Shown: piece after piece, positions 1 through 64,000 of the stretch
Layout of the letters: every line of letters starts with the position of its first letter
Position numbering within the stretch: position 1 is the stretch's first letter
Assembly (NCBI RefSeq): GCF_044324875.1
Contig: NZ_CP172188.1
Length of the DNA stretch: 64,000 nucleotides
Reading direction: 5' to 3' (one strand)
Source: Escherichia coli
GTDB lineage: Bacteria > Pseudomonadota > Gammaproteobacteria > Enterobacterales > Enterobacteriaceae
Notes under the pieces: generated by a model
Seen by the model: only the letters and a program-made list of their open reading frames with translations
What the model was told of the DNA's origin: nothing
Database searches by the model: none
Position numbers and translations under genes: made by a program

Positions 1-307
1 GGTAGAAACCGTCGAGCAAATCAAGAAAGGCAATATTCCGGAAGGCTACATTGGCTACCGCCAGCTGGCGGCGAAATGCGGCCTGACTGAAGCCAAATGT
101 CGCAACCTTGTCAACGCTTACCGGATTCCCACCGATACACATGAGTTTTTAACTCCAGAGGGGGTATTGTCGCGTCGTTCCATCGTGGCCTTATCTCCCT
201 TCATGAATGCTTTTAACCGGATGATGTCGGAGGCTGAACACCGAGGAAAACGCTGGTATCACCCCAAAATGGGGCAATTCCAGGTGATCGGTTGGGGAGG
301 TGAGTGA
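1..307 (+). CDS. Rha-family antirepressor-like protein, 5'-truncated by window edge (Ant paralog lacking fused C-terminal domain)
   Basis: Frame 2 reads VETVEQIKKGNIPEGYIGYRQLAAKCGLTEAKCRNLVNAYRIPTDTHEFLTPEG..., closely matching the central part of the ORFs at 38647..39588 and 62385..63305; ends at TGA 305..307. Confidence 0.6.
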   Translation, partial: VETVEQIKKGNIPEGYIGYRQLAAKCGLTEAKCRNLVNAYRIPTDTHEFLTPEGVLSRRSIVALSPFMNAFNRMMSEAEHRGKRWYHPKMGQFQVIGWGGE

Positions 308-504
308 TGGACATCATGCAGGCGGTAAAAAAAATCAGGGAAGGACAGGCTGAAGTGTGCCGCCGTAAAGCATGGAGTGTTGGTGTATGGGCCTGGCCTG
401 ATAATTACTCTACTACCGGATGGTTTTGTATTAATGGACTCCAGATCCGGGAAGTTGATTTATCGACGGCTGATATAGTCGGTAATGATTGGATCGTGAC
501 TTGA
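304..504 (+). CDS. small DUF2829/Tad2-like domain protein, stand-alone version of the domain fused to Ant in the other two copies
   Basis: 66 aa; GTG 304 / ATG 307 overlaps upstream stop (TGATG); motifs CRRKAWSVGVWAWP and C-terminal GNDWIV resemble DUF2829 (R-x-x-W ... DW-E/I-V). Confidence 0.45.
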   Translation: MMDIMQAVKKIREGQAEVCRRKAWSVGVWAWPDNYSTTGWFCINGLQIREVDLSTADIVGNDWIVT

Positions 505-512
505 AGCGTGAT

Positions 513-538
513 GCCCCGGCCTGGCCGGGGCTTTTTTC
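513..538. terminator. rho-independent terminator hairpin GCCCCGGCCTGGCCGGGGC + T-run (bidirectional)
   Basis: Perfect GC stem followed by TTTTTT; same hairpin recurs after the other two ant copies (39597, 63314). Confidence 0.6.
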
Positions 539-1022
539 ATGCCTCATTAGTTGAGGTTGCTGCGTCTCCGACTGGTAACAGAGCGGTATTGCGTGGTTCG
601 CCAGCAGGCCAGCGATAGCCAGACACTCTTGATGTTGGGAATGCGCGAATATTAACCGCATCCCCCTGGTTCCCACCCAGGACAAGCAGATCGCCATTGG
701 CGCGGCGTCCGACAACGAAGCCTACGTGCCCACCGCCTACGCGGGTAAATACAACGATACATCCGTATGCCGGTGTATCTAATTTCTCGCCCCAATCCAG
801 ATAGGATTTTGCCGACTCAAATCTTGTTGAGCGGATGCCTACACGTTCCAGCATTGCACCGACAAATGCTGCGCACCACGGAGTTTCATCGTCTTTAATT
901 CCGCCGCGCTTGATGTCGCGCCAGAACTGAACGATTACAGGGTTGTGTTTAGCACCTTTTATTTCAGTCAGGCCAATGTGCTTACGGGCTTCAATTAGCC
1001 AGCGAGGTTCAATGTTTGCCAT
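537..1022 (-). CDS. putative cell-wall hydrolase, NlpC/P60-CHAP-like (TIGR02594-like)
   Basis: 161 aa; candidate Cys (PWCAAFVG) and His (GGGHVGFVVG) catalytic motifs; family assignment from memory. Confidence 0.45.
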   Translation of the reverse strand: MANIEPRWLIEARKHIGLTEIKGAKHNPVIVQFWRDIKRGGIKDDETPWCAAFVGAMLERVGIRSTRFESAKSYLDWGEKLDTPAYGCIVVFTRVGGGHVGFVVGRRANGDLLVLGGNQGDAVNIRAFPTSRVSGYRWPAGEPRNTALLPVGDAATSTNEA

Positions 1023-1097
1023 ATTTTTCTCCCGGTCATGGGTTAATAAGTAGGCAAACTATGGGGAGTATGTGATTTAGACGGTAGTATCGTCCCC

Positions 1098-4000
1098 GTG
1101 AAAATAACATTCTCCATACCCTCTCAACCGTACCGCATAGCGGATTTTTTACGGTTTAGAGGGGGTAATCCTTTGGATAAACTACTTCATTCAATCAGTG
1201 AAGCCTCCAGCTTAGGCGAACTGATTGAAATTGTTAGTCGGTTGCATAAATTACGTGCTGTTGCGACCTTTGGCGTTAAGAAAGTCGATGGTGTCAGCAT
1301 TCAAAAAACACGGCGGGCAGCAAACAACGCCGCAGTAGAGCTTCTTAATTCCCTTCCGCCCGGCTTCGATGGGGCGAAATTAACTGACGAACAACGTCAG
1401 ATTCTTGCCGGGTATACCGGTGAAGGCGGCCTGACAGATGGTGAGGGCAGCCAATACGAATACTACACACCACAGTTTATGGCTGAAGGTATATGGGATC
1501 TGTTTGCTGACTACGGTATTGATGGCGGGCACGTACTGGAACCATCAGCGGGCACAGGTATTTTCCAGGAGACAAAACGGCAGGGCATGATAATGACCAG
1601 CGCCGAACTATCTCCGATTTCCGGTCGAATAAACCAGCTTTTGCACCCGGAAGACGATGTGAATATCGGGGCGTTTGAGGCGCTGGCGGCGAAAGACGCA
1701 ATGTATGACCACGCTGTTGGTAACGTACCGTTTGGTGAAGGGCGTTCCGGCGTTGCCGGGCTTGATCCGGCATATGCAAACGAGAAGAACGTTGGCAATT
1801 ACTTTGTGCTGCGCACGATCGACAAGGTTAAGCCTGGTGGACTAATTGTATTGGTGGTGCCGAATGGCATGACCGATGGTACGAAATACAAAAAATTGCG
1901 CGATAAAGTCAGCCGTAAAGCGGAATTTTTGGGCGCACATCGTATGCCTTCTGGTACGTTCAGCGAATCCGGTACAGATACAGTGGTGGACGTATGGGTA
2001 TTGCGTAAACACCCGGAAACCTTCCTGGAGATGATCCCCGACACGGATGATGCAACGCTCAAGTCGGCAAACGTCCTTTGGGATACCTTCCTCAAAGGGA
2101 AATGGTTTACAACCGAAGGGAAGCGATTTGTTTACGGCGATATGGAGCGTACCAGCTTCCGCAATACCCTGGTGGTGAAAAAGGACGGTCGTGTATCCAA
2201 TGAGTCGATGAAAAACGCTCTATCGCGCCGCTTTGAAAGCCGCATTAATTGGGATTTGCTTGGCGTAACTACTCAGGCATGGCAGGGCGCGAAAGTGGGC
2301 GATAAACGCCTTGTAGGCGGCATCTGGCATGAGTTTGATGGCCTGAAATGGGTCAAGGACGCGACAACCAAATCCTCCGCGCTTGATGTAAATCGATATG
2401 GTGTTACGACGTTTGGTGATCTGCAGATCGCGTTTCAGTCAACAAATGGCATTCTGGCGTTGTCATGGGACCAGATATCGGCGATCGCGTCCGACTATCC
2501 GTCGGTTATCAGTGATGAAGTAGCGGCAATGATTCGCTTTGCTGGCAAGCAGAGAGAAAAAGACAGAGAACGCGTTATGCGCGGCGCACTGATAGGGCAG
2601 TTGATCAACAAGGCGCTTGATAAGCGTAATCTGGGGGAAAATGTTGATGATGAACTTGCTGATGCCGCGCGCCTGGCGGAAGCCGAAATTGCGAAGTATG
2701 GTCCGCCGCACGCGATTAAGCTGAATGGGATTGCTGAAGCTGGCGCTAAAAACTGGATGACTTTCACTGGCAACGTGAAACAGGACGGCTCTGCTTCTGA
2801 CCTCCTTGCTGGACGACTTGATGTAACGGATGGTGCTGCCGGTATTGACTTTACACGCCCGGAACAAGTTGTAACCCACCTTTTCAGTGACGTGGCACTT
2901 AATCCAATCACACTGGACGATTTTCGTGAGGCGTTTGCTGGCGAACTGCCAGAAGACGAAGATGCTGCTCTGGAATACCTGGCGAAATTTGATGATATCG
3001 CTATTGATGGGTATGGCTGCCTGCTGCCGATGGACCGCGCCACCAGCGGCGATATTGCAACCAAAACAGCATTGCTGGTGGGCTGGCGTGATGCGTCAAC
3101 AGGTGAGCAGAAAGCGAACTTTGAGCGTCAGTTGGCGAAAATCGAAGAGAAACGCATTTTCACGCCACTAAATAAAGTCACCGTTAATCTGAACGCCCGC
3201 TGGCTGGATCGCCGCTTGATAAAAGAGTTCCTGGCAGAGCAGGGCTATGACGAGTTTAAGTATACAGAACCCGACCTTAAGGTTGAGGACGGCATTCTGG
3301 TATCTCCGGACGATTACGAAGGTAAGGACGGGGTATTTACTGGCTATCAACTACGAACCGTAAACGGCAAAAACGGGAATGAGTTCAAGAAGGCCAACAA
3401 TAAAGACGGCTTCCTGAACCAGTTAGAAAACTACCTGAACGGCATTAAACCGCGTGGGCAGAACGCTAACGAGTACCTGGATAAGATTGCTCAACTGGAA
3501 ATTAGCTTCAACGACTGGTTACGCACTCACCCGCAGGCTGATCAGATAGCCCGCGACTATAACGACGCATTTAATGGCTTCATCCCGTTTACGCATTCTG
3601 ACGCACCGCTTGGCCTGGAGGGGATTAGTGGGAAGCGCATTCCTCTGACTTATCAGAATGAAGAAGTTCGGCGCTTGTCAGAAGATGGGCGCGGCATCAT
3701 GGGATTTGGTACCGGGCTGGGTAAAACCACGACCGCGCTTGCGCTTGAGGCGTATAACTTCGAAACAGGTCGCACTAAACGCACGTGTATTGTTGTTCCG
3801 AAGGCGGTTTATCAGAACTGGTATCACGAGGCACAGAGCTTCTACAGTGCTGATGCCTTCGCCAATATGATGTTTATCGGTCTGGATGAAGTTCGTGATG
3901 ACAGCGGAAATATTCTGACCGCGCCGGTGCTTGATGAAAATGGCGAACCACGCCTCGACAGTAACGGGCAGCCTCTTACCCGAAATGTTGTGAAAGAGTC

Positions 4001-7000
4001 CGCCAGCGCCGTTATCGTTCAGCGCATGAACATGATCCCGTCGTCAAATTGGCGAACGGTCATCATGACAAAAGAGCAATTCGCGTCTATCCCGCTACGA
4101 GAAGAAACCATTGAGGAAAACTCACAGCAAGCGGTCTTTAATGCTGTGGAAATGGGGCGTCTTGACCTGGCATCTGGCAAACACCGTGACGCGCAGAAGA
4201 AGAACAAGATTAAGGACCAGGCCGCAAATACCGGTACAACGAAGAAGCAGAATATCCCGTACTTTGAGGATATGAACTTCGATAGCGTAATTGCCGACGA
4301 AGGGCATAACTACCGCAACTCCTTTAGCGCCGGGCGCGAAGCGGGGCAACTGGCATATTTGCCTAACCCGGCAGTATCCAAAATGGCCCGCGACATGGCT
4401 GTAAAAGCTGCGTACATGATGAAACGCAACAACGGGCGTGGTGTGGTTATGCTGACGGCAACACCGCTGGTGAACAGCCCGATTGATGCTTTCAACATGC
4501 TGTCTACTGTCATTCCGCAGGAAGAGTGGATGCGCATGGGTATTGTTACGCCGGATGATTTCGTTCGCGTGTTCGGTAAAACAGCCACAGTTCAGGTTCA
4601 GAAAATTTCCGGTGAGGTGGAAGAGAAGCAGGGACTGGTGGGCTTCCAGAACCTGGATGGTCTGCGTGGTATTTTCCATCGCTGGACTACTCTGAAGACT
4701 GCTGCGGACGTCGGGGCGACGGTAAAAATCCCTGATATTGTCGAGAATACCTTGCAGATCCCGATGACAGGAGAGCAAGAGGCCATTTACGAAGAACTTC
4801 GTAAGCGTGCACAGGAGTTAAGTAGTAAAGATGCGCTGACGGTCGATGAAAACGGGCATATCACAAACGAAAAACCGGATGATTTCATCTTCTCCATCAT
4901 CCGCGACATGGATAAGGTTGCTATAGATCCTGATCTGTATGCCAGTGCGATTACATTCCAGTTCCCCGTTGAGCTTGCAGACAAGGTAAAAGCTATTGCT
5001 GATGCCCTGCCAAAAGTAGCTGGCGGTAAAGTGGCAGATGATGTAGACGAGGCCGAAGAAGATGGCGCTGGTGGGCTGGTCAGTACGCGTACCAGCAAGG
5101 TAGTGAAGACCACCTTTAGCGAACATCCGTCGCATGTTGAAATACGTGCTGGCATTGAACTGGAAGCTGAAATACTGAAGGCCATTGCGGCTGCCGGTAT
5201 TGATATGCAGCAGGTATCACACCCCATCCCGCCGAAGTATGCCGCGCTGATCGAAAACCTTCGTGAAGGTCTGAAGAACGGTAAACAAATCGTCTTCATT
5301 GATGAAAAAGCCCAGCACCAGAAGCTGCGCCGTATTATTGCCAGTGCACTGCAAATGCCGGAGCAGGAGATAGGCATTATCAATGCGACGACAGTTAGCC
5401 AGGCTGGCGGCGTCAAGCTGAAGAAGGTGAATAAGCCGACTGAACCTACGCCAAATAAAAACGGTGAATACAAAGAAGGTGCATGGGAAACCTACTACAG
5501 CAAACTTGCCCAATATGAGGATTATCTCTCAGCTAAAAATGATGCTGGCCTTGAGGGCATGGAAGGTATTGCCGCCGACTATAACGAAGGTCGCACGCGC
5601 ATCATAATCTGTAACAAGAAGGCTGAAGTAGGTATTAACTTGCACATCGGGACAACCGATATCCACCATCTGACACTACCCTGGACTCCTGCCAGTATCG
5701 ACCAACGTAATGGGCGCGGCGCTCGGGTAGGCTCACCACAAGAAAAGGTCAATGTTCACTACTATTGTGGCAAAGGCACATTTGATGACTTCCGTCTGGA
5801 TACGCTGAAACGTAAGAAGGACTGGATCAATATGGTGATGACCTCCGACATGTCAGAGATCGCCAATGGTGATGCGGATGACGCAGATGAACGCGCCATT
5901 ATGCTGGCGGCAAATCCGGAAGAACGCCGTGCAATCATGAGTCGTCAGGCGCAAGAGCGTGAAGAACGTCTGAAACTGAAAGCCCTACGCGAAGCCAATA
6001 ATGCTCTCGATAACTACCTGAAAGCGGCGAATGCTGCCGGGAAAGATATCGGCATGATGGAGACAGAACTGAAAAGCGCGATGGAGCAGGTAGAGCATTA
6101 CCAGCGCAATCTTGACGACCTGATTAAAGCGGGGACGAACAGGAACGGGCAGAAATATGTTCTGGAACAGTTGCGAGACTACAGAAAACGTGTGCGGGAG
6201 CTACGCTTTGCGATCACCAGAGCTAAAGACGCTGACACCGTTATGAAACGTTCTCGTGGTGATCTGGAACGTGCGATTAAAGCCGGGGTTCTGGAGCTTG
6301 ATGCCGATGTATTGCAGAACCCACAGGAGTATGTACGCACTGAGAAAAATATCTTGTTGCACAAGGGCAGCCATTATCGCGCGATCATCGATGAGAATCA
6401 CAATACGACAGCAATTGTTCGTGTTACCGCCATTGATGCGGAAAGGGGCGGGTGTACGTGCCGCATATCCTGGCTGGATGTGGCTAGTCGTTACTCTCGT
6501 TCTCCGGGGACGGCATTATTTTTGCCCTTTAACCTGATAATTGAATCGGTAACCTTTGAAGAGGGAGTTGCAGAATCGCGTGAAACAGCTGCACGTGGTG
6601 TTCAATGCCACCAGCTATCAACAACACTTACGCGCGATCAGTTCTATGATGCTATTCGCAATGGGGTAATGAATGTCACTGCCGGGAAGCCTAGTAGAGT
6701 ATGGGGCGGTGGTTCAGCTATTAAATACTGGGCTTATCGCACCGATGATGGTCAGATTGCACTGTCATCGGCTTATGATGGCGTAATAGGTCAAAAAATC
6801 GGGCGAGCATCGGATATAGCGCCTGAGCGGTGGATTTACCCTGATGGCAACGATGAGGCGCTGAAGCGTGAAGTGGCAAAAATACAAGCCAGTGATAACC
6901 CGCTGAATGTCGTGGACGGCGAGGGATTCCTCCAGGCATTGTATGGATATGATTACATCCAGGGAATGCAGGCATGGGGGTCACAGGCCACGATGGATGA

Positions 7001-8012
7001 TGTTTCCCAGGAGTTTGAAAACTGGATGGCAGGGCGTGGTTTGTCCGGTCGCTCACTTAATAAAGTTACTTCTGAAGATATTCTTAGCCTGTTCCGTAAA
7101 CCGTCCGGAGAAGGGCTGGAATCTTTCTGGAAGACCGTGGTGGCATACCGTTTATTCCAGGGCAGGATGAAAGCCTTTAGCAACACTGATGACATTGAAC
7201 GGATGTTTAATCAGGTGAAGGCCGCGAAAATTACGGCGAAAATTGAGAAAACACGAGCTGCGCTGGTGGCCTGGCGCGATGCATTGTTTGAGCAATATAA
7301 ATCACTCAGCGATGCCGATGGCTGGTCGGCATTGGAGCAGCTGGCTAATAATGGTGTCGATGGAGCGAAATTAGCCATTGTTCAGGCCGATAATCCTCTG
7401 GATTCGCCAGCAGCGCAGTGGATTAAGGTGGGGGCTGTCATCAATGCATTTGATGAAAAACACATTAGTAAGGACGATTTTGCTGATGCTGTTTCTGTTA
7501 ATCGCCTGGTAGAAATGGCTACCCGTCGCGCCCGTGAGTTGAAAGACGGCGACTATGTGAATGAGTTGCCGGATGCGCTCAAATCGGCAACGTGGCAGGA
7601 CTATGTATCGCTGAAAAACGGCGGGGCCACTGAATCAGAGATCGCGGAAAGGCTTGAGCAGGCTGAAAGCAAAAGAGAAGAGCAGGCGGCAGTGGCTGAA
7701 TCCAGAGCTGATGAAGCGGCGAATGATGACTATATCATTGTGGTTAATGATAAGCCGATTCGCGCTAAGGCGCGTGTTCGCGGGCGCTGGTGGAGCGTCA
7801 GCGAAGACGTTGGCGCGGTTTATCTCATTGCCGACCAGCCAGGTTCCTCGACAATACGGAACGCCAAAGACGCGATTAAGAAGATTGGCGGGCGTTTCTG
7901 GAATTTTGAAGCAAACCCGGTTGCTGATGTGAACTTTGACCGTCCGGCATGGATGGTATCTACGCGTTACTCGGTAGATGAACTGCGTAAAATAATCGCC
8001 GATGCGGCCTAA
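1098..8012 (+). CDS. darB: DarB-like giant antirestriction protein (N6-adenine DNA methyltransferase + SF2/SNF2-like helicase)
   Basis: 2304 aa single ORF; SAM-binding motif LEPSAGTGIF, catalytic-type motif NVPFG; helicase motifs GFGTGLGKTTT (Walker A), DEGHNYRN (DEAH-like), QRNGRGARVG (motif VI); size and domain order match phage P1 DarB. Confidence 0.8.
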   Translation: MKITFSIPSQPYRIADFLRFRGGNPLDKLLHSISEASSLGELIEIVSRLHKLRAVATFGVKKVDGVSIQKTRRAANNAAVELLNSLPPGFDGAKLTDEQRQILAGYTGEGGLTDGEGSQYEYYTPQFMAEGIWDLFADYGIDGGHVLEPSAGTGIFQETKRQGMIMTSAELSPISGRINQLLHPEDDVNIGAFEALAAKDAMYDHAVGNVPFGEGRSGVAGLDPAYANEKNVGNYFVLRTIDKVKPGGLIVLVVPNGMTDGTKYKKLRDKVSRKAEFLGAHRMPSGTFSESGTDTVVDVWVLRKHPETFLEMIPDTDDATLKSANVLWDTFLKGKWFTTEGKRFVYGDMERTSFRNTLVVKKDGRVSNESMKNALSRRFESRINWDLLGVTTQAWQGAKVGDKRLVGGIWHEFDGLKWVKDATTKSSALDVNRYGVTTFGDLQIAFQSTNGILALSWDQISAIASDYPSVISDEVAAMIRFAGKQREKDRERVMRGALIGQLINKALDKRNLGENVDDELADAARLAEAEIAKYGPPHAIKLNGIAEAGAKNWMTFTGNVKQDGSASDLLAGRLDVTDGAAGIDFTRPEQVVTHLFSDVALNPITLDDFREAFAGELPEDEDAALEYLAKFDDIAIDGYGCLLPMDRATSGDIATKTALLVGWRDASTGEQKANFERQLAKIEEKRIFTPLNKVTVNLNARWLDRRLIKEFLAEQGYDEFKYTEPDLKVEDGILVSPDDYEGKDGVFTGYQLRTVNGKNGNEFKKANNKDGFLNQLENYLNGIKPRGQNANEYLDKIAQLEISFNDWLRTHPQADQIARDYNDAFNGFIPFTHSDAPLGLEGISGKRIPLTYQNEEVRRLSEDGRGIMGFGTGLGKTTTALALEAYNFETGRTKRTCIVVPKAVYQNWYHEAQSFYSADAFANMMFIGLDEVRDDSGNILTAPVLDENGEPRLDSNGQPLTRNVVKESASAVIVQRMNMIPSSNWRTVIMTKEQFASIPLREETIEENSQQAVFNAVEMGRLDLASGKHRDAQKKNKIKDQAANTGTTKKQNIPYFEDMNFDSVIADEGHNYRNSFSAGREAGQLAYLPNPAVSKMARDMAVKAAYMMKRNNGRGVVMLTATPLVNSPIDAFNMLSTVIPQEEWMRMGIVTPDDFVRVFGKTATVQVQKISGEVEEKQGLVGFQNLDGLRGIFHRWTTLKTAADVGATVKIPDIVENTLQIPMTGEQEAIYEELRKRAQELSSKDALTVDENGHITNEKPDDFIFSIIRDMDKVAIDPDLYASAITFQFPVELADKVKAIADALPKVAGGKVADDVDEAEEDGAGGLVSTRTSKVVKTTFSEHPSHVEIRAGIELEAEILKAIAAAGIDMQQVSHPIPPKYAALIENLREGLKNGKQIVFIDEKAQHQKLRRIIASALQMPEQEIGIINATTVSQAGGVKLKKVNKPTEPTPNKNGEYKEGAWETYYSKLAQYEDYLSAKNDAGLEGMEGIAADYNEGRTRIIICNKKAEVGINLHIGTTDIHHLTLPWTPASIDQRNGRGARVGSPQEKVNVHYYCGKGTFDDFRLDTLKRKKDWINMVMTSDMSEIANGDADDADERAIMLAANPEERRAIMSRQAQEREERLKLKALREANNALDNYLKAANAAGKDIGMMETELKSAMEQVEHYQRNLDDLIKAGTNRNGQKYVLEQLRDYRKRVRELRFAITRAKDADTVMKRSRGDLERAIKAGVLELDADVLQNPQEYVRTEKNILLHKGSHYRAIIDENHNTTAIVRVTAIDAERGGCTCRISWLDVASRYSRSPGTALFLPFNLIIESVTFEEGVAESRETAARGVQCHQLSTTLTRDQFYDAIRNGVMNVTAGKPSRVWGGGSAIKYWAYRTDDGQIALSSAYDGVIGQKIGRASDIAPERWIYPDGNDEALKREVAKIQASDNPLNVVDGEGFLQALYGYDYIQGMQAWGSQATMDDVSQEFENWMAGRGLSGRSLNKVTSEDILSLFRKPSGEGLESFWKTVVAYRLFQGRMKAFSNTDDIERMFNQVKAAKITAKIEKTRAALVAWRDALFEQYKSLSDADGWSALEQLANNGVDGAKLAIVQADNPLDSPAAQWIKVGAVINAFDEKHISKDDFADAVSVNRLVEMATRRARELKDGDYVNELPDALKSATWQDYVSLKNGGATESEIAERLEQAESKREEQAAVAESRADEAANDDYIIVVNDKPIRAKARVRGRWWSVSEDVGAVYLIADQPGSSTIRNAKDAIKKIGGRFWNFEANPVADVNFDRPAWMVSTRYSVDELRKIIADAA

Positions 8013-8048
8013 CAGATAAGGAGCGGCCCCAACCGGGGCCGAATTTGA

Positions 8049-8483
8049 ATGACGACACTAATTGACACTGTAAAACCGACGGAATCCTACCTTGAGGAAA
8101 TCTTGCCGCAGGCACTCAATGGCAGGAGTGAAGAAGAATACCTGACAGTTTATCTTGATGGCATGGTAGAAAGGCTGAAGAAAAATCCACAGCTTTATCA
8201 CCTTTATGGTCCGTGGTGGCCCGCGCTCAAAACGATATTGCTGGAGCGCGGCGACATATCATTTGGACAAGTTGTAGATAGTGATGTGGCAGAGATCTAC
8301 AAAATGAGTCGCCCGGCGCTTACGGTTTTGGCTGGGCATCTGTATTCGAGCGATCGCCTGGAAAATGACGCGGTATACAATCCCGTTCATGCTCTGGAAG
8401 TCGCACCTTATGCTGATGATACAGAGCCATACGTGTACACAAGTTACGACGAGTCAATAGAGAAATATCGAATCATGGGGTAG
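8049..8483 (+). CDS. hypothetical protein
   Basis: 144-aa ORF, ATG start, co-directional and tightly spaced after darB. Confidence 0.5.
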   Translation: MTTLIDTVKPTESYLEEILPQALNGRSEEEYLTVYLDGMVERLKKNPQLYHLYGPWWPALKTILLERGDISFGQVVDSDVAEIYKMSRPALTVLAGHLYSSDRLENDAVYNPVHALEVAPYADDTEPYVYTSYDESIEKYRIMG

Positions 8484-8485
8484 CC

Positions 8486-8746
8486 ATGCGAAAGAATCGT
8501 AGGTTTACGGTCGAAGACCTAAAGGAATATTCCATATCGAAGGGGTATGTCCTTGAGTTTCACCGTTACAAGAAGGTTTTTACGCTGCGAAAAGCAGAAA
8601 ACCCAGCGAGCTGGAGCTGGGTATACTTCCCTCATACAGAAGACAAACTGGTAGAGCTTGTTGATGATTTAACCTATGAAGGGTGGTTGATCGCAATCGA
8701 CAAGACAATCACAGAAATATCCGAACCGGATAAAATAAACCTTTAA
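8486..8746 (+). CDS. hypothetical protein
   Basis: 86-aa ORF starting 3 nt after the previous stop. Confidence 0.5.
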   Translation: MRKNRRFTVEDLKEYSISKGYVLEFHRYKKVFTLRKAENPASWSWVYFPHTEDKLVELVDDLTYEGWLIAIDKTITEISEPDKINL

Positions 8747-8885
8747 AAATAACAAGTTGGGTAAATGCCATGCGATTTACCCTCCTTGTTGATTAAGGTC
8801 ACTTTTTACTCTAAAAGCAAATCCTACCTGTTGCATATAGCCCAGCCTTGAGTAGTATCTCTCTTGTTTTACAAATCTAACGCAG

Positions 8886-9377
8886 TTGTTATTATTTCGC
8901 TTATTTACTATCAATGGGTGTGTTAGAAAAATAGCGAGGAAAAGAAGGCGTCGCAGTGAATATTCTGAAACGTCCCCACATGCCGCAGCTCTCAGAGAAC
9001 TGGAGAAAAACCCAGATCTAATCAAAAGGAACCATGAGCATTACGAGCAGGTACGCGTCCTGGATTGGTTGTATCGCAATATGCGCTATGTGTATGAGCA
9101 TACACACGCCACTCCAAACGGCGGTCTGCGAGGCATAAGGACGGCAATAAAAATGGTGGCAGAGGGCCAAAAGAAGGGATATCCCGATCTTTCTATAGAC
9201 CTTGCTTGTGGGGGATACCACGGAATGCGCATTGAGATGAAACATGGGAGAAATCGCCTGACTCCCGAACAACTCGTCTGGATGACTCGCCTCACCGAAG
9301 CAGGTTACTACTGCTTTGAGGCGCGCAGTGCCGCTGAAGCCATAAAAGCTATCACGGAATATGTTTGTCTTGATTAA
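8886..9377 (+). CDS. VRR-NUC domain nuclease (PD-(D/E)XK family); true start uncertain (no in-frame ATG near 5' end, TTG/other likely)
   Basis: C-terminal region ...GYPDLSIDLACGGYHGMRIEMKHGRNRLTPEQLVWMTRLTEAGYY... fits the VRR-NUC pattern (G-x-PD ... E-x-K ... Q..W). Confidence 0.6.
   Translation: MLLFRLFTINGCVRKIARKRRRRSEYSETSPHAAALRELEKNPDLIKRNHEHYEQVRVLDWLYRNMRYVYEHTHATPNGGLRGIRTAIKMVAEGQKKGYPDLSIDLACGGYHGMRIEMKHGRNRLTPEQLVWMTRLTEAGYYCFEARSAAEAIKAITEYVCLD
8918..8934 (+). promoter_or_regulatory. operator-like motif copy (GTGTGTTAGAAAAATAG)
   Basis: Matches the recurrent TGTTAGAAAA core; lies at the 5' end of the VRR-NUC ORF. Confidence 0.45.
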
Positions 9378-9391
9378 ACGGAGAAATCGTT

Positions 9392-9592
9392 TTGCGTTTA
9401 CTTAACGTGGCTGAACTTATCCCTGCTGGTGCTAACGTTGTTGCTCGCCGTCGTTCCTGGCAGCAACCATTGTGTGTTGAGTTGTTGAAACACAGCAATG
9501 GAACAATAGAGGCTCGGAATATTGTCACTGGTGATAAGGTTCACATTACCCCGGAAAGTACAGGCGCTGATGATTGGGAGTTTGTACATTGA
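9392..9592 (+). CDS. small DUF2829/Tad2-like protein
   Basis: 66 aa, TTG start with GAGAAA RBS; VVARRRSWQQP ... ADDWEFVH. Confidence 0.4.
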   Translation: MRLLNVAELIPAGANVVARRRSWQQPLCVELLKHSNGTIEARNIVTGDKVHITPESTGADDWEFVH

Positions 9593-9888
9593 GCAAAAAA
9601 TATCATGTGAACCTGGCGTTTGCCGATGACGCCGGGAGGACGCGGAGCATTACGCTCAACACTGCCCGCAAGGTGGTAACAGCGCCTTTAATCCGGGAAG
9701 CACTCAGGGAGCTGGAAATGGGGGAGAACTCGACCCTTTTGTCGGTTAGTTGGTTAGGGAAAATGTCAGAGAAGGAATACGTAGACGGAGTTACTCCCAT
9801 GACAGCCATGAGGCTGCTTTCATTGCTGCAATGGGCTATCGTACCGGTATGCATCGTGTATTTTATCTACCAGGCAATGACACAATAA
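9574..9888 (+). CDS. hypothetical small protein with C-terminal transmembrane segment
   Basis: 104 aa; hydrophobic C-terminus LLSLLQWAIVPVCIVYFIY. Confidence 0.4.
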   Translation: MGVCTLSKKYHVNLAFADDAGRTRSITLNTARKVVTAPLIREALRELEMGENSTLLSVSWLGKMSEKEYVDGVTPMTAMRLLSLLQWAIVPVCIVYFIYQAMTQ

Positions 9889-9894
9889 CCGCTC

Positions 9895-9922
9895 AAAAAC
9901 CCGCCGATTAGCGGGTTTTTTG
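9895..9922 (+). terminator. rho-independent terminator
   Basis: AAAACCCGCCGATTAGCGGGTTTTTTG hairpin + T-run immediately after the 9574..9888 ORF. Confidence 0.7.
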
Positions 9923-9962
9923 TTTATCACATCTTTCGCTCTTGTTCTCATACTAATAAAAT

Positions 9963-9980
9963 ATGTTAGAAAACTAATTT
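9963..9980 (+). promoter_or_regulatory. operator-like motif copy (ATGTTAGAAAACTAATTT)
   Basis: Consensus copy directly upstream of the 10004..11212 CDS. Confidence 0.5.
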
Positions 9981-10003
9981 TGCAAAAAACAATGGGAACT
10001 GCA

Positions 10004-11212
10004 ATGAGTCAACAAACTGATACTTCTAATCTGGAAATCATCTCAGCCGCGATTGAAACGCTGCGGACACAGATCGCCCTTATTCAAAAGCGGAATCCGG
10101 GGGATGACCTGTCCAGACGGCTACATGAGAGCGTCATTGCCACTACTGATAACCTGGTCGCGGAGATCAACCAGCTACTTGAGGAAGGGACGGTTGATTA
10201 CAACAAGCTGGTGGATCAGTTTGAGGAATATCAACAAGCCGTTAATGATGGCTTGATCCGTTTTTCACAAGTCACAGGCGTATCAGCGACAGTTGAAAGT
10301 CTTGGCAATGCTGTTAATCAATTTGCCGCGAATATGCGTAGTGAGATCGGCAATCTGGAAGCGCGTCTTGAACAGGCAAACACACTGCGCAAATCCGCAG
10401 AAGCCGATTTGAGTCGTTACAAAAAAGACTATCCAGCCAGTCTGTCAAAACGACTGGATGTTGCGGAGAAGGATAACCGTGCGCTGAAAAGAGAGCGTCG
10501 GGAACTAAAAGAGCGTTTAACAGAGCTGAATCAGCAATGCATTAAGTATCAAGGCGAAGGCGTCACACTGCGTAAAAAGTTAGCAGCAGCGCAGAACATT
10601 ATTGAAACGCTGAAACGAGAGTGCTCACAGCTTGGTCATGATCTGAACCGCGCTTGTGGTATGGGACAAAGGCCAGAGACATTCCCGCTCATGTATGACG
10701 GGGTGGATGCTATTGCCTATATCCATGAGTACCCGCATGGTCTGGTTGCGGAGACTGGTCAGCGTGGTGAAGCTCTGTTGACGGCTAATTACCATCAACA
10801 AATTAGAACCAACCGCCTGCTGACGATGGATGTGATCCCATCAGTATGGGGAACGCCGCTTTACTATCGCCTGCCCGGCTTCGAAACGGACTGGAATACC
10901 GATATAGACGAATGCCTGGCAGATAAAATTATGGCGTACCTGGAGACTGATTTCCCGCGCCTGCATCGCCGGATTATGGACTCTAAGGATGCGCCGATCG
11001 ATGAATTGAAAATGCGCCCAGAGACGTTGGAAGCTATCAAACAGACTGCGTTTGATACCGTATTCAGCGTGGCCTGTATCCCAAGTAGTTTTCATGAAAG
11101 CATCCCCTTTATGCAGGGCGACCGTCGTCAAGAAATTATTGATGCCTGCCGGGTGTGGGCTAACGAATGGGACAAGAAGAATGGGGGCGTAGAAGATCTT
11201 TATGGGAAATAA
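10004..11212 (+). CDS. hypothetical protein with N-terminal coiled-coil region
   Basis: ORF 9920..11212; most likely start ATG 10004 (GGGAA RBS-like 7 nt upstream); heptad-like charged N-terminal third. Confidence 0.55.
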   Translation: MSQQTDTSNLEIISAAIETLRTQIALIQKRNPGDDLSRRLHESVIATTDNLVAEINQLLEEGTVDYNKLVDQFEEYQQAVNDGLIRFSQVTGVSATVESLGNAVNQFAANMRSEIGNLEARLEQANTLRKSAEADLSRYKKDYPASLSKRLDVAEKDNRALKRERRELKERLTELNQQCIKYQGEGVTLRKKLAAAQNIIETLKRECSQLGHDLNRACGMGQRPETFPLMYDGVDAIAYIHEYPHGLVAETGQRGEALLTANYHQQIRTNRLLTMDVIPSVWGTPLYYRLPGFETDWNTDIDECLADKIMAYLETDFPRLHRRIMDSKDAPIDELKMRPETLEAIKQTAFDTVFSVACIPSSFHESIPFMQGDRRQEIIDACRVWANEWDKKNGGVEDLYGK

Positions 11213-11213
11213 T

Positions 11214-11231
11214 ATGTTAGAAATCTAATTT
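11214..11231 (+). promoter_or_regulatory. operator-like motif copy (ATGTTAGAAATCTAATTT)
   Basis: Starts 2 nt after stop of the 10004..11212 CDS. Confidence 0.45.
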
Positions 11232-11368
11232 CATCAAACGAACATATTGATTGTGAGAGTAACTTAACTTAGAATTTTCCTTGCTGGTGGAGCGTTGCCA
11301 CATTTCGCTTGCTGGGCTTGATAGTCACTTATTGGTTGTTGTTCGCCCACCAGCAAATAACAAATTAA

Positions 11369-11385
11369 AGTGTTAGAAAATTACA
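11369..11385 (+). promoter_or_regulatory. operator-like motif copy (AGTGTTAGAAAATTACA)
   Basis: TGTTAGAAAA core at the start of the long non-coding tRNA region. Confidence 0.4.
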
Positions 11386-11967
11386 TGCATACAGGGACTC
11401 GCTTTGGCACCGAGCAAGCCAAAGTTCAGCAGGTTTAGTGCGTAAAGTGGTTTCAGAGAGAGCACTTTACGGAGTAAACAACAAGACATGTTGAGCCACG
11501 GAAGGTCTTTTTAAGATGTTCATTGATGATGGTCCGGCAGAGAGTAACGGGACTCGCCGCATCGAATCATCATCAATGCACATCCTCAACATTAAGGAGG
11601 CATAGGGATTTTTTTGTGGCGATTACCTTTTGCCCTAAGTCTCCTTAATGTTGCGGTAATGCACCTATGCGGATGCGGCCTTGCATTGTGTCTTGAAAGA
11701 ATGGGGTAAGGCCGGGGATATCCCCAGGGGGAGGCACCCCCGCTGCAACGAACAGCCACAGACGGCAGTCGAGTGATGGAAACGTGCAAAGACTTTAAAC
11801 CTCGTTACGGCTGGCGTGGCAAACGCGACAACCGAGACAGAGCGGTGACGGGCGGAGAGAGTGCCGCATCAAGAAAGAAGCCGACTTGTGATCCCTTTCT
11901 GCGGGCATTTGAAAGTGAATCCAGCTCAGGCAGTCGGCTTCTTTCTTGTGTGAGATGTAGCGTATTT

Positions 11968-11992
11968 GCCCATCTTCGGGTGGGCTTTTTTA
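11968..11992 (+). terminator. rho-independent terminator-like hairpin
   Basis: GCCCATCTTCGGGTGGGC followed by TTTTTT; no credible CDS upstream, so may terminate a non-coding transcript. Confidence 0.45.
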
Positions 11993-12451
11993 GGGTTTTC
12001 GTCATGGTTAGCGACTTTGCGGCGGTTTAGAACCCGACCATTAAAGTAAATGCAAACGATGATCTGATGATGGTAGCGGCCTAAGAAGCCTGACGCCACG
12101 GGGTATGAGTCGTCCCCCGTCAAAAAATCGACCGCAGAGTGTCCCCGTCTGTGTATTAGGGAACGGGGAGGCATAACAGGCAAGGGCGCTGGTGTGATTA
12201 ACCAGATGAATGAGAAGGGTCAGGTCTTTCTGGTCAGCGCCCTTACCTGTTACGTCCCTCCCGCGTAACAGCCATTGATTAATGGCTTTCTGGGATAACA
12301 TCCTACTACGGGTATATCCCGTCATGCTGAAGGCGCTAATCACGCTGGAAGCCAGGGTTGTGCATCCCCTGTTACCGAATTGCAGCCAGGGCGCGGTGCG
12401 CCGAAAAGCATACGGAGGTGGAAGCCCTCGCCGGAGACGTACCCGGCAAGT

Positions 12452-12528
12452 GATGGTGTAGCTCAGTAGGATAGAGCAGCAGCCTTCTAAGCTGTCGGTC
12501 GGTGGTTCGAATCCACCCACCATCGCCA
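12452..12528 (+). tRNA. tRNA-Arg (anticodon TCT)
   Basis: 77 nt; 7-bp acceptor stem GATGGTG/CACCATC, D-arm GCTC..GAGC, anticodon loop CTTCTAA, T-arm GGTGG TTCGAAT CCACC, encoded CCA. Confidence 0.9.
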
Positions 12529-12530
12529 AT

Positions 12531-12606
12531 GCCGGTTTAGCTCAGTTGGTAGAGCGCCTGCCTTGTAAGCAGGATGTCAGCGGTTCGAGTCCGTTAACCG
12601 GCACCA
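12531..12606 (+). tRNA. tRNA-Thr (anticodon TGT)
   Basis: 76 nt; acceptor GCCGGTT/AACCGGC, anticodon loop CTTGTAA, T-loop TTCGAGT, encoded CCA; P1 also carries a tRNA-Thr. Confidence 0.9.
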
Positions 12607-12608
12607 AC

Positions 12609-12694
12609 ACAACAGGTAAGGGTATTTTGCGACGTCGGAGATCGCCGTGCTTGGCAGAGGGTTCGAATCCCTACGAAGTACCCTTACCGTTGTG
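12609..12694 (+). other. tRNA-like remnant / structured element: 15-16 bp stem enclosing a T-loop-like GGTTCGAATCC
   Basis: ACAACAGGTAAGGGTA ... TACCCTTACCGTTGTG inverted repeat; no canonical D or anticodon arm identifiable. Confidence 0.25.
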
Positions 12695-13071
12695 ATGAAG
12701 TGCAGCTCTTTGAAGCAACCAGAAGATAAGCATCTGGCTTCACAACATAAACCGCAGGAACGACCAATAAACGGTAGTCCGTATGGAGAATACCCCGTTG
12801 AGGAAGAGGCCTGGCCGGAACCGTAACCGGCACTACAACGTTGAGAACACTGACGTAACGGGGTCATATCCCAATCTACGAATAAATGTTGCGTTGCAGC
12901 GTGACAACCAGTGTTCTCAACGTTGTGGTGGATTCGCAGACTGATGCGATAGCTTTCTTGGATGTTAGGGAAATGCGGCCGCAAACCTTCCCTTTCGCGA
13001 GCGGTGATCGTCCGTAGTCCTAATTGGCTGCACCGTATGCCGGAGATTCAGTACCGGCCACCACAACGGCC

Positions 13072-13158
13072 GGAGAGTAGGGAGCATGGTGCTCAAGCGG
13101 TCTTGAAAACCGTCCCATTGCGCAAGCGATGATGGTTCGATTCCATTACTCTCCGCCA
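13072..13158 (+). tRNA. atypical type-II (long variable arm) tRNA-like gene, anticodon possibly TGA (Ser-like); may be a pseudo-tRNA
   Basis: 87 nt; acceptor GGAGAGT/ACTCTCC, anticodon stem-loop GCGGT-CTTGAAA-ACCGT, T-arm GATGG TTCGATT CCATT, discriminator G + CCA; D-arm irregular. Confidence 0.4.
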
Positions 13159-13561
13159 TCGCAACGTTAAGAGTATTTGGCTAATTAAGCGAATGCCGGA
13201 AGCAGAACCGGATCAACAAATGCGTACAGGCGTCATCGCCGCCCAGCCAGCCAAGTGCTCTTACCATTGCGGTGAATGCGGCTAAGCGCACGCGGAACAG
13301 TTAAAACAATCCTGCTTACTAAACATCCCGGCGTTAATTGTTAACTGGTTAACGTCACCTGGAGGCACCAGGCACCGCAATCTAACAGCAATGGCGTTTT
13401 GTCTTAAAAGGTAGCTGCAAGTGATGGATTTTTGGGCCTTTGCCGATAAGAACCCTGGTTGGACATTTTTATTTCTGCTGGTGGTTGCATATGGGATCGA
13501 GCAAGCGGCAAAAGCCTTACGCGGTTCTGGCAAAAAGCGTAAGCGGAATTAACAGTAATCT

Positions 13562-13637
13562 GGCCCTTTAGCTCAGTGGTTAGAGCTGGCGACTCATAAT
13601 CGCACGGTCACCGGTTCAAGTCCGGTAGGGGCCACCA
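13562..13637 (+). tRNA. tRNA with CAT anticodon, most likely tRNA-Ile2 (lysidine type) rather than elongator Met
   Basis: 76 nt; GGCCCTT acceptor, anticodon loop CTCATAA, T-loop TTCAAGT; resembles enterobacterial ileX-type tRNA as I recall it; P1 also encodes a tRNA-Ile. Confidence 0.85.
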
Positions 13638-14090
13638 TATTTGGTTGTAACACGGCGTATGGCACATGCGTCGTTAGCGGTCTGGTGACGTTATAGGGGT
13701 TACCTTTTCCCCTAGCTCAGGCAACAAACCAGGTAGCCGGAATGTGCAAGCCCCGTTCATATCGTCGGACCGAGGACTCACCATCCTGGCGATTCGGTGT
13801 GACAGCCGGAAGAGTACGGCGCACAACAGGAAAAGGCGTTTAATTAACGTGAGCGCCGTTTCCGTTGTGGTAATTGCGGCTATGCGCTCGTGACGAAGCC
13901 ATTTTCATTCACTACGTTCTGATAAGTGACGTCGCCAGGAGTGGCTAACCTGGCAGGTGGAGTCACCACCGCCACAACTCCTTTCAATTCATCATATAGC
14001 CGCTCAGGCTGTAACCCTTAATTAATACGAAGTTTCGACATCTCTATCGGTTTAACCGAGGGATGGTCGCGCGTGTAAAAAGGAGACGTT

Positions 14091-14666
14091 ATGTTAACGG
14101 CGAACGATAACGCGTATGCAGAAGCAGATCTCATATTGAGTGACTTCATCGGTCAGCGGGAACGCTGGACACAAAAGCGAGAGGAACTTTATGCCTCGTT
14201 AGTTCGCAAAGGTGTCAACATTGAAACCGCTCAAAGCGGCGATATGACGGTAGTCAGTGTTGGATTACATGGTGTGAGCGTGTCCGCAGCCAATCATGAG
14301 CCATACGTAGCGTTATCCGAGTCGATGGCAAGGCTAATTAAGTTTCTGAAGCAAACAGAAGCCAATAATGTTTTCATCGCCAAAAAGAACATCAATTTTT
14401 CTGCCGCCATGTTCTGGATGATGAAGGGGCTGGATGCCCGCCGGGCATCATGGCCTAAAGGGAGCTATTTATCGATGTTCCGTGGCAGCATTGGCAGCAA
14501 AGAAAAGCTCTTCGAATTCTTGCCGGAAGAGGCATTCGATATTGTGGAAGGGTGCGATGTGATGGTTATGCCTCGCCTGGTAATGATGAATGGGGATTTA
14601 CAGGCGCAGACAGACTGGTTCGCAACTGGCGTGGATATTATCGCAACTGACTGGGAGGCATTCTGA
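14091..14666 (+). CDS. hypothetical protein with C-terminal DUF2829/Tad2-like domain
   Basis: 191 aa; C-terminal LDARRASWPKGSYL ... IIATDWEAF. Confidence 0.5.
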   Translation: MLTANDNAYAEADLILSDFIGQRERWTQKREELYASLVRKGVNIETAQSGDMTVVSVGLHGVSVSAANHEPYVALSESMARLIKFLKQTEANNVFIAKKNINFSAAMFWMMKGLDARRASWPKGSYLSMFRGSIGSKEKLFEFLPEEAFDIVEGCDVMVMPRLVMMNGDLQAQTDWFATGVDIIATDWEAF

Positions 14667-15058
14667 TGTACGAGACAACAAAATTAAGCATTCACGAAGT
14701 CTCCAACGTGGAGTGGAATATCGTCACCTGTAAGATTGTATCGTGTAATGCTGCGCGTACTGATGCAGGCCATAAGAGCACGATAACAGGCTACATGGTA
14801 ATGGCTTATAGGGGATTGAGAGTTCGCTTTATCTGGAAAGCTCGGCAATTGACACCATTCAGAGAGCCGTCAATGCCATTAGAGGTAGAACAGGATTATT
14901 TAAGCCTGCCGGAAATAGACGGTGCAACGCTGGTGGATTCTGATGGTCGTAAGGCTGATTTTGAAGTCAGCTTAAAGGTGGCGCAGGCCGTAATTAATAA
15001 CTCACGTGGTAAGTGGATCGCTAAGGTAAAACACGTCGTTCGCTTATCTCGCTGGTAG
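14666..15058 (+). CDS. hypothetical protein
   Basis: 130-aa ORF; start overlaps upstream stop (TGATG). Confidence 0.5.
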   Translation: MYETTKLSIHEVSNVEWNIVTCKIVSCNAARTDAGHKSTITGYMVMAYRGLRVRFIWKARQLTPFREPSMPLEVEQDYLSLPEIDGATLVDSDGRKADFEVSLKVAQAVINNSRGKWIAKVKHVVRLSRW

Positions 15059-15070
15059 TGTTAGATGAAT

Positions 15071-15089
15071 GGAATTAATTTTCTAATAT
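15071..15089 (-). promoter_or_regulatory. operator-like motif copy (reverse strand ATATTAGAAAATTAATTCC)
   Basis: 15 of 18 consensus positions; upstream of the Lpa-like candidate. Confidence 0.35.
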
Positions 15090-15166
15090 AACCAACTTTT
15101 TGCCAGTCTATACAGAAATAACATTCTCATTATCATCCCCTCGGTCATTTCCTGCCTGGGGGATTA

Positions 15167-15559
15167 ATGGAGCATATCAGCAGCGCAGAAATTGCGGATA
15201 TCATGATTAGGGCTGACTGCTATCTGACAGTCACCGAAATCACCACTCTAGCTAAAGAAAAATATCCTCACCTTCATGTTTCACGCGTAAGTGTAACCAA
15301 CATCATTCGGCATTTTGTGCGGTCAAGCCGAGCTATTTGTGAGCTTGATGATCGTGTTTACCCACGGAAATACTGGTTGCATGGCCTGAACGGATATCAG
15401 TTCAAGGTGCGCGGGCGCACGCCTGAATACGGTAGCTTACTGGTTAAAAACTGTAGCAGGAAATCAGTCGAACAGGCGCGAAAAGAGCAACGAGAGCTGG
15501 TGGACATGGCGAATAAGCTGTGGAATGCCGCCGTTAAAAAGCGTGGTGTTGCTTTATGA
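15167..15559 (+). CDS. candidate late-promoter activator (Lpa-like), by synteny only
   Basis: 130-aa basic protein immediately upstream of the terminase genes and preceded by an operator-like site, as for lpa in P1; no sequence-level confirmation. Confidence 0.3.
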   Translation: MEHISSAEIADIMIRADCYLTVTEITTLAKEKYPHLHVSRVSVTNIIRHFVRSSRAICELDDRVYPRKYWLHGLNGYQFKVRGRTPEYGSLLVKNCSRKSVEQARKEQRELVDMANKLWNAAVKKRGVAL

Positions 15560-16920
15560 GTCTGGTTAATTGGGAGGAGCACCGCGCCCGCTTTATAGCG
15601 TTGCGTGAAGAAAAAGGGATCACTGTAAAGGAATACTGTGAGGAGCATGGCCTTAGCTTCAATACAGCCAGAAAGCATCTCAATATGAAAAAAAATGAGG
15701 TGCGGTCGCAGGTGAAGACTACAAAAAAAAGCACCAAATCACCTGAAAAAAAACGGGCAGGAAGAGCAAAAAAAAGGCCAGAAGAGGGTACAGAAACAAC
15801 AAAATTTACAGAAACTGACAATTCACAGAGCGGAAGTTCTTTCCGGAGCATGCCGAGAAAGAAAACTTCGGATCATAAAAATAACGACAATAATAACAAT
15901 GAGATAAAAGAATCTGTCAGGAGATCATTGCGCGAAAAAATGGCGAAAATGATCCCCACCGAAGATAAATGCGCCTCAAAAATCGAGGGATCTTCAGCAA
16001 TGATCCCTGGCGGTGCTGTGCAGCGTGCCACGTTGCCCACTACGAGTGTGGCTCGCGACATGATGAAGAACGGCGCAGAAGAGCACCTGCGGTTAGCAAT
16101 TCAAATGGCGCAAGAACGCGCACTTCAGTACCAAAGCATTGTTGATCAGGAGGCCGAACGCCTACAGGCGGAGATAGACGCCCTGGGTGATGAACAGCCA
16201 GAAGGAATGCACCCTGGGCAGCGACTTCTCGGTCTAATCAGTGACGCGGCCTACTACATGAACGATTTTATCAGTAGGTTGGCAGCGATATATCAGTCCG
16301 AACAAAAGCTGCGACAGGGTGATGAAAAACTTCGTCAGGGTGCTCGCCAGCAAGCATTCAGAGAGGCCGAGGCCAGAGAAAAACTCGAATTAGCACGCCT
16401 ACAGGCCGAACAGCGTGGCAAAGAGATTGAATATCGCATTGGCGCTGACGCACGCGCAGCCAGAGTTATCGCCGCCGCTATACGTATGCGTGAGCGCGAG
16501 GAGCTGGATGATATCGGTGTTGCTGAATACATCGAGCGTCAGGGTGTCAGTGTCCCGGCTATCCTCGCGGCGCGCGCGGCGAAAGCTATCACTCTTCTCG
16601 AGCCTCCAGTTTCTGACATCAATGATGTTGATGATGAACAGCTGGACAAAGAAGCGAAGGAGTTTGCATCGCTTCAGGCTAACCATCCGCAATGGCTGGC
16701 AGAGCGCCGGGCGGATGTGGCAACCATTGTTGAAGATCTGGGGTGCGGAGATTACGACCACAATGGCGAGCGTAAGGCTGGGGAATTCGAGGCCAACGAC
16801 GAAGAGTTGGATATTGACCCTTCGGCTACGGCTGAAATTTACGGTGATTATGATGCATCAGACGCAGGATATGACGCCGGAGATGATGATATCGCGATAG
16901 AACCGCCGGAGGACGACTAA
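15556..16920 (+). CDS. terminase small subunit (PacA-like)
   Basis: 454 aa; N-terminal HTH-like region, Lys-rich linker, acidic C-terminus; overlaps large-subunit start (TAATG). Confidence 0.55.
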   Translation: MSLVNWEEHRARFIALREEKGITVKEYCEEHGLSFNTARKHLNMKKNEVRSQVKTTKKSTKSPEKKRAGRAKKRPEEGTETTKFTETDNSQSGSSFRSMPRKKTSDHKNNDNNNNEIKESVRRSLREKMAKMIPTEDKCASKIEGSSAMIPGGAVQRATLPTTSVARDMMKNGAEEHLRLAIQMAQERALQYQSIVDQEAERLQAEIDALGDEQPEGMHPGQRLLGLISDAAYYMNDFISRLAAIYQSEQKLRQGDEKLRQGARQQAFREAEAREKLELARLQAEQRGKEIEYRIGADARAARVIAAAIRMREREELDDIGVAEYIERQGVSVPAILAARAAKAITLLEPPVSDINDVDDEQLDKEAKEFASLQANHPQWLAERRADVATIVEDLGCGDYDHNGERKAGEFEANDEELDIDPSATAEIYGDYDASDAGYDAGDDDIAIEPPEDD

Positions 16921-18428
16921 TGGCTGGTGGGCGCAAGATTAAATGCGTCACCAGCGATCCACGCTGGCGCGATATGGTAATCAAATACCGCTACAACTTT
17001 ACCCAGGCTGTTGTTGATATTTTCGGGATGTTTCCCTCCCACCAGCAGCAGGAGATTATCCAGTCCGTACAGCAAAAAGGGAGCAGAACCACTGTTACTT
17101 CTGGTCACGGTACAGGGAAATCGTCGTTAACGGCTATGTTGTTGCTGATTTATTTGATTCTGTTCCCCGATGCCCGTGTCATCATTGTTGCTAACAAGAT
17201 AGGCCAGGTTAAAACAGGCGTATTCAAATACGTTAAACAGTATTGGGCGAATGCAGTTAAGCGTCACGGGTGGTTACAGACCTATTTTGTCCTGTCTGAC
17301 ACCATGTTTTATGAACGTTCCCGCAAAGGGATCTGGGAAGTTCTCTGCAAAGGTTATCGACTCGGTAACGAAGAAGCACTGGCGGGGGAGCACGCGGCAC
17401 ATTTGCTTCTAATTCTGGATGAAGCATCAGGTATATCTGATAAAGCGATCGGCGTAATGACTGGCGCTCTGACTGAAGAAGATAACCGAATGTTGATGCT
17501 ATCCCAGCCAACAAGGCCAAGTGGTTATTTCTACGATTCGCACCATTCTCAAGCTAAAACCCCAGACAACCCGAAAGGGATCTGGACAGCAATTGTTCTT
17601 AACTCAGAAGAATCACCGTTCGTCACACCACAATTCATCAGGCAGAAGCTTCTGGAATATGGCGGGCGCGATTCTATTGAGTACATGGTCAAGGTTCTTG
17701 GTCAGTTTCCTCGGGAGATTAACGGCTATTTGCTTGGTCGTGATGAATGCGATCGCGCTGCGCGGCGCAAGGTGTTGTTGGAGAAAAACTGGGGATGGGT
17801 GGCTACTGCTGACGTTGGTAACGGGCGAGACAAGTCAGTTCTTAATATCTGTAAAGTGTCTGGTCACCGGGAAAAGCGGCGTGTTGTTAACTTTAAGGTA
17901 ATGGAAATGCCAGGGACTATGGACCCGCTGGCTTTTGCTGACTTTATATACAACGAATGCACGCCGGATAAATACCCGAATATTACAATCGCGGTTGACG
18001 CAGACGGTTTTGGTTCAGATACCTGTGCGCAGCTGGTGCGCCGTGGGGCTAATCCGGTACGGATTCGGTGGGGGAAACCCATGTTTTCGAACAAAGACAA
18101 GGAGCGTTTTGTTAACCAGCGTGCCTACGCAAATATTATGGCTCGTGATGCCATAAAGTCAGGTCGTATGCGAATAGACAGCGACCCTAAAACGGCAGAG
18201 CAAGCGTCAAAAATCCCCTTTTTACTTAATGAAGAAGGGAAGATGGCGATGATGCGCAAGGAGCACATGCGGCAAAAGCTGAACATCAAATCACCTGACC
18301 GATGGGATACCTACTGCTTTACAATGCTGGTGGACTATGTTCCTGCTAATGAAGATATCGGCGCTGAAATGGCTACCTTCCGCGATCAGGTTCTTGCAGA
18401 TGTGGAAATGCCAGAGCTGGATATATAA
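16920..18428 (+). CDS. terminase large subunit (PacB-like; ATPase + nuclease)
   Basis: 502 aa; Walker A TSGHGTGKSS, Walker B LLLILDEASGISD, long C-terminal nuclease-type domain. Confidence 0.85.
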   Translation: MAGGRKIKCVTSDPRWRDMVIKYRYNFTQAVVDIFGMFPSHQQQEIIQSVQQKGSRTTVTSGHGTGKSSLTAMLLLIYLILFPDARVIIVANKIGQVKTGVFKYVKQYWANAVKRHGWLQTYFVLSDTMFYERSRKGIWEVLCKGYRLGNEEALAGEHAAHLLLILDEASGISDKAIGVMTGALTEEDNRMLMLSQPTRPSGYFYDSHHSQAKTPDNPKGIWTAIVLNSEESPFVTPQFIRQKLLEYGGRDSIEYMVKVLGQFPREINGYLLGRDECDRAARRKVLLEKNWGWVATADVGNGRDKSVLNICKVSGHREKRRVVNFKVMEMPGTMDPLAFADFIYNECTPDKYPNITIAVDADGFGSDTCAQLVRRGANPVRIRWGKPMFSNKDKERFVNQRAYANIMARDAIKSGRMRIDSDPKTAEQASKIPFLLNEEGKMAMMRKEHMRQKLNIKSPDRWDTYCFTMLVDYVPANEDIGAEMATFRDQVLADVEMPELDI

Positions 18429-18450
18429 AGCCCCGGCAATGCGGGGCTTG
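18429..18450. terminator. hairpin between convergent terminase and repressor-candidate genes
   Basis: AAGCCCCGGCAATGCGGGGCTT. Confidence 0.45.
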
Positions 18451-18453
18451 TGA

Positions 18454-19491
18454 TTACCAGAGTTTAGCGGCGTGCTGTGTTTGGGAGAAAGTGAACCCGT
18501 AACGTTCTTCTATGGTTTTACCGTATCTTTTCCGCGCGTCTGTCAGTTTTATGCCTGTCAGGTCATCTCCGGATGTCATCATTACGTCTAACAACTCCAG
18601 ATCCATTTTATTCAGTCGCGCCATCGCTTCGCGTGCTGTCTGTATTTTACGCTCAATGATATGGCGAATAGCCGGATCGGCTTCCTCAAGCATTTTGGCT
18701 GATTTGTTCTTTAAGCTCTCATTGCGGATGTCGATGTTTCGCAAGATGTATGACTTCGCAACATAGCTTGGTTGGTGTTTCTCCAGATCGCGAACGCGAT
18801 AGAGACTAAAGTCACCAAGCAGGCCGCAAGGTATCGACTCAACCCCAGAATAAATAGTAATGCTGCGACGTTCGCCGACATTATTAACAACGGGCACTGT
18901 GGTGTTCGGAAGTTTTGCGAACACTAAGGCTCCGTGTGCGCCTACCCTGAATCGTGACAGAGCATTGCTGCCTTCAATGTTTGTTGTAAGCACTACATCT
19001 GTGTATCCATCTTTGCGCGCCCGGTAAACTTCCCCTTCAGGTTCTGATGCGAAAAAACGGCGCTCTTCTTCAAGTGCACCAACAATCTGCGAAAATATCT
19101 TGTTTTTCAGGCTTTTCTTTATAATTGCATCATATTTTTTGAGCAGATTTTCGCGCGTAAATGAGCGGGTGGTGGTCGCGCTTTGCACAACAATATGCGT
19201 GCTTTGATTTGTGTCCTCGATAATGAATGGGATCGGAGAATATACAGACTCAACAATGTTAGACGCTTTGCCGTCAGCGTTACGGCACAAGTCAACAAAG
19301 GCTTTCCATTCTGTGAGGCACTTTTCAGCTTCTTCTAGCACATTCTGATCATGTGTTAGTGCAACATGGCGGAATTCCTCGCCGGCATAACTGGTATCAT
19401 GGAAAACAGAGTTTGCGACCACCAGCTCTTTCCACCGTTCAGCGGTTTGCAGGAACCGTTTGTACTCTTTCTCGATCGACTTCTTACTCAT
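18454..19491 (-). CDS. candidate C1-like master repressor (by position and operator cluster; sequence not confirmed)
   Basis: 345 aa; convergent with pacB as c1 is in P1; its upstream region 19504..19700 carries 2-3 operator-like motifs. Confidence 0.35.
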   Translation of the reverse strand: MSKKSIEKEYKRFLQTAERWKELVVANSVFHDTSYAGEEFRHVALTHDQNVLEEAEKCLTEWKAFVDLCRNADGKASNIVESVYSPIPFIIEDTNQSTHIVVQSATTTRSFTRENLLKKYDAIIKKSLKNKIFSQIVGALEEERRFFASEPEGEVYRARKDGYTDVVLTTNIEGSNALSRFRVGAHGALVFAKLPNTTVPVVNNVGERRSITIYSGVESIPCGLLGDFSLYRVRDLEKHQPSYVAKSYILRNIDIRNESLKNKSAKMLEEADPAIRHIIERKIQTAREAMARLNKMDLELLDVMMTSGDDLTGIKLTDARKRYGKTIEERYGFTFSQTQHAAKLW

Positions 19492-19503
19492 TATTCCTAC
19501 TCG

Positions 19504-19520
19504 ATTTAGTTTTCTAACAT
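19504..19520 (-). promoter_or_regulatory. operator-like motif copy (reverse strand ATGTTAGAAAACTAAAT)
   Basis: 13 nt upstream of the candidate repressor start codon. Confidence 0.5.
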
Positions 19521-19691
19521 AAAATTACTATGACAAATCTATGCCGAATAACAGGGTGAGTAAAGGATCAAGATGCATTTTTTTATCATCCAATTTAGAA
19601 AATTCTGCTTAAAAACTGCCAGGCATAACTTAAAGCCCACGCCAGCAATGCATTGCCCATCTGCGCGGAAAGGAAAAAAATTCCTAAGTTT

Positions 19692-19725
19692 CTAACTTTA
19701 GATAATTGGCATTATTTAAAGTTAG
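19692..19725. other. lox-like 34-bp recombination site (13-bp inverted arms, 8-bp spacer)
   Basis: CTAACTTTAGATA-ATTGGCAT-TATTTAAAGTTAG; arms differ at one position; 9 of 13 arm positions shared with loxP ATAACTTCGTATA; 150 bp upstream of the Cre-like gene. Confidence 0.55.
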
Positions 19726-19876
19726 GCTATAATTATGGGTAGATGATCAGTATTGACATCACTGAAAATACGTGCCTCGAATCAAAGGCTTGAATCTTGA
19801 AAATTAACTTATAGCTACCCTGTCATTTTTATATTTTTCGCGTAGCGTCATCTGTATATAGAGGTTAAATAGTTTC

Positions 19877-20905
19877 ATGAGTGAATTAATTATCTCTGGC
19901 AGCTCCGGTGGTTTTCTGCGCAACATTGGCAAAGAGTACCAGGAGGCCGCAGAAAACTTTATGCGGTTCATGAATGACCAGGGGGCTTACGCGCCGAATA
20001 CTTTGCGCGATCTCCGGTTAGTGTTTCACTCCTGGGCGAGATGGTGTCACGCTCGCCAGCTCGCCTGGTTCCCGATCTCACCAGAGATGGCCCGCGAGTA
20101 TTTTCTTCAGCTGCATGATGCTGATCTGGCTTCGACCACCATTGATAAGCACTACGCCATGCTTAACATGCTGCTTTCGCATTGTGGCCTTCCGCCACTT
20201 TCGGATGATAAAAGTGTTTCTCTGGCTATGCGGCGCATCCGGCGTGAAGCGGCAACTGAAAAAGGCGAACGAACAGGCCAGGCTATACCGCTGCGGTGGG
20301 ACGATCTGAAACTGCTCGACGTCCTGTTGTCCAGGTCAGAACGGCTGGTGGACCTGCGCAACCGGGCTTTTCTCTTTGTTGCATACAATACGCTGATGCG
20401 TATGTCGGAAATCTCGCGTATTCGTGTAGGAGATCTGGATCAAACAGGTGACACTGTCACGCTACATATTTCACACACGAAGACAATAACGACCGCCGCC
20501 GGGCTTGATAAGGTGCTTTCCCGTCGCACTACCGCTGTGCTGAATGACTGGCTGGATGTTTCCGGGCTTCGCGAACATCCTGACGCAGTGTTGTTCCCGC
20601 CGATACACCGTAGCAATAAGGCCAGGATCACGACAACGCCCCTTACTGCACCTGCAATGGAGAAAATATTCAGCGACGCCTGGGTGTTGCTGAATAAAAG
20701 AGATGCTACGCCAAACAAAGGAAGATACCGGACGTGGACCGGGCATAGTGCACGCGTCGGGGCCGCTATTGATATGGCTGAAAAGCAGGTGTCTATGGTG
20801 GAGATCATGCAGGAAGGAACCTGGAAGAAACCGGAAACACTTATGCGGTATCTTCGCCGTGGCGGCGTGTCTGTGGGGGCTAATAGCCGCCTGATGGATT
20901 CGTAA
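19877..20905 (+). CDS. cre: Cre-family tyrosine recombinase
   Basis: 342 aa; blocks resembling P1 Cre as recalled: MLNMLLSHCGLPPLSDDKSVSLAMRRIRRE, DLRNRAFLFVAYNTLMRMSEISRIRVGDL, WTGHSARVGAAIDMAEKQVSMVEIMQEGTWKKPETLMRYLR (R-H-R-Y region). Confidence 0.85.
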   Translation: MSELIISGSSGGFLRNIGKEYQEAAENFMRFMNDQGAYAPNTLRDLRLVFHSWARWCHARQLAWFPISPEMAREYFLQLHDADLASTTIDKHYAMLNMLLSHCGLPPLSDDKSVSLAMRRIRREAATEKGERTGQAIPLRWDDLKLLDVLLSRSERLVDLRNRAFLFVAYNTLMRMSEISRIRVGDLDQTGDTVTLHISHTKTITTAAGLDKVLSRRTTAVLNDWLDVSGLREHPDAVLFPPIHRSNKARITTTPLTAPAMEKIFSDAWVLLNKRDATPNKGRYRTWTGHSARVGAAIDMAEKQVSMVEIMQEGTWKKPETLMRYLRRGGVSVGANSRLMDS

Positions 20906-20922
20906 ATTAAAATTCTAACACA
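20905..20922 (-). promoter_or_regulatory. operator-like motif copy (reverse strand TGTGTTAGAATTTTAATT)
   Basis: Upstream of the 20979..24600 operon. Confidence 0.45.
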
Positions 20923-20978
20923 TCTTTTTAGATTAACGCCTTTGCTGTAAAGTACCCTCGCCTATTTAGGAGGGTGCT

Positions 20979-21323
20979 TTGCAGAGTCAAATCACGGAAT
21001 CAAGACGCTTCAAGGTGGATGGTTACACCGTAACCTTCGCCGCTGGTGTTAAGAACAGTCATGCTGTCGTTGTGTTCGGCATCATGACCGGGCTTGAGGC
21101 CGTCCCTGTGTTTACCCTCGAAAAAAACTGGCGAAATCTGGAGGAAGCAGAAAGCTACGTCCGGAAAGTAACCATCATTGCCGCCGAAAAACTCCTGGCC
21201 CACTATCAGGAAAATTATCGCACTATGGTCGAGAAGATTAATCTCGCTTTCACTCGCCCCACTACCGGCTTTATTGCACCGGATACTAATGCCGGTCGAT
21301 ATCCTGCAAGGGGGCGTCGGTGA
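20979..21323 (+). CDS. hypothetical protein
   Basis: 114 aa; TTG start with strong RBS TAGGAGGG. Confidence 0.45.
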   Translation: MQSQITESRRFKVDGYTVTFAAGVKNSHAVVVFGIMTGLEAVPVFTLEKNWRNLEEAESYVRKVTIIAAEKLLAHYQENYRTMVEKINLAFTRPTTGFIAPDTNAGRYPARGRR

Positions 21324-21796
21324 AAACTTATTACCCATCTCTGAATTGTTACCCGTCTTCCTATCCAGAATTATCCGGGAAGCTGTTAGCTCTATTAGCT
21401 AAAGCACCTACGGAATGGTTTAAGCCAGTCGTTATCAATCCACACTTCCTGGGGTACGGATCTGTTCGCACTCGTAACGAACTCAAAAACCTACTGGCGC
21501 ATGGATTCATTCGACACCGTGCCGGGAAAGGCTATCAGTTAGCGATTGCGCCAGAAGAGGCCGTGCGGCTATTCGCATATCGTGACAGCCAGACAAAAGC
21601 TCGGGTAATAGCTCAAATACTTCATAACGGCAGCACCTATGCCCGCCAGTTTGGCGGCGACACGTCGCAGTTCTTGCGGGCGGTGCGATCGCTGGAGGAG
21701 CAAGGAGTTATTGAAAGTTCCTGTCTTCCTGTTCCTACCGTTCCACATATCAAACGTCGGGTTTACACCTTCACGCAGAGAGCTAAAAAACAATGA
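21320..21796 (+). CDS. hypothetical protein
   Basis: 158 aa; GTG start overlapping upstream stop (GTGA). Confidence 0.45.
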   Translation: MKTYYPSLNCYPSSYPELSGKLLALLAKAPTEWFKPVVINPHFLGYGSVRTRNELKNLLAHGFIRHRAGKGYQLAIAPEEAVRLFAYRDSQTKARVIAQILHNGSTYARQFGGDTSQFLRAVRSLEEQGVIESSCLPVPTVPHIKRRVYTFTQRAKKQ

Positions 21797-22287
21797 TTTA
21801 CGTAAAAGTGAAACGCCTACATCCGGCAGCAAAACTTCCAGCTTATGCCACCTCCGGATCGGCGGCGATGGATTTTGAGGCTGTTGAAATAAAACCATGC
21901 GTCGATAGCAATGGTGCAATTTCCTCAAGCTGGTGGGTGTATACCGGACTGGCTATGGAGATCCCGCCCGGCTGGTGTCTGAAACTCTATCCGCGATCAG
22001 GATTGGGCTGCAAAAAACATACTCGCCTGGCTAACTGCGTAGGAATTATCGACTCCGATTATCGCGGCGAAATCATGGCAAAACTGATTACTGATCCAGG
22101 CGGGGAAGGCGTTTGTCTCAAGCCTGGAATGGCTGTCATGCAAGGAATTTTTGAGCGTGTTGAACAAGTCTCACTAGTCGAGGTTGAGGAACTCAACGAA
22201 ACGGAGCGTGGTGCTGGTGGCTTTGGTAGCACATCGGAAGGCCACTTTGAAATTAAGCGTTCACCGCTTCAGTACGAAAAGTTATAA
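21793..22287 (+). CDS. dut: dUTP diphosphatase (dUTPase) family protein
   Basis: 164 aa; motif YPRSGLG and motif G-x-ID-x-DYRGE (GIIDSDYRGE). Confidence 0.75.
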   Translation: MIYVKVKRLHPAAKLPAYATSGSAAMDFEAVEIKPCVDSNGAISSSWWVYTGLAMEIPPGWCLKLYPRSGLGCKKHTRLANCVGIIDSDYRGEIMAKLITDPGGEGVCLKPGMAVMQGIFERVEQVSLVEVEELNETERGAGGFGSTSEGHFEIKRSPLQYEKL

Positions 22288-22301
22288 GCAGAGAAAAGAC
22301 T

Positions 22302-22742
22302 ATGAATAACATGGCAACGAAAGAGCTTTTTAAGTTCCGTCCCAAATACAAAGCTCACAAAAAAAATGGAACCACGGTCATCATTACGGATGACAACGGC
22401 GTGATGATTAATCTTACCGGGAGCGTAACTATTTCTGCTGGTGGCATCACCACCCAGCAAGAAGAAATCGACCTTGAAGCAGCCGACTTTTCAGACGCGC
22501 TGATGTGGCTGAAGGAAGGCAAGAAAGTTGCTCGACGCGGGTGGAACGGCGAAAACCAATTCTGCTGGCTGGTTCCTGAAGGACAGTACCCGGCACGAAT
22601 GGAAGCCATTAAGGGATATTTCCCCGGCGACCTCGTTCCGTATGGTGCTTATTTCGCCTTAAAAAATGCACAAGGTGTAGTTGTTCCGTGGGTGCCTTCA
22701 GTTGGCGACCTGCTGGCCTGTGACTGGTTTGTTGTGGAGTGA
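22302..22742 (+). CDS. DUF2829/Tad2-like domain protein (candidate signalling-nucleotide sponge)
   Basis: 146 aa; C-terminal LMWLKEGKKVARRGWNGENQFCWLV ... PWVPSVGDLLACDWFVVE. Confidence 0.55.
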   Translation: MNNMATKELFKFRPKYKAHKKNGTTVIITDDNGVMINLTGSVTISAGGITTQQEEIDLEAADFSDALMWLKEGKKVARRGWNGENQFCWLVPEGQYPARMEAIKGYFPGDLVPYGAYFALKNAQGVVVPWVPSVGDLLACDWFVVE

Positions 22743-22748
22743 TTTGAC

Positions 22749-23516
22749 ATGGAAAGCACTAAAACAATTCAATACCGCTTGCGTAATGGCCTGCTGGTGG
22801 CTGTTAACGCCGACATGTCACTGCCGTTTGACACGATTGAACGCACTATCATGACGTATCTCGGCTTTAATGAAGAGCTGAATGAAGAGCATGGCGTAGC
22901 TATATGGAGTGATGCAGACAGCGGCGTTCGTCGTTACATCACCGCCAGGGGCAAAGACTACTCTCTGGAAGAACTGTTTGCCCTTGCGCAGTCTTTCGAA
23001 TGTGTAGCATTAGACCTGTTTAATGATCCTGCTATAGCGCAACGACTTATACGCGAGCTTGGGCTATCCGTTACACCAATTATATTTAAAAATGGCAGCC
23101 TGACTGGCACATGGCGCGTAGAACGCATCTCAAACTACCTTCCATATAACCGACAGTTAAATGGAGTAATCTCCGGCGTTAACCAGCCCGTAGCGTGTGA
23201 AAATGTAAACCTGGTTGTCGCTGTTTTGGCAACCGCATGTCGTGTTATCGGTTTGGCTAAACAGGCATTTATTCATTTCCCAAATGGTGCAGAAGGTAGC
23301 GCAGAGATTATCGCGTGTGATTTCGAATTTACCTGGATGCTACGCGAATATCTGGACCAAACAGTATTCCGTGCCGAAGAACTGGATATGTATATCACGT
23401 CAACGATTCCAGACGATGTGCGAGCTGAAGCAATCGCTACAGCCAGGGCGAAATGCCGTGCGGCGATTGCAGAACAGGCCAAAGAAGAAGTTAAGGAAGT
23501 GGCAGATGGCGACTAA
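22749..23516 (+). CDS. hypothetical protein
   Basis: 255-aa ORF in the same operon. Confidence 0.5.
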   Translation: MESTKTIQYRLRNGLLVAVNADMSLPFDTIERTIMTYLGFNEELNEEHGVAIWSDADSGVRRYITARGKDYSLEELFALAQSFECVALDLFNDPAIAQRLIRELGLSVTPIIFKNGSLTGTWRVERISNYLPYNRQLNGVISGVNQPVACENVNLVVAVLATACRVIGLAKQAFIHFPNGAEGSAEIIACDFEFTWMLREYLDQTVFRAEELDMYITSTIPDDVRAEAIATARAKCRAAIAEQAKEEVKEVADGD

Positions 23517-24600
23517 GAGCAATATTTATAAAGATCCGCGCTGGCTGTCGCTGGTGGAGAAATATAAAGACAATTGGGTACTGGCAGCAAAAGAATTGTT
23601 TGATATTGATTTAAGCCACCAGCAACAACAAATTGTTGAAGCTATACAGCCCAATAATGCAAAAGCTACTGTCACCACTCCGTATGGGATCGGACGACCG
23701 CAAGTGCTTGCTGTTATTAGTACCCTTTATACGATTATGTATCCTGATTCCCGGACAGTAATTGTTTATCCAAAATCAAATGTTTGCAAAAGAGGAATTG
23801 TTGCATATGTGTGGCAATGTTGGGAGGCATTGCTGAAAAAACAACCTTTTATCATTGAGTATTTTAAGGTCGGTGATAGCGGTCTGATGTTCAATGAATT
23901 TTGGGGAATGTGCTTTTGTAACTTCCGCCTTAACTATGAAGATAGCATTGCAGGTCACTACGCCGACCATCTTTTATTCATTATTGTGGATTCCGCACAT
24001 ATCAGCGATCGGGCATACAGCATTGTGTGGGCAAGCATGACTAGTGGTGATTCACGCATATTGCTCACTTCAATTCCGTCACCAGAGGAAATAGGCTTTT
24101 TTTATGATTCACATCATGGACGTGCTTTAGCTGAAGATAATCCGAGTGGTGTATATAAAGCCATTAAGCTGAGTGCGGAGGATTCACCATTTATTACCCA
24201 AGAATATCTTGATCATTTTGCCGAAAGGTATGGCGGGCGAAATAGTGATGACTATCGTCGTATGATTCTTGGTGAGTTCCCTGGTATTAGGGAGGCTGTT
24301 CTTGAATCAGATATGCCGAAGACAATGCGCTTTTCGATGCCTGATGGTAGTGAATGGACAATACCATTACGAGTGATAGCCCGGCATCATGCGCAGCACC
24401 ACGCCAAAAAACATGGCGTCACGACATTAGAATGGTTGAAATCGCACACCATTCCACTCTTCACTGCAGATCACAATGCTATCGTTGAGTGGGCAAAAAC
24501 AATTCCGTGGGAGAATGTCGCTGAATACGCCCACATGCTAAAACCGCCGAAAGACAGGCAAGAAATTAGCTGGCTGACAGCAGAAAAAATCATTGAGTGA
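23506..24600 (+). CDS. terminase-large-subunit ATPase-domain paralog with degenerate Walker motifs and no nuclease domain
   Basis: 364 aa from ATG 23506 (RBS AAGGAAG); aligns to PacB-like 16920..18428 (DPRW..KY, SHQQQ, YDSHH, DNP, YGGR, FPG) but Walker A GHGTGKS becomes PYGIGRP and Walker B ILDEAS becomes IIVDSA. Confidence 0.65.
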   Translation: MATKSNIYKDPRWLSLVEKYKDNWVLAAKELFDIDLSHQQQQIVEAIQPNNAKATVTTPYGIGRPQVLAVISTLYTIMYPDSRTVIVYPKSNVCKRGIVAYVWQCWEALLKKQPFIIEYFKVGDSGLMFNEFWGMCFCNFRLNYEDSIAGHYADHLLFIIVDSAHISDRAYSIVWASMTSGDSRILLTSIPSPEEIGFFYDSHHGRALAEDNPSGVYKAIKLSAEDSPFITQEYLDHFAERYGGRNSDDYRRMILGEFPGIREAVLESDMPKTMRFSMPDGSEWTIPLRVIARHHAQHHAKKHGVTTLEWLKSHTIPLFTADHNAIVEWAKTIPWENVAEYAHMLKPPKDRQEISWLTAEKIIE

Positions 24601-24606
24601 TAGTAA

Positions 24607-24636
24607 GAAGCCCGCCTGGTTGAGCGGGCTTCTTTT
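24607..24636. terminator. hairpin terminator between convergent genes
   Basis: GAAGCCCGCCTGGTTGAGCGGGCTTCTTTTC. Confidence 0.6.
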
Positions 24637-25016
24637 CAAATATTGGAACCATATAGTTCACGTAGTTTTTTCGCTACTGAAGATACGGGGATTTCACCAG
24701 TTGCAGCCCCCACTGCAAGCTCCACCAGCACGGGATCATCATATACCTGTATACCGTTACGGCGTAGAAATAGCAGCGCACTGTTTAGCGCGGTACGCTT
24801 ATTGGCATCATTGAATATATGCCCTCTCGCCGTAGCCACCAGGTAGGTGGCGGAGACTTCGAAAAGGTCGGTGATCTCTTCGTAGGCAACTCTGGCCTGA
24901 ACTCTCCCGATAATGGCCTCTGCCCTACCCGGATCTGACATTCCCGGCAGGCCGCCGTAGCGGCTTATATTCGCATCATGAAGCGCAATAAGTTCTTCCG
25001 GTGATATATGCCTCAT
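24636..25016 (-). CDS. doc: Doc toxin (Fic-family kinase) of the phd-doc addiction module
   Basis: 126 aa [40 protein letters not shown]...; essentially the P1 Doc sequence as I recall it. Confidence 0.93.
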
Positions 25017-25237
25017 TATCGGTTAACCAGTTCCTTGTTGGTGGAGTCCAGGGTGTCAAACAGGGATGCAAATTCGGCATCCAGCGCCGCTTTTTTGTAG
25101 GCTTCAAAAGTAGCCTTGCTGACAATTACTGCTGGCTCACGGCCTCTGCGGGTGATTTCAACCTCTTCCCCGGCTTCAACATTGTTGAGCACTTCAGAAA
25201 GGTTGCCACGCGCGGTACGGAAGTTAATGGATTGCAT
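25016..25237 (-). CDS. phd: Phd antitoxin
   Basis: 73 aa from second Met: [49 protein letters not shown]...; overlaps doc start. Confidence 0.93.
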
Positions 25238-25309
25238 AAACACCTCGTGTACTCGTTATGTGTACACAATTATAAACTTCACAGGCATAAAGCACCAGCA
25301 CTTTGCAGC

Positions 25310-25699
25310 TTAAATAACCGGACAATCATCAAATTCCCCACTTCGGGCATCATTGATGACATGAGTGATCACACCAAAAACAGCATTACTGCCCGTGTAT
25401 CCATCGTCATCTACTGGTAACGCCTCTTTCTTCCCGGTGCTTAAGTCCTCCAGGTGCTGGCGCGGATACTTCCTGTATCTCTTTATGCGATATTCACCCT
25501 CCATAGCGCACACAAGCAGAGAACCATCAACCGGAGTAAGCGAGGAATCAACCACCAGCAAAGCACCCTGCAATATTCCCTCACGGTGATGGCTATCAGC
25601 TGCCCGCATGAAGTAGGTCGCTGAAGGATGTCTAATTATCTGCTGATCAAGAGAAATTCGGCTTTCAACATAATCCGCCGCAGGAGAAGGGAAGCCCAT
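25310..25699 (-). CDS. humD: HumD (UmuD'-like, LexA/S24 peptidase family)
   Basis: 129 aa; FPSPAADYVESRISLDQQIIRHPSATYF ... AVFGVITHVIN parallels UmuD. Confidence 0.75.
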   Translation of the reverse strand: MGFPSPAADYVESRISLDQQIIRHPSATYFMRAADSHHREGILQGALLVVDSSLTPVDGSLLVCAMEGEYRIKRYRKYPRQHLEDLSTGKKEALPVDDDGYTGSNAVFGVITHVINDARSGEFDDCPVI

Positions 25700-25717
25700 A
25701 GCGTTTTACCTCAATGA

Positions 25718-25737
25718 TACTGTTTATTCATACAGTA
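25718..25737. promoter_or_regulatory. LexA box (SOS operator) in the humD promoter
   Basis: TACTGTTTATTCATACAGTA = CTGT-N8-ACAG palindrome about 20 nt upstream of the humD start. Confidence 0.7.
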
Positions 25738-25822
25738 TACATTGAAAAGGCATAGTTTGTGAAAGCGGGGTTTGTAGGCGCGCCACGCTGGGGGCTAATC
25801 ACATTTCTCCCCCATCTTGCCG

Positions 25823-26074
25823 TTATTTTTTTGGTGCATCCTCGTTCTGATACACCGGATCGCTCCCTTTTGGCAACTGGAGGCTTAACTGCCGGTAGTG
25901 CCGTAGCCGTTCCATGAAATAGGCGCGCAGGTTTTCCGGTTGCTCACGGGCCACCTGCTCTGCAATCACAGGTATATTCAGCCGTTCTTTGTAAGCAACG
26001 CCGCTGGCGGCAAGGTCTACGTTCACCTTGTCTCGCTCTTCCTGGCTTTTAGCTGCTATATTTCGATCTGACAC
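25823..26074 (-). CDS. hot: Hot (homolog of DNA polymerase III theta subunit)
   Basis: 83 aa; [43 protein letters not shown] parallels E. coli HolE. Confidence 0.75.
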
Positions 26075-26106
26075 AAGAAACCTCCAGGAGTTAGTGGATC
26101 AGGCAC

Positions 26107-26457
26107 ATGCACAATAACGTTCTCAATGTTAGCCGTTCAATTCAGACAATCAGAGACTGCACCAGTGTGGTGGCATCAATCCCATTGCGAAACAGCATAG
26201 ACGAACTGCAAATTCGTGTATTGAATCCGAATCAGGCTAATAAGCAATTGCGCTTTATTTTGACGCTGAAAAGTGAAACAGAGGGGATAAAGCACAGCGT
26301 AAAAGTGTTTTCTGAGGCCATTCTGCTTAATGGGAAGCTCCGGCATCTGGTAAGGCCAGAACGTCAATATCCTGACGTCCTGGCGCGTGAAAAAGACCTT
26401 CTTTCTGAAGTTCAGGATAGGGTGATCGATTTCGTCAAATGCTATCCCCTGCATTGA
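26107..26457 (+). CDS. hypothetical protein
   Basis: 116-aa ORF, ATG start. Confidence 0.4.
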   Translation: MHNNVLNVSRSIQTIRDCTSVVASIPLRNSIDELQIRVLNPNQANKQLRFILTLKSETEGIKHSVKVFSEAILLNGKLRHLVRPERQYPDVLAREKDLLSEVQDRVIDFVKCYPLH

Positions 26458-26726
26458 GGGCAGGTGTTCCCTTCCGCAAAGTAGGGAAAACTGCTATCAA
26501 GTTCATCACACCATCTGCGATGGTCGTAGCACCAAAACGCCTCCCACGGCGCACGGAAATACTTCATCCACCAGGACACCCGATCAGGTATATCTGCTGG
26601 TGGCAGTTCTTCTGGCAATAATTTGCCTGATAATTCCCTTTCCGCCCGCGACAGCATTTTTTTGAGGCTCGCGTTCTCTTTTTCAAGCTCATCTACGCGC
26701 ACCTGTAATTCAGCTTTCGTTGGCAT
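26442..26726 (-). CDS. hypothetical protein (start set at internal Met)
   Basis: ORF 26442..26807; likely start MPTKAELQ...; short coiled-coil then Cys/Trp-rich C-terminus. Confidence 0.35.
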   Translation of the reverse strand: MPTKAELQVRVDELEKENASLKKMLSRAERELSGKLLPEELPPADIPDRVSWWMKYFRAPWEAFWCYDHRRWCDELDSSFPYFAEGNTCPQCRG

Positions 26727-27582
26727 GGTCCGCCTCATGCTTTTCAGCCACCAGCGGCAATAAAGCCCTGGCCATCTTATGAACCAATAATGCATCAATA
26801 ATGCCAAGCGTATGCCCCGGCTTAATGTTTAATGCCGCCTCAAGGTGACACCTTTCCAAGCCACTTTTCTCGGCTTGTTTATGATGATCTGGTGTAATAA
26901 CGTCGCCCAAAACACGGCTAATTCTTTCTCGTAATTGCTGGGTGCCCGCACACTTGATCGCTGTATCGTGGAGACGGTTAACCAGTTCGCGATAAACATG
27001 CGGTTTAATGCGGATACGTTCACCGGTGACGCCCTTTCCTGGCACTGGCACCGAACTATCCGGAATATCCGGATAGTTGCCAGCCAGTCTACGCAAAACA
27101 GCCTTAATTGCATCAATACGGTCATCATCAACTTTTTCTACAATATTGGAATTTAAATACTTCGAAGCCTTGCTATGCCAATCGCTGGTTTTAGGGTCTT
27201 GTCCATCCATCAAACGCCAAGCTTCAGCGATTAACTCATAGCCAGTAACAGTGGCTTCCTGCGCATCACCAATCAGTTGTGTGATCTCTCTTTCAAGCAT
27301 GCTTAGAGCGTTAGGCATTGGTTTTTCTTCCGGTACTACTGGAACGGGGGGAGCGGCGTAGACCTCAATAATTCCATTATCAATAGGCCATTCTCCATCC
27401 TTGAGGTAGTCACTTGTGCCGTCAACTTGCTGTTCTGCAATGTGGAATGCACCTATTGGTTTTGCTTCCAGCGATGCCAGAGCAATTTCATAAGCACGGC
27501 GCTCAATATTGTCTCTCACATCCAGGCTACCTATGCGCTCTTTGATTTCTTTAATCAGTTCTTTGTCGGTTAAAGTGGTCAT
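26710..27582 (-). CDS. hypothetical protein; shares a module with the IS-disrupted gene at 36077..36796
   Basis: 290 aa; segment LHDTAIKCAGTQQLRERISRVL matches LRDVAIECHGTDQLRARLSNTL in 36077..36796. Confidence 0.5.
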   Translation of the reverse strand: MTTLTDKELIKEIKERIGSLDVRDNIERRAYEIALASLEAKPIGAFHIAEQQVDGTSDYLKDGEWPIDNGIIEVYAAPPVPVVPEEKPMPNALSMLEREITQLIGDAQEATVTGYELIAEAWRLMDGQDPKTSDWHSKASKYLNSNIVEKVDDDRIDAIKAVLRRLAGNYPDIPDSSVPVPGKGVTGERIRIKPHVYRELVNRLHDTAIKCAGTQQLRERISRVLGDVITPDHHKQAEKSGLERCHLEAALNIKPGHTLGIIDALLVHKMARALLPLVAEKHEADHANES

Positions 27583-27896
27583 TTGTTAATCCTCAAAACT
27601 TTATGCCCGGGCGCAAAAGCACGCGTTTTGTCTTTGCTTATTCGCCAGCCATCCTTGCGCGCCTCTTTTGCACAGCCAGCCCATGACGTACCGATATACT
27701 CACCGAAGTCTGGTGATTGATATTTACCATTTGTACACTGGCGACAATCACAGTAGAGATGCATGGTGTAACTTGCGGCAATAGCCATATCAGGCTCCTT
27801 TAGTGCGCAAGTGGTTTTTCCAGCGGTTTTGCGCCGCGCTGCGCTTATCTTTGATTCCCTCTCTGGCAATTCCAGAAAATGAAAACAACACCACAC
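27579..27896 (-). CDS. hypothetical Cys-rich protein
   Basis: 105 aa; YCDCRQC and WAGC motifs. Confidence 0.4.
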   Translation of the reverse strand: MWCCFHFLELPERESKISAARRKTAGKTTCALKEPDMAIAASYTMHLYCDCRQCTNGKYQSPDFGEYIGTSWAGCAKEARKDGWRISKDKTRAFAPGHKVLRINK

Positions 27897-28326
27897 AGCG
27901 ATTGCTAACTCTCAACCACTGGCTGGGATAGCAAAGTCTGTATACACGGGAGATAAGCATCTTAGCTTTACGGTTTTTCATCGCACTGCGTACCCCTTCT
28001 CTCGTCTGTTACGCGATGTGGTGGGTTTATAGTTAAATGCGAATACCACCCTACCAAACATGCCGATCACCGCCCGTTTGTGATTGCTGATTGGTAGCTT
28101 CTCGTACCCCGTCGAACGCGATAAAAGAAGTAATTTTGCTTTACGGTTTTTCATCGTTTTGCTCTCCTGCGTCTCTTTGCTGCTCGTCGTGCCGCTGCAA
28201 TACCGGTATGGCGGCGCTTTGGTGCCGGGATGATGTTGTCAGCCATCAGTACATGCGGCTTTGCAATTAGCGCAGAAGCCCAAAAACGAGTCGGGTATGG
28301 TAATAAACCGATAAACGCGACACGCA

Positions 28327-29037
28327 TTACGCACCTCCTTTGATGCGAATGCCTGCGGCGCGTGGCACATTAACTTCCACGATGCGCACTGTTGGTTTGT
28401 ACATCTCAATCGCTGTCAGCCAGTCAGCTCCTGTCATGCGCTTTTCCGCATCGCCATTAGTCCACTTAACCGGTACACCAATAGACTTCATCGCGATTTC
28501 TATTTCCCCGGCGATGGCGCTTTTTCCGCAACCAGTAAAACCAGATACAACGACAAGAACTTCGCCTTTGGCTGGTTTTATTTCCCGTGCTTCCTGCCCT
28601 GATTTGCGCAGCAAAACAGCGTACTTTAATGCGTCCTGGGCTTTCTGAAATTTCAGTGCATAGTCAGTGGCGATTTTCTCCAGTTCAGCAATACGCTTAC
28701 TCCCATCCGAGATAACACCTTCGTAATACTCACGCTGCTCGTTGAGTTTTGATTTTGCCAACTCCAGTTGTTTTGTTAGTTCCGCAATACGGCAAACATC
28801 GTTGATACGCGTTTCCTCTAATGCGTTGATCTCATCCAGCAGCGCCAGCACGGTAGCCGGATTGGCTGCGGCGATGAATTCAGCATCACGAGATTCGTTT
28901 TCACTGAACACCATAGCTATTTGCTCATGGTTTATGCCGTCAGTGGAGTAAATCTCATCGTCGAATTCAACAGCCCACTTACCTTTCGTAGCCTTCTCTG
29001 CCGCCTCACGCAGTGCCTGATAGTCAATCTTGCTCAC
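28327..29037 (-). CDS. Ea22/Ead-like family protein (paralog 1)
   Basis: 236 aa; N-terminus MSKIDYQALREAAEKATKGKW typical of lambdoid Ea22-like proteins. Confidence 0.6.
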   Translation of the reverse strand: MSKIDYQALREAAEKATKGKWAVEFDDEIYSTDGINHEQIAMVFSENESRDAEFIAAANPATVLALLDEINALEETRINDVCRIAELTKQLELAKSKLNEQREYYEGVISDGSKRIAELEKIATDYALKFQKAQDALKYAVLLRKSGQEAREIKPAKGEVLVVVSGFTGCGKSAIAGEIEIAMKSIGVPVKWTNGDAEKRMTGADWLTAIEMYKPTVRIVEVNVPRAAGIRIKGGA

Positions 29038-29714
29038 TGGTTGCCTCCTTTGCGAAGCTGGGCAGCAAAGTCAACTAACCACTCAGTCATTTCAACCTTC
29101 CCTACCAGGTCTGAACCAGGGTGCATACAGCAATCACTCTGCACCGCTTTGAAATCCTTATACTCATATTCTTGGGCCACCAGATTTTTTGCAGCTTCTA
29201 TAGCAGCATCCACCCCCTGCGCCCGGACTTCAGCCAGGAAAGCATCAGTGGTTGGCGTTTCAGGTATCTGTCTCCTCATCCGTTCTATTGCATGATTGAA
29301 CCCGAAGTCTTCCGCGAGAGATACGTCATCCATATTGTCATTGTCATCCTCAATATCCCGTGATTCTGGAATTGCAGACTTTATTCCCGCATTCTCCGCT
29401 GCCAGCGCCGCGCACTTGGCTTCAAGAGCGGCAACCACTTCCTGATGGTCTTTGTACTTAACGTATGAGCCGGAGATGTCATCACCTTCGGTGTTTAGCC
29501 ATGCGTCATTGCAATTCACTGCGTAGGTTCTGATGCTGATGCTCTCCCGCCCCTGACAGACGCCAGGCCAGTCAATAAAGTATCCGCAATGCCTACCCTC
29601 AGACGTGCGCGCAGGATAAATGCCGTTATGACCCGGCAAAATATATGCTACCCATTCATCTTGCGTTGCCTGTTCCGCCGCCTCGCGCAGTTCTTGATAG
29701 TTAATTTTGCTCAC
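29034..29714 (-). CDS. Ea22/Ead-like family protein (paralog 2, mosaic)
   Basis: 226 aa; N-terminus MSKINYQELREAAEQATQDEW; C-terminal module [17 protein letters not shown]...QLRKGGNQ shared with 32990..33757. Confidence 0.6.
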   Translation of the reverse strand: MSKINYQELREAAEQATQDEWVAYILPGHNGIYPARTSEGRHCGYFIDWPGVCQGRESISIRTYAVNCNDAWLNTEGDDISGSYVKYKDHQEVVAALEAKCAALAAENAGIKSAIPESRDIEDDNDNMDDVSLAEDFGFNHAIERMRRQIPETPTTDAFLAEVRAQGVDAAIEAAKNLVAQEYEYKDFKAVQSDCCMHPGSDLVGKVEMTEWLVDFAAQLRKGGNQ

Positions 29715-30402
29715 TGGTTGCCCCCTGAATACGCTTAAACTCGATTACCCACACCCAAGGATTAGCGTTCCAACTATCTTCGCCATAAATTGATTTCCAT
29801 AGGCTACGGAAACTTGGGTAATGCTTATCGCCAATGAGGGTCGATTCTGTTGGTGCGCCCTCAGCCCTTGCATCGCATTCGCTGATATCGTTCAACCGCT
29901 CAACGCGCACGTTGGTAATTTCCAGAAGAATGCGCGATGCCCAGCGCGGCATGTGAATTGATGGACACCACCCGCCATCAAATTTTTCATTCACAGTGTG
30001 AGGTTTCCAGTCGGCATCATCGGGTATCGACCACAAGCCGTAATCACCCGGCTTTTGCTCACAACTGGCCCGATAAATCCTTGCTGCGTTCTTCTCATCG
30101 CCACGACAAAGGTTGTCGTTCCAGTCCACACTGCAACCATCCTCATTGCCTAATATCGCCCACGCCTCACGGACCCATATGCGATCACCAACGTTACCGA
30201 ACGGGCATAAACCATGTTCAGGCGCATCCATAACGTGGGTATAGACACCATTGCGTTTCTTTGTCGGTTTACGGATAACCAGGCAGTTATCGGCCCTGAC
30301 ATTTTTTACAGGTCGGCGAGTCTGCGTCTTCCTTCCTTCGAGGATGGCCCTGACCATCTCATCGTTAAAAATCATCCCGCATTCTTTCATTTTTTGATCC
30401 AC
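29701..30402 (-). CDS. hypothetical phage protein, possibly ASCH-domain-like
   Basis: N-terminal MIFNDEMVRAILEGRKTQTRRP resembles ASCH-type proteins; from memory only. Confidence 0.35.
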   Translation of the reverse strand: MDQKMKECGMIFNDEMVRAILEGRKTQTRRPVKNVRADNCLVIRKPTKKRNGVYTHVMDAPEHGLCPFGNVGDRIWVREAWAILGNEDGCSVDWNDNLCRGDEKNAARIYRASCEQKPGDYGLWSIPDDADWKPHTVNEKFDGGWCPSIHMPRWASRILLEITNVRVERLNDISECDARAEGAPTESTLIGDKHYPSFRSLWKSIYGEDSWNANPWVWVIEFKRIQGATSEQN

Positions 30403-30406
30403 CTCA

Positions 30407-31402
30407 TCAGTTATTGAAAGTGATCACTCCGCGCTCGATGGCGAAGTCAAAAAGCTGGTTAGCGGCTACGTAAAGGCGTATGCCATGTGCTTTTTCCCAT
30501 GCCCGGACATCGTTTTCTGCGCTTCTGGCGCAGTCATCGCAAAGAGGAACAGCCCAGCGGTCGTGTTCGTTTAACGAGCGGGCGCGGTATATGAACGGGT
30601 GGTTAACTTTGCCACCGCATCCGATGCACGGACGAGAAACCACAAACCGGAGATAAGCCGGGCTTTTACCGAGGACCGCTTTTGGTCGGCGCATATAAAG
30701 CAGGCCGGAATCCTCATCTACAGACAGGTTGACGATCTGCTCTGCGGTTATGTCCACCAGCTCGCGGGTACTGTGCTCCCAGGTGATATCTGATTCTTTC
30801 AGCGTACCGGTAGGGATTTCAGTTTTTGGCTGACAAAATGCAATGCGACCGGCTTCATCTGGCAGCTCATCTTTCAGATTCCGGCGAATGGCCCAAAAAG
30901 TGAGTTCAACCATGCTCAGATCGCGTTCTGGCGGTAGTTTTAACTCGCTCGCAGCCCAGTTCATAACCCAGTTGGCACGATTCAGGGATAACTGGTCGTC
31001 CAGCTTGCTGTACCCCTTCATCATGTATTCCGCATCATGCTTCCAGCACAGGCGAACGGCAGAGCCGTTATAGAAATGAGTGGTTAGCTGGTGGCTGCAA
31101 TCGCGCTTATCGTGCGCCTGGCAATCGTGGATATTGGAACTTACCCAATGAACAAGCGAATCTTCACCGCCCAACGCGTTAAATACGCGCTCGCTTTGAA
31201 AAAACGGTTTCAGAGACTGGTTGGCAACCAGCGAATAATTCAGATCCACTACGCCATCTGGCGTGTTTTCAGCCTGTTCACGCGGAAGTGGGGAGATAAT
31301 GAAACGGCGACCTACGCCAATGTAGTTACTGGTGGGCTTGTCTACCGGAAAGACAGCCACACCAGCTCCGTTTACGAAATGAGGTGTGATTATTGCACTC
31401 AT
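30407..31402 (-). CDS. hypothetical protein with C-terminal Cys-cluster (zinc-binding) motif, DUF968-like
   Basis: 331 aa; C-terminal RPCIGCGGK ... VPLCDDCAR. Confidence 0.45.
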   Translation of the reverse strand: MSAIITPHFVNGAGVAVFPVDKPTSNYIGVGRRFIISPLPREQAENTPDGVVDLNYSLVANQSLKPFFQSERVFNALGGEDSLVHWVSSNIHDCQAHDKRDCSHQLTTHFYNGSAVRLCWKHDAEYMMKGYSKLDDQLSLNRANWVMNWAASELKLPPERDLSMVELTFWAIRRNLKDELPDEAGRIAFCQPKTEIPTGTLKESDITWEHSTRELVDITAEQIVNLSVDEDSGLLYMRRPKAVLGKSPAYLRFVVSRPCIGCGGKVNHPFIYRARSLNEHDRWAVPLCDDCARSAENDVRAWEKAHGIRLYVAANQLFDFAIERGVITFNN

Positions 31403-31443
31403 AATGTATACCGACTCTGTTTTGTTCCGAGCGGTAAAATAAT

Positions 31444-31477
31444 ATGTTAGAAAACTAAAATCAATGTTCTAACACAT
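31444..31477. promoter_or_regulatory. paired (inverted) operator-like motifs
   Basis: ATGTTAGAAAACTAAAATCAATGTTCTAACACAT: TGTTAGAA ... TTCTAACA inverted halves; upstream of the 30407..31402 gene. Confidence 0.5.
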
Positions 31478-31499
31478 TTTGAGTGCGTAAATGATTTGA

Positions 31500-32192
31500 T
31501 CAGACTTTAAGCTGTCCTCCCTTCACCTGCATTAGCGTCAGATTTCCGCAAAAAACCGCGCCCGTGTCTATGTAGTGCTGATTCCAGTATGCTTTTGGTC
31601 TTCGTACCGGTGTGTGCCCAAAGATAAAGCGATCTGCGCCTGTGATTTCTCCACCAATGCCATCTATCGAATCACCGACGCGACTGCGCGACCAGACAAC
31701 ATCAAAAAGCGACACATCCTTACCGAACTGGTACTCTCCACCTGGATAGTCGGCATGGGCTATAACGATAGTTTCATGCCCGGTGTTCAGCTCAATGATA
31801 TAGGGCAGACGCTTTACCAGCTCCACCAGCGCCCTGGCTAATATTTCCTGATCAGTGTCCAGCATGAAGAACCATTGACCGCCATTCATTAGCCAGTTAT
31901 TCACATTGCCTGCGGGACTTAACGCATCGATCATTAATCGCTCGTGGTTTCCCATAACCGACCGAAACCAGGGCATCTGCAATAGCTCCAGGCATTCAAC
32001 ATTTTCGGCGCCGCGATCGATAAGGTCGCCAACCGATATCAGTAAATCCTGTGTCGGGTCAAAATCCACACGATGGAGTTCATTCATAAGTAGGGTGTAG
32101 CAACCGTGCAAATCACCAATAACCCATATGTTTCTGTAGCCTGAACCATCAATACGGCTATATAAATTCACTTCATGCAGAGCCTGGATCAT
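31500..32192 (-). CDS. Ser/Thr protein phosphatase (lambda PPase / calcineurin-like metallophosphatase)
   Basis: Motifs GDLHG, GDLIDRG, GNHE; ATG overlaps upstream stop (ATGA). Confidence 0.85.
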
Positions 32193-32500
32193 GCGGCAAC
32201 CTTCTCCCGCAGCCAGATACAAACTGGACCATCTTCAGTGTCATGAATAGAGCCAACAAACCAGCCTTCACCCTCTGGTCGCTCCGGTTCCCAGGCGGCA
32301 ATATCGGGACCAGCTGCGTCCAGATCAAAATCATCTTCATCCATACTGCGAATAGTCCACTGAAGATTATTTTCCTTCATCCAGGCGTCAAATTCCTCAG
32401 TGGATATATATTCACGACCTGCGCAAAACTTTTCATACTCCGGATGTGTCCAGCAGCCATATTCATCACGTTCTACCGGCATTTCTTTAATGATGCTCAC
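32189..32500 (-). CDS. hypothetical protein
   Basis: 103-aa ORF in the same minus-strand gene array. Confidence 0.45.
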
Positions 32501-32721
32501 TCTTCATCCTCCAAGTCGGCAACGGCATCCATCACATCAGAACCGCGAATAACCTCAAAAGCACGGCAGGCCATTTCAAACACCTGTTGTTCTTGCGGAT
32601 GCGGTGACTCCCAATACTTAAAACCAGGTCGATGCTCGTAACCCATCATGGAATAAAAATCGCCAGCAAGTTCAATCGCGGCATCAACAAGTTCGCGATT
32701 TGTCATCGTCTGTTCTGTCAT
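32497..32721 (-). CDS. hypothetical protein
   Basis: 74-aa ORF, overlapping stop/start with neighbours. Confidence 0.4.
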   Translation of the reverse strand: MTEQTMTNRELVDAAIELAGDFYSMMGYEHRPGFKYWESPHPQEQQVFEMACRAFEVIRGSDVMDAVADLEDEE

Positions 32722-32993
32722 TTGGTTTTCTCCTGTCTGAACATCACTATCATCAGGTCGCCTTTTGTCGCTATCCTCGCTGTTGTGCCTGGTTCAATGC
32801 GGCTAAGTTCAAATGCGTCATAGAACGCCTCCAACGCTTTCTGGCGTTTTTCCTGTTTGCGGCGCTTTCCCCACTGCTTTAGAAAAACAGAGGCCGCCCA
32901 CTTCCCCGCACTGAACATGATGTAAAACCAACCGAGAAGTGCCAGACCGGTATTTAGGAGCGTATCGATCGTTATTGTCGTGTCGATATTCAC
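32718..32993 (-). CDS. hypothetical small membrane protein
   Basis: 91 aa; hydrophobic N-terminal segment GLALLGWFYIMFSAGKWAA. Confidence 0.4.
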   Translation of the reverse strand: MNIDTTITIDTLLNTGLALLGWFYIMFSAGKWAASVFLKQWGKRRKQEKRQKALEAFYDAFELSRIEPGTTARIATKGDLMIVMFRQEKTK

Positions 32994-33757
32994 TGGTTGC
33001 CTCCTTTGCGAAGCTGGTCGGCGAACAAACGTACACCAGACGCTTCACTGCGTAGAAACTTAACGGCATAATCAAAACCACCTCGTTCTGCGTCGTCTGC
33101 TGCGTTGTCGAGGTTATCTGCGTACATCTCTACCCCCTGCGCACGCACTTCAGCCAGGAAAGCGTCGGTGGCTGGGGTTTCAACACGGATGCTGTCGCGC
33201 AAGATGAAAAATGCATTGAGCATTCCTGTCTCTGGCACTTCATCCTGATGCTTCTCATACGCATCAAGAGCCTTCATCATCTCAGCTCCGAATGGTTGAG
33301 GGTGCACAGACTTCAGCTCCGCATTCTCCGCCGCCAGCACCACGCGTTCGCTCTCCAGTTCTGCAATGCGCTGTTTTGCGGCATCAAGTTCAATCGATAA
33401 TTTTTCCAACTGCTCTTTATGCTTCTTGTATTCCTGATATGCGTGCCAAGACTGACCTTTGCGCACACTATCCGTGATATCAGTAATCTGTTCTGGTGTT
33501 AGCGTGGTCAGTGGCTGTGCTGGGAAAATCAGCACTTTCCCGGAATCCCAATCAAAACCAGCGTGAATTGACTGAACCTCAACTGAAGGTGTTGAACCAA
33601 TGCTGCCAGGCGAATGAACAACGATCGTTACATCCATATCGCGACGATGGCTGTGGTTGTTGGACAAAATACGATTCACCAACTCAGAAAATTTGGAAAA
33701 TTTCATGCTGATTCCCTTTGCTCTTCCTGGATAATGTTGTTGCAATCTTTCACGCAC
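32990..33757 (-). CDS. Ea22-like family protein (paralog 3, mosaic)
   Basis: C-terminal [17 protein letters not shown] ... QLRKGGNQ shared with 29034..29714; coiled-coil middle. Confidence 0.55.
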
Positions 33758-34065
33758 TCGTTGCAGATGAAAACGTTGTCCCCGGCAATTAACTTTTTAA
33801 CGGTGTGCTGGGATTTGTTGCAGAAGCTGCAATAAAGCGTTGGACTGGCTGATACGGATGGTGCGCCAGATGTCAGCCGCGCGATGTCGTTCTTGCGACG
33901 CAATATCACACGGCTGCACTCGACCAGCATCTCCGGGGATATCTCCTCCTCCGTAGCGAGCGTTTCTAATCGTTCGAGTATGTGGAAGGCTTTTTCCTGG
34001 GTAATCCTGGGTAATTCAGCGTTACGCTCTGCCAGTTGTGCGGGCGTTAAACCTTCAGACTTCAT
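33703..34065 (-). CDS. protein with ClpX-type N-terminal zinc-binding-domain homology (stand-alone ZBD)
   Basis: 120 aa; C-terminal [39 protein letters not shown] parallels ClpX [39 protein letters not shown]. Confidence 0.6.
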
Positions 34066-34372
34066 ACACTCTCCTTTCGAAATAAACGTACTGATTAATC
34101 ATGCCCAGGGGCATTTCGAGTTTTTCCGCGATCTCACGGCGGGGAACACCACACTGATGAAGCTGCCGTGCCAGTTCTATATCGCTCTGCCGGTATTTGG
34201 CTGACGGATGAAAGTCACCTTTCAGAATCATTCTGATCCCCAGTTCCCGCGCTTTAGTCCTGACAGCATCTCCGGTACGCCCGATCAGCCTCCCTATACT
34301 CTCGACTGTCATAGTTCCGGCACACTGGCGGAGTATCATGATTTCTGCCCTTCTCCATCCCCGCCATCTCAC
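34055..34372 (-). CDS. putative HTH DNA-binding protein
   Basis: 105 aa; two HTH-like segments ([24 protein letters not shown]; [22 protein letters not shown]). Confidence 0.4.
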
Positions 34373-34519
34373 GCTGACATCCTCTTAGACATAAACTCAA
34401 CAAAACGAACTGCATCTTCAGAAACAACGCCGCATGACTTCAGCGAAAAACCGCCGAGAACCCTCGCCCAATGCGGGCGGGGAGGAAAGGCGGAAAAGCC
34501 CGAAGGGCTTTAAAAAAAA

Positions 34520-34945
34520 TCATTCCGGCGTTGACTGGTTTTGAACGTAAGCCCTGAGTGTTTCAATCGTTGCTCCTCCGGTACTACATGCAAAGTAGGC
34601 TCTCGACCAAAGCAAGCCTGTTTTGCTCTGTGTTCGTAAATGTGTGTTTTGTTGACGTAGCAGACGTGACGATACTGATTTCAAATTATTCACCATTACG
34701 CTGACTGCCAGCTTTGGCGGATAGGCAACCAGTAGATGTACATGATCTGCTTCTCCATCCATTTCAAGAATTTCGCATTCAAGTTTTGCAGCAGCGGAAC
34801 AAAAAGCTTCCCGTAGTTGCTCTATCATGCAGCCGTCAAAAAGTTTTCTGCGGTATTTTGTAGTGAAAATTAAATGCACAACGAGCTTACTCACGCTGTG
34901 ACGTTTCCGAAGGAATCCCTCAAGGGATTCATGCTGTTCGCTCAA
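34520..34945 (-). CDS. tnpA: IS200/IS605 transposase TnpA (HUH Y1)
   Basis: 141 aa; HUH motif DHVHLLV and catalytic Tyr region SRAYFACSTGG. Confidence 0.9.
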   Translation of the reverse strand: MSEQHESLEGFLRKRHSVSKLVVHLIFTTKYRRKLFDGCMIEQLREAFCSAAAKLECEILEMDGEADHVHLLVAYPPKLAVSVMVNNLKSVSSRLLRQQNTHLRTQSKTGLLWSRAYFACSTGGATIETLRAYVQNQSTPE

Positions 34946-35001
34946 TTGAAAAAACGCCTCAATTTGTTAAAATGATTGAATAATATCAATGAGCGCTGAG
35001 T

Positions 35002-36180
35002 ATGTTAAGAGCGACAAAAGTACGCATATATCCCACTACTGAACAGGCTGAGTATCTCAATGCCCAGTTCGGTGCGGTACGTTTTGCGTACAATAAAGCT
35101 CTTCACATCAAAAAACATGCTTACCAGCGATACGGGGTGAATTTAAGTCCGCGCAAAGATTTAAAGCCGTTGCTGTCTATAGCGAAGAAGTCCCGTAAGT
35201 ATGCCTGGCTCAAAGAGTTTGATTCAATGGCATTGCAACAGGCAGTAATTAATCTTGATGCGGCATTTTCCAACTTTTTTAATCCGAAGCTGAAAGCACG
35301 GTTCCCGACGTTTAAACGTAAACACGGGAGACAATCGAGCTATCACTGCACCGGAATCAAGGTGCTGGATGATGCCATTAAGATCCCTAAACTGAATCTG
35401 CCGATAAAGGCGCGTATACACCGTGTAATTACGGGAAAAGTAACGAGCATAACAATTACTCGCAATGCCGCTGGGGAATATCACGCATCCATCCTTTGTG
35501 ATGACGGTATTCCCGCGCCAGAGAAACCCACGTATCTGGAAGAAGAAAAGATTACTGGTGTGGACATGGGATTAACAGATTATGCCATCAAATCGGATGG
35601 TAATAAGGTTGGTAATCCTCGTCATCTCATCAATGCCAGTCGTAATCTGCGACGCAAACAAAAAGCGTTATCCCGCAAGCAAAAGGGAAGCGCGAACCGT
35701 AAAAAGGCCAGAATCCGTCTGGCAGCGTTACACGAACGGGTGGCTAATGCCCGTGCTGATTTTCAACACAAGCTCTCTCGTGCAATTGTTGACGAAAACC
35801 AAGCGGTAATTGTCGAGACGCTGAAAACAGCCAACATGATGAAAAACCACAATCTGGCAAGAGCGATAGGTGATGCAGGCTGGCATAGCTTCATCACAAA
35901 GCTGGAGTACAAGGCAGCGGAAAAAGGCGTTCACCTGGTAAAACTCGACCAGTGGTTTGCCAGTTCGAAAACGTGCCATTGTTGTGGTTACAAAATGCCG
36001 GAAATGCCGCTTCATAAACGCATCTGGCGATGCCCTGAATGTGGAGCAGAGCACGACCGCGATATCAATGCGGCGCTCAATATCCGGCAAAAAGGAATAC
36101 TGGAACTAAAGGCGGCGGGACTCGTCGTTTCTGTCCATGGAGGCCAGCGTAAATCCGTCGAACAGACGGTAGCGGCCTGA
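35002..36180 (+). CDS. tnpB: TnpB (OrfB; RNA-guided RuvC-like endonuclease)
   Basis: 392 aa; N-terminal MLRATKVRIYPTTEQAEYLNAQFGAVRFAYNKAL; C-terminal zinc finger CHCCGYK...CPECG and RuvC-III-like DRDINAALNI. Confidence 0.9.
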   Translation: MLRATKVRIYPTTEQAEYLNAQFGAVRFAYNKALHIKKHAYQRYGVNLSPRKDLKPLLSIAKKSRKYAWLKEFDSMALQQAVINLDAAFSNFFNPKLKARFPTFKRKHGRQSSYHCTGIKVLDDAIKIPKLNLPIKARIHRVITGKVTSITITRNAAGEYHASILCDDGIPAPEKPTYLEEEKITGVDMGLTDYAIKSDGNKVGNPRHLINASRNLRRKQKALSRKQKGSANRKKARIRLAALHERVANARADFQHKLSRAIVDENQAVIVETLKTANMMKNHNLARAIGDAGWHSFITKLEYKAAEKGVHLVKLDQWFASSKTCHCCGYKMPEMPLHKRIWRCPECGAEHDRDINAALNIRQKGILELKAAGLVVSVHGGQRKSVEQTVAA

Positions 36181-36796
36181 GAAGTGGGAAGCCTCGCCCG
36201 ACAGGGCGGGGAGCAGTCACATAATTCATTGCGTCATTAGGTAGCGGATTAGTTGGTTCGGCATTTGCCAGGGATTGAGATAAACGCGTGATTAATTTGA
36301 CCATTCTCCGCTGCCGGAGGTTGTATCCTTCAGCTAAAGACAGGTAACTGGAAAGGGTATTGCTTAAGCGGGCGCGAAGCTGATCCGTGCCGTGACATTC
36401 AATAGCAACATCACGTAACGCATCGACCAGTTCACGGTAAAGATGCGCTGCCATTCTGCAATCTGTGTCAGATGGTGCTTCATAAATTACCGTCAACCCC
36501 AGTTTTTCAGCCAGAGCGTGTTCTGCACGTGCTCCTGCGGACACATCCCATCCCTTAAGCAGATAGATCGCATCAGCAGAACGCACCATTGCCAGGCAAA
36601 TATCCATGTATTCACTCTGGCAAAGGCCACCAGGTAACACAGCTGGATTCAGAACGATATGCCCTTCAGACATCAGCTCGCTCGCTTTCGCATTAAACGC
36701 CGCACGGTTGTAGTCTGGATAACCAGTCATCGGCCCCGCGATGTAAATTTTCAAAACACGTTTCACCATCAAAATTTCCCCAAAATCGTGACGCAA
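36077..36796 (-). pseudogene. DUF4406 / nucleoside 2-deoxyribosyltransferase-like gene with 3' end replaced by IS sequence
   Basis: N-terminal KIYIAGPMTGYPDYN Rossmann-like motif; the last ~50 codons (below ~36226) read into the IS right end. Confidence 0.45.
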
Positions 36797-36961
36797 AACA
36801 TAAGCACTGCGAAAAGCTCAATACCAAGCTCAAGTAGCGCCAACGCCCCGAAAAACAACACATAGAACAGGCCAATCTCATTCACAGATGGCTGGTGGAT
36901 CGCACTTAAAGCTATAAGCATCATGTCCTCCAAACAGTTATCAGGAATGATATTAATGTTT

Positions 36962-36992
36962 TGTGTTAGAAAATCAATTTTGAATATCTAAC
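36962..36992. promoter_or_regulatory. operator-like motif pair upstream of ref
   Basis: TGTGTTAGAAAATCAATTTTG plus inverted ATATCTAAC; 50-80 nt upstream of ref. Confidence 0.5.
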
Positions 36993-37041
36993 TGTTTTGA
37001 TCAATCATAGAAAAATAGCTGAAAAGTAAGAGGCAGCCATC

Positions 37042-37620
37042 ATGCAGAAACAGAGCTATTGGGAGAAACAGAGACAAAAAGCCATGCAAAAATTGGCTGA
37101 CCCAGCCTGGCGAGAGGAACAAAGGGCAAAGCGCCTTCAACAAGCTCAACGCCAGCAGCAGCGAGCGAGAGAAAAAGCCGCATCGCCTGAATATCGGCAA
37201 AAGAAAATTGAAAAAGCAAAGCAATATGAACAGCGGAGAAAAGATAAAGCTGTATCCGCTCCGCCCAAAAAAACACGCACGTCACGCGGCCTGAAGGGCA
37301 GATCACTCACAGCCGATGAACGCCGGATACAGACCGCTATCGGTACTCTCCCCTGCATTGCCTGCCATATTCACGGGCAACATAGCCCAGTGGTATCCCT
37401 GCACCATATCTTCGGGAGAACGGCAGAGAACGCACATAAATATGTCCTCCCTTTGTGTAAATGGCACCACCAGTACGCAGCGCCAGCCGAGGTCCGAGAA
37501 CAATATCCCTGGCTGGTCCCTGTTCATGCTGATGGAAAAATAGGCGGAAAAGCAGATTTCATACGGCACAATGCCGATGAAATGGCGTTGTATCAGATGG
37601 CGATTGAATTAATAAATTAG
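37042..37620 (+). CDS. ref: Ref recombination-enhancement HNH-family endonuclease
   Basis: 192 aa; basic N-terminus then SRGLKGRSLTADERRIQTAIGTLPCIACHIHG ... CKWHHQYAAPAEVREQYPWLVPVHADG, matching P1 Ref as I recall it. Confidence 0.85.
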   Translation: MQKQSYWEKQRQKAMQKLADPAWREEQRAKRLQQAQRQQQRAREKAASPEYRQKKIEKAKQYEQRRKDKAVSAPPKKTRTSRGLKGRSLTADERRIQTAIGTLPCIACHIHGQHSPVVSLHHIFGRTAENAHKYVLPLCKWHHQYAAPAEVREQYPWLVPVHADGKIGGKADFIRHNADEMALYQMAIELIN

Positions 37621-37631
37621 TTTTCTAACAT
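37611..37631 (-). promoter_or_regulatory. operator-like motif copy (reverse strand ATGTTAGAAAACTAATTTATT); candidate control site for the downstream immunity module
   Basis: Overlaps the ref stop codon; consensus copy. Confidence 0.5.
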
Positions 37632-37951
37632 TTTAAGTTGAATTGTAAATTTCTCCGATGTACATTCACTACCGATTGGCACACCGGTCAACTTTTTGAG
37701 ACAAACTGTTTAGTTTTTCGTATTATTGCCCCCGCCATACCTATGGCGGTGCAATATAGGTGGCTGAAAAGCCCCCGTTGACTCACGGTGTTCCAGCCTT
37801 TATTGCGCCGCCACCAGACCGTGGAACAGTCGATGGCGGCTCCGAAAGCAAGGAGTCACTACACTATGAACAACTACAGTCTTTTCCCATCACTCGTCGT
37901 CCACCACTCACGCGATAATCTGCATTCTTTATTCGCGCTGGGGGAGTCAAA

Positions 37952-38119
37952 ATGACTGTTCGCTACCTCAACTTTCAAATCAAGAACATTACTGGCGGTT
38001 GCTATGACTGGTTTGTCACTCTCGGAAAAGAAGTGATTACCGGGAAGCTGGATGAAGTGAAAGCTAAAGCAATGGCCTACGCCTGCAAGCAAGCCCGGAA
38101 GAAATCCGCCAAAGCATAA
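37952..38119 (+). CDS. possible small protein (55 aa)
   Basis: ATG with GGGGGAG RBS 7 nt upstream; below the ORF-track size cutoff. Confidence 0.3.
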   Translation: MTVRYLNFQIKNITGGCYDWFVTLGKEVITGKLDEVKAKAMAYACKQARKKSAKA

Positions 38120-38139
38120 AATACTGACTGTTGCGCCCT

Positions 38140-38430
38140 GGCATTATCGTGGGGTATATTTCTACGGCACCTTAGAAAAACGGGTGCCGGGATTGGAACC
38201 CCGGATAATGCAAAAGGCGACACAGACGCCGAAAGCGTCTTTTCTTGTGTCATGCCATCGCACAGCCATACGTAGCGTTTAGCTCAGAGATCAATGGTAG
38301 TGCTGGCTGGGCTGCCGAAAGGCAGGCCGGTTCCCTTTTGCGCCGGTAGTTCCAACCCAGTCAGTGCTACCGCCATTGAGATTGGAACCTCACGCGGTAG
38401 CTCCTTAAATTAGCAAAAGGAGGCTGCCAA
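38140..38430 (+). ncRNA. candidate c4-like antisense RNA / leader region of immunity module A
   Basis: Structured leader upstream of the icd-like gene: direct repeats GATTGGAACC (38192, 38383) and a partly complementary GTTCCAACC (38346); hairpin GACGCCGAAAGCGTC + T-run near 38223. Confidence 0.3.
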
Positions 38431-38431
38431 T

Positions 38432-38647
38432 ATGGCTACTATCCCTACCCCAACTCATTCTGAATTTATCTGGCGTTTCTATTCCTGCCAAAAACACCTG
38501 TATATCTGCGTCATGGCTGCAACCGAAGCAGAAGCTCGTTCATACCTTCCTGAAGAACCCTGCATTTTTGCCGCACGCTTCACTCTTGATGCGATGGAGA
38601 TCCTCAATTACTGGAATCTGCCAATGAACTGCGTGGAGGTGCACTGA
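38432..38647 (+). CDS. Icd-like small protein (module A)
   Basis: 71 aa; paralog of 62161..62385 (shared SEFIWRF, QKH, AATE-EARS); stop overlaps ant start (TGATG) as for icd-ant coupling in P1. Confidence 0.5.
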   Translation: MATIPTPTHSEFIWRFYSCQKHLYICVMAATEAEARSYLPEEPCIFAARFTLDAMEILNYWNLPMNCVEVH

Positions 38648-39588
38648 TGAATCTGTCCATCTCTCAAAAAGCGACAATGACCAGCATTGAGATCGCGGAA
38701 CTGGTAGGAAGTCGCCAAGATAGTGTGAAGAGAACTATCGAAACACTGGCTAAAAAGAGTGTGATCCAATTTCCACAATCTGTGGAAATTGAAAATAAAC
38801 AATCAGTTGGCCCTCGTCGATTTTCCAAGGCTTACATCTTTGAAGGCGAACAAGGCAAGCGCGATAGTATCATTGTCGTCGCACAGCTCTCTCCGGAATT
38901 CACCGCCCGGCTGGTGGACCGCTGGCGCGAACTGGAGAATGCCAGGGGACCGTTAAAATCAAAAGCCGAAATCCTGGCTGAAATGGCGCAAATGCATCTT
39001 GAGCATGAACGCCGGATCAACGCCGTAAATGCCCAGGTAGCCGAGGTATCAGCACAAGTATCGATGGTCGCTGAAACACTCGAGCAAATAAAGAAAGGCA
39101 ATATGCCGGAAGGCTACATTGGCTACCGCCAGCTGGCGGCGAAATGCGGCCTGACTGAAGCCAAATGTCGCAACCTGGTTAACGCTTACCGGATACCCAC
39201 TGATACGCATGAGTTTTTGACTCCCGACGGTTTGCTTGCGCGACGCTCAATTGTGGCCCTGGCCCCCTTCCGGAAAGCCTTTAAGCAGGTTATGTCGGAG
39301 GCAGAACCACGCAACAAACGCTGGTATCATCCAAAGATGGGGATGTTTCAGGCAATCCACCATCCTGTGCCTGAAAGTCCAAAGGCAAACCTGTCGTTGC
39401 ATACCGCCAGAGAGAGGATTAAAACAGGGTATGCAATCGTATGCCGTCGAGCATCTTGGCCTGAAGGTGTATGGGTATGGCCCGAAGGTGGATCACGAAA
39501 GCACTGGCGCACTATCCGGGATGGGAAAATCCATGCGATTGATTTAGCTCCAGAGGATGTTGTTGCTACGGACTGGATTGTTAGTTAA
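38647..39588 (+). CDS. antirepressor-like protein: Rha-family N-terminal domain fused to DUF2829/Tad2-like C-terminal domain (module A)
   Basis: 313 aa; N-terminal MTSIEIAELVGSRQDSVKRTIE; C-terminal CRRASWPEGVWVWPEGG ... DLAPEDVVATDWIVS. Confidence 0.65.
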   Translation: MNLSISQKATMTSIEIAELVGSRQDSVKRTIETLAKKSVIQFPQSVEIENKQSVGPRRFSKAYIFEGEQGKRDSIIVVAQLSPEFTARLVDRWRELENARGPLKSKAEILAEMAQMHLEHERRINAVNAQVAEVSAQVSMVAETLEQIKKGNMPEGYIGYRQLAAKCGLTEAKCRNLVNAYRIPTDTHEFLTPDGLLARRSIVALAPFRKAFKQVMSEAEPRNKRWYHPKMGMFQAIHHPVPESPKANLSLHTARERIKTGYAIVCRRASWPEGVWVWPEGGSRKHWRTIRDGKIHAIDLAPEDVVATDWIVS

Positions 39589-39596
39589 TTACTGTT

Positions 39597-39620
39597 GCCC
39601 CGGCCTGTCCGGGGCTTTAA
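39597..39620 (+). terminator. rho-independent terminator
   Basis: GCCCCGGCCTGTCCGGGGCTTT. Confidence 0.6.
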
Positions 39621-39647
39621 CTACTAAATAACCGGATTCTCCGCACG

Positions 39648-39932
39648 ATGAAGAAAATAGATTTCACTTACTCTGCTGCCACAATCCAGCGACGTTTCAG
39701 TCTCATAAGGGAAGTGGAACTATCAAAAAACTGGTATCAAATTCTACTGGATGAAGAGTTTTCACTGATGGTTATAGCAGAAAAATTGGCTATGCCGAAT
39801 GACCGGCACAAGGTCATAGCCAGCCTGGATCTGGTGACAAACAGATACTGGGAATCCGAGGAACTACTTGAAGTTGGCTTGATACGCGAGATGATAGAAC
39901 AGGCTGTTCCCCTCCACTTACAGCAACCATAA
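39648..39932 (+). CDS. hypothetical protein
   Basis: 94-aa ORF, ATG start. Confidence 0.4.
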   Translation: MKKIDFTYSAATIQRRFSLIREVELSKNWYQILLDEEFSLMVIAEKLAMPNDRHKVIASLDLVTNRYWESEELLEVGLIREMIEQAVPLHLQQP

Positions 39933-40068
39933 TTGAAAGGTCTTAACGATAGTCTGCCACGAATAGTTACTTTCACTGCCTAAAGTTATTTAATTGCATT
40001 ACAAAGTGTAAATTAGTAACATTAGAATCTCACACAGCACTATAACTATATGTTTTTTATGTAAAAGG

Positions 40069-40428
40069 ATGATAATCGTGGCTACTAAAATTAAACTTGA
40101 AAACCCTCAAACTGGCGAATCAATCACCGGTTTTTATGGTTTTTCCTGGACTACATTCTTGTTTGGTGCTTTTCCAGCTTTGTTCAGGAAAGACTTTATA
40201 ACTTTTATTGGGGTATTCGTAGTGATGCTGATACTGGCATTCCTCACAGCCGGAATTGGCCCGTGGATTGCCTCATTTATCTGGGCGTTCATGTATAATA
40301 AATATTTCACCGTAAATAAGATAAAACAAGGCTTCATTTTTGCTGGTTCTCACACAGAAAATGAGTTGGCTGCTAGCAAGCTAGGATTGTCATTAAATCA
40401 AAACAACTGCAAAACTATTACCGAGTAA
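40069..40428 (+). CDS. small integral membrane protein
   Basis: 119 aa with two hydrophobic helices; AT-rich locus. Confidence 0.5.
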   Translation: MIIVATKIKLENPQTGESITGFYGFSWTTFLFGAFPALFRKDFITFIGVFVVMLILAFLTAGIGPWIASFIWAFMYNKYFTVNKIKQGFIFAGSHTENELAASKLGLSLNQNNCKTITE

Positions 40429-40468
40429 TAGCCAAAAAGCAGGCTTAATAGTAAGCCTGCTATGTCAA

Positions 40469-41290
40469 TCACGAATCTCTCTGACAATTCAGAAACATAA
40501 ACGCCCGCTTGTCTGTTAAATCCGTAACATAATACTCTCTCATGCCTGTAGGTTTTATTCTACGAGCATATACAAACTTATGAACTGGTTGTTTTTCCCC
40601 ATAACTTACATCAGTCCTAAATTCATCAACCACGCTACCATCTTTTTCGACTTCCTTCCTCACCAGCTTATTTTCTAATGCTGGCTTTAATTCGTCCATG
40701 CCACTAAAAGCATCCTGGCCTGTACTATTGCCTCGATTTCCGCGCGGCAAATCCCAGGAGAAATAAGTGCCATAGTCAGTAATCACACGATCCCAGACTC
40801 CGGTATCCCCCATATAGTTAGAGCGCTTTCCATTGTAGGTTACAGCCACTTTACAGGAGTACGTTTCTTCATTCCCTCCAGCCTTACTCGCTGTGGTTGC
40901 AGGGATATTTTGGATAGATGCGCTTACGTCATCTTGCGTTAATTCCTCAACTGGAGCAAATTCATATATGGGTGTGCCGAGGCTATTTAAATATAACTTA
41001 TATCTAACCCTAAGCGCACTTCCATCTGAGAATTCATACGTTCCCAGGCATTGGAGCTTATTTTTTTCTCTTATCTCATTGATCTGATAATAAGCATCAA
41101 TTACAGAGATTGCTTCCTGATCGTCCTTCAGCAGTTCATTATAATCATCAATTAACATCTGTCTGGTTTTAGGGGCATTGCAGTCAATTTTGCTAAAATC
41201 ATAAGCAAAGGCAAATGTGGGAACAGAGAGAGCAACAACAGTAGCAAGTATTGTTGAGGAACATCTTTTTCCATTTTTTATAAAAAACAT
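40469..41290 (-). CDS. secreted (signal-peptide) protein of unknown function
   Basis: Start ATG 41290 with GGAG RBS; N-terminal signal-like STILATVVALSVPTFAFA; AT-rich. Confidence 0.5.
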   Translation of the reverse strand: MFFIKNGKRCSSTILATVVALSVPTFAFAYDFSKIDCNAPKTRQMLIDDYNELLKDDQEAISVIDAYYQINEIREKNKLQCLGTYEFSDGSALRVRYKLYLNSLGTPIYEFAPVEELTQDDVSASIQNIPATTASKAGGNEETYSCKVAVTYNGKRSNYMGDTGVWDRVITDYGTYFSWDLPRGNRGNSTGQDAFSGMDELKPALENKLVRKEVEKDGSVVDEFRTDVSYGEKQPVHKFVYARRIKPTGMREYYVTDLTDKRAFMFLNCQRDS

Positions 41291-41530
41291 TTCATTAACT
41301 CCATACTTTACCATCTTAGCCGCGAGCGCGGTCCCTAAAACCATTAACTTCACTGCACCGTTCCTTCATGCAATCAAAATGACTTTTATGTTATAAAAAT
41401 AATCAGCCAAATCAACATGATTTAGGCCAAATGCGTATTCCGCTCTATTCGATCACGGATTGGCATCGAAGTCCGATCAGCGATTCGCATCCATTCGATC
41501 AACCGGGAACTTAACTTTTTCTACCGCTTT

Positions 41531-42286
41531 TTAACGCGTTTTTTCGCTGCTTTCCACTACCGGGGGATTTTTCCTCAGTGACTCTCCCTGAAGGACCACT
41601 CGGTGTGAGTTATGTACCAGTCTGTCCAGGATGGCATCTGCTGTTGTTGGGTTCTCCATCAGACCATGCCATTTATCTACCGGGAACTGGCTTACCACTA
41701 TCGTGCTGCTTTGTCCGTAACGATCCTCTATGAGCTCCAGAAGGTCATTACACTGGGCGTTACTTAACTGTTCCAGCCCCAGATCGTCCAGGATTAGAAC
41801 CTGTATTTTTTGCAACTGTTTCAGATATTTCAGCCAGCTGCCATCAACACGTCCCTGAGCCAGTTGTTCCAGTAATCGCCCGGTTCTACAGTACCGGACG
41901 CTGTGTTTCTGTCGACATGCCTGTTCGCCCAGCGCATTGGCTATCCAGCTCTTGCCACATCCTGTCGGACCGGTTATCAGCAGGTTTTTCCTGTGGGTTA
42001 TGTAGTGGCCGTTCAGCAGTTCTCTCATCTGTTCAGCCCGCAGACCTCTTGAGGCCGGATAGCGCAGCCCTTCCGGTGTTGCCTGGTATTTCAGGCCGGC
42101 ATTTTTTCTCAACCGTGCCACACGGCTGTTTTCCCTGCTCAGAAGCTCGTCATCAACCAGCAGCGTCAGCCTTTCCTCGAACGACAGTTCGTCGTAGGTC
42201 TGAGGCGTTTCCCGCTGCCGTATCAGGCTCCCGGCCATCGCCGGGAGTTTCAGTTGGGTCAGTTTGTTTAACAGGTTATCACTCAT
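41531..42286 (-). CDS. istB: IS21 helper ATPase IstB
   Basis: Walker A LLITGPTGCGKS, Walker B VLILDDLG; start set at MSDNLL. Confidence 0.88.
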   Translation of the reverse strand: MSDNLLNKLTQLKLPAMAGSLIRQRETPQTYDELSFEERLTLLVDDELLSRENSRVARLRKNAGLKYQATPEGLRYPASRGLRAEQMRELLNGHYITHRKNLLITGPTGCGKSWIANALGEQACRQKHSVRYCRTGRLLEQLAQGRVDGSWLKYLKQLQKIQVLILDDLGLEQLSNAQCNDLLELIEDRYGQSSTIVVSQFPVDKWHGLMENPTTADAILDRLVHNSHRVVLQGESLRKNPPVVESSEKTR

Positions 42287-42302
42287 ACTGTTGTTCCTTC
42301 TG

Positions 42303-43838
42303 TCAGTGGTAGTAGCCCGGACCACGCAGGTTTTCATGCTCTGAAGCATATGCCGGATGTTGTTCGCCCTGGCGGGATAATGGAAGCTCCAGGTTCTCCC
42401 GATGGTGACGCAGCAGATTGTCGATAAAGCGTCTGTCAGGGGCGTTATAGTGCAGGGCAACGTAACAGGCCTTTTCCAGCCGTTCCGGGCCGTATTTTTT
42501 CTGAAGTGCCAGCAGCCCCAGAACTGCACGATAAGCCAGTTCCGGATGGGGTTTTGCCTTCAGCATGGATTCAACCACCCGGCCTGTGGACGGGCCCGTA
42601 CGTTTTCCCTGCTCGATCAGGCGTTCCGGTGTCCATGTCCCGTGCTGCCGGTGGCGCTCTGGCATGTGAAGCGGATTGGTTGTGTGTTTATATTCATGTG
42701 TGCTGCGCGGATGTTGCGCCACACACTGCCCCTTGTGCCAGAGCTGTACCACCGACTGCCCCGCCTTCAGTGACAGACGCTGACCGACCAGTTCGTGTGG
42801 AACGGAGTACCAGTGACGGGCATATTCAACGTGGTAGTCAGGGCCAACCTTCACAGCTTTGTATTCCGTGTATTCATAAGGTGCCAGAGGCAGCGGAGAG
42901 AGTGCTGGCGCATCCAGTATGCGGAAGCGTTCTGCACGGGTTTGATTGCCGTACCCCTTCATTGGCCGGTTATTCATGTCTGTCAGTAACTCCCTAAGGC
43001 GCGCATTCAGCGCCCTGAGCGTGTGGAAGGTTTCATTACGGATGCGGGCAAGAAGCCATCGTTCAACGATGAGGACGCCGTTTTCTGCTTTTGGTTTATC
43101 TTTAGGTTTGCGTGGTCGGGCCGGGATGATAACCGTGCCATAGTGCTCAGCCAGTGCCTGATAACTGTCGTTGATGACAGGCTCATATCGATCGGCCTTT
43201 TTCACTGCGCTTCTGAGGTTATCGGGGATGAGCAGCTTCGGTACGCCGCCCAGGAAGGTCAGGCAACGGCTGTGGGCATTTAACCATGACATCATGTCCT
43301 GACCTTCGCACGCTTCAACGTAGGTATAGTTGGACGCCCCCATTACGGCCACGAAGATTGCCACGCGGCGTATCTCACCGGTGTCCGGATTAATAACAGG
43401 AACCGTAGGACCACAGAAGTCGATAAAAAGCTTTTCGCCGGCACGATGCTCCTGGCGCATGGAGAGACGTCGCGTTTTTTTCCACTCCCGGTAGCAACGG
43501 CAGAAGTGCGAGTATCCCATCGCTTTGTTACCCGCCTGTGCCTTGTATTCCATCCACAACAGTTGCCGCGTCACACCTGGTTTTCTCATTTCCGTATCGA
43601 AGTACAACATGTCAGGCATTACAAGCTCTGATGCAAAGGTGTCTTTGGGCGGAAAAATGAGTTTCTCCAGCGTGTCATGGGATATATCAGCAGGTAATGG
43701 CCATGACAGAGAAGAGGCTTTGAAGCGGGCAAGAACCTCAAAAACGGTTGAGGCGCTGATGTGTAACGTCAGTCCGATACAACGGTTAGTCAGCTTCTTG
43801 TCGAACTTGAGCTGAAGGATCTTAAAACAGGTTTCCAT
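42303..43838 (-). CDS. istA: IS21 transposase IstA
   Basis: 511 aa from METCFKIL; N-terminal HTH and DDE-type core. Confidence 0.85.
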   Translation of the reverse strand: METCFKILQLKFDKKLTNRCIGLTLHISASTVFEVLARFKASSLSWPLPADISHDTLEKLIFPPKDTFASELVMPDMLYFDTEMRKPGVTRQLLWMEYKAQAGNKAMGYSHFCRCYREWKKTRRLSMRQEHRAGEKLFIDFCGPTVPVINPDTGEIRRVAIFVAVMGASNYTYVEACEGQDMMSWLNAHSRCLTFLGGVPKLLIPDNLRSAVKKADRYEPVINDSYQALAEHYGTVIIPARPRKPKDKPKAENGVLIVERWLLARIRNETFHTLRALNARLRELLTDMNNRPMKGYGNQTRAERFRILDAPALSPLPLAPYEYTEYKAVKVGPDYHVEYARHWYSVPHELVGQRLSLKAGQSVVQLWHKGQCVAQHPRSTHEYKHTTNPLHMPERHRQHGTWTPERLIEQGKRTGPSTGRVVESMLKAKPHPELAYRAVLGLLALQKKYGPERLEKACYVALHYNAPDRRFIDNLLRHHRENLELPLSRQGEQHPAYASEHENLRGPGYYH

Positions 43839-43941
43839 AGTGCTCCTGGATTTTCTCTTTCTGGACATTGACGTCTCCACTGGTTTAAACACGGCAATGG
43901 AGACTGTGGTGAAAAGAGTTAATTCCCGGAGTGACTGGCAG

Positions 43942-44060
43942 GATGCCAATCAATGATCGGAAGCATGCCAAATCGTGATCGATTGTGATGCCAAACTGTG
44001 ATCGGAGATGGATGCCAAATCATGATCGATTCGAATGCCAAACTGCGATCGATTCAGATG
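43942..44060. repeat. five tandem ~23-bp repeats at the IS21-family end
   Basis: GATGCCAATCAATGATCGG / CATGCCAAATCGTGATCG / GATGCCAAACTGTGATCGG / GATGCCAAATCATGATCG / AATGCCAAACTGCGATCG. Confidence 0.7.
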
Positions 44061-44281
44061 CCATTTTGCAGCCAAATTTCTGTCAAAAAATAAAATCCAC
44101 AAAAAGTGGTTGACACTATTTTGGAAATCACAAACTGCACATAATCCATCGCGCTAACGGCTCCCGTTGAAGGTTCTTTTGACGATTAACTTTCAGCCGA
44201 AGCGCGGTAGGGAGTCATAACGCCAAAGCAGGCCGCCATGTGCGGCCTTTTTTTGTATCCGTCATCCGTGGAGGAAGGACA

Positions 44282-44935
44282 ATGGAAAAGATCGCAATAT
44301 TCAGCCTGACCACCAGCAAGCCTCAAATGCTCACTGCAATACTGAAAGACGGTGCTCTCATTATTAACGAAGTAAAACCCCTTCCCGCGTCAGCATTGGA
44401 GCAAAAGCAAAAAATTCCTCCAGCTATAGCAGCCCTGCGGAAAAGCAAATTTAAGGTACTGGTAGACGAAATTACGCCAACGATCTCCGCTGGCACCGGA
44501 GCAAGCCAGGTTACTCTCAAGACCCGTCATGCCGATGGCAGAGCAGCAATCATCGTCGGGATGGAAAGATACAGAGAGTTAAAACTCCAGAAGCTATTAT
44601 CCCTGCCGCAAAATAACAAAGGTGCTTTCGAAATCCCTGACTCCATCGTTGACACCGAATACAACGGTAACGGAGAAGAAGTCTACCGGGTGAACTGGCA
44701 GGATATCAGGCCGGAACATATTCTGATGGTCCTGTGTTGCTACGCGACCGTATACCACAACGTTGCCAGTGCAGATTACGTAGAGCAGATGACCGGCACA
44801 GTCGAGAAAGAGCAAAAAACAGGCATACTCGCTTCGTTCCTGTCCATTATTGGGCATGAAAAAGTTGAAGCAGGCACCTCCCAGCCAAAGTCACTGGCTG
44901 GGAAAGAAGTTGATGAAGATACCGTGATACTTTGA
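44282..44935 (+). CDS. hypothetical protein
   Basis: ORF 44240..44935; start set at MEKIAIF. Confidence 0.45.
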   Translation: MEKIAIFSLTTSKPQMLTAILKDGALIINEVKPLPASALEQKQKIPPAIAALRKSKFKVLVDEITPTISAGTGASQVTLKTRHADGRAAIIVGMERYRELKLQKLLSLPQNNKGAFEIPDSIVDTEYNGNGEEVYRVNWQDIRPEHILMVLCCYATVYHNVASADYVEQMTGTVEKEQKTGILASFLSIIGHEKVEAGTSQPKSLAGKEVDEDTVIL

Positions 44936-45271
44936 TCACATTAGTAGCTTTGTTAACTCCCTCAATACCAGGTAGAAGAGTAACAAAAACACTGACGTGG
45001 ATACCTGCTGAGTTAAAGAAGCACTAATGAATTTATTCAATAAATCAATCAGCTTATTAAAAATATTCATCTTTTCGAATCCATTCGATCGGTAAATAAC
45101 ACCCAGCTCACTATCGAGCTGGTCCACGCCTTAAGATTAATGAAAGTCACTTGTTGACAGTCAATAAATTCCAGGGTGGCGAAAAAACTCTGTCTATACG
45201 GATAGTGCTTGCATTTTACTCTTTCTGCGTGTAGCGTATATACACAGGTTGCACGCACGAATGGAATTATT

Positions 45272-45553
45272 TTGATTAAGTCATTTCGCCATAAAGGGCT
45301 TGAACGCTTTTTCAAGACAGGTTCAACCGCAGGCATTCAGGCCAAACATGCGGTTAAGCTACGCATTCAATTGACTGCGCTTAATACAGCTAAACGCCCG
45401 GACGATATGTCTGCGCCTGGATGGGAATTGCACCCTCTAAAGGGGGCGGACCTTAAAGGTCACTGGGCAATATCGGTAAACGGTAACTGGCGACTTACCT
45501 TCCGATTTGAAGGAGAAGACGCAATTCTAGTTGACTATCAGGATTATCATTGA
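45272..45553 (+). CDS. higB: HigB-family toxin (RelE/ParE superfamily, killer-protein type)
   Basis: TTG start; [13 protein letters not shown] ... WELHPLKG ... [21 protein letters not shown]. Confidence 0.75.
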
Positions 45554-45561
45554 GGAACACT

Positions 45562-45843
45562 ATGAGTCGTATGCATAATCCCGCGCATCCAGGCGCGGTT
45601 CTTCGTGAATATTTGGGAGACATGTCAGTCACAGACGCCGCTGCGGCATTAGGCATTACTCGCACGGCGCTTTCCCGAATTCTGAATGAAAAAGCAGGTA
45701 TATCTGCTGATATGGCACTTCGTCTGGAGTCCGCTCTTGGAACCAGTGCCGAAATGTGGACCGGTATGCAATCCCAGTATGAGCTTTGGGTTGCTTCGCA
45801 AACCACTCGCCCAAACATCCGTCCATTATTTTTCCACGCATAA
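45562..45843 (+). CDS. higA: HigA-family antitoxin (XRE HTH)
   Basis: GAGGA RBS; [44 protein letters not shown]. Confidence 0.75.
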
Positions 45844-45935
45844 TTTCACAGCGTCACCAGGCCTGGTGACGCTGCTTTCTCGCATTTCACACCCTGCATA
45901 CAGTTTTCCCCAGGTTATGACTGAGGGGCTTTGTT

Positions 45936-46265
45936 ATGGGCTATAGCAGACTCGACGATAGGTACATTGAAGACGATATTTTTCGTGCGCTGTTTCACCA
46001 GGAAATGATTAAGCGGGTATCGGAGTATCACTCTGATAATTTCCAGTACACGATAAAGATTGATGAAGTATATCGTTCAGACCTTGCAGCCTACAGGGCG
46101 TATGGCAATGCAGATTTGCGCTGGGTATTCCGGGTGCTGGTGGGCCATGAGTCAGAAATGGAAGAAATGCCCGCCGGGACCACGTTAACTCTTCCTGATG
46201 TGGCATGGCTGAGGAATAAGATCCGTGATTACGCGAGCGCGGAACCGGAGATAGAAAATGCCTGA
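45936..46265 (+). CDS. hypothetical protein
   Basis: 109-aa ORF. Confidence 0.4.
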   Translation: MGYSRLDDRYIEDDIFRALFHQEMIKRVSEYHSDNFQYTIKIDEVYRSDLAAYRAYGNADLRWVFRVLVGHESEMEEMPAGTTLTLPDVAWLRNKIRDYASAEPEIENA

Positions 46266-47448
46266 TTTCCTGAAAAACCAGGACGGGCGCTATATCACTG
46301 ACGGCCTGTCCTCTAAGGACTTCACGCGTTTATTCGACCTTATCAGGAAAGAACAAACCCGTAAGCGCCGGCAAGCTCACCGGACGCTGACGCCAGGTAG
46401 ACTGAGGAACAAATCCGCCGAAGATATTCTCAAGTTAGGGAAGAAAAAAGGCGGCACGTTCTTCACGCGAGACGACCTGAAAGGTTTCGAAAAGCTACGG
46501 AGTAAAACGCGCGAAAAATATGACAGCAAGACGGCTGGCATCACATACGCCCAGCTGGTGGCATCCAGCCAGGCAATCGATATTAAGCGTGCAAATAACG
46601 CCGTGGATGACGGATCTGGTATCAAAAGAGCTACACCCGTATCTCTTCGCCACAATGTGATTAATATCCGCGTAGAAGCATCGGATATATCCGTCCACCA
46701 GCACCATATCGTCCGGATACGCTTTGAAGAATGGGATCAGATGGTTGATGATATCGCAGAAGACGATAAATCAGCTCTCAAAATCACTAAATCACTGTGC
46801 GCCGGGCGAGTGTCTTTCGATTGTGACTGTGGTCGTCATCAATACTGGTATCGTTACATCGCCACTGCGGGTAACTTTGCCCTGGCACCGCCAAAAGAAT
46901 ACGCCTATCCAAAAGTTCGCAACCCGAAGCTGCAAGGCGTCGCCTGTAAACACGTGATCCACTCAATGACGCGGTTACAGTCCGCCAGTTGGCAAATGAG
47001 TATTGCTCGTGCGCTACAAAAGGCTGCAACGCAAATTGCATTTGGTGACGATCGCCGCCGTACAACCAAACACTTCTCAAAAGAAGACGAGAAGGAGTTT
47101 AATCGCAATCGTAGCAGTAAAACAAACGTTGAAGCCGCCAAACGCGAATGGAGGCTCTATCAGAAGCGCCAGGCAGCTTTAAGTACAAAACTGGCAAAGG
47201 ACAACGGCAATATCGACAAGCTACGTGACCAATTGACCAGGGCCAGAAAGTTGTCAGACGCACAGAAAAAACGGGCGGCTGCAAAAGAAGCGGCCTTGCA
47301 ACGTGAGAAACAGAAAAATAAGGAACTTCAGCAACGCCTTGCCGATCAGTTCGCACTGAAGAAGCAGGCGTTCATTGATGCGCTTGTCATGGCTGGAACA
47401 CCACCAGCACAAGCTGAAAAAATGTTCATGGAGTACATAAAAAATTAA
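46258..47448 (+). CDS. hypothetical protein with SWIM-like zinc-finger motif and basic coiled-coil C-terminus
   Basis: 396 aa; C-x-C ... C-x-H pattern in FDCDCGRHQYW ... ACKHVIH. Confidence 0.45.
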   Translation: MPDFLKNQDGRYITDGLSSKDFTRLFDLIRKEQTRKRRQAHRTLTPGRLRNKSAEDILKLGKKKGGTFFTRDDLKGFEKLRSKTREKYDSKTAGITYAQLVASSQAIDIKRANNAVDDGSGIKRATPVSLRHNVINIRVEASDISVHQHHIVRIRFEEWDQMVDDIAEDDKSALKITKSLCAGRVSFDCDCGRHQYWYRYIATAGNFALAPPKEYAYPKVRNPKLQGVACKHVIHSMTRLQSASWQMSIARALQKAATQIAFGDDRRRTTKHFSKEDEKEFNRNRSSKTNVEAAKREWRLYQKRQAALSTKLAKDNGNIDKLRDQLTRARKLSDAQKKRAAAKEAALQREKQKNKELQQRLADQFALKKQAFIDALVMAGTPPAQAEKMFMEYIKN

Positions 47449-47459
47449 CAAAGGTGGGT

Positions 47460-48200
47460 TTATCCCACCTTTTTATTAGCATCGCATTTAATTTTTTCAA
47501 GTGAATCAGAAAGCTTTGAGAGAATCTCCTCAAGTGTCTCCCTGTCATTTGTATCACCCGAACGAAAAGATGAGTTTTTCACGGCAGTAAAAAATTCATA
47601 AAAATCATCCAACGAATTTAAGCTCTCACCTTTCTCTCTATATAATTTAATAACATGACGGATATCGCTATCCACACATTCAATCTGTTCCCTAACTTCT
47701 TCTACCTTTCTTTTTAATGATTCATGTTCTTCTTTTTCTTTTTCAAGACGCTCTTCAACGTCTTTCCGTTTCTTAGTAAGATCATTAATGTCTCTGTTAA
47801 TTTTTCTTACTTGTTCTTTTTTGTCTTCAATTTTATCTATCTCTCTCAATTTAGCGTATATTGTGCCAGTCACCATAGAAATTAGTAAAGTTAACATTGG
47901 GGCTAATATTGAAGCCACAACACCATAAATAAAAGGCAAGACAAAATGAGCTACGAATGAGGGTACAAAAACATTCCCAAATAATGGAATCTTTTCCCCA
48001 ACAAACACCATAGATAATGTATACATAACATCATCTTTTGACTTCAACAATATAAATATATCTCGCCAGTTAGAAATTAAAAATGAAATAAAAATGTAGG
48101 CAAAAACCTTATTAAACAACTTATCTTTTACAGCATCTTCTATCAGATTTTGGGCGGATGATTTTTCATTTTCCTTTTCTATTGATGAATCAGTGCTCAT
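47460..48200 (-). CDS. membrane protein with cytoplasmic coiled-coil domain (AT-rich cargo)
   Basis: 246 aa; transmembrane stretches (FAYIFISFLISNW; FVAHFVLPFIYGVVASILAPMLTLLISMV) then E/K-rich heptad region. Confidence 0.5.
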   Translation of the reverse strand: MSTDSSIEKENEKSSAQNLIEDAVKDKLFNKVFAYIFISFLISNWRDIFILLKSKDDVMYTLSMVFVGEKIPLFGNVFVPSFVAHFVLPFIYGVVASILAPMLTLLISMVTGTIYAKLREIDKIEDKKEQVRKINRDINDLTKKRKDVEERLEKEKEEHESLKRKVEEVREQIECVDSDIRHVIKLYREKGESLNSLDDFYEFFTAVKNSSFRSGDTNDRETLEEILSKLSDSLEKIKCDANKKVG

Positions 48201-48260
48201 ATAATCACCAAATATTTAAACCTTGATTTTATGTAAAATCGGCCCTCCAGACTGCCAAAC

Positions 48261-48641
48261 TTAAACACCAACTAGGCTTTCAAGAGGAATGCCAAACTGG
48301 GAATGTAAACGACGAATCATAGGTAACGTTAAATTTCGTGTCCCATTTAGCACTTCGTAAACACGATTTGACTTACCAATCGCCGGTTCCAGATCCTTCA
48401 CGGTCAACCCTTGCTATTCCATACGGGATTTAATGGCTTCAATAGGTGATGGCGGCTCAATTGGGTAATGTTTTTTCTCGTACTCCTCAATGAGAAGACA
48501 CATAACCTCCAAGAAATTACCTTCCGGGGTGTTCGTTTCCGGTTCGTTATCGAACATCGGTTCTACCGCACGCAGTGCGGCCTCATAATCTTGTTCTGTA
48601 CGGATAGTTTTAATGTTCATTAATTCCAAAGGAAAGCCCAC
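48261..48641 (-). pseudogene. HigA-type antitoxin homolog interrupted by an in-frame amber codon
   Basis: N-terminal part (48414..48641) then TAG at 48414..48416, same frame continues QGLTVKDLEPAIGKSNRVYEVLNGTRNLTLPMIRRLHSQFGIPLESL (HTH), parallel to E. coli HigA LTLSDLPEIGSKSMVSRVLSGKRKLTLEHAKKLATRFGISPALF. Confidence 0.5.
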
Positions 48642-48676
48642 TTGTTAAGTGGGCTTTTTGTATGTGTTTTACTATA

Positions 48677-49015
48677 TCAGGCTGCTTTTTTATTCAGGTT
48701 CCGCTGAGAAATAAATTTTTCAGCAGTATTGATACGACTTAACTCTTCCTGAACGCGCATGTCATTTTCGACTTCCCACAGGTCTACTGCGGTCTGGAGA
48801 TTAATCCAAAAATCTACAGAAGTATCGAATGCTTTTGCCAGGCGATATGCCATATCCATCGTTAGCTTACGATTATTATTAACAAGAGCACTTACGGTGT
48901 TACGATGAACATGAAGTATTTCTGCTAACTCGTTGATCTTCAGCTCTAACGGCTCCAGGTATTCGTACAGCAGGATATCACCTACGGTCGTCGGTTTTCT
49001 GGTTGCCTGTTTCAT
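48677..49015 (-). CDS. higA: HigA-family antitoxin (XRE HTH)
   Basis: VGDILLYEYLEPLELKINELAEILHVHRNTVSALVNNNRKLTMDMAYRLAKAF. Confidence 0.75.
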   Translation of the reverse strand: MKQATRKPTTVGDILLYEYLEPLELKINELAEILHVHRNTVSALVNNNRKLTMDMAYRLAKAFDTSVDFWINLQTAVDLWEVENDMRVQEELSRINTAEKFISQRNLNKKAA

Positions 49016-49085
49016 TTTTTGCCCTTACTAGCGTGCGTATTAAGTGGACTCTGGTCAGAACCCGGTCCGTAACCGGGTATCTGTT

Positions 49086-49388
49086 TTAGTATTTGTGAGG
49101 GTCGAGATACAAGTCCTCGGCCTTTCCGTTAACCCACTTAAAAATTAACCTATATTGCTTATTCACCCTTACTGATGAATAGCCATTTAGCTTCCCTGAC
49201 AGTTCCTCATACCGATTACCTGGTGGTGATCTTAAATCCTTACAGGTAGTTGCGGCATTGATAATGTCCAACTTCCGTGACAATGTCATATGAATATCAG
49301 GAGGTATCTTTCTATGTGGTGTTGAAAATTCAAAAAAATCATCAAGCCACGCATCCCTGAAATCCTTTATGTTAATTTTTTTGGTCAT
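49086..49388 (-). CDS. higB: HigB-family toxin (RelE/ParE superfamily)
   Basis: DLRSPPGNRYEELSGKLNGYSSVRVNKQYRLIFKWVNGKAEDLYLDPHKY. Confidence 0.75.
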   Translation of the reverse strand: MTKKINIKDFRDAWLDDFFEFSTPHRKIPPDIHMTLSRKLDIINAATTCKDLRSPPGNRYEELSGKLNGYSSVRVNKQYRLIFKWVNGKAEDLYLDPHKY

Positions 49389-49550
49389 TAGTCATTTGAT
49401 CCTCCGTGATGATTACCGAATGCCATAACTATAGCGCACTGTTGCACTGTGCGCAAGTGCATTTTATGAATTCCCCCTCCTTCATCCAAAATCACAATCT
49501 CCCGAAAATCTTCCTTTCGATACCTGACAGATCGACCTTTGAGGATGCTT

Positions 49551-50342
49551 ATGGGCCGTTTTGACGAATGGTTTGCTGACGATGCAAACCTGGCAAGTAA
49601 GGAGTCAGAACATGACAGCACGCAGAGAGAAACGCCAGCACCGATTGAAGCGAATGCAGGAGGCGCGCCGGAACATGGCAATACCGGTTCGGATTCATTC
49701 AGCATTCTGGAAGAGCAACCCGCCGCCAAAGCTGATAGCCATGATAATTTTGCTGATAGCAACGGTGGCCTTACTTCGGATGCTGGCGAATCAGATATAG
49801 CCATACTTCCATCTTCCCTGGCTGGCAGAGAACCGACTCCACAGTTAAAAGCACGCTATAACGGGCATAAAGCCTTTAACGACCAAATCCGCGCAGACTG
49901 GATGCTGATTATTGAATCCAGCCCAGACGCGTTTCAGGCTCTCTTATATCGACCAGATGTTGGCACATATGGGGTAGTCAGCGACGAAACAGGAGAAGAG
50001 TCATTCACCGAACTGGATAACAACCAACGCGAACTGACTTACCAGGAACCTGAAATCGTTTATGTGCTGGATAACCCTGACGGGCGTGACTCTTTCCATG
50101 CGATTGACGCAGACGGTGAGCAGGATGGCTTAACCGATGATGTTCTGATTCTGCGTATTGCAGCAAATAACGTCCCCGTCGGCTCAATTCTTGAATGGAA
50201 TGAAGAGATGGTAAACGGCGTAGCGCGCCGCTGGTGGTACGTGCACCGTATTTTTAGCTACGGCACACAGCATGTTGGTTCGCTTTACTACTGCATACCT
50301 GCCAGGAATTTTGATACGACTCAAAACGGAGTGATCGAATGA
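49551..50342 (+). CDS. hypothetical protein, possibly virion/baseplate-associated
   Basis: ORF 49539..50342 with start at MGRFDEW (GAGGATG RBS); first of four overlapping genes ending in a gpV-like spike. Confidence 0.4.
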   Translation: MGRFDEWFADDANLASKESEHDSTQRETPAPIEANAGGAPEHGNTGSDSFSILEEQPAAKADSHDNFADSNGGLTSDAGESDIAILPSSLAGREPTPQLKARYNGHKAFNDQIRADWMLIIESSPDAFQALLYRPDVGTYGVVSDETGEESFTELDNNQRELTYQEPEIVYVLDNPDGRDSFHAIDADGEQDGLTDDVLILRIAANNVPVGSILEWNEEMVNGVARRWWYVHRIFSYGTQHVGSLYYCIPARNFDTTQNGVIE

Positions 50343-51106
50343 CTTCAAATAAAACCCTCCTGGCGCGAACAGGTGAATGGCAAACCTCACGCACAGGAAA
50401 ATTCCAGACCACGGGCTTTGAAAACGTGGATAACGCGTTTGCGACGCTAATCAGCAACATTTTTTCTGATATCTTACTGGTGGCCCCCGCGCCGGAAGAA
50501 AAACGCTTTGCGTCATTCCTGAATCGTCCACCAGCAGAGCGTGTCTATGTGGCCCGTTTCGACAATGCGATCGAGTTTCTTAAAGCAGTTCGTCGCGCAA
50601 ATGCCGGGCAAGGGAGAAAACCTGAAAACCAGAACATTAACCGGGATGCTCTCCCCCTGGTCAATATCTCACGCAATATGGATATCAATTATATCAACGA
50701 TGATCAGCAGATTGACCGCAAAAAAGTAGCCAGTTTTTGCGAACCGGATACCGGAATGCCTTTAGCAGAACTGGAATACACCCAGGCCATTCTGACGTAT
50801 GACGTTACGTTAATGGCAACTGATAAAGCGACCATGAGTCTGATGTGTAATTCGCTGGGCGCACGGCTTCGCCTGATGACAGGTACACAATTTGAAGCAA
50901 CCACTCACCTTGTTCGTGTCCCGGTCCCGCTGATTAGCTCGATACAGGATGCCAAAGAAGTCGGCTTTACGGATGTTTCAGCACCAATTGGAGAAGAGCG
51001 TATTTATGCCACACAAGCGCCGATAAGTGTGATTGCAGACGTGATCACAGCATGGGAGTTGGACGCAAAACGTATTATTACCGAAACCTCGATATCTATG
51101 GGGTGA
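50339..51106 (+). CDS. hypothetical protein, possibly baseplate-associated
   Basis: 255 aa; ATGA overlap with upstream gene. Confidence 0.4.
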   Translation: MTSNKTLLARTGEWQTSRTGKFQTTGFENVDNAFATLISNIFSDILLVAPAPEEKRFASFLNRPPAERVYVARFDNAIEFLKAVRRANAGQGRKPENQNINRDALPLVNISRNMDINYINDDQQIDRKKVASFCEPDTGMPLAELEYTQAILTYDVTLMATDKATMSLMCNSLGARLRLMTGTQFEATTHLVRVPVPLISSIQDAKEVGFTDVSAPIGEERIYATQAPISVIADVITAWELDAKRIITETSISMG

Positions 51107-51109
51107 TAA

Positions 51110-52090
51110 GTGGCCCAGGAGTTACAACAATATTTTCTACAGTCAGTGCTCATTAACGATAACAAAGTGCCACGAGACTGGATTTTTACCGCAGTATATG
51201 TAGAAAAAACCAGCCTCAAAGCCCCTTTGCTAAAACTGGAAATTCATGACGCTACCGGCACCGTAATTGATGACTGGAAAGCCAAATACGGTGCATCGCT
51301 GGTGGCTGAAATGGGCGATCCAAACGGTAATGCAGGCACTTTTAAAACAGATTTCTTTGTTACGTCTGCAATGCTGGCTGGTGATGTTGTTACCGTTATT
51401 GCTGTCAGTGAAGACGTGCGCAGGTTTAAGATCCCCTCCCCGCGCACAAATTTACATACCAACAAAACACCAGACGCTATATTCAAGGCATATTCCGGCA
51501 AGCTTAAAATTACCAGCAGCGTGCTAAAACGCGCAGTTACATATCATCTGAATGCCGGTGACAAACCGTCAAAAATGCTTTCGGAGATAGCGCGAGACAA
51601 AGGTGCATTATGTTGGGTATGCCGGGGGGAATTTAACTTTTACACCCTGGATGATCTGATGAAGCAAACGCCATCATTTACCTACGAGGGGAATAACCCT
51701 AAAGCAGAATACACTTTGTCCAAAATGCGCCTACTCCAACAGGAACATGCGACAACAGCAAAGAATCAATATCGTTTTGTTGGGTATTCCATGACCGATG
51801 GCTACGTCGAATATGGCGATAGCTCACTCCCAGTGCGTTATATATCCGACTCTGATATGGAAACTCTTCGCAATATGCAGCTGTCTCTCGTCCCCAAAAT
51901 GGATATAGAAGTCGCAGGCAATCCGGATATAAAACCGGGAATGGTAATAGAGATTATCGTATACCGCTATGACCAGGAAAACCGCATTGATGAATCAATG
52001 CCCCGCAAGCTGATAGTAAAAAATGTTGCGCACTTTGAAGACCGCGTAGGCTACACAACACGAATGATATTAGGAGTGCCGAACAAATGA
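51110..52090 (+). CDS. putative baseplate hub (gpD / gp27-like) protein
   Basis: 326 aa immediately upstream of the gpV-like spike; assignment by position and size. Confidence 0.35.
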   Translation: MAQELQQYFLQSVLINDNKVPRDWIFTAVYVEKTSLKAPLLKLEIHDATGTVIDDWKAKYGASLVAEMGDPNGNAGTFKTDFFVTSAMLAGDVVTVIAVSEDVRRFKIPSPRTNLHTNKTPDAIFKAYSGKLKITSSVLKRAVTYHLNAGDKPSKMLSEIARDKGALCWVCRGEFNFYTLDDLMKQTPSFTYEGNNPKAEYTLSKMRLLQQEHATTAKNQYRFVGYSMTDGYVEYGDSSLPVRYISDSDMETLRNMQLSLVPKMDIEVAGNPDIKPGMVIEIIVYRYDQENRIDESMPRKLIVKNVAHFEDRVGYTTRMILGVPNK

Positions 52091-52740
52091 AGCGTAGAGC
52101 GCAAATTGTTGGAACTGTGCACCCGGCAGGGCTTATGCGTGCTCAGGTCCGTGTTTTACCAGACTGGAATGGCGTTCCTGATGACGATCTACCCTGGGCA
52201 GAATACCTGTTACCCATAGGTAACGCGTTTGTACCTACAGTAAAAGGCGACCTGGTATGGGTAGAGTTTCCTTATCTGGATGTTAATGGTCGAATTGATA
52301 CCAGACGCCCAATGATAGTTGGCGCAGCTCAGGATGCGCCTGGCGGAGTACCAAACGTCGCGCCGGAGGCGTCAGGCAATGGTAGCGGCTGGACGCCACC
52401 AGAAGTAGACGGAGCGCCTCCCCGCCCGCAATTTTCGGCGACAAAAGATTTCGTGATTCACCGCAACAATGTGCTCGAAGTGCGAACGGCTGGCGGTGGA
52501 TATGAAATAGCGAATACGGCAGCAGGCTCAAGGATTGGAATGAATGAATCAGGGCAGATATACATCATTGGTCCGGCTGATGTAGTAGTGAATGCGGGAG
52601 GGAGTGTTAACGTCAAATCAGCCGATAACATCAGCGTTAATGGCAAAAACATTACTGTGACAGCCGACGAAAATATTGATTTCAAGGCTGGAGGCACCTT
52701 CCAGGCTATCGCAAGCAACTTTGATTTCAAGAAGGGATAG
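52087..52740 (+). CDS. baseplate spike protein (gpV / Mu gp45-like OB-fold)
   Basis: N-terminal GTVHPAGLMRAQVRVLPDWNGVPDDDLPWAEYLLPIGNAFVPTVKGDLVWVEFPYLDVNG resembles gpV family. Confidence 0.55.
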   Translation: MKRRAQIVGTVHPAGLMRAQVRVLPDWNGVPDDDLPWAEYLLPIGNAFVPTVKGDLVWVEFPYLDVNGRIDTRRPMIVGAAQDAPGGVPNVAPEASGNGSGWTPPEVDGAPPRPQFSATKDFVIHRNNVLEVRTAGGGYEIANTAAGSRIGMNESGQIYIIGPADVVVNAGGSVNVKSADNISVNGKNITVTADENIDFKAGGTFQAIASNFDFKKG

Positions 52741-52750
52741 AAAACACATC

Positions 52751-52792
52751 CAATTGTGTTAGATAATTGAACAGAATTTTCTAACACAATTG
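52751..52792. promoter_or_regulatory. palindromic operator-like site upstream of rdgC
   Basis: CAATTGTGTTAGA ... TCTAACACAATTG, perfect 13-bp inverted arms. Confidence 0.6.
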
Positions 52793-52799
52793 GTGAAAC

Positions 52800-53705
52800 A
52801 TGAGATCAGTCGCTTTCAAAAACATCTTCATCTATCGTCTTTCACGTGAAGTTAACTGGAGTGCCGCAGAAGTATCCGATGCTCTTAGCAAATTCGTGTT
52901 TACTCCTTGCGGTTCTCAGGACACAGCTAAAGTCGGTTGGACACCTGTTCTTGGTGACAACCTCACCCATGAATACCAGGGTTTTCTGCTAATACAGCAT
53001 AAGCGAGAAGAAAAAATTCTCCCCTCGCAGGTGCTCAAGGAAGAGTTGCAGAAAAAAGTCCTGAAACTCGAAGAAGAGCAAGCCCGCAAGCTGAAGAAAA
53101 CGGAAAGAGACAGTCTTAAAGATGAAGTCCTGCATTCCCTTTTGCCTCGCGCGTTCACGAGAAAATCACTCGCCAAAATCCTGATCGACCGCAGCAACCA
53201 TCTGGTATTCGTTGAGGCAAGCAGCGCCAAAAAGGCAGAGGACCAGCTGGCTTTATTGCGAAAATCGCTCGGCAGCCTGCCTGTCATTCCATTCACACCA
53301 CGCGAACCGCTGGAAATTACAATGACCGAGTGGTTTAAAAACGGCTTCCCTGCCGGATTTACAGCAGGTGAAGACGCCACATTAAAGGGTCTGCTCGATA
53401 ATGGTGGTGCCGTTCGCTGCAACAAAGTTGATCTACAGTCCGACGAGATTATGTCTCACATTGAGGCGGGGAAAGTAGCTACGACCGTTGCAATTAACTG
53501 GATGGAACGCGCGTCGTTCAGAGTCAACGATGATATGAGTATCAAAGCCCTGACATTCTGTGATGATCTCTATGACCAGAACGACGATATCGACCGGGAG
53601 GATGTAGCACAACGATTTGATGCTGATTTCGTGCTCTTTACGGGCGAATTATCTGCACTGTTTAACGCGCTGGTGGAGGCCATTGGCGGTGAAGCAGAAC
53701 GATAA
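52800..53705 (+). CDS. rdgC: RdgC recombination-associated protein
   Basis: 301 aa; near-colinear with E. coli RdgC ([61 protein letters not shown]). Confidence 0.9.
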
Positions 53706-53718
53706 TAACCGACAGCTT

Positions 53719-54369
53719 GTTGTGAGTCTTTGTGATTTTACGGGGGCAATGGTTGCCCCCTGGCTGGAATACGGTGTCGATGCCGCTATCGTCGATCCAC
53801 AGCACTTATCGACCAGTGACGAGCGGATGCAATCAGGTGCCGTTCTGACGCGTATTAGTGCGATCATCGATAGCGATGAAGTATACGCTTTTCTTCGTAA
53901 GAATTTGCAGCGCATCGTGTTTCTGGCCGGGTTCCCACCGTGTACTGACCTGGCTGTTTCCGGCGCGCGCTGGTTTTCTGACAAGGCTAATAAAGATCCG
54001 GTTTTCCAGTTCAAAGCAATGCAGGTTGTCTGGCAGTGTTACGACATTGCAAAGATGATTGGTTGCCCGTACATGATTGAAAACCCGGTCAGCCAAATAT
54101 CGACATTCTGGCGTAAACCTGATCACATCTTCCATCCTTACCACTTCACTGCATATTGCAAGGAAGACAATTACACCAAAAAAACATGCCTCTGGAGCGG
54201 GCAAGGCTTTGTCATGCCTGATGCCCTAATGGACGAATCATTAGGCAAGCCAGATAACAGAATCCATACCGCGCCACCTGGACCTGAAAGGGCTAATTTT
54301 CGAAGTGCTACTCCGCATGGATTCGCAAAGGCAGTTTTCGAAGCGAATAAGGGGGTGCTCTATGAGTAA
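53719..54369 (+). CDS. compact C5-cytosine-methyltransferase-like protein (start uncertain, GTG/TTG near 53719)
   Basis: Motif-IV-like FLAGFPPCTDLAVSGA (Pro-Cys) and motif-VI-like IENPV; no clear target-recognition domain. Confidence 0.4.
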   Translation, partial: VVSLCDFTGAMVAPWLEYGVDAAIVDPQHLSTSDERMQSGAVLTRISAIIDSDEVYAFLRKNLQRIVFLAGFPPCTDLAVSGARWFSDKANKDPVFQFKAMQVVWQCYDIAKMIGCPYMIENPVSQISTFWRKPDHIFHPYHFTAYCKEDNYTKKTCLWSGQGFVMPDALMDESLGKPDNRIHTAPPGPERANFRSATPHGFAKAVFEANKGVLYE

Positions 54370-55267
54370 ATCTATAGCAAGCATAGCCATAGAAAAACAG
54401 GATACGATGGCTGAAATTAGCTATATGCGCACCATTCGGACTCAGGATGAATATGAGCGCCCGATCTTCAAATGGGTAGGCGGTAAATTCTCAGAGTTGC
54501 CTACAGTGCTTGAGCATCTACCACACGGCAAGCGGTTAATAGAACCATTCGTTGGTGGCGGTTCCGTATTTACAAATGCAGGATTTCGCCACAACCTGCT
54601 TAATGATATTAACGGTGACCTGATTAACTTCTATCAGACATTGCAGCGAGAAGGACATTCGCTCGTCACGCTGTCATATAGTTTTTTCCAAAATTACAAC
54701 AACGCTGACGCTTACCTCGAAGTGCGTGAGGCATTTAACAGAGGAAAGTATGACCAGCTACATCATGCTGCCGCCTTTTTGTACCTTAATCGGCACTGTT
54801 TTAATGGCGTAACGCGGTACAACCAAAATGGCGAGTTCAACGTGGGGTATGGCAAATACAAAGCGCCCTACTTCCCACATGCAGAGATGGAGGCATTTTT
54901 GGCTGATGACGTACTCAAAAACACGTCCTTTGTATCAGGTGACTTTGCTGGCGTCATCGAGGCGGCTGGTGAAGGCGATGTGATTTTTTGCGATCCGCCG
55001 TATGAACCGCTGCCGGATACAGAAGGGTTTACCAGTTATTCAGGAAATAGCTTCCGTTTCGACGAACAGAAACGGCTGGTATCTCTATTGGTGGAAGCCC
55101 ACCAGCGCGGCGCTAAGGTAGTGATAACAAATAGTGGTGCGCCAAACATCCGTGAACTATATGAAGGAAACGGGTTTAAAGTACATCATATGGCAGCCAG
55201 ACGGTCGGTTTCCTGCAAGGCGTCAACACGTGTAGTTGCTAACGATATAATTGCAATAATGAAGTAA
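54362..55267 (+). CDS. dam: DNA adenine methyltransferase (Dam family)
   Basis: FKWVGGK ... EPFVGGGSVF (SAM binding) and catalytic DPPY; overlaps upstream gene by 8 nt. Confidence 0.85.
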   Translation: MSKSIASIAIEKQDTMAEISYMRTIRTQDEYERPIFKWVGGKFSELPTVLEHLPHGKRLIEPFVGGGSVFTNAGFRHNLLNDINGDLINFYQTLQREGHSLVTLSYSFFQNYNNADAYLEVREAFNRGKYDQLHHAAAFLYLNRHCFNGVTRYNQNGEFNVGYGKYKAPYFPHAEMEAFLADDVLKNTSFVSGDFAGVIEAAGEGDVIFCDPPYEPLPDTEGFTSYSGNSFRFDEQKRLVSLLVEAHQRGAKVVITNSGAPNIRELYEGNGFKVHHMAARRSVSCKASTRVVANDIIAIMK

Positions 55268-55297
55268 AAAACGCCGCAGTAGCGGCGTTTACTTTTT
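55266..55297. terminator. bidirectional rho-independent terminator between dam and glnS
   Basis: AAAAACGCCGCAGTAGCGGCGTTTACTTTTTC. Confidence 0.7.
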
Positions 55298-55315
55298 CAT
55301 GTGGCGAAATACCTA

Positions 55316-56977
55316 TTAACCTAACTTCGCCCAGGTATCACGCAGCCCAACGGTGCGGTTAAATACCGGTTTTTCCGCCGTAGAATGGCGGCTATCGAGG
55401 CAGAAGTAACCTTCACGCTCAAACTGGAATGCTTTACCCGCAACCGCATCTTTCAGCGACGGTTCAGCAAAGCCCTGTTTGATCACCAGCGATTCCGGGT
55501 TAATCACCGACAGGAAATCATCCGCAGCACCTGGGTTAGGCACGCTGAACAGACGATCGTACAGGCGGATTTCAACCGGCAGCGCATGTGCCGCGCTCAC
55601 CCAGTGAATAACGCCTTTCACTTTACGACCATCTGCCGGATCTTTGCTTAAGGTGTCGGCGTCATAAGTACAGAAGATGGTGGTGATATTGCCTTCGGCA
55701 TCTTTCTCCACGCGTTCAGCCTTAATGACGTAAGCATTACGCAGACGCACTTCTTTACCCAGCACCAGACGTTTGTACTGCTTGTTAGCTTCTTCGCGGA
55801 AATCGGCGCGGTCGATCCAAATCTCACCGCTAAACGGCACCTGACGGCTACCCATTTCCGGTTTGTTCGGATGGTTCGGCATGGTGACCATTTCGCCTTC
55901 GCCCTGGTAGTTTTCGATAACCAGTTTCACCGGATCGATAACCGCCATTGCGCGCGGCGCATTTTCGTTGAGATCTTCACGGATGCAGGATTCCAGCGAC
56001 GCCATCTCAATGGTGTTGTCCTGCTTGGTCACGCCGATGCGTTTGCAGAACTCACGAATAGAAGCCGCAGTGTAACCACGACGACGCAGACCGGAAATGG
56101 TCGGCATACGCGGGTCATCCCAGCCTTCAACGTGTTTGTCGGTCACCAGCAGGTTCAGCTTACGCTTGGACATCACGGTGTATTCCAGATTCAGGCGCGA
56201 GAATTCGTACTGGCGCGGGTGAACAGGAATGGTGATGTTGTCCAGCACCCAGTCGTACAGGCGACGGTTGTCCTGGAACTCAAGCGTACACAGAGAGTGC
56301 GTAATACCTTCCAGCGCATCGCTGATGCAATGGGTGAAGTCGTACATCGGGTAGATGCACCACTTGTTGCCAGTCTGGTGGTGTTCAGCAAATTTAATGC
56401 GGTACAGCACCGGATCGCGCATTACGATAAATGGCGACGCCATGTCGATTTTCGCACGCAGGCAGGCTTTACCTTCTTCAAAACCACCGGCACGCATTTT
56501 TTCGAACAGCGCCAGGTTCTCTTCAACGCTGCGATCGCGGTACGGGCTGTTTTTACCCGGCTGCGTCAGGGTGCCGCGGTATTCGCGGATCTGTTCCGGC
56601 GTCAGTTCGTCAACATACGCCAGGCCTTTGTTGATCAGTTCAACAGCATAGGCGTGGAGCTGATCAAAATAATCGGAGGAGTAACGGATGTTGCCAGACC
56701 AGTGAAAACCTAACCATTCAACGTCGTTTTTAATCGACTCGACGTACTCGATATCTTCTTTTACCGGGTTAGTGTCGTCGAAACGCAGGTTGCACTGGCC
56801 TTTATAGTCCTGGGCGATCCCGAAGTTCAGGCAGATAGATTTCGCATGACCAATATGCAGATAGCCATTCGGTTCCGGCGGGAAACGGGTATGTACTGTG
56901 GTGTGCTTACCACTGGCCAGATCTTCATCGATGATCTGACGAATAAAGTTAGTCGGGCGGGCTTCTGCCTCACTCAT
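55316..56977 (-). CDS. glnS: glutaminyl-tRNA synthetase
   Basis: 553 aa; class I HIGH (HIGHAKS) and KMSKS-type (VMSKRK) motifs; essentially colinear with enterobacterial GlnRS. Confidence 0.95.
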
Positions 56978-57168
56978 TGTGGATTCCTCAAAGCGTAAAC
57001 AACGTATAACAGCGTATGATCTTATAAGCCGAATAGGCTGACAACCACTAGTTGATTAGAAATTGCTTTCTATCGTTATTTCAATAATGAGCTTTTTCAT
57101 TAAGCCCACTTTTGCGCATAAGTAAATTAATGACAAATGGTACACAATTGGAACCAAAAAGGATGTAA

Positions 57169-57201
57169 AGGTGCACCAAATTAGTGGTGTATTGGTGCAC
57201 C
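57169..57201. repeat. palindrome GGTGCACCAA-N13-TTGGTGCACC
   Basis: Perfect 10-bp inverted arms downstream of the parG-like gene / upstream of glnS; adjacent TTGGAACCA-type motifs. Confidence 0.5.
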
Positions 57202-57245
57202 TTTGGTTCAAGACTTTTTAAGTTCTAAAACCAACCTGAAAGACT

Positions 57246-57533
57246 TTATTTTGCTTCCTCAGACTCCGCTAACATGAGGATAGCATGGCGGATCATATTC
57301 AATTTGCTACGATTATGCTTTTTACTTAACGCATCAAGTACCTGGTACTCGTATTCATTGAAACCAACACGAATAGATTTAAAATCACGTGGAGCGTCCT
57401 TATCGAGCACTTTGTTGTCTTCTGGTTGCTCACCCGGCACCAAATCAGCCTTACTTGCAAAATCCTCAATTCGGCGTTCAAGATCGGGGTCTTTTACTTC
57501 GGGGGCTTTTACCGATTTACGAGGCTTAATCAC
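57246..57533 (-). CDS. ParG-like ribbon-helix-helix partition protein
   Basis: 95 aa; C-terminal RHH-like SIRVGFNEYEYQVLDALSKKHNRSKLNMIRHAILML; start overlaps ParF-like stop. Confidence 0.5.
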   Translation of the reverse strand: MIKPRKSVKAPEVKDPDLERRIEDFASKADLVPGEQPEDNKVLDKDAPRDFKSIRVGFNEYEYQVLDALSKKHNRSKLNMIRHAILMLAESEEAK

Positions 57534-58167
57534 TTAATAACTCCTTAACCAACATCTGGATTTCACCTTTAGCTTTCCCGTTGTCCATCTCAACAACGCC
57601 CTTCCCTTCAGCCATGCAATCGCGGTAAACCTTACGATCACGAATGATGGTTTTCAGCAACTTCAGTTGCGGATATTCAGCCAGGTACTCTTTGGCCTCA
57701 TTGGTTTCATTCACAACCGGATTGGATGGGGCCATTGTTAAGACTGCGAACGCCTTAATGCTAGGATTAGGCATCAGGTCCAAAGCCTCTTCAAACACTT
57801 CAACAAAGTGTGCCAGCGTGTCTAAATCTGGTTGAGATGGTCTGAATGGGACCAACACAATATCTGCAGCGGTTATGCCTGTACGCATCTCTTTGCTATC
57901 GCGCCCGGCTGTATCAACAACTACAAATTCATAACGCTTATCCAGATCGAGAAGTGTTTCTCGAATATTACCAAACTTCTGGACACAATGAATTACAGGA
58001 GAAACCTCTGCCGTGTTACGGTCAGCGGCCCAGCGGGCAGCTGTTCCTTGCTTGTCTGCATCTAGTAACACTACATCCTTATTTTCGCGGGCAAGCTCCG
58101 CACAGATGTTTACGCTTGTGGTTGATTTTCCACAGCCACCTTTTTGGCTGACTACCAATATAATCAT
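57526..58167 (-). CDS. ParA/ParF-family partition ATPase
   Basis: 213 aa; deviant Walker A VVSQKGGCGKST and motif LLDADKQG. Confidence 0.8.
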   Translation of the reverse strand: MIILVVSQKGGCGKSTTSVNICAELARENKDVVLLDADKQGTAARWAADRNTAEVSPVIHCVQKFGNIRETLLDLDKRYEFVVVDTAGRDSKEMRTGITAADIVLVPFRPSQPDLDTLAHFVEVFEEALDLMPNPSIKAFAVLTMAPSNPVVNETNEAKEYLAEYPQLKLLKTIIRDRKVYRDCMAEGKGVVEMDNGKAKGEIQMLVKELLSD

Positions 58168-58189
58168 ATCCGTTCCTCGGTGTTATTTT

Positions 58190-58406
58190 GGTATCAAACT
58201 GGTTCCAAACAGAAGCCTTATTGATGCGGTTTTGGCTCTATAGTGGAGTCATTATGCTTTGCAAAAGTATAACACTAATCATTCTAAATTTGCCCTCTGT
58301 TGCATCCTGTTTAACACGAAATCAGCACTAAATTGGAACCAGATACAAAGCAGCACCATAACAACACCGTTTTGGTACTAAAAGAGCACCAAACTAGAAC
58401 CATAAC
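58190..58406. repeat. repeat-rich putative centromere/operator region of the ParF/ParG module
   Basis: CAAACTGGTTCCAAAC, TAAATTGGAACCAGATAC, AAACTAGAACCATAAC and related copies. Confidence 0.45.
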
Positions 58407-58452
58407 GGTATAAAAAAGGCTGCAAATTGCAGCCTTTGAAGATGTAGATTGG

Positions 58453-58824
58453 TTAATCAGGGAGTGAGTTTGCCAAATTCTGAGCAGAGCGGCTTTTCGG
58501 AACGCCTGGTTTTTTTACATCCTCTGAGACAGAGGTTTTTCCTTCAGTAGGTTCCCGAACTTCATGCGAAATTTCAAGAAACGAAACCAGCATTTTTCTG
58601 ATCACTTCAGAGCTATTATCACCGGATAAAAGCGATGCCAACATGGGAGGTAATCTGCTATCAACCTCGCCAAGAGCGATACCTGCAAGCATCGCAGTGC
58701 GCACCATATCATTGCGATCACTTAATGGATGGGCCTCAATTTTTGCCACAGCATATTGCTCACTGGCGTAAGCGTTAAGATCTGAACGAAGATAAAACAT
58801 TATTTTTCGACGTTCTTTAGACAT
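58453..58824 (-). CDS. parR: ParR-like centromere-binding protein
   Basis: 123 aa immediately downstream of parM; hairpin terminator follows at 58410..58436. Confidence 0.5.
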   Translation of the reverse strand: MSKERRKIMFYLRSDLNAYASEQYAVAKIEAHPLSDRNDMVRTAMLAGIALGEVDSRLPPMLASLLSGDNSSEVIRKMLVSFLEISHEVREPTEGKTSVSEDVKKPGVPKSRSAQNLANSLPD

Positions 58825-58834
58825 GGCAACCTCA

Positions 58835-59794
58835 TCAACCGATAGATTTTAGACCATATACAAGAGCAAGTTGTGGATCATCAGCAACGAAAAACCTATC
58901 GTCACGAATGTTTACCTGCTCACGGATAGCATCAGCAACAAGCGGCGCGCCGCCACCAATTACCATAACATGTGTGTATCCTTTGAAATCACTGATCACA
59001 TCCAGTACGCGTGTACGGAGTCGCTCTATGCTTGACGAAATGGCTTTCTTAACATCATCAATAGCAGACGGATCGTTAATATTGTCGGTCAGATAATCCT
59101 CATCATCTCGATTAATGATTAATTGATCGACGTTATAATTAGAGGTTTCGGTATTAGCTTTTGCAAGTGCCTGTCTGACCTCTTTAGTTACCAGCGAAAC
59201 GCCGAGATTAGAATCGCCAAATACGCGAGAAACGGCGGTCATTTGCCCGGCAACCATCGACACATCCAGAGTAGTCCCGCCAAGATCAACAATAAGCACA
59301 GAATGCGCTGGCACAAGGCTGTCGCACAGACCGATCCCTGCGGGTATTGACTCCGGGCGCACAGTCACTTTTTTGATAGTAAAAACCTGACCTTTGTTAA
59401 GGGTGACTGGTCGCATCAGGCTGGCCTTTTTCCGCTCAATATTTTTCATGTTGTATTGTGCGTCGTCGTCATAAAACTCTGCCAGTGGCAACGTGACTAC
59501 TATTTCCACTTCTTGAGGCTCAATGCCACTTGTAAGCAGGGCATGATGAACAGCAAGCACATTAAGCGGGCTGTATTGCCATTCAACGTTATTCGTTGGC
59601 AGAGCATCCGGCGAGATCAAGTCATATGAATATTTTTCGTCATCAATGATGTAGTTAAACGTTTTTCCTGCGCCAAATGTGGCGGACCATCCACGTTTAA
59701 AACTGTTCGGGCAGATATGGGTTCGAGTTTCCCCGTCTTGTTCCCACAGCATTTTGATATTGGTAGAACCATCGTCGATAAAAATGCGCATCAT
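58835..59794 (-). CDS. parM: ParM/StbA actin-like segregation ATPase
   Basis: Start MMRIFIDDGSTNIK (GGAG RBS); blocks SPNSF, VHHALLTSG, IVDLGGTTLDVS, GDSNLGVSLVT, YTHVMVIGGGA match R1 StbA as recalled. Confidence 0.85.
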   Translation of the reverse strand: MMRIFIDDGSTNIKMLWEQDGETRTHICPNSFKRGWSATFGAGKTFNYIIDDEKYSYDLISPDALPTNNVEWQYSPLNVLAVHHALLTSGIEPQEVEIVVTLPLAEFYDDDAQYNMKNIERKKASLMRPVTLNKGQVFTIKKVTVRPESIPAGIGLCDSLVPAHSVLIVDLGGTTLDVSMVAGQMTAVSRVFGDSNLGVSLVTKEVRQALAKANTETSNYNVDQLIINRDDEDYLTDNINDPSAIDDVKKAISSSIERLRTRVLDVISDFKGYTHVMVIGGGAPLVADAIREQVNIRDDRFFVADDPQLALVYGLKSIG

Positions 59795-59890
59795 ATTGCT
59801 CCACTTCTGAGACACATTTGAGAAAGAATTGAATCTTATATGAGAAAACAAAATAAAACCAGAAGTTGAGAGAGCAAAAAGCACCAGATT

Positions 59891-59956
59891 TGAGACAAAC
59901 CAGAGACAAACCAGAGACAAACTAGAGACACACTAGAGACAAGTATGAGAAACAAG
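59891..59956. repeat. parC-like centromere: five to six tandem 11-bp iterons
   Basis: TGAGACAAACC AGAGACAAACC AGAGACAAACT AGAGACACACT AGAGACAAGTA upstream of parM. Confidence 0.65.
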
Positions 59957-60013
59957 AAATCTTAAGAGTGAAAATCACAAAGTGGAGAAGATTTAAGAAA
60001 AAGGAGGTGTTAG

Positions 60014-60298
60014 ATGAGTGCAATAGCGACCTGTGACACAGTTTGTTCCGGTCATGGAGGATTCCCTCCGCGACCTGTAGCAGAAACAGTTTCCTGGTTT
60101 ACCGTAAATGGAAAGCCAGTTGTTGTAGATGGTGCCATGTTTCCCAGTCACACTGACGGTAACAGTGCACATCCAGGGGCAGCTGTATCGACGCGAGTAT
60201 GGTTTTCGATAGGTGGAAAGGGAGTTGTCTGTGTAGGCGATCCGCTTTCTTGTGGTTCTGTTATCGCCAACGGCGAGGATATTTTTCAGGTTGCATAA
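60014..60298 (+). CDS. PAAR-like spike-tip protein
   Basis: 94 aa, Cys/Gly-rich with HPGAAV and repeated G-x-V segments; my reading of the printed sequence around 60013-60061 differs from the ORF track by one base, track coordinates used. Confidence 0.45.
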   Translation: MSAIATCDTVCSGHGGFPPRPVAETVSWFTVNGKPVVVDGAMFPSHTDGNSAHPGAAVSTRVWFSIGGKGVVCVGDPLSCGSVIANGEDIFQVA

Positions 60299-61104
60299 TG
60301 CTTGATTCAATAGGTGAAGTTAAAGCCTTCAAAATTCTGTCAGATGCCGGTATCTCTACACCAGAATCTATAACCATAAGCCGGGCAGCTTCTGTAAAAG
60401 CCTCATCGCTCGCCAGCGCCATACAGGGAATAGTTCACGCCGATAAAACCTATCCTGATTCTGTTTCGGCCTGGACTACTCAATTGCTTGGCTTTTCTGA
60501 ACAGCTCAATGAGGCCAGCAAAGCGTCTTCATCACTGGCTGATTCTCTTTCCCCATACACCAAGCCATCAGAGCTGTTACAGATGAAGATTGGCTGGGAA
60601 TGCTACGCAAAAGGTAACGAGCTGACCCCCATACCTGCTTTCGCCCTTGTTGAGGGAATGGGGAATGTTTCCATTCCGCAATCTCTAACGGACGCATTGA
60701 CGGCGCTAAAACTTGATGCTCTGAAAACCGCCATGAACGCCATTAACGCAAAAATTGAAGCTGCCGGAAGTGCTGGTGGTGGTGAAAGCAATGGTGGACA
60801 GGGTGGTGCTGGGGGCGCTCAGGCTCCAGTCATTACTCAGGATGAAATTGATGCTTTACGGGAAGCAGTGACAGCCGCCGAAGTTTTACTCTCCGAAATT
60901 AACTCAGCAAGTGAGGGTGTCGTAGCCCTTACAGGTCGCATTAAAACGTCAACCACTCAGGCAACCAAAGGTTTAGAGAACGCTGTCGCCATCACGTTAA
61001 CTGGTTCTCTACTGGATGATGCAGTAATGAGTCCGGCAATCAGTTTAATCATGCCACAAGGCGTTATTGATGCGCTCCAAAAGAACACCAAAAAGGAACC
61101 ATAG
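60298..61104 (+). CDS. hypothetical protein (start at MLDSIGE, TAATG overlap with PAAR-like gene)
   Basis: ORF 60199..61104; Gly-rich linker GSAGGGESNGGQGGAGGAQAP. Confidence 0.45.
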   Translation: MLDSIGEVKAFKILSDAGISTPESITISRAASVKASSLASAIQGIVHADKTYPDSVSAWTTQLLGFSEQLNEASKASSSLADSLSPYTKPSELLQMKIGWECYAKGNELTPIPAFALVEGMGNVSIPQSLTDALTALKLDALKTAMNAINAKIEAAGSAGGGESNGGQGGAGGAQAPVITQDEIDALREAVTAAEVLLSEINSASEGVVALTGRIKTSTTQATKGLENAVAITLTGSLLDDAVMSPAISLIMPQGVIDALQKNTKKEP

Positions 61105-61159
61105 AAACACCACTTAGGCACACAAAAGGATGTATATTGGTACATGTTTAACACCAAAA

Positions 61160-61633
61160 ATGAACCTGAAGAGGATGGTTTTGAAAAAGATAATTTTGAT
61201 TGTAATTGCGCTTTTAGCCATTTCTGGAATTTACCGAACAACGACGGCAGTTATCGAACACATCAGGTATGTCCGATCGCTTGAAGACTCAAAATCACAA
61301 CTGGAAAGCACGAACAACACGCTTTCTACCGCATTACAGTTAAGTGAGAACGCTCGCTCAGCCATGCTGACCGAAAACGAAAGAATTAAAGCACTGGAAA
61401 AGGAGTACCAGCGCAAAACAGCAGAACTGAATGCCAACCTAATCAAACAACGAGAGGAAAGCCAGAATGAAATCACTCGCCTTGAAAATGCGTTGCGCCG
61501 TGCTGGGATTAACGATGTGCGTGTGCCTGATGACGTTATCAGGATGCAGCGGGAACGGGCAAAAGCCATCAACCAGCGTGCCAGTGAAAATTACCGTAGA
61601 AGCCACCAGCAAGCCGCAGGCAAATCTGATTGA
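61160..61633 (+). CDS. i-spanin (Rz-like): N-terminal TM anchor + periplasmic coiled-coil
   Basis: ORF 61130..61633; KKIILIVIALLAISGIY then coiled-coil. Confidence 0.6.
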   Translation: MNLKRMVLKKIILIVIALLAISGIYRTTTAVIEHIRYVRSLEDSKSQLESTNNTLSTALQLSENARSAMLTENERIKALEKEYQRKTAELNANLIKQREESQNEITRLENALRRAGINDVRVPDDVIRMQRERAKAINQRASENYRRSHQQAAGKSD

Positions 61634-61793
61634 TTACTCCCCTTGTTTAGTGCCAGAGGACACGCCAGTGCTGTTAAACAAGTATCCGACATACGCTGAA
61701 CAGTTATTCAGCACGATCGACGAATGCAACCAACGAAACGCACTGAATAACCAAAGAAACAGGGAGATTTGGGAAGGGAAGGGGCGGCAGTGA
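61467..61793 (+). CDS. o-spanin (Rz1-like lipoprotein), overlapping the i-spanin in the +1 frame
   Basis: Lipobox LTMCVCLMTLSGCSG; starts inside the i-spanin gene and extends past its stop. Confidence 0.6.
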   Translation: MKSLALKMRCAVLGLTMCVCLMTLSGCSGNGQKPSTSVPVKITVEATSKPQANLIDYSPCLVPEDTPVLLNKYPTYAEQLFSTIDECNQRNALNNQRNREIWEGKGRQ

Positions 61794-61820
61794 GCTTCAC
61801 AAAATCTATATAGCTATTTT

Positions 61821-61838
61821 ATGTTAGAAAAATAATTT
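61821..61838 (+). promoter_or_regulatory. operator-like motif copy (ATGTTAGAAAAATAATTT), candidate control site of immunity module B
   Basis: Consensus copy ~100 nt upstream of the c4-like leader. Confidence 0.5.
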
Positions 61839-61899
61839 GAATTTTCGAACATAAACAATAAAATAAATCATCAAAAATTTGATGTTGATCTTCCATGTT

Positions 61900-62160
61900 T
61901 TCAGGCTTATATTCACGCCGTTGCAGCAAATTCTGCGACCGGGTTTAGCAGCCTGAATGTACATGCGGACAACCGCAGATATCCGATATTGCGGTATTTT
62001 TGTGTCCGTAAAACCATGTTACGCCCGAATTATGGTGGGGCGTGATGGGGAGGCTTCGGCCTGCTGGTTTCATGTACGCCAGTCTGCTAACCCCGTCACG
62101 TCCTGCCACCCGTTTAGCAGCGGGTAGCAGGTTGTTAAACCTGTACATGAGGCCGTAACT
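61900..62160 (+). ncRNA. candidate c4-like antisense RNA locus of immunity module B
   Basis: Paired elements a=TTTAGCAG and b=GTACATG occur at 61945/61958 and again at 62112/62141; complements (CATGTAC at 62066, CTGCTAA at 62085) lie between in reversed order. Confidence 0.35.
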
Positions 62161-62385
62161 ATGGTTAATGCCAATCCTTGCTCACGTCCAGAATTCATCT
62201 GGCGTTTTCACTCCCTGCAAAAACACTGCGATCACTTCGCAATTGCCGCAACTGAAAAAGAAGCCCGTTCTCTGATCCCTGATCAGTATGGTGTTCTTAC
62301 TGGTCGTTTCTCTACTTCCCCACAACCAAACACTAATCCCTGGTATCGCAATATTACCAATCCCGGAATTGCGGAGGCACACTGA
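62161..62385 (+). CDS. Icd-like small protein (module B)
   Basis: 74 aa; paralog of 38432..38647; stop overlaps ant start (TGATG). Confidence 0.5.
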   Translation: MVNANPCSRPEFIWRFHSLQKHCDHFAIAATEKEARSLIPDQYGVLTGRFSTSPQPNTNPWYRNITNPGIAEAH

Positions 62386-63305
62386 TGGATATCTGCATTC
62401 TTGAAAAGCCATCAATGACCAGCATTGAGATCGCGGAGCTGGTGGGAAGTCGTCCAGATAACGTAAAAATATCAATAGAGCGCCTGGCTAAATCTGGAGT
62501 TATTCAACTTCCTGCATTGCAGGTTTTCGAAAAAATCAATAACTTAGGACTACGCCGTAGTGTCGAGGCTTACGTCTTCGAAGGCGAGCAAGGCAAACGA
62601 GACAGCATTATTGTCGTTGCGCAGCTCTCTCCCGAATTCACCGCCCGGCTGGTGGACCGCTGGCGCGAACTGGAAGAACAAGTACGCCAGCCGTTGACCG
62701 AAATAGAGATGATCGCCGCAATGGCTGCAAATGCAGTTCAGCAGCAAAAGCGGCTTCATGTTGTTGAGTCAAAGGTTAGCCAGGTTGCTGAAACCGTCGA
62801 GCAGATCAAGAAGGGCAACATGCCAGAAGGTTACATTGGCTACCGCCAGCTGGCGGCGAAATGTGGCCTGACTGAAGCCAAATGTCGCAACCTGGTTAAC
62901 GCTTTCCGGATTCCCACCGATACGCATGAGTTTTTAACTCCAGATGGTTTGCTTGCGCGACGCTCCATTGTGGCCCTGGCCCCCTTCCGGAAAGCCTTTA
63001 AGCAGGTGATGTCGGAGGCAGAACCACGCAACAAACGCTGGTATCATCCGAAGATGGGGCTGTTTCAGGCAATCCATCATCCTGTGCCTGAAAGCCCAAA
63101 GGATAATCTGTCACTACATACCGTCAGAGAGAAGATCAGGACTGGATACGCAACAGTGTGTCGTCGTTCTTCCTGGCCTGAAGGTATATGGGTGTGGCCC
63201 GAAGGTGGATCACGAAAGCACTGGCGCACTATCCGGGACGGGAAAATCCATGCTATTGATTTAGCGCCAGAGGATATTGTTGCTACGGACTGGATTGTTA
63301 GTTAA
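62385..63305 (+). CDS. antirepressor-like protein: Rha-family N-terminal domain fused to DUF2829/Tad2-like domain (module B)
   Basis: 306 aa; N-terminal 60 aa and middle linker differ from module A, C-terminal 200 aa nearly identical. Confidence 0.65.
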   Translation: MDICILEKPSMTSIEIAELVGSRPDNVKISIERLAKSGVIQLPALQVFEKINNLGLRRSVEAYVFEGEQGKRDSIIVVAQLSPEFTARLVDRWRELEEQVRQPLTEIEMIAAMAANAVQQQKRLHVVESKVSQVAETVEQIKKGNMPEGYIGYRQLAAKCGLTEAKCRNLVNAFRIPTDTHEFLTPDGLLARRSIVALAPFRKAFKQVMSEAEPRNKRWYHPKMGLFQAIHHPVPESPKDNLSLHTVREKIRTGYATVCRRSSWPEGIWVWPEGGSRKHWRTIRDGKIHAIDLAPEDIVATDWIVS

Positions 63306-63313
63306 TTACTGTT

Positions 63314-63336
63314 GCCCCGGCCTGTCCGGGGCTTTC
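63314..63336. terminator. terminator hairpin
   Basis: GCCCCGGCCTGTCCGGGGCTTTCG. Confidence 0.55.
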
Positions 63337-63340
63337 GTGA

Positions 63341-63745
63341 CTAAAAATCTGTTCGCTGTCGCCATGCGTTTTTTAACTCAGGAATATCCGCCATTTCAAT
63401 TAACTTGCGAAGTCCAGCACTGACTTTCCCATTGCCAACCATAGCAAGCCAATCTCTTACAGCTTTCGGCATGTAGAGCGTTGCAGTTACCGGCTCTTCA
63501 ACCCTGGCAGGACATCCGCATACAGGCCATTTAATTGATTCCATAACTTCGGATGCCGGGGTGAGGGCGGGGACATTGAGTATATCTCTACCAGAAAACT
63601 GGATAACGATCCGTTCAGCGAGCGAGAGTATCTCACTTTCGGCAAGAATTGATGCCAACTGCGCCTCAACAAGAAAGCGACTTGTTGTGTTCAGAGAGTG
63701 GCTCTTAGCGCCATTTTTATACGAAACAAAGATTCGATACGCCAT
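63341..63745 (-). CDS. hypothetical protein
   Basis: 134-aa ORF; operator-like motif just upstream of its start. Confidence 0.45.
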   Translation of the reverse strand: MAYRIFVSYKNGAKSHSLNTTSRFLVEAQLASILAESEILSLAERIVIQFSGRDILNVPALTPASEVMESIKWPVCGCPARVEEPVTATLYMPKAVRDWLAMVGNGKVSAGLRKLIEMADIPELKNAWRQRTDF

Positions 63746-63758
63746 AACTCTAATGATT

Positions 63759-63778
63759 TGTGTTAGAAAACTAAAATT
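63759..63778 (+). promoter_or_regulatory. operator-like motif copy (TGTGTTAGAAAACTAAAATT)
   Basis: 14 nt upstream of the 63341..63745 start. Confidence 0.5.
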
Positions 63779-64000
63779 AAATCACATAACAACATGTGTG
63801 TTAATAGATTTTATTTTACTAAACCTATTGACTAAATCACAAAGTAGGTATTGTTAGCCCGTCAAAAGAACCTTCACGCCGCGCCCGAATTTAGGGCTTA
63901 ACCGTGAATAAAAACATTCAGCCAGCTCGTGATCGCGAGCGCGAGATTATGAATCGGGCGGCAAGCGTCATGGCTATGACCGTCGATCCGACCACCGATG

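Follow-up and report, generated by a model that had tools for sequence, protein, structure and literature searches.

The question raised by the gene at 22302..22742 is whether its product is a phage-borne sponge for an immune signalling nucleotide and, if so, whether it acts alone or as one of a set. An earlier note on this DNA (the whole 64,000-nucleotide stretch analysed is called the window here) had pointed out that a pattern of basic and tryptophan residues recurs in four stand-alone ORFs and in two ant genes, had assigned all of them to the DUF2829/Tad2-like proteins, and had suggested that the six make up a diversified set of ligand sponges. The explanation we favour, and consider reasonably probable as a whole, is more modest: a D6-like phage-plasmid carrying one canonical Tad2, one divergent DUF2829 protein, and four Ant-linked or minimal copies of the core of the fold.

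Judged by its sequence, the window is a D6-like phage-plasmid of the P1 family. It shares 92-97% nucleotide identity with Escherichia phage D6 (NC_050154), which is a P1-family plasmid prophage, and its genes follow the order of the D6 annotation: darB, ulx, pmgM/R/S, tRNAs, lpa, pacA/B, c1, dre (cre-like), dut, doc/phd, ant, GlnRS and the tail genes. The window proteins compared with D6 orf114, orf6, orf11, orf17 and the Ant proteins orf18/orf82 are direct orthologs, with 92-100% identity.

Several features of this setting are worth recording in their own right. A DarB-like protein of 2,304 aa (1098..8012, plus strand), whose D6 label is DEAD/DEAH box helicase family protein similar to P1 darB, has a Ulx-like anti-restriction gene next downstream (8049..8483); the two form a second anti-defence locus in the window, unrelated to the Tad2-like copies. 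Four tRNA genes were located by ARAGORN at 12452..13637 (plus strand), namely Arg-tct, Thr-tgt, Ser-tga and Met-cat, a set that differs from that of D6, in which the equivalent region is annotated with Ser, Thr and Asn. The full-length ORF at 55316..56977 (minus strand) corresponds in size and position to D6 orf62, a putative glutaminyl-tRNA synthetase (GlnS-like). The window has a c1-like repressor gene (18454..19491). The P1 C1-operator consensus, ATTGCTCTAATAAATTT, had no match anywhere in the window with up to three mismatches allowed, which leaves no case for C1-controlled early expression; the missing matches, despite the c1-like gene, are consistent with a different immunity specificity.

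The known Tad2 proteins give the yardstick for what follows. Tad2 is a homotetramer built from two V-shaped dimers, and the V-dimer packs through α2 and β2. Its gcADPR pocket is made from the core of the fold, that is, the β1-β2 loop, the β4-α3 loop and α3. In SPO1 Tad2 the pocket consists of W25/N26 and W73/S76/D79 contributed by two protomers, with W25 stacking the ligand. The equivalents in HgmTad2 are W21/N22 and W87/S90/T92/D93, and the substitutions W21A/N22A and S90A/T92A/D93A markedly reduced binding. Homologs vary in the ligand they take up, which can be gcADPR, His-ADPR or cyclic dinucleotides; ModTad2, for example, sequesters His-ADPR and blocks type II Thoeris, not type I. Tad2 proteins that have been solved and are active have nothing but the domain, with lengths of 88-104 aa.

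The recurrence of the pattern holds up well. A motif of the form R[RK]x1-2W ... [DN]W near the C-terminus was searched for in all six-frame stop-to-stop segments no shorter than 35 aa (n=978), and it matched six of them: the 304, 9392, 14091 and 22302 ORFs and the C-termini of the two Ants encoded at 38647..39588 and 62385..63305. Residue-shuffled controls gave a mean of 0.115 matches and a maximum of 1 in 200 shuffles. The four stand-alone ORFs are where the earlier note had them, with all the quoted residues present, and each has a Shine-Dalgarno-like site upstream; in each of the two Ant proteins the fused copy makes up the final 65 residues, and the total of six stands. The assignment of all six to DUF2829 fared less well. 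The Pfam model PF11195 is significant for the 22302 protein (E=9.5e-23) and the 14091 protein (E=4.5e-9), but not for the other four. An in-house DUF2829 HMM, built from 154 domain hits among the best 150 representatives of the 22302 family and searched against the 978 window segments, likewise found only these two; the 304 ORF came out at E=1.7, and neither the 9392 ORF nor either Ant C-terminus appeared at E<=10, so simple profile searching cannot support the short copies.

The canonical copy and its surroundings are as follows.

22302..22742, plus strand: canonical Tad2-family protein of 146 aa, from PF11195, PDB sequence matches and pocket residues; a 61-aa N-terminal extension is followed by the DUF2829 domain at residues 62-146 (nt 22485..22739)
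19706..24629, plus strand: putative operon of co-directional genes around this gene, from a promoter/terminator scan, the ORF map and the D6 annotation; in order, a promoter-like site (19706..19733), the dre recombinase gene, two ORFs, the dUTPase gene, the DUF2829 gene, an isaA-like gene, a 364-aa ORF and a terminator-like hairpin (24614..24629)

The promoter- and terminator-like sites of this putative operon, the first of them a strong one, are consensus matches only and not evidence of function. The 364-aa ORF (about 23506..24600, plus strand), located 3' of the isaA-like gene, matches phrog_5902 and is weakly similar to the ATPase region of the terminase large subunit. It lies inside a stretch of window 20000-26000 that is not aligned to D6, whose annotation has no matching gene there, and its end is marked by the terminator-like hairpin.

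By every comparison of its sequence, the 22302 product is a genuine Tad2-family protein. PF11195 aligns to residues 62-145 over model positions 2-73 of 73. Among PDB sequences searched with phmmer, the product matched ModTad2 (9eib/8v3e) at E~1e-20, HgmTad2 (8kbi) at E 4e-11 and SPO1 Tad2 (8sme) at E~1e-9, with AcrIIA7 (9kzr) also matched; a further match is to phrog_643 (E=0.0016). The closest solved relative of the domain is ModTad2, from a Myroides odoratus prophage, with 48% identity and a like insertion length and pocket signature; it is an 89-aa domain alone, whereas the 22302 protein adds its 61-aa extension. Identity to SPO1 Tad2 and HgmTad2 is lower (36-37%). SPO1 Tad2 (gp34.65; 8sme/8smf/8smg) belongs to the same Pfam family and shares the five pocket residues, at only 36% identity. 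The 22302 protein thus keeps all five gcADPR-pocket residues, W25, N26, W73, S76 and D79 in SPO1 numbering, in the signature WN...WxPSxxD. The β2-β3 insertion is also present, with an anchor spacing of 48 residues versus 47 in ModTad2 and SPO1 Tad2. In HgmTad2/AcrIIA7 (8kbi, 9kzr) a 41-residue insertion forms the cGG/cGAMP pocket, while the insertion of the 22302 protein is shorter and the short copies have none. Cyclic-dinucleotide binding by the 22302 protein is not predicted, because its insertion is of the SPO1/ModTad2 size and such a pocket needs 35-41 residues.

By analogy with these proteins, the 22302 product is probably a sponge for an ADP-ribose-type signal. Since its closest characterised relative is ModTad2, His-ADPR of type II Thoeris is the most likely ligand, with gcADPR possible; the pocket residues cannot tell the two apart, because they are equally present in ModTad2, which leaves type I Thoeris unblocked. 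What was computed here is which families the proteins belong to, which residues are conserved, how the domain is fused or split, and which folds are predicted; the oligomeric state, the ligands and all biological activity are inferred. Following the solved homologs, the product would assemble into a homotetramer, and its inter-protomer pockets (W25/N26 and W73/S76/D79) would sequester an ADP-ribose-derived alarm molecule made by a TIR protein; with the alarm molecule sequestered, the Thoeris effector would never be activated. It is worth pointing out that a gene of this kind is known biology and adds little, as Tad2 homologs are widespread in phages and prophages. The family of 22302 homologs numbers 3,167 representative clusters (50% identity, E<=1e-3) and is matched in 191 phage records, SPO1 included, and the D6 ortholog, orf114, already bears the RefSeq label "DUF2829 domain-containing protein".

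The second Pfam-supported copy is less regular.

14091..14666, plus strand: 191-aa protein with a divergent C-terminal DUF2829 domain (residues ~102-191, nt 14394..14663), from PF11195

PF11195 covers model positions 2-72 of 73 in this protein, and the in-house HMM matches it at E=1e-4. It also matches phrog_7362 and, weakly, phrog_1048 and phrog_872; among PDB sequences only SptTad2 was matched, at E=0.74. The insertion is present and slightly longer (anchor spacing 54). In the pocket W25, W73 and D79 are kept, while N26 is replaced by P, S76 by T and T78 by V. The N-terminal 100 residues have no detectable relatives, and the whole protein is confined to D6-type elements. On these comparisons the 14091 product belongs to the family but has diverged, its pocket partly altered, and it may bind a different ligand, or none.

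The remaining four copies are much shorter, and three of them are bound up with the ant genes.

304..504, plus strand: minimal Tad2-like-fold protein of 65/66 aa, phrog_7385, with a likely start at the ATG at 307
9392..9592, plus strand: minimal Tad2-like-fold protein of 66 aa, phrog_7206, between VRR-NUC (pmgM-like) and pmgR-like genes
2..307, plus strand: 3' part of an Ant gene truncated at the start of the window, without a fused C-terminal domain, from its translation and the like arrangement of D6 orf18/orf17
38432..38647: icd-like gene upstream of the Ant gene at 38647..39588
38647..39588, plus strand: Ant antirepressor of 313 aa with a Rha N-terminal domain and the minimal Tad2-like domain at residues 249-313 (nt 39391..39585), phrog_63 and phrog_7385
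62161..62385: icd-like gene upstream of the Ant gene at 62385..63305, phrog_1426
62385..63305, plus strand: second full-length Ant paralog, of 306 aa, with the minimal domain at residues 242-306 (nt 63108..63302), phrog_63 and phrog_7385

In all four short copies the spacing from the R-x-x-W anchor to the D-W anchor is exactly 26 residues, where the solved Tad2 proteins have 47-65; what has disappeared is the complete β2-β3 insertion of SPO1 Tad2 (residues 36-59, with α2). The short copies still have W25 but neither N26 nor W73, and D79 is found in all of them except the 9392 ORF. None of 12 short-family members matched PF11195 at E<=0.001. The 304 ORF came closest, with the full model length aligned at E=0.073; in Pfam the 9392 ORF had no PF11195 match, and the Ant protein at 38647..39588 had only its Rha domain (Phage_pRha PF09669, E=8.6e-6). 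A profile from the short-family alignment found nothing significant among PDB sequences, where Tad2 came no closer than E~2, in an alignment limited to the C-terminus. Word-indexed homolog searches with the short families returned very close relatives only, and neither NCBIfam nor PADLOC had a meaningful match to any copy or to the genes beside it.

Structure prediction is more favourable to a relationship, although only in part. AlphaFold (AF2) models were made without templates for the 304 and 9392 proteins only, the Ant C-terminal sequences being used only as rows of the input alignment. Both models (pLDDT 81.7 for the 304 protein and 84.9 for the 9392 protein) rest on a shallow, overlapping alignment of 9-12 sequences, and because this input is shared they are not independent of each other. 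The predicted topology of both, α1-β1-β2-β3-β4-short helix (α3)-β5, is the published Tad2 topology minus α2. For the 304 model, the top 16 Foldseek matches in the PDB are all chains of SPO1 Tad2 or ModTad2, with SPO1 Tad2 first, a probability of up to 0.93 and a TM of ~0.5. Two different programs, applied to the two models, each rank Tad2 structures first in the PDB, but Foldseek did not return Tad2 for the 9392 model. The Ant C-terminal domains are tied to this fold through their 40-42% identity to the 304 ORF.

Comparisons between families point the same way. The 9392 family aligned to the 304/Ant-C family with 81% probability (E=1e-5), the Ant C-terminus matched phrog_7206 over its full length (E=0.087), and the 304 ORF matched phrog_643 end to end (E=0.088). 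The combined short-family profile scored 22.5 (P=6e-4) against the in-house DUF2829 alignment. All 150 column-shuffled controls stayed below that score, with a mean of 10.2 and a maximum of 21.5, and a reversed control was far below. We think it likely, though well short of certain, that the homology of the short copies to Tad2 is real and that they are remote relatives with the Tad2 core only. Because the profile test failed and two defining structural features are absent, the short domain is described here as Tad2-core-like and is not filed as Tad2-family. As a side remark, phrog_643 carries the label 'transcriptional regulator'; it may group minimal Tad2-like proteins in a bridging position, and may owe its label to Ant fragments.

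What the short copies are likely to do is suggested by where they are found. The two full-length Ants match phrog_63 at E=3e-60 and 3e-64, up to the last profile position, and the last ~50 positions of that profile correspond to the minimal domain; the Ant at 38647..39588 also matches phrog_7385 at residues 252-312, and the icd-like genes upstream of the full-length Ants match phrog_1426. They are thus Rha/Ant-type antirepressors (PF09669, phrog_63) over their whole length, minimal domain included, but none of this type has been described with a Tad2-like C-terminal domain. In the third case the Ant gene at 2..307 stops just before the domain, and the 304 ORF encodes it: the ATG of the ORF overlaps the Ant stop codon (TGATG), behind the Shine-Dalgarno site GGAGGTGA, and the split arrangement is conserved in D6 as orf18/orf17. 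These junctions identify the 304 ORF as a split-off Ant C-terminal domain, a classic fission with predicted translational coupling. In all, this element has three modules of an icd-like gene with ant of the immI type (2..307, 38432..39588 and 62161..63305), and the D6 reference has two. The module at 62161..63305 is absent from D6, which has hypothetical ORFs only at that position, so the window holds one extra fused copy. Fusions of canonical DUF2829 domains to Ant were also considered, and they are not evident: the Ant N-terminus had no match among the best 150 DUF2829 representatives.

The 9392 ORF is the one short copy outside the ant genes. The block in which it lies, flanked by the VRR-NUC (pmgM-like) and pmgR-like genes, is conserved in 119 D6-like plasmids. 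A minus-strand ORF at 9398..9589 was rejected as a real gene, because the 9392 ORF on the plus strand has GGAG 8 nt upstream, belongs to a co-directional block and keeps the motif in homologs at 36-79% identity. Hardly any member of either short family lies outside ~90-kb D6-like plasmids; these come from Escherichia, Salmonella, Shigella and a few Enterobacter, with 123 plasmid records for the 304/Ant-C family and 119 for the 9392 family, and with D6 as the only phage record; one plasmid match (H62) was left out as a frameshifted copy, and locus L006 has an in-frame stop. Most of these plasmids carry two Ant-type copies, and some, this window included, carry three or four.

How, then, should the six copies be read? 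That all of them are functional sponges with diversified ligands, in a multi-sponge anti-defence arsenal, appears improbable to us. The idea has its attractions: the R-x-x-W and D-W residues are invariant in all six, and W25 is the residue that stacks the ligand in SPO1 Tad2; the models of the short copies retain the core elements from which the gcADPR pocket is built; D79 survives in the 304 ORF and the Ant C-termini; and variation of the ligand is already known among Tad2 homologs. However, the short copies lack W73 and N26, which contact the ligand from both protomers, as well as the whole insertion, which supplies both the interface of the V-shaped dimer and the pocket for cyclic dinucleotides; no short copy is significant in Pfam, and three of the four are parts of Ant proteins, for which reason the four minimal copies are probably not free sponges. 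The opposite view, in which the short copies are not Tad2 homologs at all but a small α+β domain of D6-type elements, serving Ant in partner binding or oligomerisation, with a convergent RRxW...DW and with only two true DUF2829 proteins in the window, is unlikely, though it deserves to be taken more seriously. It has to contend with two different programs, run on the two models, each ranking Tad2 structures first in the PDB, with signature residues at matching anchor positions in the sequence alignments, with a profile-profile score above that of every column shuffle, and with the end-to-end alignment of the 304 ORF by both Pfam and phrog_643. On the explanation favoured at the outset, the four 65-residue copies would keep only the core α1-β1-β2-β3-β4-α3-β5 and the R-x-x-W ... 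D-W signature, and three of them would be Ant domains, two by fusion and the third as a split-off ORF with translational coupling, with an accessory role in oligomerisation or partner binding. Judged from gene architecture alone, the insertion-less domain is most likely such an accessory module of Ant and not a free sponge.

Doubt could also be cast on the canonical copy. Compared with a 225-aa relative (P0009), the 22302 protein has an in-frame deletion that removes residues 21-99 (~79), and the homolog in the P1-like phage RCS47 is interrupted and annotated as split ('part 2', 'inverted repeat'); the gene might therefore be regarded as an inactive, decaying remnant. We hold this to be very improbable, since the deletion takes only part of the N-terminal extension and leaves the DUF2829 domain and its pocket residues intact, the same short form is conserved in D6 at 98.6% identity, and the solved active Tad2 proteins have the domain alone. 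In the family at large the domain is usually C-terminal after an extension with a median of 71 aa, as counted from the domain hits in the best 150 of the 3,167 representatives. At the far end of speculation, the Ant-linked domain could be a small-molecule sensor, through which a host immune or stress nucleotide would gate the antirepressor and so couple the detection of a defence signal to the lysis-lysogeny switch; this is a long shot, the least probable of the readings given here.

Of the suggested set of six sponges, then, one probable and one possible sponge are left, together with four minimal relatives that are mostly tied to Ant. Counting motifs inflates one canonical, one divergent and four minimal copies into "six sponges", and this negative result is the more useful one. 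The Ant-linked minimal variant, a remote relative as predicted from sequence and models, is the only mildly new element. Its insertion-less form is unannotated, being represented by phrog_7385 and phrog_7206 with no Pfam family, and, should experiments confirm the remote homology, its recruitment as the C-terminal domain of an antirepressor would put the Tad2 fold in a new setting. As for the canonical copy, if a test bears out its predicted activity, phage-plasmids of the P1/D6 type in E. coli and Salmonella would be shown to carry an anti-Thoeris sponge, one that probably falls in the His-ADPR clade.

Follow-up and report, generated by a model that had tools for sequence, protein, structure and literature searches.

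A second, catalytically degenerate copy of the PacB ATPase domain in a P1/D6-type plasmid-prophage may serve as a molecular mimic in phage–host or phage–phage conflict

Among the conserved patterns by which bacterial immune receptors detect tailed phages, the large terminase is the best known; it also serves as the motor that packages DNA and underlies P1 generalised transduction. Components of the terminase are bound by SaPI Ppi and by the TerS-like Rpp proteins of PICIs and cf-PICIs, which are non-catalytic and act on the terminase of the helper phage. The phi29 packaging motor gp16, which is active and essential, pairs an ATPase domain of the TerL family with a small C-terminal domain that is not a nuclease. 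Phages also carry TerL-ATPase-like paralogs of unknown role, such as T4 vs.8 (bioRxiv 10.64898/2026.04.30.721860). This extra protein is homologous to the ATPase domain of the phage's own large terminase and has no known function; it conserves Walker A and Walker B, activates EcAvs2, and an anti-defence role has been raised as a possibility for it (bioRxiv 10.64898/2026.04.30.721860). Ksap1/Ksap2 are likewise non-terminase activators of Avs2.

Here we describe a gene in a 64,000-nucleotide stretch of Escherichia coli contig NZ_CP172188.1 (the window) that encodes a P1/D6-type plasmid-prophage's second copy of the packaging-motor domain, beside the real enzyme. A first-pass annotation of the sequence had proposed a 364-aa terminase paralog with degenerate ATPase motifs, no nuclease domain and its own operator-fronted operon. 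The open reading frame was borne out (ATG at 23506, stop at 24598-24600), with a PGAP CDS at identical coordinates, and lies 5 kb from pacA-pacB in a different cluster, in line with the proposed separate coding. The pseudo-terminase, as we call it, appears to be undescribed so far: literature searches by accession and for PacB paralogs, terminase decoys and anti-Avs terminase mimics returned no account of it. The relevant features are:

15556..16920, + strand: PacA, small terminase / pacase A subunit (phrog_1711, E 1e-177; PGAP name)
16920..18428, + strand: PacB, bona fide large terminase, 502 aa, GHGTGKS and ILDEAS intact
23506..24600, + strand: pseudo-terminase CDS, 364 aa, WP_000201932.1, PGAP "hypothetical protein"
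23506..24297, + strand: PacB-like TerL ATPase-fold domain, catalytically degenerate, aa 1-264
23677..23700, + strand: Walker A-equivalent T58-P-Y-G-I-G-R-P65, from alignments (PacB counterpart SGHGTGKS)
23971..23991, + strand: Walker B-equivalent L156-L-F-I-I-V161-D162, from alignments (PacB counterpart LLLILDE)
24298..24597, + strand: C-terminal domain of ~100 aa, aa 265-364, a stand-alone phage protein elsewhere

Homology to PacB of P1 and D6 extends across the entire ATPase domain at 33-37% identity. BLASTP against the resident PacB aligned aa 7-259 with PacB 10-264 (95/258 identities, 37%, E 1e-61), which confirms the paralogy, and all of the shared blocks named earlier (DPRW..KY, SHQQQ, FYDSHH, DNP, YGGR and FP) were found in the alignment. 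Both proteins have the Q-motif SHQQQ, the C-motif S-x-P and the lid motifs FYDSHH, NPxG, YGG and GxFP. Since PacB SGHGTGKS and LLLILDEAS align with TPYGIGRP and LLFIIVDSA, the Walker A Lys is replaced by Arg, the Walker B Asp by Val and the catalytic Glu by Asp, so that the claimed loss of the catalytic Lys and Glu holds; the first Gly of Walker A is also replaced, by Pro. Likewise, no RNase-H-like nuclease follows, as the protein stops 100 aa past the ATPase domain in an unrelated C-terminal domain, leaving PacB aa 270-502 unmatched. This degeneracy recurs throughout the family: paralog lineages have R/E/H/Q/T in place of the Walker A Lys (in some, a Lys sits one residue away, as in GHKS, GQKT and GTKT), V/I/M/T/A/L in place of the Walker B Asp and D/N/E at the Glu position. 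In contrast, 13 PacBs show no variation at any of these three positions, nor at the Walker A Ser and the C-motif Gln, which also vary among the paralogs. Residues common to paralogs and PacBs fall in the N-terminal helices and in the lid region (FYDSHH, NPxG, YGG, GxFP), and the pseudo-terminase thus retains the fold, N-terminal helices and lid-region motifs. Compared with a functional TerL/PacB, it has the ASCE fold and lacks Walker A, Walker B, the nuclease, adjacency to pacA and universal presence.

Profile phrog_5902 covers the pseudo-terminase at full length (E 8.6e-165, aa 4-363 against positions 2-358/359) and is also matched by the first 364 aa of PacB. Elsewhere, Pfam gave nothing for the pseudo-terminase, an alignment of its small C-terminal domain or the product of the upstream isaA homolog, a PDB sequence search gave nothing for the same three, PADLOC models did not match the pseudo-terminase or isaA at E<=0.1, and NCBIfam terminase models matched the pseudo-terminase below threshold only. 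Megablast of phage genomes was empty, which called for a protein-level search; a word-index protein search recovered close relatives only and no PacBs. AlphaFold 2 gave a pLDDT of 39 from the single sequence and folded the protein confidently from a composite alignment, predicting that the TerL-type ASCE ATPase fold is kept. The pseudo-terminase is best explained as an ancient copy of a PacB-type large-terminase ATPase domain that lost the ATP-hydrolysis residues and the nuclease domain and became fused to a ~100-aa domain, which phages of the P1 family and others likewise make as a separate early-operon product. The active gp16 motor of phi29 has intact Walker motifs, whereas the pseudo-terminase does not and occurs alongside a full PacB. 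By description only, vs.8 has homology to its own TerL in common with the pseudo-terminase, which differs in having lost the Walker motifs and gained a C-terminal domain.

The suggested ortholog search in P1-family genomes found the gene in a subset. It is present with intact ORFs in 163 of 790 PacB-positive plasmid records (about 20%), making carriers about one fifth of the P1-family plasmids of E. coli, Salmonella, Shigella and Klebsiella, and it is absent from P1, P7 and D6. Full-length intact ORFs also occur in many IMG/VR contigs, and at least four lineages, 37-66% identical, have the same two-domain architecture. Values of dN/dS were 0.08-0.4 within types and 0.17-0.53 between types, the latter with dS saturated; the alleles thus diverged long ago, and these data speak for allele exchange only and carry no signature of positive selection. 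They show purifying selection on the pseudo-terminase, terminase-like domain included, and the catalytic degeneracy is a selected, family-wide state rather than a recent accident. A decaying, functionless remnant of a duplicated terminase gene would account for the lost catalytic motifs and nuclease domain. However, the intact ORFs in plasmids and IMG/VR contigs, the unchanged architecture of the divergent lineages, dN/dS well below 1 and the confident AlphaFold 2 model make this very improbable, and the selection and conservation data effectively refute it. We infer that the pseudo-terminase acts through binding rather than catalysis and that what its variable terminase-like surface binds is not part of the resident's packaging machinery.

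In a comparison with NZ_CP115379.1, one segment of the window is exchanged:

23489..24296, + strand: allele-swapped segment, 50-75% DNA identity to NZ_CP115379.1 in a 60-column identity profile

This segment is exactly the terminase-like domain; over isaA and the C-terminal domain, as elsewhere in these near-identical plasmids, identity is 98-100%. Allele replacement was confirmed on IMG/VR contigs, and the PacA-PacB-c1 locus of both allele-carrying contigs is 99.3% identical over 8.1 kb, with identical PacB proteins. The pseudo-terminase is a conserved but optional, unusually variable cargo gene that is swapped independently of the resident PacA-PacB, whereas PacB is essential (PMC10695390), encoded beside pacA and less polymorphic. 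These observations bear on whether the protein modulates its own phage's packaging. It would then bind PacA, the procapsid portal or the pac site but neither cut nor translocate, and would thereby adjust when pac cleavage and headful packaging take place, how processive they are, or how often transduction occurs. The conserved parts of the PacB ATPase domain are non-catalytic and probably interaction-bearing, translational coupling to isaA through an 11-nt overlap is kept in other elements, and in one P1-like contig (L117) a stand-alone gene for the small domain lies about 1 kb from the PacB gene, all of which would suit such a modulator. Yet the gene is optional, missing from P1, P7 and D6 and from most PacB-positive records, identical PacA-PacB proteins are accompanied by very different alleles, the gene sits in non-structural operons at three sites and not with late genes, and its neighbour isaA is non-essential in P1 (PMC10695390). 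Independence from PacA-PacB, together with status as optional cargo beside isaA and a Tad2-like gene, argues against a core packaging regulator, and we consider modulation of the resident's packaging unlikely. The same two properties favour a conflict-related role, and the pseudo-terminase may thus be a molecular mimic in phage–host or phage–phage conflict.

The genomic context was examined through the following features:

19706..19733, + strand: best sigma-70-like promoter of the region, TTGGCA-16-TATAAT, 11/12 matches, upstream of cre
19877..22287, + strand: cre-like recombinase, two hypothetical ORFs and dut (ORF list and PGAP), upstream, co-directional and tightly spaced
20909..20922, - strand: degenerate operator-like motif copy in the gap between cre and the ORF at 20979, 11/14 matches to ATGTTAGAAAACTAA
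22302..22742, + strand: DUF2829 (Tad2-like) gene (PGAP name, phrog_872), directly upstream of isaA
22749..23516, + strand: isaA homolog, 255 aa, phrog_2326 E 1e-133, overlapping the pseudo-terminase start by 11 nt
24614..24639, + strand: terminator-like hairpin, GCCCGC..GCGGGC then a T-run, just past the stop, between the convergent cluster and doc

In the window the pseudo-terminase is the last gene after cre-dut-DUF2829(Tad2-like)-isaA, and the upstream cluster genes overlap or leave gaps of at most 73 nt. The isaA homolog is 48% identical to P1 isaA by tblastn and was found in 474 plasmid records. In P1-like elements the pseudo-terminase follows ssb-[DUF2829]-isaA, the DUF2829-isaA order likewise coming after ssb, and in a fourth lineage it follows a ban-like helicase. 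The gene therefore occupies three different genomic sites, all in non-structural operons and none with late genes. Linkage to Tad2-like genes is loose, because isaA–paralog pairs occur without DUF2829. Support for an operator-fronted operon was weak: the operator-like repeat ATGTTAGAAAACTAA has about 14 sites, of which the one between c1 and cre (19506-19522) is a good copy, and a degenerate copy does precede the ORF at 20979, but no promoter-like site lies beside that copy. The P1 C1 operator consensus had 0 matches in the window, and the P1 late-promoter -22/-10 pattern was absent from the cluster, with window-wide matches below chance. Two candidate relationships were rejected, namely isaA as a PacA-like partner in a "pseudo-holoenzyme" (hhalign probability 0.1) and P1 IsaB as a pseudo-terminase remnant (no similarity).

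This context is also relevant to a weapon in phage competition, in which the dead ATPase domain would poison the terminase assemblies of related superinfecting P1-family phages or satellites by entering or capping PacA-PacB or the pentameric portal motor, different alleles being aimed at different rival terminases. The mechanism would be of the same kind as that of Ppi and Rpp; however, it is the small terminase that those two kinds of protein act on or imitate, they are unrelated in sequence, and none is known to be a degenerate TerL ATPase domain. The terminase fold, N-terminal helices and lid motifs held in common with PacB and the missing catalytic residues would fit a dominant-negative subunit, as would alleles that are polymorphic independently of the resident PacAB. 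Carriers are plasmid-prophages that often meet relatives, as the 790 PacB-positive plasmid records illustrate, and in the window the gene lies downstream of cre, which is expressed in P1 lysogens. On the other hand, identity is about equal (33-37%) to every enteric PacB type, with no allele paired with a PacB clade; the resident's own PacB would be endangered too, with no immunity mechanism visible; and the C-terminal domain goes unexplained. Furthermore, P1 ssb carries the C1 operator Ossb and its operon is C1-repressed in lysogens, so the ssb operon location in P1-like elements corresponds to the wrong state for superinfection exclusion. We regard a competition weapon as unlikely.

Our preferred reading, itself tentative and short of probable, is that the pseudo-terminase is a non-catalytic TerL mimic directed at host sensors. 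It would be made from a non-structural operon, before or apart from the late-expressed PacB, and would present itself as terminase to TerL-ATPase sensors of the Avs2/Avs3/Upx type, occupying or misleading them without offering an ATP-dependent activating interface, while the appended small domain would supply a blocking or anchoring activity. We arrive at this reading because the catalytic residues are lost family-wide while the TerL fold is kept under purifying selection, because the alleles are uncoupled from the resident terminase, and because the gene context is accessory and early-type. For EcAvs2, the TerL ATPase domain suffices for activation; the terminase-bound ATP forms part of the interface and is contacted by way of a bridging ATP. 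Upx has been proposed to bind the ATPase core (bioRxiv 10.64898/2026.04.30.721860). The stronger version, in which the P1/D6-family protein jams these sensors through its loss of ATP binding and its gain of a blocking domain, and its alleles swap as sensor repertoires change, is rather doubtful; if true, it would provide the first example of a virus using a self-mimic as a decoy for a bacterial pattern-recognition receptor. Against a sensor mimic, neither the ligase nor the DprA-like protein known to act against Avs is related to it, the long-diverged alleles carry no mark of positive selection, and an Avs-binding mimic could equally trigger Avs. The N-terminal helices and lid region touch TerS, portal or neighbouring subunits in lambda gpA and T4 gp17, and since both regions are conserved here a packaging-related partner fits equally well. 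A decoy would represent a new anti-defence principle, whereas a packaging poison or modulator would bear on phage-plasmid competition and transduction. In either case, a conserved, dead and exchangeable motor domain is a natural probe of what binds terminases, be it immune sensors, the small terminase, the portal or rival phages, and it opens a first functional way into two orphan families, that of P1 isaA and that of the ~100-aa domain which many phages encode by itself.

This C-terminal 100 aa is a distinct, widespread domain that was absent from the first-pass annotation. A local HMM of it matched only the pseudo-terminase ORF in the window (E 2e-32), and hmmsearch returned 278 matches at E<=1e-3 among 1.84 billion representatives, mostly proteins of ~100 aa. 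The stand-alone family and the pseudo-terminase C-terminus have in common a MPDGSxWxVP, TxPLF, WAxxxMxWxDV signature over about 95 aa, and the predicted topology is bbaaaba. Pseudo-terminase aa 265-350 also match positions 399-486 of phrog_17928 (E 2e-13), whose proteins differ in having the domain alone or after a long coiled-coil; terminase-like fusion is confined to the pseudo-terminase family. Stand-alone copies usually lie among early genes, near ERF, DNA-repair glycosylases or in the ban-helicase operon of JK004. In L015, an unrelated phage contig, one such copy adjoins a Tad2-like gene, an anecdotal case given that 0/80 IMG/VR loci had DUF2829 or isaA within about 3.5 kb by local HMMs, and systematic pairing was rejected. 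The small domain could itself be the functional part, with an early role linked to replication or recombination operons; the terminase-like domain would then have been recruited only to scaffold it or to act as its adaptor for binding DNA or nucleotides. It is far commoner than the fusion, is joined to other N-terminal regions as in the coiled-coil proteins, and is better conserved between alleles than the N-terminal domain. We nevertheless think this unlikely, as forms without the C-terminal domain persist in several sequences, the terminase-like domain itself is under purifying selection, and fusion of the two domains happened on at least two occasions, with the order reversed. The reverse-order fusion was found in a Klebsiella michiganensis element and argues for functional linkage of the terminase-like and small domains. 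The forms without the C-terminal domain are P0007 (266 aa, 6 members) and P0003 (263 aa, 24 members), some of which may be assembly or frameshift artefacts.

The 364-aa product of 23506..24600 (+; WP_000201932.1) aligned with the N-terminal 264 residues of the large terminase PacB encoded in the same window (37% identity, E 1e-61), and all sequence blocks from which the first-pass annotation had proposed a PacB-like ATPase paralog were present in this alignment. Its claims of a degenerate Walker A motif and a missing nuclease domain were likewise borne out: the PacB P-loop SGHGTGKS aligned to TPYGIGRP, and nothing resembling the PacB nuclease domain was present in the paralog. At Walker B, LLLILDE of PacB corresponded to LLFIIVD. 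AlphaFold2 used with a composite alignment produced a confident model (pLDDT 92.1, pTM 0.85). Pfam, NCBIfam and PADLOC searches gave no useful match, and PHROGs returned a full-length match to phrog_5902 (“unknown function”). Overall, the paralog is a folded, conserved, catalytically degenerate TerL ATPase domain (aa 1-264) joined to a second conserved domain (aa 265-364), carried optionally in non-structural operons and with exchanged alleles. The fold family is known; the architecture and function variant, a pseudo-ATPase with an orphan domain, is new. Public databases label the protein “hypothetical protein” or, incorrectly, “terminase large subunit”, and literature searches on the accession, PacB paralogs, terminase decoys and anti-Avs found no published description of the pseudo-terminase. 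In one paper on a P1-like plasmid, ORFs of unknown function are noted in the isaA/isaB region (PMC6906374).

A search of P1-family genomes for orthologs, as had been suggested, recovered full-length relatives in 163 of 790 plasmid records with a PacB-like match, as well as in several phage entries submitted under the name “P1”; P1, P7 and D6 themselves are without the paralog. The relatives fall into at least four lineages. Besides the window type, these are one of ~64% identity (NZ_CP115379 and protein groups P0004-P0006), one of ~51% identity carried by P1-like IncY elements (MH422554, a K. pneumoniae plasmid), and one of 37-39% identity with a 362-aa product (locus L134, 4206-5294; IMGVR_UViG_2773857937_000001). 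The last has the P-loop GEGVGTKT and Walker B IVLNAS, and its fused gene lies directly 3' of a DnaB-like (ban-like) helicase gene and 5' of convergent tail and baseplate genes. Of the two catalytic residues expected to be lost, the Walker A lysine was replaced in every lineage (by R, E, H, Q or T), whereas the glutamate position holds D, N or E; the Walker B Asp position is hydrophobic or small throughout. Positions fixed in 13 PacBs and variable in the paralogs include Lys and Ser of Walker A, Asp and Glu of Walker B, and Gln of the C-motif. The fold core and lid motifs (FYDSHH, NPxG, YGG, GxFP) were invariant in PacBs and paralogs alike. Family-wide degeneracy combined with low within-type dN/dS (0.08-0.4) excludes a decaying terminase remnant and identifies a maintained pseudo-enzyme, catalytic degeneracy being, as judged from these sequences, the selected state of the whole family. 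In a simple neighbor-joining tree with long branches, the paralogs formed one clade outside all enteric PacBs, which suggests a single ancient duplication or capture event rather than a copy of the resident pacB.

Truncated pseudo-terminases without all or part of the C-terminal small domain were also observed (P0007, 266 aa, 6 members; P0003, 263 aa, 24 members), as was a 331-aa form followed by IS911 (L005 5989-6984); an IS3-family insertion accounts for at least one truncation, and frameshifts or the ends of contigs may explain others. On the metagenomic contig IMGVR_UViG_3300029310_000108 (L020 97-1446), a 99%-identical paralog ORF runs 5' into a different, Glu/Lys-rich N-terminal extension with no isaA overlap; the assembly may be chimeric, or the junction may differ.

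Searching 1.84 billion representatives with a profile of aa 256-364 retrieved 278 proteins (E<=1e-3), the majority of them stand-alone proteins of ~100 aa and some of them long coiled-coil phrog_17928 proteins that end in the small domain. The family signature is MPDGSxWxVP, TxPLF and WAxxxMxWxDV; neither a Pfam family nor a relative of solved structure was found in Pfam and PDB searches. Stand-alone copies lie amid early, replication or recombination-type genes. One, gp35 of the P1-like Cronobacter phage JK004 (L184 3495-3791), is two genes 3' of a DnaB-like (ban-like) helicase gene, another in a P1-like locus (L117 4986-5303) is separated by ~1 kb from a full-length, convergently oriented PacB gene, and Xanthomonas CP2-like phages also encode copies. 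It is possible that this small domain carries the real function. A reverse-order fusion, in which it precedes a PacB-like domain with the P-loop GSGTGTTT, was found in Klebsiella michiganensis (L010 8001-8741, GCA_024867085.4), and thus the two domains have been joined more than once. The fusion ends after 246 aa at an opposite-strand Tn3-family transposase gene (8738-10384), and genes nearby encode, among others, AbiH and a Ref-like RecA-dependent nuclease.

Window segment 22749-24600 (isaA and paralog) has 100% identical counterparts in E. coli plasmids of ~90 kb, among them pPSS-10_3 (NZ_AP027688.1), which are D6-type P1-family plasmid-prophages. Gene order in the window is as follows:

15556..16920, pacA (small terminase), after lpa
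16920..18428, pacB (large terminase), after pacA
between pacB and cre, minus strand, c1-like repressor gene
19877..20905, cre, after the c1-like repressor gene
3' of cre, tight co-directional cluster of two hypothetical ORFs, dut, a DUF2829 gene, 22749..23516 and 23506..24600 (paralog)
3' of the paralog, terminator-like hairpin, then doc/phd and humD, convergent

Directly 5' of the paralog, 22749..23516 is a homolog of P1 isaA (48% identity, phrog_2326), a gene that is non-essential in P1 (PMC10695390), and the paralog start overlaps its end by 11 nt. Among plasmid records, isaA occurred in 474 and the pseudo-terminase in 163. The paralog was found in the arrangements dut-DUF2829-isaA-paralog (the D6-like window), ssb-DUF2829-isaA-paralog and ssb-isaA-paralog, and was missing from dut-DUF2829-isaA (pSL26_91) and ssb-DUF2829-isaA (an SJ46-like element). 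In P1 (NC_005856 21569-24132, L103), IS1 and the unrelated isaB (phrog_30162) occupy the slot 3' of isaA. Across P1-like elements this site acts as a hotspot for cargo, and the paralog is optional cargo of the isaA module.

Expression of pacA-pacB is driven by a late promoter. The P1 ssb operon carries the C1 operator Ossb, and since the paralog sits in the ssb operon of P1-like elements, it is plausibly an early, repressor-controlled gene there. In the window, the sole strong promoter-like site found for the cluster was at 19706-19733, 5' of cre, and the P1 C1 operator consensus had 0 matches. An asymmetric AT-rich motif (consensus ~ATGTTAGAAAACTAA) was present in ~14 intergenic copies, sometimes as inverted pairs 20 bp apart (e.g., 9964, 11371, 19510(-), 31445/31465, 36964, 37621(-), 52757/52777, 61822/61842 and 63761), and also 5' of lpa (15079); these are probably D6-type C1 repressor operators. 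The proposed operator-fronted operon apart from the terminase genes holds insofar as the cluster 3' of cre is separate; the operator part is weak: a good copy of the motif lies at 19506-19522, and the copy at 20909-20922 is degenerate.

Compared with NZ_CP115379.1, the window is 98-100% identical through DUF2829, isaA, the small domain and doc/phd, but DNA identity drops to only 50-75% over 23489-24296, an interval that coincides exactly with the terminase-like domain. Between-allele dS was saturated, indicating old alleles moved by recombination. Two IMG/VR contigs with PacA-PacB-c1 loci 99.3% identical over 8.1 kb and identical PacB proteins carried one each of these two paralog alleles, and the target of the variable face therefore does not co-vary with the resident terminase. 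We infer that the paralog acts by binding. Modulation of packaging through its own PacA, portal or pac site is the least likely role: alleles do not track the resident PacAB, carriage is optional, and the gene neighborhood points elsewhere. Dominant-negative poisoning of the terminase components of rival P1-family phages is conceivable, but the paralog is roughly equally distant from all PacB types and would risk self-poisoning. With these two readings weakened, host sensors of terminase are tentatively ranked first as the partner. The TerL ATPase domain by itself suffices to activate EcAvs2, which recognizes it through a large shape-complementary pocket that also touches terminase-bound ATP via a bridging ATP; Upx was proposed from AlphaFold 3 models to bind the ATPase core, and phages were described as encoding additional TerL-ATPase-like proteins with no known role, for example T4 vs.8 (bioRxiv 10.64898/2026.04.30.721860). 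With a terminase-like shape, no ATP site, an additional domain and production separate from that of the late terminase, the paralog would be a candidate non-activating competitor at such sensors. Alternatively, it may have been forced to lose the ATP site and diversify so as not to be sensed.

DUF2829, the Tad2-like (anti-Thoeris sponge) family, is represented twice in the 64-kb window, at 14091..14666 (PGAP: “Thoeris anti-defense Tad2 family protein”) and 22302-22742. The latter product (146 aa) is a shortened version of the 220-233-aa forms that related plasmids (L004, L005) encode at this position. Linkage to Tad2-like genes was local to P1/D6-family elements and one other contig, and none was seen near a stand-alone small domain in 80 IMG/VR loci. 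Four tRNA genes (Arg, Thr, Ser, Ile) cluster at window ~12400-13600, 5' of the Tad2-family gene (RefSeq annotation; L003 1649-2843). Three copies of one ~30-100-bp sequence, which contains CGCCAGCTGGCGGCGAAA...GGCCTGACTGAA, lie in the window (58-90, 39126-39160 and 62843-62875) and could represent repeated gene segments, e.g., tail-fiber or invertible-region sequence.

What the first reader, a model, noticed from the sequence alone, without database searches (positions are those of the whole stretch)
25718..25737. LexA box in the humD promoter: SOS-responsive gene on the element
A near-perfect CTGT-N8-ACAG palindrome (TACTGTTTATTCATACAGTA) lies about 20 nt upstream of humD. This ties part of the element to the host SOS response independently of the operator motif regulon.
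Basis: partly seen in the sequence, partly recalled or inferred. Interest (0 to 1): 0.3.

Follow-up and report, generated by a model that had tools for sequence, protein, structure and literature searches.

The report
Known LexA box before phage humD
This is a genuine, very strong binding site for the host SOS repressor LexA on the promoter of humD, a phage copy of the mutagenesis protein UmuD', but the same site is already annotated in phages P1 and P7, so it is an ordinary, known feature.

Summary
TACTGTTTATTCATACAGTA sits at 25718-25737, 18 nt upstream of the ATG of a minus-strand 129-aa gene (25310-25699) that encodes HumD, a pre-truncated UmuD' homolog. It is far beyond chance. It is the only site in 64 kb within 3 mismatches of the 20-mer SOS consensus (0.01 expected). 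It scores about 25 bits on a LexA matrix, against 13 bits for the runner-up and a maximum of 20.6 in 200 shuffles. The only sigma-70-like promoter in the region (-35 TTCACA, 18 nt, -10 TATACT, minus strand) overlaps the box by 4 nt, so bound LexA should block transcription initiation. The orthologous site is already annotated as a LexA binding site in the P1 and P7 GenBank records, and a similar site is annotated in phiKO2. All 17 phage humD/umuD-like loci I examined carry a 20-26.5 bit box shortly upstream, with conserved arms and divergent spacers. The element is D6-like with its own operator motif (16 copies). None lies within about 6 kb of humD, so "independent of the operator regulon" holds at the level of binding sites. 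One local difference is that P1's divergent partner gene lxr is absent here, a configuration shared by many plasmids. LexA binding and SOS induction could not be tested here. Verdict: real, functional-looking, already known. Low interest.

The parts
25718..25737 (.). LexA (SOS) box. It reads TACTGTTTATTCATACAGTA on the + strand and TACTGTATGAATAAACAGTA in the humD sense.
   Evidence: unique within 3 mismatches of the consensus, 0.01 expected. (about 25 bits, runner-up 13 bits). Orthologous to the annotated LexA sites of P1 and P7.
25734..25739 (-). Predicted -10 hexamer TATACT of PhumD. It overlaps the box by 4 nt.
   Evidence: 10 of 12 match to the sigma-70 consensus, and the only promoter-like site in 25200-26300. 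Prediction only.
25758..25763 (-). Predicted -35 hexamer TTCACA of PhumD, with an 18-nt spacer.
   Evidence: In phage D6 a deletion that truncates hot ends just upstream of this hexamer, leaving the -35, the -10 and the box intact.
25709..25712 (-). Shine-Dalgarno GAGG of humD, 9 nt before the ATG.
   Evidence: Read directly from the sequence. Conserved in P1, P7, RCS47, D6 and PhiR41_1.
25310..25699 (-). humD, 129 aa. It is a UmuD'-like protein made without the N-terminal tail that RecA-assisted cleavage removes from UmuD.
   Evidence: ORF. (Peptidase_S24, E 6.8e-9). (residues 2-118 align to UmuD' 1umu residues 1-114 and to full-length UmuD 8gmt_B residues 25-136). (98.5-100% identity to HumD of P1-family phages).
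25823..26074 (-). hot, a homolog of the DNA polymerase III theta subunit. It is the next gene upstream on the same strand. In P1 the divergent gene lxr lies between hot and the box.
   Evidence: DNA_pol3_theta, E 2.8e-33..
25016..25237 (-). phd antitoxin, downstream of humD on the same strand, with no terminator-like site in between.
   Evidence: PhdYeFM_antitox. (no terminator between humD and phd). (annotation in P1 and RCS47). Coordinates use the ATG that matches the 73-aa P1 Phd.
24636..25016 (-). doc toxin.
   Evidence: Fic/DOC..

Best explanation
The 20-bp palindrome is an operator for the host LexA repressor on the promoter of humD. In an undamaged lysogen, a LexA dimer on the box covers the -10 hexamer and the likely start site and keeps humD off. 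DNA damage makes RecA filaments that trigger LexA self-cleavage. The box is then vacated and humD is transcribed. HumD is made already in the UmuD' form, so it skips the second SOS checkpoint (RecA-assisted UmuD cleavage) and can pair with host UmuC to give a Pol V-like translesion polymerase. Shown here: the site, its strength, its position over a predicted promoter, its orthology to annotated LexA sites, its conservation across the gene family, and the truncated form of the protein. Inferred: LexA occupancy, SOS induction, and the promoter itself. Taken from the literature: that HumD substitutes for UmuD'.
For: Site strength and uniqueness. Overlap with the only promoter-like element, whose -10 shares 4 nt with the box. 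Positional orthology with sites annotated as LexA binding sites in P1 (AF234172, 87545..87564) and P7 (AF503408, 94404..94423). Between the P1/P7 version and this one only two spacer positions differ, and the TACTGT/ACAGTA arms are intact. Phylogenetic footprint: 17 of 17 loci carry a 20.3-26.5 bit box. These are P1, P7, RCS47, D6, PhiR41_1, N15, phiKO2, HK140, HK639, an Enterobacter phage, BTP1, Huey, an Aeromonas phage, a Hafnia phage, a Pantoea phage and two phage umuDC operons. The protein identity to the window's HumD runs from about 39% to 100%. In 15 of them the box ends about 12-21 nt before the homolog's start codon. In phiKO2 the gap is 44 nt. In HK140 the box precedes a small ORF that sits upstream of the homolog. 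Spacers differ widely, and the second-best site in each locus scores at most 9.4 bits. Four different structures lie upstream of the promoter (lxr in P1, upf94.2 in P7, hot directly adjacent here and in RCS47, truncated hot in D6), yet the promoter and box are kept. HumD starts at the residue equivalent to UmuD Gly25. The literature describes HumD as an already activated, shorter UmuD (PMC7092418) and humD as LexA-regulated (PMC9603915).
Against: There is no direct evidence here for LexA binding or damage induction. The promoter is a consensus match only (1 found against 1.6 expected in shuffles of the region). The P1 record places its 'predicted PhumD' about 480 nt further upstream, inside lxr, not at the box. 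hot lies upstream on the same strand with no predicted terminator, so some humD transcription could arrive by read-through, and the box would then act only as a roadblock. My scoring matrix was built from boxes recalled from memory. However, the consensus-mismatch test and the exact TACTGT-N8-ACAGTA matches do not depend on it.
Confidence: 0.9

Rival explanations
1. The box is mainly the operator of a divergent gene (lxr, 'LexA regulated function', in P1). Here, where lxr is missing, it is a leftover that happens to lie before humD.
For: The P1 record annotates the site as serving both lxr and humD. In phiKO2 and HK140 the box sits between a divergent dinI homolog and the humD-like gene or operon. 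lxr is absent in the window, apart from a possible trace of its first codons at 25792-25812.
Against: The box is kept at the same short distance from humD in every context, including N15, HK639, and the Hafnia, Aeromonas and Pantoea phages, where no divergent gene is annotated next to it. It also overlaps a -10 oriented toward humD. The lxr-less junction is common and well conserved: 194 plasmid records cover at least 80% of a 351-nt query across it, and 60 are at least 99% identical.
Confidence: 0.05
2. The palindrome acts as an RNA hairpin rather than a protein site. In transcripts reading through from hot it would fold, pause or terminate transcription, or hide the humD ribosome-binding site.
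For: In this lineage the inverted repeat extends beyond the 20-mer (about 25712-25744). The 81-nt RNA folds to -19.1 kcal/mol against -11.7 for shuffles (z -2.6, 3 of 200 shuffles as good), and the outer stem touches the GAGG.
Against: There is no T-run after the stem and no terminator call. The extension of the palindrome is not shared by P1 and P7. Across the family, the LexA-specific letters (CTGT/ACAG at fixed spacing with an A+T-rich spacer) are what is conserved, not merely pairing potential. Any perfect LexA box is a palindrome, so it will fold. This could at most be an added layer on top of LexA binding, not a replacement for it.
Confidence: 0.03
3. It is a chance palindrome with no function.
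For: The short CTGT-N8-ACAG core alone is not significant in 64 kb.
Against: The full 20-mer is expected 0.01 times. It scores about 12 bits above the runner-up and above all 200 shuffles. It is orthologous and conserved across diverged phages.
Confidence: 0.01

Closest known systems
LexA binding site upstream of humD in phage P1 (AF234172, 87545..87564) and P7 (AF503408, 94404..94423)
   Same: The position relative to humD is the same (18-19 nt before the ATG). The Shine-Dalgarno sequence and the TACTGT/ACAGTA arms are the same. HumD is 98.5-99.2% identical. The downstream phd-doc genes are the same.
   Different: Two spacer positions are swapped (humD sense: ATGAATAA here, ATAAATGA in P1/P7). 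P1 has TGTACT where the window and P7 have TATACT at the predicted -10. The divergent gene on the far side of the box (lxr in P1, upf94.2 in P7) is absent here, so hot follows directly. The backbone is D6-like, with a different immunity and operator set.
Phage RCS47 and D6 humD regions, and many about 90-100 kb E. coli, Salmonella and Shigella phage-plasmids
   Same: The box is identical (TACTGTATGAATAAACAGTA), as are the promoter and the leader. RCS47 is 98.9% identical over 1 kb with the same hot-box-humD order. 60 plasmid records are at least 99% identical across the junction.
   Different: In D6, hot is truncated to 147 nt and ends just before the -35. None of these records annotates the box.
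E. coli umuDC SOS box and promoter
   Same: A LexA box of similar strength (about 25 bits in my matrix for both) sits on the promoter of a umuD-type gene, and the logic is the same: LexA keeps the mutagenesis factor off until DNA is damaged (established knowledge).
   Different: The phage gene stands alone without umuC. Its product already lacks the N-terminal 24 residues, so the RecA-dependent cleavage step is bypassed (PMC7092418).
LexA site upstream of the UmuD-like gene of phiKO2 (annotated) and of N15 gene 26
   Same: These are orphan pre-truncated umuD' genes in plasmid prophages, each with a strong box just upstream (24.3-25.1 bits).
   Different: Protein identity is only 67-69%. The neighbours differ (tail fibre, dinI and parB instead of hot and phd-doc). 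A terminator is annotated right after the gene, whereas none is predicted here.

Membership tests
Gammaproteobacterial (E. coli-type) LexA/SOS box | A 20-bp imperfect palindrome TACTG(TA)5CAGTA, with CTG and CAG exactly 10 nt apart and an A+T-rich spacer. | tested here: met
   17 of 20 positions match the consensus, both arms TACTGT/ACAGTA are perfect, and 7 of the 8 spacer positions are A or T.
Gammaproteobacterial (E. coli-type) LexA/SOS box | A predicted affinity in the range of proven sites (low heterology index or high matrix score). | tested here: met
   24.9-25.2 bits with an approximate HI of 3. The 28 reference boxes span 12.5-25.7 bits. The matrix was recalled from memory, so the values are approximate.
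Gammaproteobacterial (E. coli-type) LexA/SOS box | It overlaps or adjoins the promoter of the regulated gene. | tested here: inconclusive
   It overlaps the -10 of a 10-of-12 sigma-70 match oriented toward humD. The promoter is predicted only, and no transcript start is known to me.
Gammaproteobacterial (E. coli-type) LexA/SOS box | It is bound by LexA, and the gene is derepressed on DNA damage in a lexA- and recA-dependent way. | not testable with these tools
   This needs an EMSA or footprint and reporter or RT-qPCR assays. The literature statement that humD is LexA-regulated (PMC9603915) could not be traced to primary data.
Ortholog of the P1/P7 humD LexA site | The same position relative to orthologous flanking genes, with alignable flanks. 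| tested here: met
   The alignment is collinear from humD through the box, and the features are annotated at the aligned columns.
HumD / UmuD'-like accessory subunit (the regulated gene) | An S24 peptidase-fold protein that begins at the UmuD cleavage site, with no N-terminal arm. | tested here: met
   Pfam PF00717. Residue 2 aligns to UmuD' residue 1 and to UmuD residue 25.
HumD / UmuD'-like accessory subunit (the regulated gene) | It functionally replaces UmuD' with host UmuC in SOS mutagenesis. | not testable with these tools
   This is reported for P1 HumD by McLenigan et al. 1999, as cited in PMC7092418. The protein here is 98.5% identical to P1 HumD.

The most novel reading that the evidence does not exclude
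No terminator-like site separates humD from phd-doc here, whereas one is annotated right after the N15 and phiKO2 homologs. LexA release might therefore send transcription from PhumD through the phd-doc addiction operon, tying the toxin-antitoxin balance of the plasmid prophage to DNA damage. Separately, the lineage-specific extension of the palindrome might fold in read-through transcripts from hot and hide the humD ribosome-binding site, so that HumD is made only from its own LexA-gated promoter.
Probability: 0.12. Interest if true: 0.35.

Novelty: already known. Interest (0 to 1): 0.1.

Why it matters
It matters little beyond annotation. The site confirms that this D6-like phage-plasmid, like P1, keeps one accessory gene under direct host SOS control rather than under its own immunity repressor. 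Lysogens can therefore supply a ready-made UmuD' on DNA damage, which may raise damage-induced mutagenesis in hosts carrying such plasmids, many of which come from clinical or food sources. The survey also gives a tidy rule: orphan phage umuD' genes travel with their own strong LexA box. That rule is useful for automatic annotation, because most records, including RCS47, D6 and the RefSeq plasmids, do not mark the site.

Tried and rejected
(1) The bare CTGT-N8-ACAG pattern as evidence. It is not significant alone, so I replaced it with the full-consensus and matrix tests.

(2) The second CTGT-N8-ACAG at 43165. It scores 2.5 bits and lies inside a 548-aa ORF, so it is a chance match.

(3) Other LexA-like sites in the window: 8998 (13.1 bits), 61694 (12.7) and 17936 (11.2, inside a 502-aa ORF). 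All are at the level of the best site in shuffled sequence (mean maximum 13.0), so I did not claim them.

(4) P1-type C1 operators. There are none within 3 mismatches of ATTGCTCTAATAAATTT, and only scattered 3-4 mismatch hits to the five annotated P1 operators. The explanation is that the element is D6-like, with its own motif.

(5) A LexA feature at the P1 coi promoter, mentioned in PMC4713147. It is not annotated in AF234172 92500-94800, and no strong equivalent exists in this window.

(6) Reading the primary papers (Lobocka 2004, PMC523184; McLenigan 1999, PMC94175; Chikova and Schaaper 2007, PMC2072811). They are not held.

(7) The Ref paper's RT-qPCR of humD, phd and hot. It concerns thermal induction of the lytic cycle, not SOS or LexA, so it does not test the claim.

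(8) The terminator or hairpin reading of the palindrome. No T-run and no terminator call.

Full report
**1. What is in the sequence**

Positions 25718-25737 read TACTGTTTATTCATACAGTA. The CTGT-N8-ACAG core is at 25720-25735. The neighbouring gene lies on the minus strand: ORF 25310..25699, 129 aa, starting MGFPSPAADYVE. Its ATG is at 25697-25699, so 18 nt separate it from the box. In the sense of the gene the region reads:

-35 TTCACA (25763-25758), then 18 nt, then -10 TATACT (25739-25734), overlapping the box TACTGTATGAATAAACAGTA, then TCATTGAGGTAAAACGCT, then ATG.

The -35/-10 pair is the only sigma-70-like site that the scan finds in 25200-26300, on either strand. It shares 4 nt with the box. 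A GAGG lies 9 nt before the ATG.

**2. Is it more than chance?**

- The short core alone is not significant: 2 matches against 0.66 expected.
- The whole 20-mer is significant. It is the only place in 64 kb within 3 mismatches of the textbook consensus TACTGTATATATATACAGTA, with 0.01 expected.
- I built a symmetrised matrix from 28 E. coli SOS boxes that I recalled from the literature, so it is approximate. On it the box scores 24.9-25.2 bits with a heterology index of about 3. That is in the class of umuDC and above recA.
- The runner-up in the window scores 13.1 bits. In 200 shuffles the best site averaged 13.0 bits (sd 2.5, maximum 20.6).
- The other core match, at 43165, scores 2.5 bits and sits inside a 548-aa ORF.

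**3. What the gene is**

- The ORF has a Peptidase_S24 domain.
- It is 98.5% identical to P1 HumD and 99.2% to P7 HumD.
- It aligns to solved UmuD' from that protein's first residue. Query residues 2-118 match 1umu residues 1-114, and match residues 25-136 of full-length UmuD in 8gmt_B.
- It is therefore made in the already-processed form, as described for P1 HumD (PMC7092418, citing McLenigan et al. 1999).
- Upstream on the same strand is hot, a Pol III theta homolog (25823-26074). Downstream are phd and doc.

**4. What the element is**

- The 1-kb stretch around the box is 98.9% identical to phage RCS47 and about 92% identical to P1, with a gap.
- The first 22 kb of the window is instead about 92% identical to phage D6, including its c1 repressor and dre recombinase.
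- So this is a mosaic D6-like member of the P1 family of plasmid prophages.
- P1-type C1 operators are absent.
- A different motif, TTAGTTTTCTAACAT, recurs 16 times within 3 mismatches, against 2.0 expected. No copy lies between 19520 and 31444.
- The humD promoter therefore has no copy of the element's own operator within about 6 kb.

**5. It is already known**

- The P1 record annotates the aligned 20 bp as a protein_bind feature for LexA, described as "LexA binding site in the regulatory region of lxr and humD". The P7 record annotates it as "regulation of humD expression".
- phiKO2 carries a "lexA; binding site" feature next to its UmuD-like gene.
- PMC9603915 states that humD is a LexA-regulated SOS gene, and lists pmgT-hot-lxr-humD as one of eight variable regions of P1-like phage-plasmids.
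- humD, lxr and hot are non-essential for P1 plaque formation (PMC10695390).

**6. Comparative evidence for function**

- Between P1/P7 and this window only two spacer positions of the box differ, and the arms are intact.
- I fetched 17 loci whose humD/umuD-type protein is about 39-100% identical to the window's HumD. They are P1, P7, RCS47, D6, PhiR41_1, N15, phiKO2, HK140, HK639, an Enterobacter phage, BTP1, Huey, phages of Aeromonas, Hafnia and Pantoea, and two phage umuDC operons.
- Every one has a 20.3-26.5 bit box. No second site in any locus exceeds 9.4 bits.
- In 15 of the 17 the box ends about 12-21 nt before the homolog's start codon. In phiKO2 the gap is 44 nt. In HK140 the box precedes a small upstream ORF.
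- The spacers are all different, and 12 of the 17 keep exact TACTGT-N8-ACAGTA.
- Four different structures lie upstream of the promoter: lxr in P1, upf94.2 in P7, hot directly adjacent here and in RCS47, and a truncated hot in D6. In D6 the deletion stops just before the -35. The promoter and box survive in all four.
- The lxr-less junction seen here is common. 194 plasmid records cover at least 80% of a 351-nt query across it, 60 are at least 99% identical, and most are about 90-100 kb non-mobilizable plasmids of E. coli, Salmonella and Shigella.

**7. Mechanism**

The best-supported model is the standard one. LexA bound to the box occludes the -10 and the start site of PhumD. RecA-stimulated LexA cleavage after DNA damage frees the promoter. 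HumD is then produced ready to pair with host UmuC, bypassing the UmuD cleavage checkpoint.

- Shown here: the site, its position, its conservation, and the form of the protein.
- Inferred: LexA occupancy, induction, and the promoter.
- From the literature: HumD function.

Caveats:
- The promoter is a pattern match (1 found against 1.6 expected).
- The P1 record predicts its PhumD about 480 nt further upstream, inside lxr.
- hot lies upstream with no terminator call, so read-through is possible.

**8. Rivals**

- *A leftover of a divergent-gene operator (lxr).* This is unlikely, because the box follows humD in contexts with no divergent gene.
- *An RNA hairpin.* The fold is -19.1 kcal/mol, z -2.6. 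It lacks a T-run, and its extension beyond the 20-mer is lineage-specific. What is conserved is the LexA-specific letters.
- *Chance.* Excluded.

**9. Verdict**

The feature is already known and annotated in close relatives. The only local twists are the absence of lxr and the D6-like backbone. Interest is low.

Noticed in passing
window 25738-25822 (compare L001:2040-2750): P1's divergent gene lxr (573 nt), between the box and hot, is absent here, as in RCS47. A stretch at 25792-25812 (GGGGCTAATCACATTTCTCCC) resembles the first codons of P1 lxr and may be a remnant. Similarity to P1 and P7 decays within about 10-25 nt upstream of the box, so the promoter marks a mosaic boundary.
   Followed up: partly
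window 1-22100 versus 25200-26200: The backbone is about 92% identical to phage D6 (c1, dre, pacAB, terminase). The hot-humD patch is 98.9% RCS47-like. In D6 itself hot is truncated to 147 nt and fused close to the humD promoter. The element is a mosaic within the P1/D6 family.
   Followed up: partly
window 3420, 8920, 9963, 11214, 11370, 15075, 19506, 31444, 36963, 37617, 41388, 48543, 59838, 61821, 61838, 63760: The motif TTAGTTTTCTAACAT recurs 16 times within 3 mismatches, against 2.0 expected. It is presumably this element's repressor operator. P1-type C1 operators (ATTGCTCTAATAAATTT) are absent.
   Followed up: partly
window about 25712-25744: In this lineage the palindrome extends beyond the LexA 20-mer (CAATGTATACTGT...ACAGTATCATTG). 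As RNA the region folds to -19.1 kcal/mol (z -2.6), and the outer stem reaches the humD GAGG. This would matter only for transcripts reading through from hot. It is not shared by P1 and P7.
   Followed up: partly
window about 47-92, 39115-39160, 62832-62877: There are three copies of a repeat containing ACATTGGCTACCGCCAGCTGGCGGCGAAA, which has a GC-rich palindrome CGCCAGCTGGCG at its core. They turned up in a k-mer count. Their nature is unknown.
   Followed up: no
window 8998-9017: A weak LexA-like site, AACTGGAGAAAAACCCAGAT (13.1 bits), lies about 64 nt from an operator-like motif at 8920-8934, in a region with only short ORFs. The score equals the average best hit in shuffled sequence, so it is probably chance.
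   Followed up: partly
L010 (Salmonella phage BTP1) 564-583 and 601-973: The BTP1 humD homolog matches in two pieces, is not annotated as a gene, and appears interrupted. It still has the best-scoring LexA box of the set (TACTGTATTAATATACAGTA, 26.5 bits).
   Followed up: no
L006 (phiKO2) 537-575; L007 (HK140) 319-338: In phiKO2 and HK140 the LexA box lies between a divergent dinI homolog and the humD-like gene or operon, so one box may serve two SOS-type genes. The phiKO2 record's lexA feature (555-575) is offset from the best matrix site (537-556), which suggests either a second half-site or imprecise annotation.
   Followed up: no
L001 (P1) 2478-2504 versus 2040-2070: The P1 record puts its 'predicted PhumD' inside lxr, about 480 nt upstream of humD. 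A -35/-10 pair overlapping the LexA box aligns with the one found here. P1 has TGTACT at the -10, where P7 and the window have TATACT.
   Followed up: partly

Follow-up and report, generated by a model that had tools for sequence, protein, structure and literature searches.

What do three very small open reading frames, packed one behind another on the minus strand after an Ea22-like gene, encode, and are they protein-coding genes at all? The question was raised by a 64,000-nucleotide stretch of Escherichia coli DNA (hereafter the window, meaning the whole stretch analysed), in which a reading of the letters without database searches (the sequence-only reading) had noticed three tandem minus-strand ORFs below the usual ORF cut-offs and had suggested that they might specify regulators or toxic peptides. 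The ORF listing and the sequence itself confirm that the three ORFs are there; of the coordinates given for them in that reading, the first set stands and the other two needed shifting by 1-2 nt. They are numbered here ORF1 to ORF3 in the direction of transcription (Table 1). The window is matched best by ~90-kb, non-mobilizable plasmids of E. coli and by phage RCS47 (Punavirus); from these matches and the neighbouring doc, phd, humD, hot and lambda-type phosphatase genes, therefore, the window is recognizable by sequence as belonging to a P1-like phage-plasmid. [quoted passage not shown]

Table 1. Features of the three-ORF locus and its surroundings, with positions counted in the window; SD, Shine-Dalgarno; KD, maximum Kyte-Doolittle mean over 19 residues.
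Feature	Coordinates	Strand	Product	Remarks
doc	24636..25016			
phd	25016..25243			
humD	25310..25699			
hot	25823..26074			
Gene after ORF4, overlapping ORF4	26710..27582	minus	290 aa	relatives annotated as DUF551 domain proteins
ORF4, downstream of ORF3	27579..27788	minus	69 aa	four Cys; phrog_926, E=6.3e-36
ORF3	27790..27981	minus	63 aa, ATG start	PHROG 1380, 'last copy' type; tail ...SAAQNRWKNHLRTKGA; pI 11.5; Lys+Arg 16; Asp+Glu 2; KD 0.85
SD-like AAGGGG before ORF3	27993..27998	minus		within the KGYAVR-tail codons of ORF2; kept in relatives
ORF2	27978..28154	minus	58 aa, ATG start	PHROG 1380, 'internal copy' type; tail ...NRREKGYAVR; pI 11.6; Lys+Arg 15; Asp+Glu 2; KD 0.75
SD-like AGGAG before ORF2	28164..28168	minus		within the basic-tail codons of ORF1; kept in relatives
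ORF1	28151..28327	minus	58 aa, ATG start	PHROG 13831; pI 12.0; Lys+Arg 15; Asp+Glu 1; KD 1.25
SD-like AAAGGAGG before ORF1	28334..28341	minus		within the end of the Ea22-like gene; read from sequence
Ea22-like gene just upstream of ORF1	28327..29037	minus	236 aa	Pfam Ead_Ea22, E=3.5e-25
First Ea22-like gene, same overlapping gene string	29034..29714	minus	226 aa	Pfam Ead_Ea22, E=3.8e-27
Lambda-type phosphatase gene	31500..32222			

Minus-strand genes overlap or abut without a break from ~31402 to 26710, and the three ORFs form part of this string. They follow the second of two Ea22-like genes in the direction of transcription, not the first, as had been proposed. The stop codon of this upstream gene and the ATG of ORF1 overlap as TAATG, and the ORF1/ORF2 and ORF2/ORF3 overlaps are ATGA each, exactly as the sequence-only reading had stated; the ATG of ORF4 stands 1 nt past the stop of ORF3 (TGATATG), and its SD, AAGGAG, lies within the final codons of ORF3. 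SD-like motifs precede all three ATGs at normal spacing (AAAGGAGG, AGGAG and AAGGGG for ORF1, ORF2 and ORF3 respectively). The earlier view of a packing tight enough for translational coupling is supported. The ATGA start context is present in 83 of the 83 distinct copies examined of PHROG 1380, the family of ORF2 and ORF3, and an SD-like motif is found at all 83 copies; at the ORF2 and ORF3 starts ATGA comes with the MK beginning of the protein, because codon 2 is AAA. Neither a promoter-like site nor a convincing terminator-like site was found between these genes. Since stop and start codons overlap and an SD precedes every start, the three ORFs, to judge from this anatomy, probably share a transcript with the Ea22-like genes and rely on coupling or re-initiation for their translation. 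Rfam covariance models gave no match in 27790-28327 at E<=1, and a non-coding RNA reading of the interval was rejected on that ground. The lone Rfam match in 25000-32000, to mir-67, was sub-threshold and fell outside the three-ORF interval.

Each ORF matches a phage protein family over all or nearly all of its length. ORF3 aligns with phrog_1380 at E=1.3e-32 (residues 1-62 against positions 1-61 of 62) and ORF2 with the same profile at E=4.1e-22 (1-58 against 1-60 of 62), while ORF1 matches phrog_13831 from end to end (E=4.5e-40; 1-58 against 1-58 of 58). Conservation of the reading frames was judged on the best copy per locus in 80 viral contigs that encode relatives. None of these 80 copies is interrupted by a stop codon or a frameshift, and they are intact ORFs of 58-63 codons, the exceptions being one 108-codon read-through and three copies with alternative starts. 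Values of pN/pS (Nei-Gojobori), calculated among the sequences of one subgroup (DNA identity 75% or more) and then pooled, ranged from 0.08 to 0.45 per subgroup in the called frame (0.35 in the ORF2 subgroup, n=10; 0.45 in the ORF3 subgroup, n=23) and came to 0.24 for PHROG 1380 and 0.15 for the ORF1 family when pooled. In the other frames, antisense excepted, the pooled values were 1.04-1.95 for PHROG 1380 and 0.85-8.2 for the ORF1 family. Antisense values were low as well (0.45 and 0.18 respectively), which we attribute to the coincidence of antisense third codon positions with sense ones. An antisense gene opposite ORF1, where one frame is stop-free with low pN/pS, was considered but rejected, as the frame lacks any start codon ahead of 28230. 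The possibility, allowed for in the sequence-only reading, that the frames are not conserved in homologous regions is therefore at odds with what we find, frames open at 80 of 80 loci and pN/pS lowest in the called frames.

The pattern of substitutions points the same way. Third positions dominate the variable sites (13/12/44 by codon position in the most diverged subgroup), and residues that do not vary are written with several synonymous codons, such as Ser26 (AGC, AGT or TCA), Arg59 (CGC, AGG or AGA) and Gly37 (four codons), with two or three synonymous codons apiece for Asn3, Arg4, Lys5, Ala6 and Lys7 across the PHROG-1380 relatives. Fixed residues with varied codons are expected under selection on the protein, and not under selection on the DNA or RNA. 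On this comparative evidence, ORF1, ORF2 and ORF3 are real, conserved, dispensable accessory protein-coding genes. None of the three ORFs is listed as a novel gene in the supplements of the EHEC Sakai RIBOseq work (one data set, from cultures assumed to be uninduced), an absence that is expected if prophage early genes were repressed.

Constraint is not equally visible along the string. ORF1 combines a fairly hydrophobic N-terminal half with an Arg/Lys-rich C-terminal tail (PKRRHTGIAAARRAAKRRRRAKR), and the tail region is read in three different frames among its relatives. A 1-nt deletion swaps the basic tail for an acidic one that ends at a TAA inside the MKNRK codons of the next gene (locus L001 and protein clusters on ~100 contigs, versus an intact form on well over a thousand contigs), and in Stx phages ORF1 carries an in-frame 7-codon deletion. 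In eight loci ORF1 is cleanly missing, the end of the Ea22-like gene (...CATCAAAGGAG) being joined straight to the ACGCAGGAGAACAAAACG-ATG leader of a PHROG-1380 gene. Compared in this way, ORF1 looks less constrained than ORF2 and ORF3, notably in its tail. We also considered ORF1 as a degenerate paralogue of ORF2 and ORF3 and rejected this origin, since the hhalign match between them comes from the MKNRKAK of fusion proteins inside the ORF1 alignment.

That ORF2 and ORF3 both start with MKNRKAK had been seen from the sequence, and the match of both to PHROG 1380 makes them paralogues. Their proteins are 33% identical, and the sole identical block in their DNA is 19 nt around the start (CGATGAAAAACCGTAAAGC), beyond which the two diverge; a recent tandem duplication is rejected on these two figures, and by the same comparison ORF2 and ORF3 are old, diverged paralogues within the family. 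Members of PHROG 1380 keep an M(K/N)NRKAK N-terminus with a hydrophobic stretch, a central (V/I)SN(R/H)(R/K), one Gly and K-x-SAAQNR, and between these motifs they fall into at least six subtypes with strong differences. The His in the SNH of ORF2 is Arg in most members.

Tandem PHROG-1380 copies number one, two or three per viral locus (three in L038), and the end of each protein is related to the place of its gene in the array. All 22 distinct internal copies, i.e. those with another copy after them, end in ...NRR(K/E)KGYAVR, and of the 61 copies that stand last or alone, 60 have the ending ...NRWKNH...; the same body is found with either tail (L004 versus L038, and also P0062). The last 8-13 codons depend on the following gene because they carry its leader and SD. 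Across these loci, comparison of the sequences shows the C-terminal tail following position, not subtype, and the genes acting as cassettes swapped at SD-bearing junctions, a neat but unsurprising case of phage mosaicism. The surroundings vary too, the genes usually standing after an Ea22-like gene, with or without ORF1 between, and being followed by ORF4, by a gene of the DUF551 type or by a further Ea22-like gene. Longer members of the family are read-throughs or fusions with these neighbours (the Ea22 N-terminus, ORF4 or a DUF551-type gene), and domain fusions were for this reason rejected as a clue to function.

The families are widely distributed. DNA searching with the 801-nt region gave matches in 1118 of the 5426 complete E. 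coli genomes and 199 phage records, such as those of phiV10, the O157 typing phages, RCS47 and a large number of Stx phages; carriers of the families include the Stx phages 933W and Sakai Sp5. A tblastn search with ORF3 retrieved 144 phage records, HK225 and the P1-like D6 among them, in which the match is often unannotated. Exhaustive profile searching of 1.84 billion representatives returned only 49 clusters, all of them small proteins of the PHROG-1380 kind, and a second profile built on the most distant members returned 176 proteins, from Enterobacteriaceae for every hit whose source names the organism. The names of the latter are generic ('hypothetical protein', 'prophage protein') except for the Ea22 fusions, which are also the only ones with a Pfam domain.

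The same gene order as here is found in phiV10 (p49, p50 and p51), with DNA 93.9% identical over 83% of the query, and the annotators of that phage called all three ORFs and already recorded the resemblance of p50 to p51. Other examples of PHROG 1380/13831 are ECs_1168 of Sakai Sp5 and ORF09 of Min27. What differs between phiV10, its relatives and the present element is copy number (one to three) and the combination of subtypes, neither of them an essential difference, and the module here resides in a P1-like phage-plasmid and not in a lambdoid or epsilon15-like phage. The module of small genes is also present in 933W, where L0069 and L0065 flank it, an arrangement that has been described as ea22 split by insertion (PMC8614690).

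Annotation of these genes has been inconsistent. Their exact sequences are public as 'hypothetical protein' (ORF3 on 56 contigs, ORF2 on 6 and ORF1 on 32), while the RefSeq record of RCS47 annotates only the ORF2 equivalent and PGAP skipped the ORF2 equivalent in one E. coli chromosome. The GenBank record of 933W calls none of the three and over-extends L0068 across the PHROG-1380 gene, and in Sakai ECs_1168 is called with the ORF1 homologue left in a 151-nt gap. Literature searches by sequence motif and locus tag, and through papers on exo-xis and P1-like plasmids, found no study of these ORFs. They are, then, already known, uncharacterised phage genes, of which the sequence-only reading was a correct observation.

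Given that these are genes, what kind of protein do they encode? All three products are very basic (pI 11.5-12, with ~25% Lys+Arg), and a Kyte-Doolittle scan with a 19-residue window found no membrane-spanning hydrophobic segment in ORF1-3; by composition, they are soluble, highly basic mini-proteins. With the family alignment as input, AlphaFold2 predicts for ORF3 a helix (residues 4-15), three strands (20-26, 29-34 and 39-44) and a second helix (49-61) at moderate confidence (pLDDT 68, pTM 0.32), and in this predicted model the polar residues that PHROG 1380 conserves lie at three places: where helix 1 begins, in the turn joining strands 1 and 2, and where helix 2 begins. The model of ORF1 is poor (pLDDT 61.7), with a C-terminal basic helix. 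Helix, three strands and helix is also the order of elements in dsRBD and HicA folds. At ~60 aa, the predicted order in ORF3 recalls dsRBD/HicA-type domains, and three-stranded-sheet DNA-binding domains as well, as leads only.

Searches with the predicted structures and with the sequences gave little to extend these leads. Foldseek against the PDB retrieved no dsRBD, HicA-type or three-stranded-sheet DNA-binding structure (best E 0.64), and the sole return from BFVD was a family member from phage Av-05. Pfam, NCBIfam and PADLOC models, run on the single sequences at curated and relaxed thresholds, gave no match, toxin and antitoxin domains included, nor did Pfam run on every member of the family alignment at E<=10. 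Among PDB sequence profiles we found only a chance SSAQNRK match in the MS2 coat protein (E=2.3) and, for ORF1, a light-harvesting peptide matched over the hydrophobic stretch (E=0.024).

The overall explanation that we regard as best, and as likely, is that ORF1-3 are real accessory cassette genes in a coupled string, with nucleic-acid binding as a guess at what their products do. The products would bind nucleic acid (DNA, RNA or the ribosome) and, through this binding, would tune the expression of phage or host genes early on, in a role that is dispensable. Judged from charge alone, a regulatory, nucleic-acid-binding role is plausible; that the basic products actually bind nucleic acid or the ribosome as early expression modulators is a tentative suggestion, weakly drawn by analogy, and one that may well prove wrong. 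Similar modulation has been proposed for other small proteins encoded beside ea22 in lambdoid phages (PMC8614690, PMC3824215), among which the exo-xis genes are described as early ones influencing the lysis-lysogeny decision (PMC8614690, PMC3824215). Like the exo-xis genes, the genes considered here belong in Stx phages to the early leftward operon and come after ea22, and they are of similar size, dispensable and variable in presence among phages. Unlike them, they encode proteins for which no sequence or fold relationship to the exo-xis proteins was detected, and Phi24B, the model Stx phage for exo-xis work, is without these ORFs and has the Ea22 N-domain and the DUF551 domain together in one gene. 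A bolder form of the suggestion is that PHROG 1380 could be a new class of phage nucleic-acid- or ribosome-binding mini-protein, with a fold of its own, conserved basic helices at both termini and an exchangeable three-stranded middle that would set specificity. We consider this a long shot; if true, phages would keep tandem PHROG-1380 cassettes, one to three per genome, that shuffle to retune host or phage expression in early infection.

Three other explanations of the locus compete with this one. The toxic peptides of the sequence-only reading belong to the first, according to which the ORFs encode toxic or growth-inhibiting peptides, a toxin-antitoxin-like module, with one product poisoning the host and an adjacent one counteracting it, or early host-killing genes of the lambda Kil kind. 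The genes are small, overlapping and co-oriented in a prophage accessory region, and, two or three in number and overlapping by the 4 nt ATGA, they resemble type II toxin-antitoxin pairs; extreme positive charge is common among proteins that are toxic on overproduction, and the ORFs are close to Ea22-like, early host-takeover-type genes. However, the products are without a membrane-spanning segment, no toxin, antitoxin or defence model matched them, and fold searches retrieved neither HicA-like nor other small toxins. The copies number from one to three and their partners on both sides vary, ORF1 and ORF4 included, which leaves no fixed pair of the type II or HicA sort, and ORF2 and ORF3 are paralogues, not two distinct partners. 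The suggestion of toxicity is disfavoured by the absence of a hydrophobic segment, of a toxin-family match and of a fixed pair, and we think it unlikely to be right.

Variable accessory regions often house counter-defence genes, and the ORFs might be specific protein-binding factors, such as inhibitors of defence systems or modulators of the Ea22-like or DUF551 proteins, in which the variable middle of PHROG 1380 would set the target. The high variability of the middle between subtypes with conserved ends, the presence of different subtypes together in tandem arrays, the strong though non-obligatory association with Ea22-like genes and the position of the genes in variable accessory regions (the region as defined in PMC9603915) are all in line with such a role. 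No characterised family matched, though, no partner gene is consistent, and selection on the middle is purifying and not diversifying inside each subtype, so that we rate protein-targeting of this kind as quite unlikely.

We find it very unlikely that the ORFs are non-functional as proteins and that their sequence is kept for ribosome relay from the Ea22-like gene to the genes further down and for short junction homologies in mosaic recombination, even though the SD of the next gene sits in the 3' end of each ORF, the type of tail tracks position, ORF1 tolerates three tail frames, a 1-nt frameshift, the Stx in-frame deletion and outright absence, and annotation pipelines differ on which of the three ORFs to call, for the called frames have pN/pS of 0.15-0.24 against ~1 or more elsewhere (antisense, at 0.45 and 0.18, excepted), fixed amino acids use several synonymous codons, including AGY/TCA serine switches, the conserved SNRR and Gly37 are mid-protein, away from the junctions, and a mere coupling spacer would need no 58-63 conserved codons. 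For ORF1 alone, this explanation is somewhat more probable, but still improbable.

We return, therefore, to accessory cassette genes in a coupled string as the preferred account, with no sign of an unusual mechanism in these genes. The value of the result is modest: inconsistently called ORFs of fewer than 65 codons are settled as real conserved genes, and the locus shows that small phage genes are exchanged at junctions bearing ribosome-binding sites, so that what comes after a gene decides the final residues of its protein. With DNA matches in roughly one in five complete E. coli genomes, O157:H7 Stx prophages included, the families are common, and assigning them a function would therefore label thousands of genes at a stroke.

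The combination of doc/phd, humD and hot with a lambda-type Ser/Thr phosphatase gene identifies the window as a P1-like phage-plasmid (coordinates of these and other features are collected in the table). A 116-aa plus-strand ORF is oriented against the minus-strand operon, and its equivalents, gp049 of RCS47 and one on plasmid NZ_CP076307, are annotated as 'hypothetical protein'.

Coordinates of the small-gene module, its relatives and neighbouring genes
Feature	Location	Strand	Remarks
doc/phd toxin-antitoxin pair, humD, hot	window 24636..26074		
116-aa ORF	window 26107..26457	+	between hot and the DUF551-type gene
Small-gene module with flanking genes	window 26710..29037	-	
ORF4	window 27579..27788	-	69 aa, PHROG 926 match
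GTG-extended ORF4	window 27579..27896	-	105 aa; overlaps ORF3 out of frame
C-terminal extension, second Ea22-like protein	gene 28327..29037	-	~residues 158-236
Lambda-type Ser/Thr phosphatase gene	window 31500..32222		
Frameshifted ORF1	L001 2529..2714		1-nt deletion; proteins P0131, P0137, P0141
PHROG-1380 tandem array	L038 1194..1737		58, 60 and 63 aa
Module region in 933W	L003 1261..3727		
Corresponding region in phi24B	L089 2830..3735		

ORF1, the small gene directly 3' of the second Ea22-like gene, is precisely missing in eight viral loci (L013, L016, L019, L021, L044, L076, L079 and L081), where the Ea22-like gene, ending in ...gcattcgcatcaaaggag, runs directly into the acgcaggagaacaaaacg-ATG leader of a PHROG-1380 gene, with the join ~45 nt ahead of position 2501 or 2328, depending on the locus. 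Such a precise absence, read together with the sequences at the join, suggests that ORF1 was gained or lost via recombination between short repeats containing the Shine-Dalgarno-like motif. Where ORF1 is retained its tail also varies: a 1-nt deletion (AAAG-GCC) produces a frame-shifted, acidic tail (...EQNDEKP), which terminates at a TAA within the codons for MKNRK in the following gene and is carried by ~100 contigs. Two other relatives, P0144 and P0146, use the third frame of the same DNA and are fused to MKNRKAK.

The PHROG-1380 genes that follow (ORF2 and ORF3 in the window) reach three copies in the largest array observed, on a single viral contig, in which three different subtypes stand in tandem behind an ORF1 homologue. 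Five further proteins (P0002, P0053, P0156, P0189 and P0190) are fusion products with illegitimate joins in the small-gene region, combining the Ea22 N-terminus with PHROG-1380, the PHROG-1380 N-terminus with ORF4, or PHROG-1380 with the DUF551-type protein. In PHROG-1380, the motif SAAQNR(W)K, at residues 48-55 of ORF3, resembles SSAQNRK of the MS2 coat protein, a likeness that is not significant (E=2.3) and that we take as chance.

ORF4, downstream of ORF3, contains four cysteines (HLYCDCRQC...) and found no match in Pfam or PDB. Its GTG-extended version, to which the 933W L0068 annotation corresponds, is probably an over-extended call. At the other end of the module, the C-terminus of the second Ea22-like protein is extended by ~80 aa that include a Walker-A-like motif, GFTGCGKS, and give weak Pfam matches (APS_kinase, E=0.011; AAA_16, E=0.13); the protein would be an Ea22 N-domain with a P-loop-like tail of unusually small length.

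The small-gene module as a whole is flanked by the Ea22 N-domain gene and the DUF551-type gene. In phi24B the Ea22 N-domain and the DUF551-type domain form a single gene, vb_24B_6c, without the small ORFs, and the ea22 of 933W is split by an insertion according to a modelling paper (PMC8614690). Ea22-type genes may have been repeatedly invaded or separated by the small-gene module.
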